Shown here: positions 1-64,000 of the stretch, in pieces
Layout: every line of letters starts with the position of its first letter
Position numbering within the stretch: position 1 is the stretch's first letter
Translations under genes and position numbers: made by a program
Notes under the pieces: generated by a model
What the model was told of the DNA's origin: nothing
Databases searched by the model: none
What the model saw: only the letters and a program-made list of their open reading frames with translations
NCBI GenBank assembly: GCA_965153285.1
Contig: OZ229111.1
From: Podarcis tiliguerta
Taxonomy: Eukaryota
Length of the DNA stretch: 64,000 nucleotides
Reading direction: 5' to 3' (one strand)

Positions 1-1413
1 TTTATCCATAGTAGGGATGTTTTCGTGGGAGAGGTGAAAAATAGGCAAAAGAACTGTTTAAAATTTCCCCCCAAGCTTTTATCATTATTAAATGGCAATT
101 CTTTATTGCTGGAACTCCGCTGCTTATGCTTTTAAAAGGTTTGCTATCATTAATAAAATCAATAAACGTAATCCATACTCAAATACAGCACAAGCAGGAA
201 TCTGGAAATGAAACTAAGCACGAGTCCTTCCAGGTGACAAAGGCTACACAGAATGTCAAACATAATATGCATATAGGTATGATATTTTATTTATTCCATT
301 CAGAGAACATTGATCCCATTTCATAGCTGAAGAACACGGAGGCACAAGAAGACATGCCTGGTTCAATTTTGGCTAGTGAATTCAAGGCACAGAATCCTGC
401 TGCTGTTATGCCCAAAGTGGCTGCCATGAAGAACAGCCTTTGCGGCTACTAGGGAATGGAGAAGCCTGGTGTTTGGCTTCAGCATGCGCACGCATGCTGT
501 GCCAATGCTACAGATTGATTCTGTATCATCTCCTGTGAGGGCAGCCATATAGCTGAGTAATCCAGGAATATGCTAGACATTAGATCAGCCTTTGCCATCC
601 TGATACCCACCTCATATGCCATCAAATCTGTACAGTGTAGGTGAAAAAACCCGTCAGCAAGGCCAGTGAATCAATGAGCACTGAAAAAACACTGAAGAGA
701 TTCTAGAACCTTCTAACTTTATAATTCAGAATATTATGGAGGCCCTTGATCATAGGAAGTACAGTATACCCTATGTGTAATCTTTTTAAACTAATATAAC
801 TACTTTGAAAAAAATGAGGAATTCCTTTTTCAAATTACACAATACTCACTGTGATACAAACTACTGTGAAATATATTCTGTAGGGGAAATGTTTCCTGTA
901 CGTTATCAGAAGTAGGACAGCACACTTTATATTATGATATTGCTCTGTTTCACGTGGCAAATTATATCTGGATGCACCTCATAAAGTAGGATTTAGAGGC
1001 TTTCATCCTCAAACTATCTATGTAGGAAATCTTGTGCTACTTTATGAACAAAACCATATCAGTATAAGTTCCTGAGACAAGATTATACCTGAAAGAGTAG
1101 TAAGGAAAAGGTGTGTGGTGACTGGTGATGCCTGATATCTGTTCCTAGAAGAGAGTTGTCACCATTAAATATAAACCATTGAATGGAGACCATTCAGAAA
1201 TATGTTACGTTTTAAAAAGATGGAAAACGTTGCAAGCAGTCCCCAGATGTTATCAATTACGCATGAAAGCAGTCTGCATTTAGAAGCATTCATGTTATGA
1301 AATATGTTCATGCCCCAGTTTCTCAAATGCGTTGTATCCCTTGGGGAAACTGAGCTCCAGTCGCTCAGCAGGATCATCAAGTAATCAGATTATGGTACTA
1401 ACTGTTTGTGATT

Positions 1414-1419
<6 letters not shown>

Positions 1420-1464
<45 letters not shown>
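1420..1464. repeat. (CT)n(CA)n microsatellite
   Basis: Direct reading. Confidence 0.9.
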
Positions 1465-2140
1465 GTACAAATGTTAATGATTCTGGATGTTTAGGACATT
1501 TATTTGGCTCCTCAGTCCTTCTGTTTTCTCTTCCAATTCCTGGGACCTTTCCTGTGACACCACCTGGCCTCAATTATCTTTACTTCCTTAACTTGAGCAA
1601 TATCTTTTCTTTAGCCTCAGTGATAGACTTTATTTCCTAAAGTTGTTTCCTGGTTTATATGGGAGGATACGTTATTTCAGATTACATGTTCTGTGGTGGC
1701 AGTAAAGAAAAAACAATCAGCAGCTGCTAATGCCTCTGAGAGAAGGAGTTGTCTTAAGAGGGGTTTTTTTAGAGACAGGGTAATAATTTAATTAAAATGG
1801 AAATTGCATAATTTTCTTTGAGCGCATCCTGTTCTGAAACTATGCATTAAGCTTGAGTAGTACTAGCTTAACGCATTTTTTCTGTTTGACAACATCTTTC
1901 TCATGGAAAAACATGGTGCCAGTATTCTTTTCCCAGTTCAAAATTACAGTTATTTTTAAAGAATTAGCTCAGACTTTCCCAAAATGTATTTCTTTTAATT
2001 TAACTGAAACTGAAACAGTTTGTTTCATCAATCATGATGCAAAACACACACCAAAAAAAATAATCATGTCTTAATTAAAATGCATCAGCAACCCAAACAG
2101 ACTTAAGAACATAAAAACAGAAAAGTCAAAAGACTAGAAC

Positions 2141-2260
2141 TAGGGTTGCCATATATCCATAATTTCCCTGGACATATCTGGAATACTGCAGTCGGCAGCA
2201 GTGTCTGGGCATAAATCAGAAAAAAAAATGTCCAGGGAAATCTGGGTGTATGGCAACCCA
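2141..2260. mobile_element. Short MITE-like inverted-repeat element (hAT-like ends)
   Basis: gggttgccata..atttccctggacat / atgtccagggaaat..tatggcaaccc inverted arms. Confidence 0.55.
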
Positions 2261-2484
2261 TGTCAGCGGGGCTGTTTTTGCTGATTTTGCATAAAAATAG
2301 CTCAAAAACGGCAAATTCTTTTTGGATATTTTGCCAAAAAGGTTCAACTCTGGGCAAAAAACATCCCATCTTTGTAGTCCAGTTTCCTTGTTTTCACAGT
2401 GGTCAACCAGATGCTGCTGGGAAGCCCACGAGCAGGACATGAAAGCAGCAACTCTCCACTGTTTTTGTATCTCAGAACAGTGCT

Positions 2485-2849
2485 CCGCAGGCTTCAGGTT
2501 CCTTTTGCTGAAGCCGAGAGAGCAAGACTGTCCTGGCTTCAGTGGAAAAAACCTGAACCCTGCGGAGCGCAGCAGGAACTCGTGCTGCGCTCCGGAGGCT
2601 TTGCGTTGCTTTTGCTGAAGCCTGGAGAGCGAGAGGGGTTGGTGCGCACCAACCCCTCTCACTCTCCAGGCTTCAGCAAAAGCAACGCAAAGCCTCCGGA
2701 GCATGGAGGGAGCGCTCCCTCTGCACTTCGGAGGCTTCGCGTTGCTGTCGCTGAAACCAAGGAGCCTGCATTCACTCCATAGGAAGCACACACATTTCCC
2801 CTTAATTTTTGGAGGGGAAAAGGTGCGTCCTATAGAGCGAAAAATACGG
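2485..2849 (-). mobile_element. Truncated copy of the same TIR element family, in opposite orientation
   Basis: Ends in gtgcgtcctatagagcgaaaaatacgg|ta; its reverse complement aligns with ~27159-27245; the other TIR was not found. Confidence 0.8.
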
Positions 2850-5269
2850 TACGTGTCTTCTGCTGAAATTTGATAGGACTTTTTAATGAGACTGAATTTC
2901 TGGTTGAAGCATACAGCATTTTCAACAAATGGAGAGGAGTGTTGCTGTACTGTTGTTTTGCAAAACTCGGTCAAGTGCCACAGTTTGTACTGTTGCTGAC
3001 TAGCTTTTACTGAATTTTATAAATATGCCTGCACACAGAAAGAAGCAAGGAGCTGATAATAAATCTACCACATGTAACAGTTCATGACAGTTACTGCAGT
3101 ATACTTAATAAAAGTAAAAAGAAATGGAGAAACTGTATAGAATGGGTATTTTAAAAAACTAGCAATGCTACCATTGTTATCTATGTACTAAATCAAATCA
3201 AAATGAATGTACAAGACATTTACCAGGAAACAAGATAAACAGTGCATGCAAAAATACATTCGGGGGGAACCGTGAAGTATTTGCAACCCATAGCTATGTA
3301 TTTCCAAAAAGTCAGTGATTTATTGAGCATTGACTTGGATTGAAATTCCTTCTCCCAGTTCTCTAGAGGAGCCTTCCCCAACCTGCTGCCCTCCAGACAT
3401 TTCTGGAGTACATCCTCCCTGGTCTTTGACCATGCTGGCCAATGCTGATAAGGATAAGAGCCCACAGCATCTGAAGAACACAAAGTTGAGGAAAGCTGCC
3501 TTAGAATAAAGCAGTTGCTGCCCTCTCTTGTTTTAGTGTTGTTCAGAACAAGAACCAAGGTTCTGCTATGCGGTTGAGAGTCCTCTCTGTTGTCAAAGTA
3601 GTTAGAAATAGGATGTGGAAAGAAAGTGGGTTCTACTCTCATTAAGTCATGCAACCGTTTTACTTAAAATCATGACCATTTGTTTCCAAGAGTCTTGCAG
3701 ATTGTCTTTGCTCAGCCTTGGGCAACATGAGTTGTTTTCTACAAAAACAACTTAATTTTTTTCAAATTTCTTTTCCAAGAGGTGCTTCTTATTTGGTGTT
3801 GCTAGCAGTTATACCAAAACAAATGTGTAGATCTCGCATGTTGATCTGTCCTTCAGCTAAGATTTTAATCGTTCGTGTACTCAACTAAAACAATTTACAT
3901 GCAGTTCAATGAGACTTGCCTCAGGACAGAGGATGAGGATATGAAAATGTTACATCTGTGTTGCAGATGCTACATGCAACTTACGACTTTGCAGACAACC
4001 TTCAACCAAACTCATGGAAGCACTGGTAGTTCTTCCATGGTAGTAGACAGTTCCCTCCCCCCACACCCGTTCTTTTATCGAACAGGGGAGCAGTGCTTCT
4101 GGTATCCAGTTCTGTAATCTGGTCCACATTCCACGTCTAACTTAATTACATTTTAGGACTAAATTGCTTGACTCCAGGGTATTTATATGCTGTTGGCGGG
4201 GGGGACAACATTTGATACATGTAATGATACTATATGAATTAGATTTTTTTAAATCCCATTTGATTTTTCTTTCTTTTATGAGGAAGATGAGCTTTACAGA
4301 AAGCACCCATAACCATATACAGAAATTATCTCCTTTCTAGTACATCAAGCAGATGAATTGAGTTTACTTGGCTGTCAGGCATTAGCCTTATCCAAACGGG
4401 TTGACTGGCAAAGCAGTCAGGCTCATGCTTTTCTATATTTAAACCACTTGTAAGTATGTACAGTAACTCAAGTTACACTTTATTTTAGGGCTTAACATAC
4501 TTGGATAGAAATGAGATTTACTGTGGCTGACAGGTTGGCATACAGCCCTGTGAATGGTTTTACAGTTTAGCTCAAATCTCAAATACAAAGATCATGTAGT
4601 AGAATCCTAGGAATGCTTACTCTGAAGTAAGTACCACTGTATTCAATGGGGTTTGCTTTCAAGTAAGCTTATTTAGAATTTCAGCTTCATATAGATAAAC
4701 AGACACTCGGGTCACTTTCTAAATCCTAATATGACAGTAGAAAAGTTTGAAAATTGAATATTTTAACATCTCTACTCAAAATGGAAAACATGAACTCCCA
4801 AATGGTTAAGGTATGCCAGCATTAGAAAGCTGGAATTTGTCTAGATTCTTCCTTAGTGGGTATATATATCAGTTGCCAAGGAACACACATGCCTATAAAA
4901 TCACCGTTGCTGAAGTGATAGCAATTCTTGCCCTTTAAAGAAATGTTGAAAAATATCTTAAACTATGTCCTGTGAAACTGAGGAATTAGTAAGATCCCCA
5001 CCCACCACCACTGCCGCCATTATTTTGTAGTTCTGAAGTCTGTGATACTGACCTAATGGAAAGCTGTACATTCTGATACCACCTATACAGCTATTGAATA
5101 ATGCGTCTAAAATCTATTGTTGCTGTTCCATTTATTATTTCACCTTGTGATACCAATTGTTTGTTCCATACTGGGCTCCCTCTCATATATTATGCTGATT
5201 GAACCATTTTTCTCTACCATCATAACATTTGTCTTGACCTCTTTGTCTTTCCTGCCACACATTGACTAG

Positions 5270-5338
5270 ATGGCTTTCCCTCGCCTCAGTCATGGATTTC
5301 TCTCTGACCAGCCTATTTTTAGCCGACGTATCCTTAAG
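5270..5338 (+). CDS. COL23A1: COL23A1 non-collagenous exon [23 protein letters not shown] (COL25A1 NC2-like)
   Basis: ctag|ATG...AAG|gtagaa, 69 nt, phase 0, no stop; resembles the recalled collagen XXV NC2 (MVFPKINHGFLSADQQLIKRRLIK) and precedes the GDQG exon as in COL25A1. Confidence 0.8.
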
Positions 5339-8300
5339 GTAGAATCGCTTTTAATCTTCTGGCTTGCTGTGTTTTCTTGTGAGGTTGCTTTTTAAAAACT
5401 TTTCTAATTTATGATCTGATAATGCCTCCTTCTTTTCCATTCTTTCGTTCTCCTGTTCTGTTCTTTTACAATCTAACAACCACCCCCCTACAGTTTTACA
5501 TCATAAACAAAATGGAGCAATTGCCATGACAACTAGAATCTGAGGTTTTTCCCCCATTGCAACAGTGCCAAAAATAATAATAGAAACATTCACAGGTAAA
5601 CATCAACTAATGAGACAATTTAAAGCAGTCATCCCATTAACTATGAGCAAATTACTCAGCCTCATCGTGTTGACAGGATTTCACATTTGCTTTCATGAAA
5701 GCAGATCTAACATTCTTTGTCATCTACACAATCAAAGCCATGCTGAATGTCATGATGACTAGTAGACTTTCCCAAAGATAAATACTTTTCCCCTGGCCAG
5801 AATTGCATTCTCTCAACTACAATATTGAGCCAGCCTCCCTGAAAACCTGAATAGGTTAATAGAAAATTGTACAGTGTTTCTGTTCTCAGAAGCAGCAGAG
5901 CCCTCTTCAGGCATTAACATATTATTGCCTGAAAAGGGAACACTGAATAGAGTTGGGATGCACACTTTTAGCCCATCCCCCAGAGCCATGTGACTTTCAG
6001 ACCATAGAATTGTTTACAGCGGACATCTGCATCTGGGTGCCTTATGCATTTAAAGGCTCATTGTGCAAGTGGGAACCTTGATCATCTTGCTTGGGTAGGT
6101 AGCCTTTACACAAGGCTCCCAAAGTATGCCATAATCACACAAAGGGCCAGAGCTGTCACATAGCTCCAGGAGTGAGACAAAACACACGTCCCTGAAGCCC
6201 TGCTAGTGTTTCCCTCTAACAAGAAACTGGCATCTATCAGGGGCGAGGCTAGACAAGAACCCTTCTCCCTGACATCTAGTTTTCTATGTGCAAGGAGTTT
6301 TTCTGTAGATGGTCATTCCATCAGATGAGTCACCACTGGTCTTCAACTGGTGGGTTGCAACAGGAGCAGTACCACCATGCAAATATATGATAAAAGATGA
6401 AGAAATGGGTCCCCAGATGCCAGATTGGGTTAAAAGTAGGTCCTGGATCTAAAAAAGGAATCCTTGTATTCTGTGTTGAAAACTTTTAATAAAAATTCAG
6501 ACAAAATAAATGAAGATACCCGAGTTCAGAGTGACCTATCTAGGTTCACTACTATATGTACTGTGTTCCACACACAGTACAGAATACATAAGTGATATGG
6601 TCCCTGCACACAAGATTATCAGCCTACAAAATGTACACACATTAAGCATTTGCTTAAAAATGGCAAATTTGTCAAGGACCATGCTTTCTGATTTATTGGA
6701 TGCAGAGCATTTGAAGACTGACTCTGATTTTGAAATGTTGTACTTTCAGGATTATAGCTGGAGGATGCCTGCATATTTTGTGAATAAAAATATAGAATCA
6801 TAGAATCATAGAGTTGGAAGAGACCACAAGGGCCATCGAGTCCAACCCCCTGCCAAGCATGTTGGTGTATAAAAGAAGTGATGATAAATAATAATATACT
6901 GAGAAAATTTATAGGTCCATTTGTTTTTATCTTGTACTCATATTGTTGCTCAGTGAGGGAATTTTTCTGAACTGGACCTTGGTAGTATGGCTTACTGAAC
7001 TGGAATGTAGAATGGCTTTCACTGTTAGGTTTTTGATTTATAGCAGGATGACTTTAAGTACAAGTCTGTCACTGGAGGCATCCTGCCCAGATGTTATAAA
7101 GAGCTTTATAATCCACCCTTATCATGGGGGGTTTCAGTGCTGCTTCCATATGTTCAAGCAGACCAGTTCTAGATGCGGAGCTCTTCACCCCAACTTACCC
7201 ACAGTAGATCATAACCCCAGGAACAGTAATGTTAATAGGCAGCCATGGTCATCTAAATGATAGATCTTGGAGACCTGGTGTCAATTCTCTGCTTTAGCCA
7301 GAAGCAAGAAACCATTCTCATGGCTTTAGTAAAAATGAAATAAGTGTGGCCTGCCTCAGAAAGAGCGTCTGTATGCTCTGTACATGAAACAAAGGTTAAG
7401 TGTAGAATTCATGATCAGAGATGAAATATCTGGCTATGCTTTGTTGCAAGTCCTTTTGGAAAACTAGCTTAACATATAAAAAGCTGCTTGTCGTTTAAGG
7501 ATAAAAGTCTTCTTATTTGAAAACAGGAAATAAAAACCTCTGCTGCTCACACAGTTGCATAATTCTGTAGATTGTGACCAGATTACTAGTGCCCTTATTA
7601 CATAATTGGTGTACTTATTATACAACCAACATTATATCTGTTTTCAGTCTTCTCTTGTGTTCACTAGATGTTGATAGTAAATCTACGCGCTCCATGAGCA
7701 TGGTGTGCAATGTATGCTAGCATTCTACATCTGTGTGTATTCTTGCTGTGACATCCAACCCTTTCTCCTTTATAATCAATGATTTGTGTTTTTTACAGAA
7801 TGCATTAAAATGTTGTAAAAAAATATATATCAGAAAGTTAGGTATGATCTAAAGACACATGATACAACAAATTTGCTGAAGCTAAGCAAGCCTGGATTTG
7901 GTCAATACCTAGATGGGAGAATGCCTTTGAACCCTACATAAAAATCAATTCCATTTATGTCTGTGAAAGAAAGGCTGGATATAAATGTAATAATTACAGT
8001 AATTCTGGCATCTTCTAGATGCCAGAACTCTTAAGTTATCCATGTAAAAATAAACTGTAATGCTAATTTTGAGGTTTAGCATTTTTGGATATTTTAAAGA
8101 TTTGCTTTACTATATGTATACTCAGATAAAGAATGTTGTTTTAGAAGCATAATCCGGGTGGTAGTTTTCTCTCTTACTTTCTCGCGATAGTACTGTGGTA
8201 TTTAAAGAACTGGGGTACATTCTTTAGTTGCTTTACCTGTTCCTCATTGGAAGAGAAAAGACCTTTCACTAATCATTTCTCAAAACTAGGCAGTATCGGA

Positions 8301-11300
8301 GTCCAATGTCTGCAAGCAGAAACAGAATATGCCATTCTGTACCATGCAGGCACACAAATTGGACACGGATGAGTTAGAAATACTAATTACCAATATTTGT
8401 GATTAGATGAATTGTTTGGAAGAATAAAACAAACACCAAGGAACCTTAGGCATAAATTTCTTCTCTTTCAGTAAGTTTACGTACCATAGAAAGGTCAGTC
8501 AGTTTGCAGGCTCAAGGTTTTATCTTTAAACTCAAACATACTGATTCCCTGACCATGTGTCCTGTTTTCTTTCTTTCCCTCTCTCATTTTGCTATGCAGT
8601 GAGTTTGCAGCCACAGTCCACCCATAAGGACTTTGTTTTTCTTTTTTTTTCACATTGCGATGTTTTGTCTAAACTTCTTATAGGGGGATCAAGGTAATGA
8701 TGGCGCTGCTGGTCCGCCAGGTCCTCCTGGACAGCCGGGTGCAAGAGGGCCCCCTGGAGACACAGGAAAAGATGGCCCAAGGGGACCCCCAGGCCTTCCT
8801 GTAAGGCGTAGTTATTAGCTAAGATAACTGTTGAAAACTAAAATGCATGTTTTGCGGGGATATCCTGCTCATGAATGCATTTCAGCTATAAGTTCCTGAG
8901 CCTAGAACTCAGATATATCAAGGTGCTAGGGGAAGGATACAGGCATTTTTGGAGCAAAGAGTAAGAGCGAAGGGAAATCACTCTTCAATATCTTGAAACC
9001 AGAGGCAGAACTCATCTTCAAACTGTTTGCGTTGAACAGGGACGATAATCTAGTCAACAAAGCTTTGTGGTGGCGGCTTGCCTTGGAATGGTTATCTTGC
9101 ATTTTGCAATGAGCTGCTAATATTCTGACAATTCTGCTTGTAGATTCTAGCAATATGGCAGGCTTTGGGGTTTTATCAACATTCAAGTTTCCCTTGCTGC
9201 TGCAGCAGCAATCTCTTTTGGCAGTGCCCATGGGATTGTTCTGTAGGGCAAGCGGTAGTTGTGTCATAAAAATGATCTTCACAGTAGTCTTTTATTAACT
9301 AACCATTCATACTCAGTCCTTAGTCATTAAATTAATCACTAAATTCCCTGCTGTTGAATTAGGAGAATTAACAGTCATTATCTACCAAGCAAAGATAACT
9401 GAGATGAAATACAATTTATGTGTTCAATGTTAATCCACAATAAATAGAACCATAGCATACCTGTATGCATTTTCACTTTGTTAATGACACTAATCTAAAT
9501 CATCAAGACATGGCAACATTTCTACGTTCCCTAAGTCAATGAAATAACTGAAATAACGCAATCTCCTTAAGCTTCTCTTCTTCACTGTTGTGCTTTTTAG
9601 GTGGGAGGGGAGCGTTTTGAAAAAGTAATTTTAGAAATGCATTCATTGTCTCTTTATTTAAATAACTTAGATTTGTGTTTCTTTAGGGTGAGAAAGGACA
9701 ACCTGGAGAAGCTGGTATCATGGTTAGTATGCAATCTATGGTATTAAAACATATCCTAATGGATTGATTTCACATATTAAGCATGAGAAGCTTGCCTAGC
9801 CTACCTCAGATGTGTGTAACCTCCTCCTCTTCCTCATTCTGCTCTATAATAGTTTTATACAGCTCCTTTCCTTGACTATGCTTTGGCCATCTAATCACTA
9901 CCCCTAAATACATGTCTACCATCTGTGCCATGTTGAGTTTAGAACAATTGTCTAGGGCTTATGAAACAGTCAGAGTCTCGTTTGTTTTTACGAGTCAGCT
10001 TTCTGTACTGCACCATCAGAAAAAAATAAGGTGAGCCTCTTTCCCCAAGCACTTTTTCGTTCTCTTCCGTCTTTTGTTGTCCTACAAACATTTTGCATAA
10101 GCTCTTTTGTCAGGACTTATTTAAGTTATTTCTTTACATCAATATTGTAATATTTTTTAATTGCTACATGCACTGACTGTGGCGCATGAGAACTACAAGT
10201 GCCAAAACCTAGACTATCAAAAGACTTGCTGACCTCTTTTTAAGTGTCAGAACATTTGTAATAAGATACCATGCTAGCAAACTTAACTCCCAAGTGTATT
10301 TCGTCATAGGAGAAATACCCATTTCCACTTCTGCATCCTGTGCGTGCTACTGCATGGATGACCCACTGCCCTTTCACAAGCCTTTCAAGGGTACTATATT
10401 TACAGCATCTTGACGTAAAAGATCACAGGCCATGAGTGAAATTTTTATTTATTTTTATTTTTTACATTTATATACCACTCTTCATTTGAGGATCACAGCA
10501 CGGTTTACAATATAAACACACAAAAATATGTAACATAATAACAAATGAAACAACACCTCCACGCAGAGAGATTTTAAAAGGCCACAGGTTGTTTAATTAG
10601 GCAAAGGCCTGGAAGATGAGAAATGTTTCCACATGGCTGCTAAACATATGTTGGTGGTTTGTGGTATATTCTCAGAAGCAATCTTCCCACTGTGTGCCCC
10701 CACCCCACCCCACCACCAATAGGCTAGGATGAGTTGAAAGAACCCCCCAGAACACCGCCTGGGCAGAGGAGAGGGAGATCGTTATAGCAGGCGAGCAGAA
10801 ATGCTCGTGCTGACAGAGCGATCTCCTTAGCTCTAAGCTGAATTACTCCCATCGTGTTTTGAGGACCCACCCTATTCCTGCGACTGTGTTTTGTTTTGAC
10901 TGTTTTTTCTTACTGAATTAAAAAATGCTGAAATCCACCCTGAGACCTGCAGGTGAGGAAAGGGTAATAATCATAGTGGGCAGGATTCAGCTAGTGAGTC
11001 CTGTCAGCACAAGGGCTTCTGTTTGTGCAGTGGGGCTTTCTCTCTCCCTACCCCAATAATTCCCTTTTAAAGCTTGCGGTAAGGAATTCCATAGTTTTAA
11101 CTATGCATTGTATGAAAAAGTGTTTCCTTTTTCTGAATCTTCCAACATTCAGCTACGTTGGATGGCCTCAGGTATTGTGTTTCTATTTAAGTTTTGGGAC
11201 TGGTTACACCCAACAGCCATTTTATAGAGGTGCCCATGTCGCTTCCTCTAAATTGCAAATGGACCTTTGGGCCCCAAAAAGATTGACAGCCCAGCAACAT

Positions 11301-14300
11301 TTTTAATGAGCTTGGCTGCGTTTTGTTTTGTTTTGTTTTGTTTTGTTTTGAAAACGGTACAATTTTATTTGTAACATTTCCTAGACATTGGAAAAAAAAT
11401 GTTTTCATTCCTGATATTTTTAAGTCAAACATAACGTGCTTCACTTATTTGTTTTGAAGGGTGAGCCTGGTATTCCAGGAGGAAAAGTAAGTTATTTATG
11501 TTTCTTTCTTTCAAATGCTATCTGCATTGAAACATCATGTTCCCAACCCTATCTGTCTGTCTGTCCATCTATCTATCTATCATCTATCTATCTATTTATT
11601 TCTACCTCACAACTCAGTTATCACAACAGAGTCACAAAATATCTCCAACTTGAAAGTAAAATAACATGGCAGTTAAAACTACTAAACACATTTAAAATAA
11701 CCTTTTTAAAAACAAAAAACAAAAAAAACCAACAATACAATAGTGCAAAGCAATCCTCTGATCCAGAGCAGACTGTGGTTTGTTTCTTGCCCAGCGCAGC
11801 AGCAGAATGAGCAAAGGAGGAGCAAAGCTCTTGAGATTTCAGTAGCATCCACCAACATCCCAAACTACAGGGGAGTTGTGTAACTATTGCATTGTAATCA
11901 GGGCTAATCACATGGGGCTCACCCATCCATGGATATGATAGATCAAACATTATTCACTCTGTGCTGTTGTATCCCTGAAGCTGATCCAGTACATGAAAGC
12001 TTCTGCCACAACAGTCTTTAAGGTGTAACAAGACTCTGCCATTCTTGCTGCAAGAAGTGATCACAGCTACCCCTCTAGAAACTGTCCAAATGGAGTGGTT
12101 TGCTAATATCTGGACTGGAGTTTTAAGAAGCAAATATCTGTATATATTTCTCCAAGGCAGCTGAGTCGGGGGCAGGATATGTGTGTATTTATTTTGGATT
12201 GTGTTAGCTAAAGATCCTTTTCCATATAATGGACCTTAGAAGGGCCACCAAGTAGCTGTGGCCAAGTTGGAAAACACTTTATTATTAATTCATGCTGTTC
12301 AGAACTGCACATAACCTATGGCTACAGTATTTTTAGGAAACACGTTTAAGGATTACATTTCAGTGTGTTCCACAGATCATGAGTGATGTCTTCATGATTT
12401 ATCCACACTGCAAATAAGACTACTCTGAGCTAATAAATGAAATCTCTCTTTCTCTCTTCTGAACAGTTACAAATTAAGTATTAGAAATTAAGTCCCAACT
12501 TCTGGATCAAAAATATTTGGCAGTTGCTTTTCTGGTTAGGCTTACAGTGTGAACTGTTGAGCTTCTGCCAGCATTGACCCTGGGAAACTTAATGCACTTT
12601 TGTATTTCAGTGTCACCTATGTGTGTTCTATTTCATCAGGGTGATGCTGGAATCCCAGGAGAACCAGGGATTCAAGGGCCAAAGGTAAACTTCCTTTTTG
12701 TAGCTCCCCGCCCCCAATCATATATATTATGGGTAACAAAGTAGAATCAATGCAGTATTGGCATACAGGCTGATCGTGTTAAATTTCAATCCTAAATATT
12801 TTTGGTGATTGAGAGTCATATTCTACACTACATAGAGCAAACTGAATCAGAAATTAAAGATTGTTTTTCCCTTTCACTTTGGTCCTATGGGGCTCAACCA
12901 TTCTTAAAGAATAGCTTGAATAGCCATCAGAACAGCTGTACCGTGTTTAAAGACTGTCATTTAGAGCCTGAATTCTTTTTGAAGGATGCTCAATATTTGG
13001 ACTTTGGGGTGAAAGCAAGATTGTAATGTTCACCTTAATTTGTATTAATCTCAGGGAGAACAAGGAAGTATTGGGCCCATAGGCGAGAAGGGCAATGAAG
13101 GACTACCAGGGCCAAAGGTAAGCATCTCCTTGAATGGTACAGTAAAACTGATGAACACCCTTCTTAGAAAATGAGAGTGTTCTTTGCACTTTTTTTGAAC
13201 GCTACAGGGAAAACAAGGAAGCGTTGGCCCAATGGGAGACAAAGGCATAGACGGTAAACCAGGGCCAAAGGTAAGCAGCGCATGGGAAAGCATAAAAAGG
13301 CTGGCACTTGCCTTGCTCAAAAACTAAGGGTTTTCCACTCCACCTTTTTTAAACACTACAGGGGGAACCTGGAGGCCCTGGCCCAATGGGAGACAAAGGC
13401 AAAGATGGTATACCAGGGCCAAAGGTAAGTGGTGCATGGGAAAGAATAGTAAGACTAGCACCTGGCCTGCTTAGAAACTGAGAGTTTTCCACTACACCTC
13501 TTTCAAACATTACAGGGAGAACCAGGAAGTGCTGGCCCAATGGGAGAGAAAGGAACAGATGGTCTACCAGGGCCAAAGGTAAGCATCTTCTTGAATGGTA
13601 CAGTAAAACTGATGAACACCCTTCTTAGAAAATGAGTGTGTTCTTTGCACTTCTTTTGAATGCTACAGGGAAAACAAGGAAGCGTTGGCCCAATGGGAGA
13701 TAAAGGAATAGATGGTCTGCCAGGGCCAAAGGTAAGGAACACATGGGAATGGATAAAAGACTAGCACATGTCTTGTTCAGAAACTGAAATTTTTCCATTA
13801 CACCTCTTATAAACTCTCCAGGGAGAACCAGGAAGTGTTGGCCCAATGGGAGACAAAGGAATAGATGGTCTACCAGGGCCAAAGGTAAGCAGTGCATGGG
13901 AAAGAATAAAAAAAGCTAGTGCTTGCCTTGGTGAGAAACTGAGAGTTTTCCATTGCACCTGTTTAAAACACTACAGGGAGAACCAGGAAGTCCTGGCCCA
14001 GTAGGGGAGAGAGGCATAGATGGTCTACCAGGGGCAAAGGTAAGCAGTACATGAGAAAGGATAAAAAGGCTAGCACTTTCCTTGGTGAGCAACTGAGAGT
14101 TTTCCATTGCACCTCTTTTAAACACTCCAGGGAGAACCAGGAAGTCCTGGCCCAGTAGGGGAGAGAGGCATAGATGGTCCACCAGGGCCAATGGTAAGGA
14201 GCACATGGGAGTTGATAAAAAACTAGCACATGTTTTGTTAAGAAACAGAGTTTTCCATTGCACCTCTTTTAAACACTCCAGGGAGAACCAGGAAGTCCTG

Positions 14301-17300
14301 GCCCAGTAGGGGAGAGAGGCATAGATGGTCCACCAGGGCCAATGGTAAGGAGCACATGGGAGTTGATAAAAAACTAGCACATGTTTTGTTAAGAAACAGA
14401 GTTTTCCATTGCACCTCTTTTAAACACTACAGGGAGAACCAGGAAGTCCTGGCCCAGTAGGGGAGAGAGGCATAGATGGTCTACCAGGGCCAATGGTAAG
14501 GAGCACATGGGAGTTGATAAAAAACTAGCACATGTTTTGTTAAGAAACAGAGTTTTCCATTGCACCTTTTTTTAAAACACTACAGGGAGAACCAGGAAGT
14601 CCTGGCCCAGTAGGGGAGAGAGGCATAAATGGTCTACCAGGGCCAATGGTAAGGAGCACATGGGAGTTGATAAAAGACTAGCACATGTCTTGTTAAGAAA
14701 CAGAGTTTTCCATTGCACCTTTTTTAAAACACTATAGGGAGAACCAGGAAGTCCTGGCCCAGTAGGGGAGAGAGGCATAGATGGTCTACCAGGGGCAAAG
14801 GTAAGCAGAGCATGGGAAAGAATGCTAAGATTAGCACAATCCATACTTAGATACTTAGAGTTTCCTATTGCACCTCTTTCAAATAATACAGGGAGAACCA
14901 GGAAACATTGGCCCTGTGGGAAAAAGAGGCGTGAGTGGTCTACCAGGGCCAAAGGTGGGTATTACATGGGAAAGGATAACAAGATCCTAAGCACATAGCC
15001 TGCTAAGAAACCAAGTTTTTCCATTCTCCCTCTTTCAAAATTGACAGGGAAACCGGGGAAGCATTGGCCCAACAGGGGAGAGAGGCCTGGATGGGCTACC
15101 AGGGCCAAAGGTAAGCAGTGCATGGGAATGACGGCTAAGATTTAGCACATGCCCTGCTTGAAAACTTAAAGTCTTCCATTGCACCTCTTTCAAACACTAC
15201 AGGGAAATCCAGGAAGCATTGGTCAGACTGGGGAAAAAGGCATAAAAGGGCAACCAGGAGCAAGGGTAAGCAGCACATCAGAAAATATACTAAGACTTGA
15301 TGATACCTGCTCAGAAACTGAGAGTTCCATTGCCCTTCCTTAAACACCACAGGGAAAACGAGGAAGCGCTGGCTCAGTGGGAGAGAGAGGCATAGATGGG
15401 CTACCAGGGCCTAAGGTAAGCAGTGCATGGAGAAGAATGCTAAGATTAGCCTATGCCCTGCTTACCAACTGAGAGTTTTCCACTGCATCTCTTTCGAACA
15501 TTATAGGGAGAACCCGGAAGCATTGGCCCAATGGGAGAGAAAGGCTTAGATGGTCTAGCAGGGCCGAAGGTAAGCAGAGCACGGGAAAGATTGTAAGGTT
15601 GTTTAGTTCATTTAAGTTTATGTATATGGCACCTTTGCACAGTGAGCTGTTCCTAAAGCAGCTTACAACAAATTCCCTTTTTCCTATTAAACTGCAAAAC
15701 ATTGATTGGGGAGAAAGCAGTTTTGTAAAGACAACAACAATTCAGCAACAAACGTAGAATATACTGTCTTCAATATTACAAAAATATAATCTAGACCTAA
15801 CGCCTTAGAGCAAAATGAAAGTTAACGGACAATAAATACAGTACAGCAGAAGAATGGTCTTTTAACTAGATGGTTCACATCTGGCTTCCTCATCTGTCCT
15901 CCAGAGGAGGCTGACAGAAACAGAGGGCAGTGCTGAGGATGGCAGTGGTGGTGACTCTTCTTACCCAGCCTCCCAGATGTCCAGCTGCTTGTACTGGTCT
16001 TATTGCCCTGCTTAAAAATTGAGAATTTTCCATTTCACGTCTTTCAAACATTGCAGGGTGAACCAGGAAGCCCTGGTCCAATAGGAGAGAAAGGCATAGA
16101 TGGTCTACCAGGGCCAAAGGTAAGCAACGCATGGGAAAGGATAGTAAGATTAGAGCATGCCCTGATTAGAAACTGCGTTTTCCATTGCACCTCCTTTAAA
16201 TATTACAGGGAGAACCAGGAGGCAATGGCTCAGTAGGAGACAAATGCATTGATGGGCTACCAGGGCCAAAGGTAAGCAGCATATGGAAAAGGATAGTGAG
16301 GTTAGGCATCATTCATATCAATGCAAGCATATCTGCTTGCTTAACAAAACAATCTCCCCTCTCCTACCCTCTCCCCACTGATCTGGGGGTTCTCCCACCC
16401 ACTCCAGCCAATGGCAGGGCACAGGGGGAGGAGAGGGAAGGAAATTGTGCTAGTAGAATGCCTTGTGCGGGCTTCTGCTAGCAGAATCTGGATCCAGCCC
16501 TGGAACTTTTCCATTGCACCTCTTTCAAACATTTCAGGGAGAACCCGGAAGCCCTGGCCCGACAGGAGAAAAAGGCACAGATGGTCTACCAGGGCCAAAG
16601 GTAAGTGGCGCATGGGAAAGAATAGTAAGACTAGCACCTGGCCTGCTTAGAAACTGAGAGTTGTCCATTGCACCTCTCTCAAACTTTACAGGGAGACCCA
16701 GGAAGTGTTGGCCCAACAGGAGAGAAAGGCACAGGTGGCCTTCCAGGGCCAAAGGTAAGTATCACATTGGAAAGGATAGTGAGACTAGCACCTGGCCTGC
16801 TTAGAAACTGAGAGTGTTCCATTCCACCTCCTTCAAACATTACAGGGAGAACCAGGAAGTGTTGGCCCAATAGGAGTGAATGGAATAAATGGTCTGCCAG
16901 GGCCAAAGGTAAGTATCAAATGGGAAGGATAGTAAGGTCTGGATATGAACATGCAAAATGCTTCATTCGCAATGAAATTGCAACTTGCATTTACAGCAGC
17001 ATCCCCTCACATCTAATGGGATGTTTCACTGCCATGCTCTCCAACATTCAGGAGCAGCTTATCAGATGTTTGAAGAAAACTTTTGTAGCTGAAAAAGTCC
17101 ACATGTAGAAGACTTCCCTTGGATCATAGCCCAAGACTAGTATTAACCCTGCTTGGTAACAGAGAGCAAAATGAACTATGGTAATCAAATGTATGCATCA
17201 AAACACAGGTGGTCATTTTTGTTTCAGGATGATGACCATTTTGGATCAGAGCGATGTTGGGAGGGTCCTGCTTAATCTGCCCCCCAACTGCTTCTTTTCT

Positions 17301-20300
17301 TATGTAACTCCTTCCCCTCCCAAGCCTCTTCCTTTCCATATGATTCTCGGTGTATGTTTTACTTTTGGAACACGCACAAGACATGAATGGTGCAGAGCAG
17401 GGTATTTGCATGCTTACTGTGAAATGGTGAGGTCCGGGTTCACATGAAATTCCGTTTCATGTTGAATTGGTGAGACAGCTTGAGCCCTTTTGTCTATGTG
17501 ATGGTGAATGCTGAAAAGCAGGGCAGCTAGTGTGGTTTAAAGAGCTGTATGCACTTGGATTTCCACATGGGAGGATGGCGATGGAATGAGCTTTGGCTGG
17601 TATTGGCACATAGCTATCAGAAATTGCTAGTGTGCTCGCAGGGCTTCTGGTGCTGCACATCCAACTTCCCATACCTAGTGACCTCAAACCCTGGCTCTTT
17701 GAACGTTTTATCCTGCACTTATGGAGCTCTGTCCTCCACACCAGGCACCATTAAATTAGAACAAAAACTGCCAGATTAAGGCAAATTGAGATAGAACGTT
17801 CATTTTCTCTGCTAATACAGGATAAAAAACAATACTGCATTAATTTTTTATGAAATAAAATGTAGAATCATTCTAACATAAAGACATGCAGAGTAAAAAA
17901 AACACACACAAACACGAATCTGCTAATTAATTTAATGCATAGTAATTCAATAATTTGATTACCAGTACAGGAAATGACAACAGAGTGTACAAATTTTAAA
18001 AGTCCCTACAGCAAACGACATTATTTCATAGATGGCATGTTTATTTGCTCTGGTAACAGGAAGAAGCAAATAGGTTAGTTTGGAAATACTGTATCATGAA
18101 ATCAGGATGGAATGTAAAATAGCATAAGTACATTTGTTTCGCATGATCAGCATAACATTAGCCCAAGGAAAATAGAGAACTGAAATATTTTCAAGAGTTG
18201 GGAGTCCTTTTCCAAAAAATAAAAGAGAAGAAGAGGAGTTTGGATTTGATATCCTGCTTTATTACTACCCTAAGGAGTCTCAAAGCAGCTCACAATCTCC
18301 TTTTCCCTTCCTCCCCCACAACAAGCACACTCTGTGAGGTGAGTGGGGCTGAGAGACTTCAGAGAAGTGTAACTAGCCCAAAGTCACCCAACAGCTGCAT
18401 GTGGAGGAGTGGGGACACGAACCCGGTTCACCAGATTACGAGTCCACCGCTCTTAACCACTACACCACACTGTATCTGTAATCAGCCTCTTCTAGGGCAT
18501 TGTATCATATGAGCTGCAGGTTTCTTTATTACCTGAAAATTTTCTGATCCATGGGTCACCAATGCAGTGTCCAACATAGAGGGATTTTTGTGGGGAGGAT
18601 CTTTCTGGAGATTACAGCTGGGGTGCTCTTGCTTCCACTGCCCACCCCCAAAAAATAGGCTTGGAGGAAAAAAAATTGAAATTTCTTCAGATTGCAACTG
18701 TGCCCACAAACCCAAAAGGGGTGGTGACCCCTATTCTATTCTGAATGTCAGGCTCAAAGCAAAATGAAGACCTATAGATGAAATATAAATAAATCATAAT
18801 CTCCATTTAAGAAGGATGCCCAGTCTAGACTTGAGTTAAAAGTGTATTTGCATTTAACCTGCAAGTTTTTTGCAATGCAAATTGCTTCGGGGGGGGGGGG
18901 GTTGTTGATAATTAGTAATGTCAGAGCTAATATGGAGAAAGAATCTAACCCTTTCTTCCTCTGCTGAGGGGCTGAGGAAATCGCCTCTGATAATCCCTAT
19001 TTGATTCATAGAATCCTAGAACTGTAGAGTTGGAAGGGACCCTAAGGATCATCTAGTCCAACCCCCTGCAATGCAGGAATATGCAACTGTCCCATACAGG
19101 GATCGCACTTGCAAACTTGGCGTTATCAGCACCAGGCTCTAACCAACTGAGCTCCTTTGAAATAAAATACCAGATACAGAAGAGGATTGTTTTCCCTGGA
19201 CCACAGCAGAATTAAATTCCCTCTCCATATTGCCTCTGGTAATTATCCTGGCCACCAAGCAATTACAATTTGCATTCTTAAAAACCTGCCATGATGCACA
19301 CAAAACTGCATTACTGTAGGAACAGCAGGTCTCATTTAAGCCTCCTACTTTTTCAGTCTTCCAGGAAAGAAGATAGGTGTGATATGAAATGATAAAACAG
19401 TAAACTGGCCAGCTGCATTGAGCTAGATGCCCCTGACATATGACCATAATGGTGATACCTTTCTTGCTTTCTGAAGCACCCACCCAGCTGAACTTAATAG
19501 CTTTTCCCCACTAAAGGAGGAAGTGGAGCAAGCCAGCAGAGGGGACAAAAATGTATGGCTTGAACCAGTGCAACGTTCATTGGTATGCTTCTCTGTTCAA
19601 TCAGTTAGGAAGATGGGAAAAGAGTGTTCTTTTAATTGCCTCTTTGGTCATTCCAAGATAAAATATTTTAGAACTGATTATGTAATTTTTCATGAGTCTT
19701 CTTCTTGAAGAAAGGGAAACATTTGTTTATGCTATGTCCATTTAGACAAGTTGTTAATCCTTTAGAGCTAATCTGTATTTCATGAAGTCTGCATCAAATT
19801 TACCTTCCTCTTTATTAGGTTATAGCTCTTTTTATGCTGGAAAAACTGAAGAACGTAGTGTTTCAGAATACCTACAGTAAATGTGGCAACTATCTTAATT
19901 TATAAAGATTTGACGTGCTAGAGTGTCTTTTTGCTACTTGCCATGTTAATTTTTCATAAACTACAGAGATTACAAAAAGAAATATTTGACAGTGTAAACA
20001 ATGCAAGCACAAAATACAATATGTGAAAGCAAAAGTATAATCGTGACATGATTAGGTTTATATGCCAGGCTAATTTCTTGTTCAAAAGTTAGTTGGTTTT
20101 GCAGCAGTGTGGTGTGCATATTGTTACACTAAAACCTGCAGGGCGGTTTTATTATCTTGTATCTGATTTGGCTGATTTGTTTTGCAGCTGGATTGTGTGA
20201 AGGTCTTTTAAGCCTGCTATTGCTTATGCTGTGCTCCTCAAGACACATAGATATGTGACGTATCTTGTCTCTGAATCAATATTTTAGAGTAACAAACATT

Positions 20301-23300
20301 TATTTTCAGGGTGAACCTGGTGAAAGAGGAGCAGATGGACACATTGGGCCAAGGGTATGAATTACTTTTGTTCTTTCCTTAGCTTGCTAAAATAAACACT
20401 CAAGCTGAAATAAACATACACTGTGAGATTTGTGGAAGATAAATTAACTATGGTTCCATCATTTAACTCAAAGGGGATTTACTACTGAGTAGACATACAT
20501 AGAGAATTGCACTGTTTGGCTGCAGCCCTATAGCTGCTTCCCTTTGAATAAGCTCCTTTCGAAACTGACTTCTTATTTACTTCTGAGTAGACAAGCATAG
20601 GATTGTTGTGCTAAAGCATAGAGGAACAAAAATATTTTCATAGCTCATGACATTGAGAGCGTGCTTGGAGGATTTCCCTGGTGGAGGAATTCCATAGTTG
20701 TGTTGCTACTACTGCAAAAGCATCTGCCAAGGTTATCTTAACTAATGATGGCTCTAAGAGCAGGACCTCCAGTACCCAGTGGGCCTTAATGGGACTGTCA
20801 CAGCATAGGTGGTTTATTCCACTTTCATCCAGTGAACAGTTATTATCTAGACTGTAGCAATTAAAGCACCGTATTTAAGTATGAAACTAGAATTTACTGT
20901 GACTTCTTAATAGCATGTGAAAAGCAGAAAATTATTTCTATTCCCATAAAGTTTACAATTACCTTTTCTTTTCTTTGTAGGGTCCTCCAGGCCTGAAAGG
21001 AGAACAGGGTGATACAGTAGTAATTGACTACGATGGTAGAATCTTGGAAGCTCTCAAGGTAACCTTTATGATAATAACGTGATAATTATACAATTTGCTT
21101 CAACATGAAGTGGCACTAAATTTTAGTAACATTAGAAGAGCCCTGATACATCAGACCAAAGGGTGATTTGGCTCAGTGTCCTGTTTCCCACCTTTGGAAA
21201 GCCTACAAAGAAGGACATGATGGCAAGATTGATAGAATCAAAAGTCCAACATACAAGCCAGTTTGAGGAATTTGGGCATGGTCCACAGAAGCCATAGCAA
21301 AATGTCCATGTTGCCAGAGCTTTTTGCTACAACTCCACCACCAAATCTGTCATCAAAAGCAAGGGGCAATCAAGGGCAAAGGACCTTGAAAGAGAAATGT
21401 TATGACAAGGCAACAATGTCTGGATGCTCTGGAAGGAAGTGAGAGTCAAATGTGGAATCCTTTATACAGTTCATGCTAGGCTAGTGCAATAATTTGTGCC
21501 TATAGTGGTATCTATGTTGTTTCTGAATAGGCCAAAAGCAGCTAAGCTATTCAGTGTGGTGACCATCAAAACTGTTTTTAGAAACCACTAGAAACAGCTG
21601 TAGGCAAATTCAGGCACATCTGGTGGAAGTGACTCACAAATGAAATAAGCAGCTCTTTGTTACTTAGCGGGTTGTAACTTCCATAATGACTGCAAGGAGA
21701 CTGATTGGGGTAGAATTTCAGTTTGTCCTTTCAGATCAAATGGGGGGGGGGGTTATATAATAATGTTCTCAACAATAAAAAATGTTTAGATGATGGTCTT
21801 TTCAATTGGAAAAGTATTTGAATAGCATAAATATTTAATTCTTAATACATTTGAAAATTATTCTAACTGTTTTATAACAGGCTGCAGGGAAACTCAGATT
21901 GACGGTAAAATTGTTATGTGCCAGATGCCTGTGTGGATTTGTTTTTTTTAATGGCTTAGCATGTGGCTTTTCTGCTTTAGATTTTTTGATCATGGTCCTC
22001 AGAAATTTTCTACCAAACATTTGATTTCTGTTAACAAAATAATGACATAACCCCTTAGGTTGAATCATTGGCAGCATGATGTCAGACACAGTGATAATCA
22101 AGTAATGAATGTGTTTAATTGCTTTGTTTCATAGTTTCTGGCTTGCTTCTTTAAAATTGCATTAGGCATTATTTTGAAAATATACTTCACATTTCATATT
22201 GAAATCAGTGGGATTTAAGAGTGCTTACGTTTGGCTCACTACTCCCATCATCATTACATTAAGATGACAGAACTCCCAAGGGGAGATGTCCTCTGTCCTA
22301 GCAAGGTGTTGCTCTAGAAATCTGCAAGGGAAACTGTAGCTGTGCTCTGATGGTTGAGAATTCTGAAGACTCCTTTGGAGACAGGCAGAAAAAGCAGCAG
22401 GGGGTCATAGAGCCACTGCCCACCTTTCTCTATTGTTTCTGATCATCCCCTTCCCAGCCTCTTGGGGAAATTATCTACTTTATGGAAGATGGACTTAAGT
22501 TAGAAACTAAATGACCCGCTAACCATAGATTTTGTTGCCAGTTGTTTTTCATCTCTGTTAATTCAAAATGTTTGTATTAACAGCAGTTAACAGATAATTT
22601 GCTGTCTTTTGTTCCAGGGCCCACCAGGTCCCCAAGGGCCCCCAGGCCCCCAAGGAGCTCCAGGACCAAAGGTTGGGTTTTACTCCCTTTTACATAAAAT
22701 GTATTTTGTTCTGTACTGTACTCAGTACCTGCTTGGCAACACTCAGCTTGGTTTATATGTGAATCTTCTGTTCATGACATATCCCCTTGGATAACTTTGG
22801 GGGAGTCAGAGTGGTGGGTAATGTGTTCAAAGTTTCAAAATTAGCAAAGGGAGAAGAATTTTAACAAGTGTCTATAAACACTTGTTTGTGGGCCCAGGCA
22901 TAGTGAGACCATGGTGCAGATGGCAAAGGAAGCAAGAGGCCACAATTTTATTGGTTCCAGACAAAACAGTGTTGCCAATGGCATTGGGCATGAATTGAAT
23001 GATCAAATAGCCCACATGCTGGCTGAAGATCCTCTAGTTTAATCTCTGTTTGGAAAGTTTGTTGAAAAGTCACCAGGTCACAAGCGGTATAGGGCTTTGT
23101 CTCGGCTTAAATAAATTTGACACTTCCCTTGAAATATGTAACATTAATCATGCACCTTTAAAATATTGAGTACTGCAATATATAGTTATTTGGTGGAGGC
23201 GGAAAAGATTTTTATTGGTTAGATTCATGATGCGGCCATTGCTCTGATTTATCCCTTTTTTTGTTCCAGGGGGAACTTGGATTGCCTGGCCCACCTGGAG

Positions 23301-26300
23301 TTGATGGAGAGAAGGTGTGGGGGGCATTATTAATAAATTTGTATTCAATTGTGTGACTAAAGTTCTGTAATAGGCTGAAGCTACCTATTAAATGTTTAAG
23401 AGTTACTAAAGTGGTTGGAATGCATGCAGTCTTCAGAAGCAAATATAAGCAAACAGCAAACTCTTCATCCTGCAGTTTTCCCAACCATTCCATATTCTTG
23501 GAATATGGACAACCTACTTGACAATCTACTAATTTTTAATCTGCATGGCATGTGGGGTGTGTGTATGTGTGTGTGTGTGAGGAATACAGAGACAATAATT
23601 GTAAATATATATATATTAATTGCAATGGTTTTAATTTTGATATGATTTGGTCTCTGTGAGGTTCACACCTGATTGTCATTTCCCAAATAAAGTATTCAAG
23701 CAACCGCAACTAAAGCTCTCCTCCACCCTCCAATCATTCCTGAGCACAGAGAGGGAAGGCAGTGCCATTATCCTATGTTGCATCTTTCCATCCGAGTCTT
23801 TATTAAGCACCCCTCCACGATACATGATCAAATTATTGCAGTCAGTAATTTAATTTACATCTAATTCAAAATAAATACTTAAGATTGTTGTGTGCAGGAT
23901 GAGTGTGTGCATGTCCGAATCTTTATTGAAGTTTCCTGTGCTTTGAAGTGGTCACATCCACGTGATCTATTAAATTCCATTCCACTTCTTAATCAGTGTT
24001 TGATTGTCAGCCATTCCTCTAACACAATCAAAATAAAAAATATTGCAACAGAGTAACACTGGAAAATAATAAATACTATTAATTAAAACCCAATTATCTT
24101 ACATTCCACCCCCCCCCCCCCTTTAAATTACAGGGTCCTAAAGGTTCGAAAGGAGACCAAGGAAGCTCCGGACTCATAGGACAAAAAGGAGAGAAAGGAG
24201 ATGTTGGCCTGAGTGGTCTCCCAGTATGTCTGTTTTCAATATCTATTACTAAATACTGTTTTCACAGATACAGTTGTTTGGTATACAAGGTGCATTACAC
24301 ACACACACTATGGGAAATGGGTGTGTAAGTGCATGGTATAGCGTCTCTGATAATCTGAGGGGTGGGGAGATCCCTGAAGGAATTCATAAAGCTGCTTGGA
24401 AAACAAGGTTAGATTCCTACATAGAGCCTCCTCACAGAGGCTCCCTGAGAAAGTCATGGTCCACACTTTAAAGAGATCAGTAGGCCCTTTTTTGGCTGGA
24501 GCCTGGAATGGCCACTTTGCCCTCAGTCAGGGTGGCATCAGCTGCTGCAGTTCTCAGCATCTGTTCACTAGCAGGATTTGTGTCCAGCCTGTCTCCTCTT
24601 TCTGTTCTATTTTGGCTCCCCAGGTTTTTGCACATCCCACTAACTCAGCTAGTATCTGGACAAGATGTGCAATCTGATAGGTAACAAGCAGCCTGAGGGT
24701 TCTTTTCTTTTCTTTTTAAAGTTCCTGTGACTTCTTTTGGCAAAACAACTCCCTCCCCTCAAATTCTATCCTTCAGTTTAAAAATCTGCATTTGTGTTTA
24801 TGGGTGGTGTTCAACTAAGGTTTAAGGTTCAACTAAGGAGACCCATTGAAATTATGGAACATGGCTGAGTTAGGTCCATTCATTTCATTGGTTATGCTCT
24901 CGTAAAATACCACCCTCTGTGTTCCCAGCATTCTTTCTATGGCTGCATCTGCACACATAATGGAAAAGGGTATTTGTTAGGGGACTGGGGTGATAGATGT
25001 AGGTTGTTATTTGAGCAATTACATTTCCAAGTAACAGTAAGGGACTCTGTTGTCCACTTGTCTGCAGTGAGTATCAGATCTTTTAATAAAAGAGCTTTCT
25101 GGTGCTTCCATTCAGCACCTACCGTTTACATATGTTTTGTGGGCTGACAGATGTTTTCTAGCAGGCTGTATTAGGAAATTATTAATTTTAGCTTATAGAA
25201 ACTTGTTAAAGGAAAGTGCCTGTCAGTATATGTGTATAATACTGACCTGATTTTCCCTTGCCAAGTCTGCCAACCCCTTTTCAGAGTTCGCAGACTACTG
25301 AATATGGAGGGCTACTTTGGGTGGGCATGTGCAGAATGTGTGTGTTCATAACTCTGAATCTATCTGGTGATGAGGGGGGGAAACATGCTTTTCCCTTACA
25401 TTGTAGGGTCCGAAAGGATTGAAAGGAGACCAAGGAAACCCTGGAATAGCGGGAGAGAGAGGCGAGACAGGAGAAATGGGCTTGTCTGGTCCACCGGTAT
25501 GTCTGTCTTCAACATAATTCAGGACTAGACGGTTGTCATAGATGCTAATTACCAGAAAAAAGTTAATTTTCACTTGTGTGTATTATATATCAGGGGCTTA
25601 AGAGCATAAGCATAAGAAAGAGAAACATAAGCCTCGCTCGATCAGGCCAAAGGCCCATCTAAGTCCAGACTCCAGCATCCTGTTCTCTGAGTGTCCAGCT
25701 CAATTCCACTTGTGAATCTCTTCGCCTCACACTGCCTCTGACAGTGGAGGAAGAGCATAGATACACTAGCTAGTAGCAGTTGATAGCTGTTTCCTCCATA
25801 TGTTGTTCTACTCATATTTTAAAGCCATTTGAGTTAGTGGCCATCACTGCCTCTTGTGGGAGCAATTACCATGTGTTATCTGTGCGTTGCGTGAAAAAGT
25901 GCAGCACAATTCAACCCACACAGACTTCTATAAATGTGTCTTCAGAGGTTTTTAAAAGACTAGCAGTTATTAAACCAGCTCCCTGGGGTTCCAAAAGCAT
26001 GGAAGAGAGTCTTTTCTCCGTTACCTGACACTCTAATGGCTCTTGCCTCCAAAGCCAATGCTTTGGCAAGCTCAGGCAGGTACAGGTGACTCTTTAGATA
26101 ACACTGCCTCTTAATCATTTGAGGCTTTATTCATATGCTAGCAGGATGGGAACTGCTTTTCTGCAGTGTTCTGAACCTGAATCCTGGAGTCAAATTAGAG
26201 AGGTGAATTGTTTTGAGTCCTTCCTGGGAGTGAGGGTTGTGATTGGGTCGGAAGGAGCCATGTGACTGGCCTCACAGACATGGGTTGCAGGTGCATAGAC

Positions 26301-29300
26301 ATCCGCATGAGATCTCGCTATGAAGAAGTGGTTGATAGCAGTTTATATAGTTGGGACTTTCTACAAGAAACATGAAGAGCAACAAGCACATTGTATATAG
26401 CCACTTACAGTGCTGTCATGCTGCCTACTATTTCCTAGCACAGCTCAGCTGGAATTGCCAGGCATAGGGAAAATAATTCACCTTCCATTTGCCTGTAAGT
26501 GACACAATATCAGAGCCAAGAAAAGTTCAGCCCTGCAAGGAAAAACTCCCACCGAAAATTAATAGGTTAGTAGGTTAGTTTAGATAAAGAGAATCCCCCA
26601 CCCCCTTCTTATTCCACAAACTTTATATCTTAAAGTCAGACACCAGACTCTTTCTTTTTACCATTTAGGGCATTGATGGACCAAAAGGAGAACCTGGCGC
26701 TCCCTGTGAGAAGGATCTTGTAAGTTGTAAACATACTGAGAGTGACATATGTTTCGTTTATCTCTTCTATTTCATTTATATCACCATTAAGAAATGATCA
26801 CAATGCAAATACAAAGTAACACAGAGCCAGTAGTAAAACATACTTTAAAATTCCCAAATCCATTACATCATACAAATCAGCAGTAAGATTAAGAGGCTAT
26901 TGGAGATACACATATGCCTCTCATTTCCCTGAATGGCCTGCCATGCCATCTTTGCACACACCCATCAGCAAGGCATTGGGGAGAACAGAGCACTATTCAG
27001 CCTGTGGGTATTGGTTGCATGTGCATACTGCACCCATAATAACCTGGAACATGCTCATTATGTGTTACGTTAGCTTTTTTTAAAGAATGTTTTTTTTAAA
27101 AAATTGACTTTTAAAAAATACTTTTTTTATTTAATGTTCTTTTAAAAAGTTTTTATTACCGTATTTTTCGCCCTATAGGACGCACTTTTTCCCCTCCAAA
27201 AAGGAAGGGGAAATGTGTGTGCGTCCTATGGGGCGAATGCAGGCTTTCGCTGAAGCTTCAGGAAGGCTTCAGGAAGCTATCTGCTAGCCATGGGAGCTAG
27301 CAGAGACCTTGCCAGCACCCAGAAGCTTGGGGCGCGCTGAGCTCCGCACTCCCCAAGCTTCGGGATTGGCGCAGCGCTCCGCTAGCTGTGGGAAAGCCGC
27401 GCGGCTCTCCCACGGCTAGCGGAGACCTTGCCGGCACCCAGAAGCTTGGGGCGCGCTGAGCTCCGCACGCCCCAAGCTTCGGGATTGGCGCAGCGCTCCG
27501 CTAGCCCTGGGAGAGCCGCGCGGCTCTCCCACGGCTAGTGGAGACCTTGCCGGCACCCAGAAGCTTGGGGCGCGCTGAGCTCCGCACGCCCCAAGCTTCG
27601 GGATTAGCGCAGCGCTCTGCTAGCCCTGGGAGAGCTGCGTGGCTCTCCCAGGGCTAGCGGAGACCTTGCCGGCACCCAGAAGCTTGGGGCGCGCTGAGAT
27701 CCGCACGCCCCAAGCCTCGGGATTGGTGCAGCGCTCCGCTAGCCCTGGGAGAGCTGCGTGGCTCTCCCAGGGCTAGGAGAGACCTTGCCGGCACCCAGAA
27801 GCTTGGGGCGCGCTGAGCTCCGCACGCCCCAAGCTTCGGGATCAGCGCAGAGCTCTGCTAGCTGTGGGAAAGCTGCGCGGCGCTGCGCGGCTCTCCCACG
27901 GCTAGCAGAGACCTTGCCAGCACCCAGAAGCTTGGGGCGCGCTGAGATCCGCACGCCCCAAGCTTCGGGATTGGCGCTGCGCTCCGCTAGCCCTGGGAAA
28001 GCCGCGCGGCTCTTCCAGGGCTAGCGGAGACCTTGCCAGCACCCAGAAGCTTGGGGCGCGCTGAGCTCCGCACGCCCCAAGCTTCGGGATTGGCGCAGCG
28101 CTCCGCTAGCCCTGGGAGAGCTGCGTGGCTCTCCCAGGGCTAGGAGAGACCTTGCCGGCACCCAGAAGCTTGGGGCGCGCTGAGCTCAGCGCGCCCCAAG
28201 CTTCGGGATTGGCGCAGCGCTCCGCTAGCCCTGGGAGAGCCGCGTGGCTCTCCCACGGCTAGCGGAGACCTTGCCGGCACCCAGAAGCTTGGGGCGCGCT
28301 GAGCTCTGCATGCCCCAAGCTTCGGGATTAGCACAGCGCACCTGGGGGGGAAATAAAAATTTTTCCCTTTATTTCCCCCCAAAAAAACTAGGTGCGTCCT
28401 ATGGGCCGGTGCGTCCTATGGGGCGAAAAATACGGTAATTGCTTTGTTCTCTATATTTCTTCAGAGCATTTTCATTCACCAATAATTATTTTTCATTCTA
28501 AATGTGTTGTTTTTTTATCATGCCCATACAAGTCTGTATTCTGTCAAATCACTTCACTGTGTAACAAAATCCATAGGTGCAGATTATAGCTGAACCAGGA
28601 CCTCCTGGTGTTCCAGGTCTACCAGGTCCACCAGGCCCTACAGTAAGTCTTCTGTTTTAATACTCAGATTATTTACCAAGTTACAATCTCTGTGGCTCTA
28701 ACCTATCCAGGGAGGTTTGTTTTGTGTGCAGATCAACAACCTTTGATGATGAGTGTACAAATCTAAAATACTTAATCACTGAGTTGTTGCAATAAAATCA
28801 ACTTAGTACTTTAGCAAATGAGATAATTTTATCTCTAATATTTTATCTACTTTTTCTGTGGGATAAGCATGGAATAACACCCGGCAGAGTTGGGAGCCAA
28901 AAAACAAAACCCCATAACAAGGGTTTCCACGCAGCTATGAAATGATTCCTTGTGAGACGTAAAGTGTTTGTGATGGAATGGAGTGCTAAAGGCCCAAACG
29001 TCACACTGCGCACACACAGGATAGATGCTGTGCTGAGAGCATGCCCAGAACAGCTAAGCTTCATTAAGCTTGGATCCCAATATGCTCAGCAGGCATTTTA
29101 CTGCTGACCCTAGTTGTTTGACAGGAAGGTTGATCCCACTGACTATATATAGGAGAGATCCAGATAGGCAAACGTTTCCTTTGATATAATTAGCCATTAG
29201 ATCAGATCCTAAACCTTCCAGCAGATGGCAAGCCCATACCAGAGCATTGACTTGAGGTACGTAAGTGGACTGTAAGAACTGCTGTGTGGTAATTTCAGCA

Positions 29301-32300
29301 CATATCTGGGGAAGGGGAATTTGGGGGTCCAGGTTGAATAAAAAGTGAACAATGTACACTGTTAAACACTTTCAGTCTTAAAATTTATTTCTCTTTGTTA
29401 CAACTGTTTGAATGTGGACATTTGTAGCGACACACATATTGGTGATCACAGATTGGTAAGACATTTTCCAGAAAAGGATGCACATTGCCATAGGAAGTAT
29501 ATTTATGGATATTTGGCAGGGGACGGTGAAGTCAGGGTAGGCTCCTTTCTACAATTTTAGAATCCCTGACAACTTCATTATACATAGTTAGATCAAACTT
29601 CTATTTTGTTTAGATTGGGGTGGGTTTTTTAACCCATGATAATGGGGTGGGGATACAAACAAATGTATTCTACCTAGAGAGGAAGTCTGATAGCTGTGTG
29701 TACAAAATGAAAGATGTACTAGGGATACTTTAAGCATTCTTTAACAAATGAACTATTGCTGTCTTTAGGGTCCTCAAGGAATACAGGGGCATAAGGTGAG
29801 TCTATTACCTAAATGCCATGTGGTTTTTCCAACCTACGTTAAATATCTTTGTTGAGATCATGGCATAGTAATATGTGCCCTTGCTTGAAATTCTGCTATT
29901 TTACTTCTTGCTGAGTACAATTTATTCATGTTATTTAATTATATTGTTGCCAAAGGATACACACTTGAGCCTATCCCTACAGATTTCTTGGGAGGGGAAT
30001 GTTATCCTTCCCTTTCTTCCTTCAGTTATTTTTAATGTTAAGGCAAATAACTTTTACATTTGCCTTAGTCCATGAATGATGCTTGATACCATTTTCTCTT
30101 GTAATTATTTTTCAGTAGCACCTTAGAGACCGACTAAGTTTGTTCTGGGTATAAGCTTTCATAATAATATATATATATCATAATTTATTATTTATACCCC
30201 GCCCATCTGGCTGAGTTTCCCCAACCACTCTGGGCGGCTCCCAATCGAGTGTTAAAAACAATACAGCATTAAATATTAAAAACTTTCCTAAACATGTGCA
30301 TGCTTATACCCAGAACAAACTTAGTTGGTCTCTAATGTGCTACCGGACTTTAAAAAAAAAAAAAATCTTGTAATTATGAATCTTTAAAAAAAATTAAGGG
30401 GAGATATATTGATCAGTTAATCCTTTTGTATATTGGCCAAAATACTGCGGCATTGCCTACTTCAACAGCAAACTAAAAGTTGACAAATAAATAAATGATA
30501 GGTAACATCAAGAACATGCCGAGACATTTCGCTTCACTGTTTCCTAGACCTTCCATGATTCTGTGTCCTCAGCATGTCAGTCACCTTCTGGCTGTTCAAA
30601 CTCCCTTTAGAGTTACCATTTATTGACACTATTTTTAATACATTTACTGTTAAATTTTATAAGACAAATGGGACATGACATAAGCTACCAGTTTTGCTCT
30701 TCATCTGTTTTCCCTGTTCATATTTAAAGAAAGGGAAGTGGTAGGATGTAATTTTTTATGACAAGATTCAGAAAAGATGAACTGAATGGACCACTTTGCC
30801 TCTCATCCCCATTTTCCCCAGAGCAGTGGGGTATGGCAGGGCCAGGATTGAGCTACCTTTACCAACCAATCTATAAAAATTAAACACACAGCCTCACTTT
30901 AGAGATGAACAAACATGGCTGCCCCCTGGTTTTTCTCACTTGGCTTTAGGAGTTGATATTTCTGTCTGAAAGGAAAATTTCCATGCTCACAGCTTCCTTC
31001 CACACTGAAATATAATGTAGATTTCTAAAGAAAAATGCAATGGGTTATATATGGTTTCATCTTAAAGAATACTTTTAGAATGTTAACTTTAAGACGTTCA
31101 CCATTCACCAAAACCTGGTGTAGAACAACTGCATTTAAAGTTCTAGCTTTGTGCCTTATTCTTTTCAGGCTATAGGTTGGCCAGTAACATACTAAGATGA
31201 CAGCATTCTAAAAAAGAAAAAGAAAAACAGTTAGGCCTGTCTACTGTAGCCACATCATCTGAATTATGCAGGCATATTTGCATGAGTGGCTTCTGTTTCT
31301 CTCTACATCTAAATAAAATGTCTGAAAGATAAATATTATGGCACAGGCATTGAGGATTTGAGGATAAGGCTTGAATTACAGATCAACTTTCCCCCCAACC
31401 TCCCTTGTATTTTCTTTTCTCATATGCATCATTGATATCTTGCAGGGTCCCCAAGGAATTCAAGGACACAAGGTGGGTGACTAAAATTGTGCACACCATT
31501 TATGAATTGAACTGGAACTGAGCACAAGGACAAACCACTTTGACCACTGAAGACTAACTAAGCTTATCCTAGAGCAGACCCTGCCCTACAATTAGGCACA
31601 CCCACCCACCTCTGTCTTCCCACAGAAGGGTAAGGCCAGGGGCCTTGGGTGAAAATAACATGGGAGGCTGACCCTGCTGCCTTCCAGCATCTGCTGACAG
31701 AGCTGGCTGTCTCATTTGGCCTAATCGAGAGCCAGTGTGGTGTAGTGGTTAAGAGCGGTAGTCTCATAATCTGGGGAACCGGGTTCGTGTCTCCGCTCCT
31801 CCACATGCAGCTGCTGGGTGACCTTGGGCCAGTCACACTTCTCTGAAGTCTCTCAGCCCCACTCACCTCACAGAGTGTTTGTTGTGGGGGAGGAAGGGAA
31901 AGAAGAATGTTAGCCGCTTTGAGACTCCTTAAAGGGAGTGAAAGGCGGGATATCAAATCCAAACTCTTCTTCTTCTTCTTCATAAGAACCCAGGTTGAGA
32001 TCTTTCAGTCACTTCCCAATCTACCACCAGTCAAATTCCTTTCTGATTCAGACCATGTGAGTTTCAGAAACTAAGCAAGAATTCAGGAATGGAATTATAC
32101 TGTTCATAACTCATAGCTTTGGTTTGAAATTTTCTTATGCAATCTATTTTTTAAAAAATGCTTGTATAACTTTATATAAGCAAATAAAGGGTATGTTTGC
32201 ACTTGCCCTTTCCCACAAAATCCGCTGCTGCTGCTGCTGTCACCAAGATCAGTGTTTCATTGTTCTACTATCTCTCCCCACCCTGCAATCTCTTGTTCCT

Positions 32301-35300
32301 CTGTAAACAGGTGCCAAGGCTGGTAATGTGCACTCTTGGTCTGGTGCATTATTATAATAGAGCTTTTATTTGTATGTTGACTTGCATTTCCTTTAGTATT
32401 TTTAAAAGATGCCTTGAGTGAAATTTTGATAACATGAAACTTCATTTTAACTTAATTGAAAAAAATGAATTGGGCATAAAGCAAGTGATTTTTTTTTAAG
32501 ACCAGCTAGTTGAAACCCTAATAAATGTATTTGTTTTTATGCAGGGCTCAGATGGTGCAAAGGGTGCAAAAGGTGAAAGTGGTCATAAAGGTGAAAAAGG
32601 TGTCCCTGGGCCACATGTGAGTAGTAGTATAAAATCTGCAACTTCCTTGTGCTTCATCAGAAAGCAGAAAGCAGAAAGCAATATTCCAAGCCTTTTTCTA
32701 GTAGTTTTCTTTTCTCTCTAGGGTCCTGCTGGTACTCCTGGGCTTATCGGTTTACCAGGCACCAAAGGGGAGAAGGTAAGAACGCATATGGATTTGTTAT
32801 AGGAAATGGGTTAACGCGTTCATCCACCACAGTCCTCCAAAGGGATACGAAATGACTCATAACTGTATTATTTTTTATTTGAAACTACTAAATTTTAATG
32901 AAGTAGAAAGCTTCTGTGTTACATAAAAGTTCCTTACAGGCAAACTTAAATTGTTTTCTAAGTATTATTGTAATGGTAGAGAATTTGATAAGAATAGTTA
33001 TTGAGCCCTACATGGAAATTTAAAACAGATTTCAGAAACCTTTTTGAAACCTCATGTGGTCTTTTTCTCAGACCCTTTCCATCAGTGTTGCAGCAGTGAT
33101 AATTCTGATTGTCTGCTTACAGTAAAAGTGCATGTGATTAGCTTGTCCAAACTATAGACATCATATCTGAGTCAGTGGTAAAATTCTGCAGTTTTCTGTT
33201 TTGTTTTTTAAACGATTCGTCTGTGGAAATGGAAAAAGTGGGAAATGGAAAAACAACAACACAATGATAGTATTTCCTCTTTGGTTGCTTTGTGTTACTA
33301 AAATTACAGAAGTTCTGTTAAAACAAAAATGTGTGTATTGTCCAGATGCTGTACACAGGGGCCAGAATCCAGTCAGCAAAGCACTTTTTATATGGATTTC
33401 AATGGGAGGGAGCTAGGTATCTGCTTAACATAAATGTAACCCGCTTAACATGGGGGAAAATTCAACATCACACTAAGGCAGTTGTTCCATCAGGGGAAGC
33501 ATTTTGGCTTAACAGACAGAATGATATCCTCCTTCTGTGTGCTGTTGTGGACGTTATCCCAACCACCCCCACCCCCAAGCCAATTCAGGGCAGCACTGAA
33601 ATTGTTTGTACAGGGTAAGGAGGGGAGAAGCCCCATTTCACAAGCATAAGTCCTTGCGCAGGACTTCCTCTGACGGGACCCATTAGTTGAATCCTGTGGT
33701 TTCCCACTCTCACCAGTTAACTGTCTCCATTTCTTTCTCTTAACCCTAGGGAAAGCCAGGGGAACCAGGATTAGATGTAAGTAATGAGTATACTATCTAT
33801 ACTATCAGCATGTCAGCAAACAATGCAGGAAGCAATTAAACAGAATTTTTCATGCGTTATAAATGATTAGTAGAGGGAGGGGTCATGACTGTGTAGCAGG
33901 AAAAATGCTTTCATCTCAGGTTAAGCCTTTTCTGGCCAAGGGTCTCTGGTTGCATTGTCAGAAGCAACTTCCACCACCAATCCTAAAGAGTCCTTTGCAA
34001 TCATAACAGATGCTAATACTGCTGAGGTGGACCTGTTGCCTGATTTGGGGTGGATCTACACTTGTCTCGCTGCAGAGCAATGAACCACTGATAAAGGGAA
34101 ACTGCCACTGAACCTTAGAGAATGTTCAGTTCAATAACGTTTAGGTCAATGTAGATGCAGCCTTGGTTTATACCAAGGTGAAAGAGGTGTCCCTGGGCCA
34201 CATATGAGTATAAGTATAAGATCTGCAACATCCTTGTGCTTCATCAGGATAAATGCTTTAATAGCAATATCCCAAGTGATTTTTTTTGCACTTTGTAGTG
34301 AATCACAGCCTAGCTTTGTTTTTAATGCTGAACTTTATAAATGGTGTTAAGCAGTTCTGGGCTTTGTATGAGGAAGAGTAGGGTGCAAGAAATAAACAAA
34401 CAGTTCTAGTACAAAACATGCACATACTTTTTTTCTGAAAATGTTTCGTTGTCTCAATTCATAGTGGTTGCTTTTAAAAAACAACAACCTTGTTTTTCCT
34501 TTTCCTCATTACCAGAACTATTTGGCACTAAACACATACTTTTTTCCCCATGTTGCTCTTATAGGGTTTCCCAGGCCTAAGAGGAGAAAAAGGAGAAAAA
34601 AGTGAGAGAGGAGAAAAGGTCTGTATTGCTTCTAATTCATCTGTTCACACACAAAAAGTCCATACTCACTGACAACATCCCCTAAAATAAATGTTGACCC
34701 TCATCTACATAAATGGTACTAGATGATTTGTCATTATAGAGTCTTTTAATACTGGAGATCTATTTACTGCATATCTGAACAGGGCCATATATTTCACCTT
34801 TAATCTTTGAGGACAGGGGAGCCCAACTATATCTTGTTCAATTGAAGGTAGTTCAAATTTGCAGAAATATTATGTGGTCATATGCCAGATTTTGTAGGTG
34901 AATGCATATGCAAGGCAAAAGTATAAAGCATTATGAGCAGTAACCAGGTTTGTTCTTGATGTCCCACTTTGCTTCTCTCCTACCCCTGATTCCGCTGCCA
35001 TGCTGCCAAGAGCAAAACCATAGTCTGGCTAAGCACTACATCCAAACCCAGGCAGCTTAGTAGGTTGCTGCTCACCAAATGAACCATGAGTGCTAACCAA
35101 GGTTTGTTCTTAAGTGACCACTCATGGACTGCATTCACACAGCAGGTTATTCTTTCTTTCCGGTACTTCTCTGTTAATTTCTATATTATATTTGAGCTTT
35201 CACATGATATATAAGCCACTTATATAAGTCTATAACACAATGCAAACAGGTGGACGCTAAATTCATGACTTAATAAGTGGTATTTCTCTCACTCCAGTCT

Positions 35301-38300
35301 TTCAGATTATAAAAGAGCTTTGATTTTTCTGTTGTGTCACAGGGAGAAAGAGGACTTCCAGGTAGAAAAGGAGCAAAAGGGCAAAAGGGAGAGCCAGGGC
35401 CGCCTGGATTGGATCAGCCTTGTCCAGTGGTATGGTTTGATATTGCTGGGAATATATGTTTGCTTTAAATTATCTTCGTTGCTTTTTGACATCTGAAGCA
35501 CAAAAAGGTTTCTGGAGGCAGACTCCTTTGAATTTGGATAATGGCAGAAGGCCAATAGTTCCATCTCACTGGCCTTTCTTTTTATCATGATGCTGGAATG
35601 TCACTTTCTTGATGTACATGTTTTAGGGTAGACACAAAATGGGAAAGGCACCTCATATGCAAATCAGCAATCAAAGAAAGGAACCCATGAAAAAAACAAT
35701 GTAACTGCTCACTGAGCTTAACAGTAGGAGGACAGAACAGAAACCAAGCACACAATAGGCACAAACAGATGGTTCGTTCTTCAAGCCAGTTTTGATTTAT
35801 TTCAGTCCTGTATACAGGCAGTGACCATTTTTGGCATGTCTGATATGTGCGCAACTGCGTACAATGTGCCAAACCCAGAAGTGACAAAAAAACACCACAA
35901 AAAGGGACGGGGCAGCCTTAAATATCTTGAATATCATGGACAGGCATGTGGGAGTCACATACCGGTGGGTGTGCCCACAGACGAAAATCATTGGAGCGAT
36001 GGATGTGACTCTTACATTAGGCTGCATTTTGGCCATGCAAAAGTCAGACGTTCTACACACACCTGTCTACCCTACCTCCAGGCAAGCAAGAGGCATCCTT
36101 GCCGTTGAAGGACACAAGGAAAGCAGCCCCAGAGGGTGTGGGGACAGGGCCAGTGAGGGGTGTGGCCTGGGGAGAGTACAAAGGGCCGGATAAGGGAGGC
36201 CTGGAGGACCACATTTGCCCTCCAGGTCAGAGATCCCCCATGCTTAACATTTCTGTAAGCTTCTGAATTATTTCTTCACTTTTTTCTGTTCCTTCTTTCC
36301 TTTTGCTTTCTTATAAACTTTTCTGTGTATTTCTCCATTTTCAATTAACAGTTCATTTTTAAAGGGGAGCCAGGTTTACCTGAACTGGATGGTGTGGAGA
36401 TGCTCTGCCCTTTGGTATAGTATCCCCCCTTTCTTTCTTCTTTTGCATGACTTTTTCTGCATAACTTAGCCCTTTTCTTGCATAACATAGTCTTTTTCCG
36501 CTTTCTCCCTTCCTTTCCCTCCATTCTTTTATAGGAAAATGTGGCCAGAATTTGTCAGGTGTCTGTATGACTTGTGAAAGACCAAACGTTGTACAGACAT
36601 ATGGAAGAACTGACATTTCACAAGCCGGGGCATGCTCCAGTTCGTTCCACCCAGATTCATGCCGCGTTGTGAAACTAAATGCTTATATATTTTTAATTCT
36701 AGAGTCTTGCTTTGTAGCCAAAGGTCTGTCACACACACACACCCCCCCAAGAGCATTGCTGGATCTATAGAGATATAAAAAATGCCATTAAAATGCTGTT
36801 GGGGGGGGGAACGACGACGCTCCCAAGGTATCTGCCATTGACTTTAGATTTTGCTCTATAGCACCATCTAGTGTCACATTTTTATAATGCATTTTTAGCA
36901 TTATAAATTGACCTGTGTAGCTGATTTGCAAGAAAGAAAATGGTTTGCGAGCAAGGAAAGTATTTTACAATTGATAGCCAGAAACTAAACCTGGAAACAG
37001 TATGGATAATATGCAAAGAATGCTTTACCTAAGATAGGTAGGGAAGATGTTCATGCCTCTGCTTGTCCATTGGCATTATACTTCCCATTTTGAAAGACAG
37101 CCATTCACCAGTCAGTCTCCCATGTCACAAAGTTGAGCTAAGAGATACTGTCTGAGAGTTGCCTGAAATAATTTTACTTATATTGGTATTGAGTTTATCC
37201 TTGTATAGCTCTTTCCTCCCTTCATCAAACTCATATTACAGCATGAAACAAAACATATTAAAATAAAAAAACAAAATTTGCTTTAATACGGAGAGCTGAT
37301 GAATTTTTTAAGCAATTGTTTATGAATTTGTTTTATTTGTGAAATACATGGAATGTGATTTGTTCCTACATACCTACTTTTCAAACACAGCACATGGTTT
37401 TTGTATGGATATTTCCAATACGTTTATGGTAATGGTAGGTCTTGCAGATCCATCATATATGGGTGTGTGTGTGTGTGTGTTGCTGTTATGATACACTTAG
37501 TGCTTTCCAAGAATACAAAATTGTTACTTACTTTTTGCAGGGACCAGATGGATTACCAGTACCAGGATGTTGGCACAAGGTATCGTACCCTACCTTAGAT
37601 TTTCTCTTCGGCTTGAATTAAGATAGTTGCTTAGCAAGAGTAATAGCATGGAACTAATACATAATAGAGCTATTTTGTAAAGGAAAAGGGGGGAAAGGAG
37701 GAGAAAATGAACTGAGGCAAATGTAGATATCTTTGCTAAATACCCGATATTAATATAGCCATCATAGAGGGATTAGACCAAAGAGACAAGAAACTCAGCA
37801 TTTTGCTTATGAAATTATGACTAAAATTAATTGGTCAGGAAATATGCCAACTTATTCCTGCTTGATTCTATCTTTTTGATTCTATGCCTGGCAAATAAAT
37901 CTGGTTTTATTTCCATTTTAATGCTGACTTTGCATCTTGCTTTCATGTCTGCATTATGCTATATATTTTTTAAAAAAACATTTAGATTAGTGCAAATTTA
38001 GGGCAGAGCTGCCCATGATGGTGGCAAACCAGTGTCCTTGAATGCAGGCCACAATCCACAGCAGTAAAATTGTGCTGGCAGGCAGCAATTTCTATGAGAA
38101 GCAGAAGGTGAAAGTGGGCCCTCACCATAACCCTCTTCTTAAGTTATTTTTCTGAGTCAGGTTTTAATACTAGAGCTGCATCAATTTTGGATTTCCATAC
38201 AGGGGGAAATGGCTCTGCTGCCATGGCTGCTGAGACTCTTTCTGCAAATACTTCATGCTCCCCCACACCTATATGACACTTTTCAATGGGCATAAAGCCA

Positions 38301-39230
38301 TGTACAAAAGTCAGTTCCCGTGAGAGGCAAAAACAAAACAACCTAGTGCCTTTTTCCCCCCTTTATTATCGTAACTCTTCCTATGTCCAACCAACCTTTT
38401 CTGAGAGTCTCTGTGCAGCTTTCCCCTGTAGTGTTTTGTTTTCAGGGCTATATATACAAAGAAGGGCAGCAAATGACTGGGTGGTGCTTCTGTTTCAAGC
38501 TATGGTGGAGAGGAAAGCCGTCCCAACCAACAGGAGGATTGCACAAGCAACCTAGAGATTTTTACACATGTCAGGCATTATTAAGCAAGGGCAGAGCAAT
38601 CCCTCAGATCTACTGACTGGAAAAGATCAGGATAGGATGGAGCTGTCTTTCTACCAGCAAGGAAAGCATGTGGACATAGATCTATTGCAGGCACAGATTT
38701 CCATAGGCCTATTGCAAGTGGTATTTCTACCAGCAGTAGCTAGTGTTAGGCCCCCAAATGGAGCATTTTAGGGACAGAATGGACTCAGCAGAGGCAAGGC
38801 AGAGGTGGCCTTCAGTCGGCTGAATCCAAAGCCCATACACTCCCTCAAGAGGCCCTGGGATTGGGCCCATTAATCTCCCCACTCTCCAGCTCCTCCAAAA
38901 ATTTTCCAAATAGCGAGAATTAAAGAAAATGGCGATAATTAAAGAAAAAGAATCAGCACTGCTAGATGGAATAATTACATTGCCTACCTTCCACCTTGGA
39001 TGATACACACTGGTACAGCTTTGGAAAAAGTAGATAGTCGTCTACTTTACTCCCTCCACATCCTCATTTAAGATTGCGCTTAGTGAGTTTAAACCATGCA
39101 ATATATGATAATAATAATAGATTGAAGTCAGCAATGTCACCAAATAGTTGTCTTGCAGTAGATGAGAGTGAGATGCATGCTATGCCCGTGTGTGTGTTTT
39201 TTTAAACATGTTTGTGTTCTTTTACAGTGA
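5270..39230 (+). CDS. COL23A1: Collagen type XXIII alpha 1 (transmembrane collagen), 5'-partial, multi-exon, up to ~862 aa encoded within the window
   Basis: Phase-0 AG/GT exons: 5270-5338 (non-collagenous, probably alternative), 8684-8800 [39 protein letters not shown], 9687-9722, 11460-11486, 12640-12684, 22 x 63-nt exons in 13055-16908, 20310-20354, 20981-21058 [26 protein letters not shown], 22618-22671, 23270-23314, 24134-24223, 25407-25496, 26669-26719, 28577-28642, 29769-29795, 31446-31472, 32545-32616, 32722-32775, 33750-33776, 34565-34618, 35343-35429 ...GLDQPCPV, 37541-37579 [13 protein letters not shown], and stop TGA 39228-39230 opening the last exon. The [11 protein letters not shown] and [18 protein letters not shown] motifs match collagen XXIII; synteny with PHYKPL and HNRNPAB agrees. 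Confidence 0.95.
6795..6859 (-). mobile_element. CR1-type LINE 3' tail fragment
   Basis: atagaatcatagaatcatagagttggaagagaccacaagggccatcgagtccaacccc is the reverse complement of a CR1 3' end with an (ATTCTATG)n tail. Confidence 0.7.
8684..8800 (+). CDS. COL23A1: COL23A1 exon (117 nt, Gly-X-Y)
   Basis: tag|GGG GAT CAA...CTT CCT|gtaagg; peptide includes [13 protein letters not shown]. Confidence 0.95.
11320..11350. repeat. (GTTTT)n microsatellite
   Basis: Direct reading. Confidence 0.9.
13055..16908 (+). repeat. COL23A1: Tandem array of 22 exon+intron units (~150-156 bp period), each with a 63-nt collagen exon (consensus [21 protein letters not shown])
   Basis: Exon starts: 13055, 13208, 13362, 13516, 13669, 13822, 13977, 14131, 14282, 14433, 14586, 14738, 14892, 15048, 15203, 15353, 15507, 16057, 16209, 16538, 16692, 16846. 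Each is exactly 63 nt, preceded by (c/t)ag and followed by gtaag (gtggg in copy 13). Confidence 0.95.
18226..18472 (-). mobile_element. MIR/Ther1-derived squamate SINE (Squam3-like)
   Basis: (GAA)n tail, core ctgtgaggtgagtggggctgagaga...cccaaagtcacc, tRNA-like head ctcttaaccactacaccacactg; near-identical to copies at 31729 and 55775. Confidence 0.85.
19007..19155 (-). mobile_element. tRNA-derived SINE with CR1 tail (Squam2-like)
   Basis: CR1-like tail catagaatcctagaactgtagagttggaaggg joined to a tRNA-like head gcgttatcagcaccaggctctaaccaactgagct. Confidence 0.7.
20981..21058 (+). CDS. COL23A1: COL23A1 exon containing the non-collagenous interruption [15 protein letters not shown]
   Basis: tgtag|GGT CCT CCA...CTC AAG|gtaacc, 78 nt. 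Confidence 0.96.
24134..25496 (+). CDS. COL23A1: Duplicated 90-nt COL23A1 exon pair (24134-24223 and 25407-25496)
   Basis: [30 protein letters not shown] and [30 protein letters not shown]; both followed by gtatgtctgt(t/c)ttcaa. Confidence 0.88.
27159..28435. mobile_element. Non-autonomous Tc1/mariner-superfamily TIR element with an internal 119-bp tandem array
   Basis: TA|CCGTATTTTTCGCCCTATAGGACGCAC ... GTGCGTCCTATGGGGCGAAAAATACGG|TA (27-bp TIR with 1 mismatch, TA target duplication); no transposase ORF. Confidence 0.9.
27285..28340. repeat. ~9 copies of a GC/CpG-rich 119-bp minisatellite unit inside the TIR element
   Basis: gagaccttgcc recurs at about 27303, 27422, 27541, 27660, 27779, 27908, 28027, 28146 and 28265. 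Confidence 0.92.
29769..31472 (+). CDS. COL23A1: Duplicated 27-nt COL23A1 exon pair (29769-29795 and 31446-31472), both GPQGIQGHK
   Basis: Both are ag|GGT...AAG|gtg(a/g)gt; identical peptide with 5 synonymous differences. Confidence 0.85.
30115..30343. mobile_element. Fold-back element (possibly Penelope-derived) with 42-bp inverted arms
   Basis: 30115-30156 and 30302-30343 are reverse complements with 2 mismatches; the spacer holds an AT-rich LINE-tail-like fragment. Confidence 0.7.
31729..31981 (+). mobile_element. MIR/Ther1-derived squamate SINE (Squam3-like)
   Basis: gagccagtgtggtgtagtggttaagagc (A box)...gggttcgtgtctcc (B box)...(CTT)n tail. Confidence 0.88.
34175..34298 (+). pseudogene. 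Dead partial duplicate of the 3' half of COL23A1 exon 32545-32616 plus its downstream intron
   Basis: aaggtgaaagaggtgtccctgggccacat-atgagta...tccttgtgcttcatcag aligns to 32588-32660; donor GT is AT at 34204-34205 and the 5' half of the exon is missing. Confidence 0.8.
37541..37579 (+). CDS. COL23A1: COL23A1 last amino-acid-coding exon [13 protein letters not shown]
   Basis: tgcag|GGA CCA GAT...CAC AAG|gtatcg. Confidence 0.96.
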
Positions 39231-42200
39231 TCCTCCAAGCATGGACTGTGTAAATAATAGTGTGATATATTTTGATCTTTTTTCTAATTTTTATACAAAA
39301 AAGAGGGGGGAAGTCACAAAAAAACAATAACTCTTCAACAGTAATATATTGATCTTTTTATACTGGATGCTTTCATGTATGGATTTTAAAAGATATAAAC
39401 GTTTCCAAGGCCCATAGGACAAGCGTACATAACCAATAACTATTTTAGAACTGGACACTCTGAAATAATTGGGAATGATTGTTACTTGCTGCTAACGCTA
39501 CCGTGTGGAATAACAGCACTGAGAAACTGTGCCTTGTGTGCCTTATTGCATGGGAGAAGGAACTTCCCCTCTTCTCAACCAATGGCTTTCAACTCTGCAA
39601 TTCTGTTGCACATAGCCGCAGATAGAAATGGAGGAGAAAATGAAAAAGAAAAAGAAGTTGCAGCCTTAGAAATGAGACAAACGGTGGCTTGCGGATGAAT
39701 GTAGGAGGAACCTCCAACCCGGAAATACAACACAAACGTAACCACACATGCTGCTACATACCTCCACCTTGAAGAAAACAGTTACGTTCTTGGTCGTTAT
39801 GATCACCTCTGTCACCTGTGGCAGCTTTTTCCACATGTAGAAAACTTTGTCGCCGGGAGAACCTCTGCTTATCATTCTACAATCTGTGACTTAAAGCGGG
39901 TTGATTCTCTTCGGGAACTTTTGTAATTACTGCGGAATTGGAAAAACTTGTAGTGCCTCACATATCATACAGATCACACACAAACACACAGAGGAAACAG
40001 TACAATATTCATCTCAGTTTTACAGATTTGCAGCATAACACCAGTGCTGATTAAAACCTCTTCCACAGCCACAGTCCATGAGTGCCAGCTCATGTTTGCA
40101 AACTGGGAAGGGATTCCTGTATGAAGTCCAGTGCTTGCTTCCCTGAATTGGCAGGGCTTGCCATATCAGTACTGATAAACTGGAGCTCTGTTTTTGTACT
40201 TTGCTCTCCCACTCCCATATGCAGAACCAAGTACATAACTCAAGGAGGAGTATCTTCATTGGTGTGTAAGCACCTCCCAAATAAAACTACCTATGGTCAG
40301 AAGCACAGGAGTTCAATAATAGCATCAGTGGTTGTTTGGTCACTTGGTCATGGAAACAACTCTTTCAGTTTCAGTTCTTCAAAGTAAAGGTGTCTAGGAG
40401 AATCTCCATATTTTATGCAGCAAACAAAGGTGTACCAGTGTTACATCAGTGACCCCTTACAGCAAAGCATAAAGTGAGAACAGGGACATTTCTTTAGTGT
40501 GCCTGAGAACTTCTGGCCAAATCCAAACACAATGGCTACAAAAAGCATGGAACTCTAGCAGTTGATTGGAAAGCAGCTAGTCCCAGTGGATTGTGGGTAT
40601 GAGCACAAATAAGAGGAGAAAATACTGCTGGTGGAGGATCCTGCATATTTACCATTGGTATATTGAACAATAGCTTACTAATTTCAAGAACCTAAGCATG
40701 TCCACACATAGCCTACCTTGAACCTCTATTTGTAGCAATAAGCAATTTCATTTCAAGCAGCACAGCCAAAGCTGTTCACCCATTTATGCAACTATATAAT
40801 GTTCTATACCCCTCCCCTTGTTGTTGTACTGCCAATGGGATCACATACACACAGTTTGTTTACATCCCCACAGGGATGGGGAGCCATTCAGATGTTGCTG
40901 GACTGCAACCAAGTCATCTCAGGTTAGGGCTGATGGGGGCTGGAGTCCAACAGCATCTGGAAGGATACAGGTTAGCTTCCACCGGTTTGCTTCCTCGGCC
41001 AAACACCACACTGGAGAAACTCTTCACGCTCCACGTTTCGAATCTTTTATTTAAAAGGCCATGTTAACTAAAATGTTTTCACAAGCATACAATGAGTATA
41101 GAAAGGTTATGGCAATGATGTTTTGATGCTGGGTAGATCCAGGAGCATCCAGGGGGCATGCTACCTAAGAAGTAAGGGCTACAAAACATGTTAGGTAGAA
41201 GTATATTGCTTGGAAGGTACTGAGGTAAATAGGGAGAGCAGCAGAAGTGGAGTTAATGGCTCCTGACTCTGAAGAGCACCAGTGTCTTCCATGGGGCAAG
41301 AAAAAGTTCATCTGGTCCTGCTGGTCTGACCACTGTGATAGCAGAAGCTGTTTGCCTTGGTCCTCTCTCCGCCTCACAGCTGTTAAAAGCACAGCAGTTC
41401 TCTGTGAGTTGGCAAGCATAGTTGGGAGCAGCTGCAGAACTGACTGAGCAATGTCGGCCCGTGGAAAGAGGTTACAGCTTCATGGAAGCATTAGAACCCT
41501 TTCGCCTCTGAACATTTAGCTAATGCCTAATATGACAGTTTCCTCAGCGTCATGTTTGTTTGAACACCAGCAAGCAGTGACAGTGATCAACTAGGCACAA
41601 AACTATGATGAAAGCTCATGTTTATAGGAACCAAGGGACATAATACTTCGTGGTTTGAACAAAACCTAGGAAGCCTGCATTTCCCTCTCCCGTTTTATTT
41701 TGGTGCTAATTGGCTTCATCCTAATTCAGAGTTTAAGCCCTCATTCCCAGAGATGGGGTGTAATTCTATTCCAAAGTGCTGGTTCGCGTTACTGATCAGA
41801 ATTCACGTGTGTAAGGATGGCATGGTGCTTTCCGTTAGCGTAAGGTAGAAGAGGGGTTCTGGATGCTATCCTCTGAATCTTTAGCAATAATGTATATTAT
41901 TTCTATTATTACTACTTGTAAAGTCTTCTAGAAAAACTGCAGTTAATGCTTTAAACAGTGTACAATTCTTCACATGGTAGAAGATGCATACTATACACAC
42001 AAAAATAGACTATAAAGTTAACATTGCTTCACTTGTTAACTACTTGGGTTACATATAAGATAGCTTTATTGTATGATTTCTGATGTCCATATGGCATTTT
42101 GCTCGGTAATGATATTAGACTGTTGTGTAAATGAAGATAAACTACACTGACTTAAGAAAGAAATTAGATACTTTAAATTGTCAATTAAAATGCTGTAACC

Positions 42201-45200
42201 TTCCATACAAAAGACTAGCTTTCAAGGCTTCCTTGAAAGTCAAACAGCTGTGTGCATAGCTTCGTTTTCTGCATGTAATACTCTTTTACAGGTGGCAAAA
42301 ACCAGTGGCAAGTCCATGGGCAGCAAAATCAACTCTCTTCTTCCTAGTCTACAGCATATCATTTCCTCCAAATCTTATCTCCTGGCAAAATATTTCCCTG
42401 CAATCTGTAGTGTTTGCTGAGTACACTGTACATCTATCTAACTGCCATTCTGTTAATGTCATCCTTAGTAAAAGGAAAGGAAGAAAAAGGTTGGAGCATG
42501 TATGTCGTAGTGTGACAATAGTAATAATGCACAATTATAGCCCCAATCAAGACAGATGCAGGTGGACCGGCTGCTTTAAATCCTCTCCCCCCCCCCAACT
42601 CCCATTTTTGTGCCAAATCCCCTCAGTTTTCAATTTTGGAAGTTCAGTTAGTAATTTACTGGCTTTGGCAGGGAGGGAAAAGTTTCTGTGAGTGAACACT
42701 CAAAAAAAGGCCACATTCATCCATGCCCTTCTGGATAACTGCTTATGAAATTTAATACTGGCTATACTATTCTTTTCTTTTTTGAGAAAATAGACAAATT
42801 ACTTCTTCATCATTCTCTCTTATTAACAGCTGTCAGTGGCAGCACTGGAAAAACAAAATCCAGAAGAAATATTTAAAAGTACTTTTCATTTCTGAACTCT
42901 CTTTAAAAAAACAACTCATTAGTGCCACAATAAAATATATTTATGCAAGAAGTGGGCACACACAAGTGGAGACAGATACATTGTTCGTTAGCACATTAAA
43001 CCCATTTTTGTTTGTGAGTCCTTGGCAAACTGTTCCGTGATAACATATTTGTAAAGAAAGAGCAACCTTCAGCAACAGTTATTTCTTCAGTTGCAGACAG
43101 CACCAAAGTGAGACTCTTTATAAAATGGGACTCCGCATCATCTATTGTTAGCAACTGCATATTTTTCTTTCCCTTCCTCCAAGAAGGTCTAAGTGATTTG
43201 GAAATATCTATAATAAGTAATTTAAAAGAACACATAGCATTATCTCATTCAGTCCACATAACAACTTTATGAGGCATAGGTGCCAACTCCCCGGGGCCTT
43301 GGGTGCCTGAGCACCCACAAAATTCCCCATAAAGGGGCAGGGAACCCACAAATTTTGGTGCCAGGGCCACATGCACATTGCATGGCACCCATGGTCAAGG
43401 GGCTAAGTTGGCACTCCTGTTATGAGGTAAGTTAAAGGATTGTGAGTTGCCCAAGACCTGCTCCTAAGCTTCATAGTTCAAACCTAAGTCTATACCACAT
43501 GGAATGCATGTCAGAGTGAATTCACTGAATATATTAGCAATGGGACTCCTGTATAGGATGCTTCAGAACTGCATATTTTGTCTACATATCATTTATTTTG
43601 GTGGTGGCAGCAGGTACTGGCCTGGTTCAAAAGTCATGCTATTCCCCTCCCTCTCTTCCCTTTGTCCTCCAGCACAGCTGCAAGGAAGAATCAGAAGCTT
43701 TGCTTCTGCATTAAATTTCTACACACCAGCACCAAGATACAGTAATTTGATCCATTTCTGTTCAGTTAAAGACATACTTCAGATCAGGAGTGGGGAGCCT
43801 TTGGCTCTCCAGATGTTCCTGAACTACAGCTCCCACCATCCCTAGCCATTGGCAGTGCTTACTAGGGCTGATGGGAGTTGTAGTTCTACATCTGAAAAGC
43901 CAAAGATCCTGTAACTCCTGCTTTAGATACTCATTTAAAATGCTTATCGGCATCACCTTTTGTAGCATTGGGAATTGTGGGAAATAACAGCTTTAAAGCC
44001 CTGAAAGGAATTCGGTAATTCCTTTTTAATAGAAATGCTCTATTTACAGTGCCTAAGTACCAATTAAAATCACCAAATCACTACTAGCAATCAGAATAGT
44101 AGTGATTTGGGTTTTTTAATCAGCACAGTATTTTTAAAAATTGAAGATTATCAACATGGCTTCTTTATATAAGAGGACATTGATATGCTTTCAAAAGCAC
44201 CAATCTGTGTAGTATGTGAAATAAAGACAATTTTGTTTTACGCTTTAAATTGCTCTTATTTTGAATGGAAATATAAAGAATAGCCACCATTCAATATTTT
44301 AACTACATGTTTTCAGTTTTTGATAATTTTCTAATTTTTCAATTTGATACCTTTAAAAAGTGAAGGTTTGCACTATATGGTACTAAAACCCTTCCATAAT
44401 TTGATTTCAAACGGCTAGTTTTCATTTTCTAGGTGGGTTTGATTTCCAAAGATATATCCAGCAAAGTGATTGATCAGTATCAGGATACAATAATTGAACA
44501 TTTATTCACTATTGCCTCCTAAGCAATGTGTTTTTGCATGCTGAATAAACTGCATTCACATATAGTGTTCATTTGGCAAAGCAGACAGTTGAATTGGAAA
44601 GCATTCCTAAGAGTCAGAAGTTGACCTTGATTTTATTGTTACATTTTAGGTGGGGTGTGAAGTGCACATTTCTGCCAAGTTGAAATTATAATTGAAATCA
44701 GTGTAATCAGTAGGCAGAATCTAATCAAAATTAAATGGTAGAGTTAAGCAGAATGGACAGGCTTAAATCTCTTCCACTTAAAGAGATGGAACTTGAAAGT
44801 ATTTCACATCTGCTATATCATGCTGTGTTTATCTCAATAGAATGTTGTGCCACAGAACTGAAAAACAACACTGTCAACGTTTCCAGCCTACTTCTAAATT
44901 GGCATTTTGAATATATATTTCTGCAACTATAAATATAGTTTGGCTCTGCCTCTTGTTTATTTCAATGTTTTGCTGTAAAAAAAAAAGTGCAGTAATAGTA
45001 GTTTAAACCCACTGATGCCCAAGTTGCTCAAGTTTTAAGACAAATTACTGCTACCCATTGCACAGGCAGAAGCTGAACTACAGTGAACAATGTAATTCCC
45101 TGCTCAATATACAGTAAGATTTTGCTAACTTGCTTGTATGCCTTGCAAAAACTAGAGCATGCTTCTACAGCCCCGGTCAGCAGTTTCCCTACAGGCCACT

Positions 45201-46110
45201 TAAGAGTGGGGAAGGAAGCAACGGCTATCAAGTTTTGTTGTCACAGATGCCACTTTCTGCATACCCCTTTCACCTCTACATTGACAACTGCAATATCTGT
45301 CAGGGGCCTGGATTTGGCCCATGTGCCTCCACTTGCTGCCCCGTTTTACAGTGTGCTGAGCACCTACAGTAACTCTGTATCAGAATGAGTCCTAGTAAAT
45401 CAAGTGCCCTTGACTTCAAGTGAGAGCACAGGACAATCCCCCCAAAAAAGCAGTTGGACTGCGTATCTTCTACTTTTTAAGTGAGATTCTAAGCAAAGAT
45501 CAACATAATACAACTTGTGTTTTATATTCAGTAAAACTCTTATTCAGGAAGTATATCTAGAAGCTGTATGAATGTGCGAATGAAGGGGTTGACAGACTCA
45601 TAATTACCAAGGTAGTGTCCGGTATTACAAACTGCACATAGAAGTCTCCTTTTCATGCAAGTAATCTCATTCAGTAACTAAGAAGTAAAAGGGCTTTGAG
45701 AATTATGCCTCTTTCATGAAGAATTTTGTGGAATGTATTTTACATGCTTTATAATGAAAAACTCTTCTGAGCTTCAATAAAATGTACGGTATAGCTTAAA
45801 GTTGGAAGGGAATATTTATGCGACATGTTTAGTTGTCATTGATTACAACTTTATGTAAAATTTCTAACACGTACAAGCCAGAACAACTGCTATATTTAGT
45901 TGTACTATGGGGGAACAACTATTTTTAAAATGAAGGCATTAATACAGTATTATGAATTATTGAATAAAAATATAGACTTGTACTGATCTGTTTTGTAAAT
46001 TTTACAACAGGCACTGCACAGTTTGGCAGTGTTCCCATTGTTTTGTGCTTTGATTTGTAGTAAGACTTGATATTTGAACCATTTTAGAATAAACTGCTTC
46101 TTGTACAGAT
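39228..46110 (+). other. COL23A1: COL23A1 terminal exon: TGA stop plus putative long 3' UTR (end uncertain)
   Basis: ttttacag|TGA at 39228; AT-rich sequence follows, with AATAAA at 45776, 45963 and 46088 just before the PHYKPL CpG island; earlier poly(A) sites cannot be excluded. Confidence 0.55.
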
Positions 46111-47306
46111 TGTCTTTACTATGTTGTGAATTATATACCTGCAACATTCCTAACCAGAGCTATAAAACAATCAAAAGCATTTGAATTCAAATTAGCTTCA
46201 TTATTTTTTGAAATTAAAGTAAGTTGTTCCATTAATCAGACCAATAGTTTTAAAAACAGTTACTTAAAAATAGTCCCATTACAAAAACAAAAACAAACTG
46301 GAATTATTCCAATTCATTTTCTTACTAATAGTCTCACCTTACTCTTACTTTCAAATACATGTTTGGAATGCCCACTGTCAGAATCCAAAACAGATTTACA
46401 TTGGATTGTATAAAGAATACACACACACACTCACACACTCACACATATATATATATATGAATGAACTGGAAAGCTTTGCACAGAAAATATATTTGACAAG
46501 GTCAGATAAACATTTGATGAGCGGACAAACATTAATATTCTCTGAAACTTTCGGCTCAACATGTTAAGAGCCTTCCATGTTAACTCCAGCTCCAAAATGC
46601 CAGAAAATTAACTGGAGAATGAAGCGCTGCAAGGACAAGGGCACCTGCTTCTTGGACACAGCAATTCAACGGGTGGAGCGCTTCCCGGCACGCCAATGCT
46701 GGTGAGGGGAAAGCATCGCCCATTGAATCGCGCCGGGTTGGGAACCCCACCTACTAAACTGCTTCATTGCGAGGCTCTTAAGCGGCTTCTGACGCTGCCC
46801 TCGCGAGAGCCGCAGAATCTACTCTGGGTTTCGCCACCTGCAGCCCAGCCGAGGAAGTTCCACCGCGCGCCCACCAGGGGGCATTGCAGAATCCCGGCTG
46901 CTCAGGCCAGACGCGGGAGCGGATTTCTCGCTTCCGTTCGTGCACGGAGCGGGCCGGTGAATTCTCGGTTATCATGGACCCCCCCCCAAGCTGCGCCTTT
47001 TAGATAACAGGCTGCATTGGCTTGGGGGGGGCGAGGGGGGAACGCAAAAAGATAACATTTCACACAAGAGAATAGAAAACGGAAAGTGCCTCAGCTTCCT
47101 CTCTTTGCCGGGGCGGAGAAACCGCTGCCCAGCCCTATCCCCCCCCCCCACTGTCTCCTATAGGCAGCTCTCACTTCCGCCTCCCCTAGCAGGGGAAGAG
47201 CCTCACAAGGAACCCGGAAAGCCTTCCTCCAGGAAAACCAGCTTGCCCCTAAGTGACATCTTCATCCTATCTCTACGGTTCCTTTTCCCCACACTCCTGG
47301 GCAGCC

Positions 47307-58087
<10,781 letters not shown>

Positions 58088-58327
58088 AGAAAGTTCACTT
58101 CCACTACCTTCATATGGTAAGTATTCAGGTAATCTGATGATAAAAAAAGAGTCAAATACTCCATGAAGGAATCCAGTCAATTCATTAATCTAAATACACA
58201 ATGAATGTACACAATTATATCCTAGCAATGTATAATCTACAATAAGCATGTTATTACAAAGTATTAAGGAAACTTTCACTGAGCTTTGAAATGTGGATAT
58301 TTAATTCTTTCATTCCATCTCTTACAG

Positions 58328-58670
58328 GTTACAGACATGGTGCTGAATTCTACCATGTTTCTAATATATTTTACTTAAGCTACAATACCAAAAATACTAC
58401 CTTTTCCAAACTACAATTATTAAATTTATTGTCTTTGTTGTAATACTGATAGTACATAAGTTCAAAGCTCTACAGATGTTATCTGTTAATCCAACTCTTC
58501 ATGCAGTGGAGTAAAAATCAATTGATTTATCCAGAAAACAAACTGCTTTATTGGTTACAGAACCTAAACCACAACTTACACCCATTTCTGTTTATATTAT
58601 AAAATTAGCACTTTCCAGTCATTTGTGGGCATGTTTTCTTCCTTCCTAACAATAAAGTAAGCAGCAGCTA
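58328..58670 (+). other. PHYKPL: Putative non-coding last exon (3' UTR) of PHYKPL
   Basis: Donor atg|gtaagt after 58116, acceptor ctcttacag|g at 58327/58328; candidate poly(A) signals ATTAAA 58419 and AATAAA 58651. Confidence 0.6.
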
Positions 58671-60951
58671 AAGTTAGCAAAGCTTATACCTAAACATACG
58701 AACATTTTAATTATGTGGGAATCTTTTCTAAGTTTTGTAGGGATGAGCATTTCAGAGAAAAAATATTTTTTCCAAATGTTTTCAACAAGCAATTTTACAT
58801 GGAAAGTGTTTACCTACCATCAAATCCATGTTATATTTTTCATTCAGGATCAAAGGGAGGTACTAAAGTACTATTAAAACAGATAGCAGATTTGGCTATG
58901 CTAATAAAAAATAACAGTTCATTCTTTAAGAAAAAAGTTTTACTTTTAGAGGACATAGATTTAGGAGCTACCCACCTACATTATTTAGAACTAATTTGCT
59001 GGTTGAAATTTTACTGTGTCCCTATCAGCAGTGACCTTATTTCATAGTATCTCTTCAGACTGCTGGCTCCTAGTGCACCAGTTACGGAAAGACAATTTTG
59101 AGCATGCTTTTTAGATTTTCTTTAGATGCAGTTACCTAAATTTCTATCTTTAAAAATAATACGCTAAAAAGTGTTTTAAAATTCAACTTGCTATCATTTA
59201 ACCCGCACTAATACAATAAAATGGTGCTGACCAGAACCACAGCAGTAAACATGCCAAAGCACAGATGCATGGCAACAAATTCACATCCCGATGTGTCAAG
59301 ACCATGTCCCTCTCTCTCAAAAAAGGCAAAAGCTACACCAAGCCACACATGGATCTGCACTACTTTTCCATTCTTTGCACATGAAAACATAGGAGAGAAA
59401 AAACACAGGATGCCAACAATTTGACATCATTTTGCCCCGTAAGAACTCAGTGAATGGAAGAGTATGGAACAATCCATAATTGCATGATGCAGAGGCCCAC
59501 CACACAGGAGGTTAAGTGGAGGAAGAAAACCCCAGAGCAGTGCCTCATGATAGTTGAGACAACCTGCTTTTGGGTCAGTAGGGTTTGCTTACAGAAGCCT
59601 TTAACTTTTTCATGGGACAATTTAGAAATGAACAGATTACATTTAGCTATAAAAAGGCTAAATCACAGTCTTTTCTTTCAGGCTCTGTTCACTGCAACCA
59701 CTCATGCTTTGACAAGCAAACTATGGGGGTCTATGAAAATGGTTAAAAAAAAACAAACACCAAGTAACTAGAGCTATGCTACATTCAGCAGCCATGAACT
59801 TTAATATTTAGGCCTAATTTGGGTCTCCTAAGATCTGCGCTTCGAAAATAAAATCAGTTTACAGATTGGTGCATCTTTACTCATAGTTGGCAACATACTT
59901 TTAAACCATAGCTAATGCTAACCAAAATTTAAAGCCGATGTCAGAACCAAAGTTAACACTAAATATGCTCAATGGTGAAAGAGGAAGCATTTGTATTAAG
60001 AGGAAAACACAATCTCTCACAGCCTTCCCATTACCTTAATTATGATTCAGCAGCAGGCTACAGCAGCGCTATGTTGCTTTGCATTCAATACAGCATATTT
60101 TAAATACCATGAGAGTTGAGGCAGCTTAGCATGCTGTAAAATGTGAAAAGGTTCTCCTTCTACAAAGTCCAGGCCATACTAGTTGATCTAATTTTTGCTA
60201 AAATAATACAAATTGAAGGCTGCTATAAGATAGAAAGTAGAAACAAAAGTAGTACTGAAAATCCAACTTTTTAGGCATCTTTAATATTATCTTAGCATTT
60301 TTAGCATTAAATGCTTAAATTCTAAACAATAGTTAATAAAGCACACAAGAGCACAAAGCCAGGCAGGTTGACAGTTTTAAGTGTGGTCTGTTATTTATCT
60401 ACTTGAGCCTACTGGGTGGTTCAGACAGAATGTACATACTACATGAGATGCTGGAGGGCGAGGTTGTATATATAGTACTAAGCATGTTTCCCAATTTCTA
60501 AAAGCAGCTCAAGTGAGCTCAAATATACAACAAAATCAGACTTTGATGTGGCAAACATGTCTAACATTTTCTTGCGTGTGTAAATACAGCCTTGAGCCTC
60601 ACACTGGTTTAAATGTCTAATTTTACAAGTAGATTCCTATTCCCCTAATTCCTACTCAAGCCAATCAGATGCAGTTATCCAATAAGTCCATGCATTTGCC
60701 TGAAAGCATCTCAACACCTATTCTGATTACCATTTCTTTCTTAGCTTTCCAATACATACTACTTTGAATCCATAACTGTTTAACCAAACTCACTGATCAC
60801 TCATCAATTTTAGGGTTAGAACATGTTCCAAATCTGAACCCTGAAATTTATGCACCAGCCACCATCATTTCTACTGAAATTCTAGTAGGCGTTTCCCCTG
60901 AGCTACAATAGGATAGCTGGAATAATGGCACAGGATACTAGATTATGCTTT

Positions 60952-61138
60952 TTTATTCAAAAGCTAAGATAGCATCAATATCCATGTCATGGTGAATCAG
61001 AACACATGTAAAATACCTTACAATACATTAGATTCCAAAAAGGTACCAAAAAGTACAGTAAAATTAACACTTCCATTAGAGGAAATGTATGACACAAAAC
61101 CAATACAAAATAAAAAGGTGGAAAGTGACACTGGTTCC
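60952..61138 (-). promoter_or_regulatory. HNRNPAB: hnRNP D/DL/AB-type 3' UTR element with splice-site-like borders, and proximal poly(A) signal
   Basis: Minus strand reads ttttag|GGAACCAGTGTCAC...GGAAGTGTTAATTTTACTGTACTTTTTGGTACCTTTTTGGAATCTAATGTATTGTAAG|gtattt (61138-61017); AATAAA at 60957-60952. Confidence 0.7.
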
Positions 61139-61511
61139 CTAAAATGCATCTCATTCTGTACAACTGGAATAACGTAGTTCATAGTTAACTCCAAGAGGCA
61201 GTCCCTAGATGCAGAGCTGCAGCTTTAAGCAGACCATCAAAATCAGTTTCAATTTAACCTATCAATAAAATCATTAATCTTCAGCAAGGCTGAAATTTAC
61301 ACACCACACTGTCTAGACAACTATTATCTGTAAATATTAAACAAAGACATTTCCAGGGAGCTCTTCAGATACACATAACAGGCCATAGAAATGTATTGTA
61401 AAGTTAATTTTGGTACATAATTGTAATGTCCATCTACAGCATTGAGTACAAAACCTATGCAGTTGTTTTCTGCATTACAGCGTGCCACTGCATACCTGAA
61501 TACCTTTTTGA

Positions 61512-61991
61512 TCAATATGGCTTGTAGTTATTCTGATGACCACGTCTTGGAGCTTTCCCATAATTTGAACTTCCTTGACCTATAAACAAGAGATCAAATG
61601 CATTAAACTGCTATTAAGTTATGCTTGCATATACCTAATACAGTTCTCTTTACTTACTGTAATCATAGCCCGGTCCATATCCAAAATACCCATATCCTGA
61701 ATAATCATAGCCTCCATAGCCATCATAACCTTCCTGATAGCCGTATCCTTGACTCCCATAACCCTGGTTCCAGTAATTGCCATAACCTGGACTCCAATTT
61801 TGACTTTGAGCTATAGAAAGGAAAACCATCCACAAAATCCCATTTTAGTATAGAGTTTTGTTTTAGAATGTGTCCATACTAACGTACTGTGCATAATACG
61901 TACCTCTTCTTCCACCTCTTCCTCGGCCACCCCCAGATCCAAATTGTTGTTGCTGATACACTTCTTTCGGTTGTGCAACCTTTATCTCACA
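61512..61991 (-). CDS. HNRNPAB: Heterogeneous nuclear ribonucleoprotein A/B, last three coding exons (5'-partial)
   Basis: Minus-strand exons 61991-61904 [29 protein letters not shown], 61810-61658 [19 protein letters not shown]...GYGPGYDY, 61579-61512 [22 protein letters not shown] (PY-NLS); canonical splice sites with consistent phases. Confidence 0.93.
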
Positions 61992-63035
61992 CTGGGGAGG
62001 GGAAATCAAGGTTTTTATTTTAAACACTTCCTTCCAACATTTATCTATGGTTGAAATAATGTGATTTTTTAATTTGAATAGAATTCCCACATGTTATTAA
62101 CATACATTAGGCTCAGAGTAGATTCACGTTTTCATCTGACTCTCTAGCTACTGAATGGAAAGAGGCAGGACAGCAGGACTTTTAAACACTTATCTTCAGT
62201 GTGCATCTTAAAAAGACTCAAATCACTAGAATTTATCATGATTAAAGTTGATGGCAGCCTCTCTCTTTTAGTCCATTTATTCCATGCACAATTGCCCTCC
62301 AAATAACAATGCTATGCATGTCAACCTGCTGTCCTAGGATTCTAAGTCAACAGCATGCAAATTCCCTTTAAAAGTTTTCTATCAAATGCTTTCATTCAAA
62401 ACAGTCCCCTCTGTGGTCAGTTAGGCAACCTCCTTTGACTTGTTTGGTATGGCAAAGCACATCCTAAACAATGGAAGCTTCGCCTTACAAAGAATATGGT
62501 GGTAAGATTATGTATTTTAATCAATTTTTTAAAATTAAGCCAGGTTTTTTTCCAAAAGTCTGTTTTTAACCAGTTGTCCTGGCACTTAAGGTAAGTAAAA
62601 CTACAGAAAATAATAGAAGTAAAGATTACTGCCCCTTTGTCCCCGATTTCTTCCAAAAAGTCTTTCCAGACTAATGGAAAGGGGTGTGTTTGCTACTCCT
62701 GAGCAATGTGGGGTACATAAAACTGGGCAGAGTGGAGATCCATTCACACAGTGTTGTTGCCTGAGTTGGGATTTCAAGAAGCTTTTCAGGAACAAGGGCA
62801 ATTGCAAAACTATTTTGTTAACTTTCCTTGGTTCATTTATCTTAAAATGCTATAGATGTTTTAAAAACATTGGTTTGATGTCTATAAAACTTGCAAAGGA
62901 AGTCCCAAACTCCATAATTACACTGGTCTCTTAAAAAGTGACCATTCTATCTTAAGGTTTGACATCTGTGCTAAAACTATTAATAATTTTTTGGGCTTCT
63001 ACTAGACACAGGGACTAGCAAGATAGGTGCTAGAT

Positions 63036-63168
63036 CAGGCATAGGCAAACTCAGCCCTCCAGATGTTTTGGGACAACTCTCCCCATCCCTGACCACTGGT
63101 CCTGTTAGCTAGGGATGATGGGAGTTGTAGTCCCAAAATATCTGGAGGGCTGAGTTTGCCTACTCCTG
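63036..63168. mobile_element. hAT-family MITE with 8-bp TSD
   Basis: TGCTAGAT|caggcataggcaaactcagccctccagat...atctggagggctgagtttgcctactcctg|TGCTAGAT; degenerate relatives at ~40870-40980, ~43785-43910 and ~54578-54680. Confidence 0.88.
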
Positions 63169-63507
63169 TGCTAGATATTGGAAATGCTATCCAGCATAAC
63201 ATAAATCAAAGAGCCCTGGGCTATTATATGCTCTGTCTTCCCTCCCTACAGGCTCAATTGAGTTACTTTCACACTGCATCCACACCAACAAACTATGGTT
63301 GTATGAACTCTGCAAATCAAGATCAAAAATTAATGATGGTCTAAAAGGGTCACACAACCTATAGCAGCACTAAATAAATAAAAATAAAACCACTATCTAT
63401 ATTTGTACCTATTCTTAACCACAAAAAGGAATTACTGTAAAAATATTTTTGGGGGGTGGGGAGCACCAAATATTGTCCTCACTCAGGGCACTGTATTACC
63501 AAAGTCA

Positions 63508-63655
63508 CACATACATACATACATACATACAAACACACACACACACACACACGCCCGGGTCTATATGGCAGTTTGAAATGCAACATCCAACTTGTTTCCA
63601 TGGAAGCTGTTCCGGAAGGAAGGAAGGAAGGAAAGAAGGAAGGAAGGAAGGAAGG
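63508..63655. repeat. (CATA)n/(CA)n and (GGAA)n microsatellites
   Basis: Direct reading at 63508-63552 and 63614-63655. Confidence 0.9.
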
Positions 63656-64000
63656 TGCTCCTTGAATTGTATAGGGGTTTGCAATCGTGATTTGATGTTA
63701 CATCTGATCCACCTTGCTAACAAAGATCATTTGTGGAAACCATATGGATATCCTTCCATTATTTTATGTCCTTCAACTACTCAAGCAATGTGGCATTTCA
63801 CCAATGGACACTACTAACTAAAATCAGTATTGCCATTTTATTTTCTGTAACCTAGAGAAGAATAATTAAGTAACTACCAGCTCTTGTTTCTGGAAACACT
63901 AGACTCTGAAGACTTTCAAATAAGCACTTGTAGTATTGCAGCCTTAAACTTTCAAGTGAATGATCTTACGCTGGTTCCTTAAATGTGTACAAATTGCATG

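What the first reader, a model, noticed from the sequence alone, without database searches (positions are those of the whole stretch)
13055..16908. 22-fold tandem amplification of one collagen XXIII exon, potentially giving a much longer and splice-tunable transmembrane collagen
Seen: 22 consecutive 63-nt exons (7 Gly-X-Y triplets each), all with intact AG/GT sites and no stops or indels, with Gly at 153 of 154 first positions. Meanwhile X/Y codons vary freely and the homologous introns vary in length (87-93 nt, two with insertions). This contrast is what purifying selection on spliced coding exons would produce, not neutral minisatellite decay. Established (recalled): human COL23A1 (~540 aa) has this peptide once (GEPGSMGPRGENGVDGAPGPK), and counterparts of both flanking human exons are here (12640-12684, 20310-20354). 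Inference: full inclusion adds 441 aa, about 125-130 nm of triple helix at ~0.29 nm per residue, close to doubling the chain. Since every exon is phase 0, any subset can be skipped in frame, which would allow isoforms of graded ectodomain length. I know of no description of this, but could not check the literature.
Basis: partly seen in the sequence, partly recalled or inferred. Interest (0 to 1): 0.93.

Follow-up and report, generated by a model that had tools for sequence, protein, structure and literature searches.

The report
Expressed 22-exon array in transmembrane collagen
A reptile membrane-collagen gene carries 22 tandem copies of one small coding exon; selection has kept them translatable, and RNA shows them either spliced into the message or skipped as a block, so the protein's rod can probably vary a lot in length.

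Summary
Exactly 22 units sit at 13055-16908. Each is a 63-nt phase-0 Gly-X-Y exon followed by an intron of about 90 nt. All have AG/GT, none has a stop or an exon indel, and 153 of 154 Gly codons are intact.

Across the copies, Gly codon positions 1-2 took 1 inferred change in 14 sites. Deep intron took about 3 per site. The four AG/GT positions took none. X and Y residues drift almost neutrally. This is selection for a translatable, spliceable triple helix, not minisatellite decay.

RNA-derived contigs from four public runs settle expression.
- In three runs (organism A, about 3% diverged) the dominant transcript goes 12684>u1>exon 20310 and skips u2-u22.
- In the fourth run (organism B, nearest the window) one contig joins the constitutive exons to u1>u2>u3>u6, and others join u13 through u18 and u19>u20.
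- A minor u15>u18 skip occurs in organism A.

At least 12 array exons are therefore spliced into mRNA, and array use is alternative.

Not shown: full 22-exon inclusion in one molecule, the protein, the tissue logic, and lineage specificity. The gene is a MACIT collagen (C-terminal motif found). The COL23A1 assignment rests on recalled synteny. I found no published description.

The parts
11460..11486 (+). constitutive 27-nt Gly-X-Y exon upstream
   Evidence: Joint 11486>12640 (GT..AG) in all four runs.
12640..12684 (+). constitutive 45-nt Gly-X-Y exon just before the array
   Evidence: Joint 12684>13055 in all four runs.
13055..16908 (+). whole array: 22 units of a 63-nt exon plus an intron of about 90 nt
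13055..13117 (+). u1, founder-like copy, constitutive. It has its own upstream intron and is the most diverged exon (68-79% to the others).
   Evidence: In the dominant contigs of all four runs. Joined to exon 20310 in X1, X5 and X8, and to a u2-type exon in X7.
13208..13270 (+). u2 cassette exon
   Evidence: Joints u1>u2 and u2>u3 in X7. The u2>u3 joint has 15 pair-unique 31-mers.
13362..13424 (+). u3 cassette exon
   Evidence: Joints u2>u3 and u3>u6 in X7.
13516..13578 (+). u4 exon. Its downstream intron is near-identical to that of u1.
   Evidence: Intact AG/GT and frame. No spliced joint seen.
13669..13731 (+). u5 exon, 90% identical to u2
   Evidence: No spliced joint seen.
13822..13884 (+). 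u6 cassette exon
   Evidence: Joint u3>u6 in the X7 contig that also holds the constitutive exons. The partner's identity is not resolved by 31-mers.
13977..14039 (+). u7 exon, edge of the homogenised core
   Evidence: An X7 loose end before 13975 is the end of a u6-like exon. Exon 100% identical to u12.
14131..14193 (+). u8 exon, core; ends in Met instead of Lys
   Evidence: Identical to u9. No unique placement possible in contigs.
14282..14344 (+). u9 exon, core
   Evidence: No run covers 14200-14399.
14433..14495 (+). u10 exon, core
14586..14648 (+). u11 exon, core
   Evidence: Only unspliced contigs seen.
14738..14800 (+). u12 exon, edge of the core
14892..14954 (+). u13 cassette exon (donor GTGGGT)
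   Evidence: Joint u13>u14 in X1 and X7. 6 pair-unique 31-mers.
15048..15110 (+). u14 cassette exon
   Evidence: Joints u13>u14 and u14>u15 in X1 and X7.
15203..15265 (+). u15 cassette exon, most diverged array copy
   Evidence: Joints u15>u16 (X7) and u15>u18 (X1). 22 and 21 pair-unique 31-mers respectively.
15353..15415 (+). u16 cassette exon
   Evidence: Joints u15>u16 and u16>u17 in X7. Skipped in the X1 minor form although present in X1's unspliced contig 15237-16085.
15507..15569 (+). u17 cassette exon
   Evidence: Joints u16>u17 and u17>u18 in X7.
15570..16056 (+). 487-nt intron with an insertion of about 400 nt, unique in the window
   Evidence: Removed precisely in the X7 joint 15569>16057.
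16057..16119 (+). u18 cassette exon, near the array consensus
   Evidence: Joints u17>u18 (X7), u15>u18 and u18>u19 (X1).
16209..16271 (+). u19 cassette exon with the single Gly-to-Cys break
   Evidence: Joints u18>u19 (X1) and u19>u20 (X7).
16272..16537 (+). 266-nt intron with an insertion, unique in the window
   Evidence: Removed in the X7 joint 16271>16538.
16538..16600 (+). u20 cassette exon
   Evidence: Joint u19>u20 in X7.
16692..16754 (+). u21 exon
   Evidence: Intact AG/GT and frame. No spliced joint seen.
16846..16908 (+). u22, last exon of the array
   Evidence: Only unspliced contigs seen.
20310..20354 (+). constitutive 45-nt exon after the array
   Evidence: The 255-letter loose end behind 13118 in X1, X5 and X8 starts with letters found once in the window, at 20311.
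35343..35429 (+). penultimate-type exon: Gly-X-Y run ending in a short non-collagenous stretch (QPCPV), then a GT donor
37541..37579 (+). exon with the MACIT C-terminal motif ending CWHK, followed by a GT donor
   Evidence: Fits the W(H/N/Q)K rule in PMC4678570.

Best explanation
An exon-plus-intron unit of a membrane-associated (MACIT, most likely type XXIII) collagen gene has been amplified in tandem. Each unit is a 63-nt exon of seven Gly-X-Y triplets plus an intron of about 90 nt. Unequal crossing-over is the likely mechanism (inferred). There are 22 copies in this assembly. The first copy, u1, keeps the original upstream intron and behaves as the constitutive exon. The other 21 are in-frame cassette exons. 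Selection keeps every copy spliceable and translatable as triple helix: Gly codons, AG/GT, reading frame and absence of stops are all preserved, while X and Y residues drift. Splicing then chooses between two forms. In one, the u1 donor joins the distal acceptor at 20310, which gives the canonical short chain. In the other, it joins the adjacent array exons, which are spliced to each other across very short introns, with occasional internal skips. Each included exon adds 21 residues, about 6 nm of helix, up to 441 residues or about 126 nm. Shown here: the array, the selection pattern, the exon-exon joints, the array-less form and one internal skip. Inferred: the origin by unequal crossing-over, the protein product, and a regulated length function.
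For: Array anatomy. Selection: 1 parsimony change in 14 Gly position 1-2 sites against about 3 per site in 66 deep-intron sites, and 0 changes in the AG/GT positions. pN/pS is 0.025 at Gly, 0.58 at X and 1.6 at Y. Exons have no indels, while intron lengths vary between 87 and 93 nt and two carry insertions. Expression: all four runs carry the GT..AG-removed joints 11486>12640 and 12684>13055, so they are cDNA. In X7, one 360-nt contig runs through the constitutive exons into u1>u2>u3>u6 without branching, and further contigs join u13>u14>u15>u16>u17>u18 and u19>u20 at depth 12-33. X1 has minor joints u13>u14>u15>u18>u19 at depth 2-7. X1, X5 and X8 have u1 joined to the exon at 20310 at depth 51-82. 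Seven array joints and the u1>20310 joint have 31-mers unique to that exon pair, so they are not graph mis-threading. Organism A's unspliced contig 15237-16085 holds u16 and u17, so u15>u18 is true skipping. Composition suits a helix: Pro is 26% of X and 31% of Y positions.
Against: In three of four runs the dominant mRNA has only u1. All evidence comes from short-read de Bruijn contigs, so no single molecule shows the array from end to end. No joint was seen for u4, u5, u8-u12, u21 or u22, and u7 has only a loose-end match. Four joints have no pair-unique 31-mer: u1>u2, u3>u6, u18>u19 and u19>u20. X and Y positions are nearly neutral, so the sequence beyond Gly carries little constraint. u19 has a Gly-to-Cys break. 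Run tissues and species are coded, so tissue regulation cannot be told from a species difference. No multi-copy protein of this kind exists among 1.84 billion representative proteins, so no annotation corroborates the long form.
Confidence: 0.8

Rival explanations
1. The array is a tolerated by-product. The working protein is the short form with u1 only. Array exons enter mRNA as splicing noise, and Gly and frame are kept only because a broken copy, when included by accident, would poison the trimer.
For: The array-less form dominates in X1, X5 and X8. X and Y positions evolve almost neutrally, with overall pN/pS 0.64. No annotated long protein was found.
Against: If inclusion were only harmful noise, loss of splice sites would be neutral or favoured. 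Yet all 44 AG/GT dinucleotides are intact, with 0 changes where about 12 are expected. In X7 the contig with the constitutive exons runs straight into the array and no u1>20310 end is reported, so the array form is the assembled one there.
Confidence: 0.13
2. The difference between runs is a species difference, not regulation. The window's species (organism B) includes the array constitutively, and the about 3% diverged organism A has largely silenced it.
For: All three array-less runs are organism A, and the only array-rich run is organism B. B's contigs are at least 99% like the window for 15 of 26 records, A's for 10 of 30. B also shares the window's version of exon 9687-9722. Organism A differs at four places in the pyrimidine tract before u2 (table 3).
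Against: Organism A still makes spliced array joints at low depth and keeps the units intact and colinear. One run of B is too few to say it is constitutive.
Confidence: 0.3
3. The array, or its copy number, is an assembly artefact.
For: The core u8-u11 is 94-100% identical between neighbouring units and is not covered uniquely by any laid run. X7 carries an exon-end variant that is absent from the window.
Against: Most copies differ by 10-30%. Independent contigs from other studies and from a second species are colinear across several units and both intron insertions, for example 13139-13541, 15237-16085 and 16842-17399. Six DNA-size runs of three organisms hold 60-83% of the sampled words.
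Confidence: 0.03

Closest known systems
Collagen XIII (COL13A1) complex alternative splicing of in-frame collagenous exons; C. elegans MACIT col-99 isoforms
   Same: Same protein family (MACIT). Phase-0 Gly-X-Y exons are dropped in combinations without breaking the frame, giving ectodomains of different length. PMC4678570 describes this for XIII and col-99.
   Different: There the skipped exons are single, old and unrelated to each other, and change the length by a few tens of residues. Here 21 paralogous copies of one exon form a tandem block that can nearly double the chain. The same paper says splicing of XXIII is not adequately documented.
Origin of collagen genes by amplification of a small Gly-X-Y exon unit (the classic 54-bp exon model; recalled, not tested)
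   Same: An exon-plus-intron unit encoding whole Gly-X-Y triplets in phase 0, multiplied in tandem.
   Different: That is an ancient event inferred from exon sizes. Here the unit's introns are still alignable (mean 69% identity, up to 99% in the core). The process is therefore recent enough to observe and apparently still ongoing.
LPA kringle IV-2 array and nebulin or titin repeat-exon blocks (recalled)
   Same: Tandem exon-containing units amplified inside a gene, in frame, giving size-variable proteins. In titin and nebulin the blocks are also alternatively spliced.
   Different: Those units are kilobases long and encode folded domains. Here the unit is 151-156 nt and encodes a featureless rod segment. 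Copy-number polymorphism is only hinted at here.
Non-coding minisatellite
   Same: Period of about 154 nt, a homogenised centre and diverged edges.
   Different: Position-specific constraint on Gly codons, the reading frame and splice sites, plus spliced RNA.

Membership tests
MACIT collagens (types XIII, XXIII, XXV) | Highly conserved C-terminal region ending in W(H/N/Q)K in vertebrates (PMC4678570) | tested here: met
   Exon 37541-37579 ends in CWHK, preceded by exon 35343-35429 with Gly-X-Y then QPCPV. The stop codon itself is not in that exon; a GT donor follows.
MACIT collagens (types XIII, XXIII, XXV) | Several collagenous domains built from small phase-0 Gly-X-Y exons, with interruptions | tested here: met
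   More than 20 further Gly-X-Y exons on the + strand from 8684 to 35414. Pfam Collagen PF01391 scores 30.4 bits on exon 8684-8800, above its cut-off.
MACIT collagens (types XIII, XXIII, XXV) | N-terminal cytosolic tail, transmembrane segment and furin site in NC1 | not testable with these tools
   These exons lie upstream of the window.
Collagen XXIII orthologue (COL23A1) rather than XXV or XIII | Orthology by sequence or by conserved neighbours | tested here: inconclusive
   Downstream on the same strand are class-III aminotransferase exons (Pfam PF00202, 38.2 bits). Convergent to them are hnRNP A/B-like Gly/Tyr-rich ORFs at 61650-62090. From memory this matches COL23A1-PHYKPL-HNRNPAB, while COL25A1 sits by ETNPPL without such a neighbour. 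The paralogue calls are recalled, not tested. No exon-by-exon search could reach annotated vertebrate proteins.
Alternatively spliced cassette-exon array | Exon-exon joints at the predicted sites in RNA, and at least two forms that differ by whole exons | tested here: met
   Eleven GT..AG array joints (thirteen with the two constitutive ones), u1>20310 in three runs, and u15>u18 against u15>u16>u17>u18. Pair-unique 31-mers support eight of them.
Alternatively spliced cassette-exon array | Regulated (tissue- or stage-specific) choice | not testable with these tools
   Run metadata are coded.
Neutral minisatellite or dead exon copies | Equal decay at all positions; stops, frameshifts and lost splice sites accumulate | tested here: not met

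The most novel reading that the evidence does not exclude
The array is a regulated length switch. By including or excluding the block (or parts of it) in particular tissues, lizards make a transmembrane collagen whose rod reaches about twice as far from the cell surface. Ongoing unequal crossing-over makes that length heritable and variable between individuals and species. This would be a natural experiment on how far a membrane collagen must reach.
Probability: 0.35. Interest if true: 0.78.

Novelty: new variant of a known kind. Interest (0 to 1): 0.64.

Why it matters
Collagen genes are thought to have grown by multiplying a small Gly-X-Y exon, but that process is normally seen only as an ancient footprint. 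Here it is caught in progress: the introns are still alignable, the core is homogenised, and there is direct evidence that the new copies are under selection and enter mRNA. For matrix biology it offers a natural long and short pair of a poorly understood membrane collagen. It allows a direct test of whether ectodomain length matters for shedding, adhesion or reach to the basement membrane. For splicing, 21 near-minimal introns in a row, with an all-or-none bypass from u1 to an acceptor 7.2 kb away, make a tractable model of block exon skipping.

Tried and rejected
- **phmmer against 1.84 billion representative proteins.** I searched one array exon with short stop-free flanks (window:16042-16134). 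Ten of the twelve hits are collagen-like proteins unrelated to this gene, bacterial or phage by my reading of their sequences. Only two short Logan genomic ORFs are related (P0001, P0005).
- **The search for homologous proteins** with the 93-aa stop-free ORF around u18: two candidates, none significant. This says little, because only proteins of 51-163 aa were eligible.
- **Literature.** Six searches found no description of a COL23A1 exon array or of lizard collagen XXIII isoforms.
- **Earlier scan notes.** They gave no independent evidence on expression.
- I built no joined (spliced) protein model and searched none; exons were used singly, by reference. For that reason orthology to annotated vertebrate COL23A1 proteins, the human single-copy claim and copy counts in other amniotes were not tested.
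- **Terminal exon.** A first scan for a terminal exon ending W(H/N/Q)K followed directly by a stop found nothing. The motif is there, but a donor site follows it.
- **Intron insertions.** The two insertions have no other copy in the window; I did not classify them.
Full report
**1. What is in the sequence**

Tandem Repeats Finder reports a 154-nt period array over 13159-15589 and 16510-16936.

A mechanical scan looked for AG, then an in-frame Gly-X-Y run, then GT. It finds 22 consecutive 63-nt exons from 13055-13117 to 16846-16908. Each has seven triplets and none has a stop. Gly occupies 153 of 154 first positions. The exception is a Cys in u19, exon 16209-16271.

Donors are AAG|GTAAG-like in 20 of 22 units. 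Acceptors are (c/t)ag behind a pyrimidine tract interrupted by purines. Introns measure 87-93 nt, except 487 nt after u17 and 266 nt after u19. Those two insertions have no other copy in the window.

A DNA profile of the whole unit finds exactly these 22 copies and no decayed ones in the 64 kb. "All copies are coding-competent" is therefore not a selection effect of my scan. The window contains no N.

**2. More than chance: selection**

I aligned the units, each with 50 nt and 42 nt of flanking intron.
- Mean pairwise diversity is 0.006 at Gly codon positions 1-2, 0.19 over the exon and 0.32 in deep intron.
- Variable columns number 1 of 14 at Gly positions 1-2, 39 of 49 in the rest of the exon and 64 of 66 in deep intron.

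On a maximum-likelihood tree of the units, Fitch parsimony gives these counts:
- 1 change in the 14 Gly position 1-2 sites, against 199 changes in 66 deep-intron sites (about 3.0 per site). That rate predicts about 42 changes, and the Poisson probability of one or fewer is about 1e-17.
- 0 changes in the four AG/GT positions, where about 12 are expected.
- X and Y codon positions at 1.4-3.7 changes per site, close to the intron rate.

Summed Nei-Gojobori proportions give pN/pS of 0.025 at Gly, 0.58 at X, 1.6 at Y and 0.64 overall. Exons carry no indel, while nearly every intron differs in length.

So the copies have been kept as spliceable, in-frame triple-helix segments. Their side chains are largely free to change. 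Pro makes up 26% of X and 31% of Y positions, which is ordinary for a collagen helix.

**3. History of the array**

- u1 has an upstream intron unrelated to the others and is the most diverged exon, at 68-79% identity. It looks like the founder.
- The intron after u1 is almost the same as the intron after u4, and u2 resembles u5 (90% exon, 86% intron identity). A two-unit block has therefore been copied or converted.
- u7-u12 form a homogenised core. Exons are 95-100% identical and the u8-u11 introns 91-99%. This agrees with the earlier scan note s1-827757.
- The edges are old: mean intron identity is 69%.

The pattern fits repeated unequal crossing-over. That is an inference.

**4. Expression**

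The look-up of sequencing runs listed runs guessed to be RNA, from organisms A, B, C and D. It also listed six genome-sized runs from three further organism labels, which hold 60-83% of the sampled words.

I laid the Logan contigs of X1, X5, X8 (organism A, three studies) and X7 (organism B) on 11400-17399. All four carry the intron-removed joints 11486>12640 and 12684>13055 with GT..AG ends, so they are cDNA.

*Organism A.*
- The high-depth contigs (51-82; records of 1204 and 1727 nt) leave u1 at 13117. They continue for at least 255 letters into sequence that starts with letters found once in the window, at 20311, the first bases of exon 20310-20354. The dominant mRNA therefore has u1 only.
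- X1 also has low-depth (2-7) joints u13>u14, u14>u15, u15>u18 and u18>u19.
- Unspliced contigs are colinear with the window across several units and across the 487-nt intron (13139-13541, 15237-16085, 16842-17399) at about 96-97% identity. The array is therefore conserved in that relative.

*Organism B.* Its contigs are mostly at least 99% like the window, and it shares the window's version of exon 9687-9722.
- One 360-nt contig (depth 13.7) runs from the exon 9687-9722 end through 11460-11486, 12640-12684, u1, u2 and u3 into u6.
- Other contigs (depth 12-33) join u13>u14>u15>u16>u17>u18 and u19>u20.
- No u1>20310 end is reported.

*Possible mis-threading.* Exon ends are similar, so a k=31 graph could connect exons wrongly. 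I counted junction 31-mers that are unique to each exon pair.
- Seven array joints have 4-22 such words: u2>u3, u13>u14, u14>u15, u15>u16, u15>u18, u16>u17 and u17>u18. The u1>20310 joint has 7.
- Four joints have none: u1>u2, u3>u6, u18>u19 and u19>u20. For these an exon-exon junction is certain but the partner is not. For example, u2 and u5 share their first 32 nt.
- u16 and u17 are present in organism A's unspliced contig, so u15>u18 is genuine internal skipping.

*Summary.* Twelve array exons (u1-u3, u6, u13-u20) have joint evidence, and u7 has a loose-end match. u4, u5, u8-u12, u21 and u22 have none. This is partly because near-identical copies cannot be placed. Contig depth is a poor measure of abundance, and I use it only to say which form was assembled.

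**5. What gene**

Gly-X-Y exons continue on the + strand to 35414.
- Exon 35343-35429 ends in a short non-collagenous stretch.
- Exon 37541-37579 encodes a peptide ending CWHK.

The MACIT evolution paper states that vertebrate MACITs end in W(H/N/Q)K after an extremely conserved C-terminal region (PMC4678570). Membership of that family is therefore supported. The transmembrane end lies outside the window.

For the paralogue I have only synteny. Class-III aminotransferase exons follow on the same strand (Pfam). Convergent hnRNP A/B-like ORFs follow at 61650-62090. From memory this matches COL23A1-PHYKPL-HNRNPAB. That is a recalled match, not a test.

This, together with the length window of the protein search, is why annotated vertebrate orthologues could not be reached. 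The human single-copy statement and lineage specificity therefore stay untested.

**6. Relatives elsewhere**

phmmer with one exon plus short stop-free flanks, run against 1.84 billion representatives, found no protein with many copies of this exon. Existing annotations in that collection therefore do not contain the long form.

Two Logan genomic ORFs match the exon and its intron-encoded flanks at 65-77% identity to every window unit.
- P0005 also matches the frame-shifted translation of a preceding unit at the same spacing, so its source has at least two tandem units.

Combined with up to about 30% intron divergence between window units, this suggests the amplification is old and not confined to one species.

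**7. How it most likely works**

The u1 donor has two partners: the u2 acceptor 90 nt away and the 20310 acceptor 7.2 kb away.
- When the proximal acceptor is used, the array exons are spliced to one another, with occasional skips. They are separated by near-minimal introns that would be recognised by intron definition (inference).
- When the proximal acceptor is bypassed, the canonical short chain results.

Every exon is phase 0 with seven triplets, so every combination stays in frame and in helical register. Full inclusion would add 441 residues, about 126 nm. MACITs are homotrimers (established knowledge), so mixed lengths in one cell would mis-register. I therefore expect the choice to be made per cell type (inference).

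**8. Rivals**

- *Tolerated noise (0.13).* It fits the three array-less runs and the neutral X and Y positions. It does not explain 44 intact splice dinucleotides or run X7.
- *Species difference rather than regulation (0.30).* This is not exclusive with the main reading and cannot be excluded, because all array-less runs are organism A.
- *Assembly artefact (0.03).* Independent colinear contigs contradict it for the array as a whole. Only the copy number of the core is uncertain. An exon-end variant in X7 that is absent from the window hints at allelic or copy-number variation.

**9. Novelty and verdict**

Six full-text searches found no description. The MACIT paper says that alternative splicing of collagen XXIII has not been adequately documented, and it describes complex exon skipping in XIII and col-99.

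I class this as a new variant of a known kind: an in-frame collagen exon amplified in tandem, used as an alternatively spliced block. It is real, under selection and expressed. The extent of inclusion, its regulation, the protein and its phylogenetic spread remain to be shown.

Noticed in passing
window 24134-24223 and 25407-25496: Two 90-nt Gly-X-Y exons 1.3 kb apart are clear paralogues. They share the same start (GPKG.KGDQG) and near-identical donor flanks (gtatgtctgt), so a second, smaller exon duplication exists in the same gene.
   Followed up: partly
window 29769-29795 and 31446-31472: Two 27-nt exons encode the identical nine residues through codons that differ at several third positions. 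This is another duplicated exon pair under protein-level constraint.
   Followed up: partly
window 37541-37579: The exon with the conserved MACIT C-terminus (ending CWHK) is followed by a GT donor, not a stop codon. The stop must lie in a further exon, or the frame reads on for 13 codons if the intron is retained.
   Followed up: no
window 49834-57540 (+): Exons of a class-III aminotransferase gene lie downstream of the collagen gene (Pfam PF00202 on ORFs at 50942 and 53898; further look-alike ORFs at 49834, 53115 and 57280). It is probably the PHYKPL orthologue.
   Followed up: partly
window 61650-62090 (-): Gly/Tyr-rich and RGG-like ORFs on the minus strand resemble the C-terminal exons of an hnRNP A/B-type protein, convergent with the aminotransferase gene. 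There was no Pfam hit, as expected for low-complexity tails.
   Followed up: no
window 13820 and 13975 (loose ends in run X7): Contigs of organism B join u6 and u7 to an exon end that differs by one base from u6's end and occurs nowhere in the window. It is an allelic variant or an extra copy, hinting at copy-number or sequence polymorphism of the array.
   Followed up: partly
window 13118-13207 versus 13579-13668: The intron after u1 and the intron after u4 are near-identical and of a different type from the other array introns. A block reaching from u1's donor into u2 was therefore copied or converted to u4-u5, and the constitutive exon's 3' flank takes part in array dynamics.
   Followed up: partly
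window 13183-13207: Organism A differs from the window at four positions in the pyrimidine tract just upstream of u2 (13192, 13193, 13200, 13203). This is a candidate for the lower use of the proximal acceptor in that species (table 3).
   Followed up: no
proteins P0001 and P0005 (Logan contigs of 914 and 1099 nt): Unnamed genomic ORFs from unknown organisms carry a similar 21-residue exon with homologous intron-encoded flanks. P0005 spans two tandem units.
   Followed up: partly
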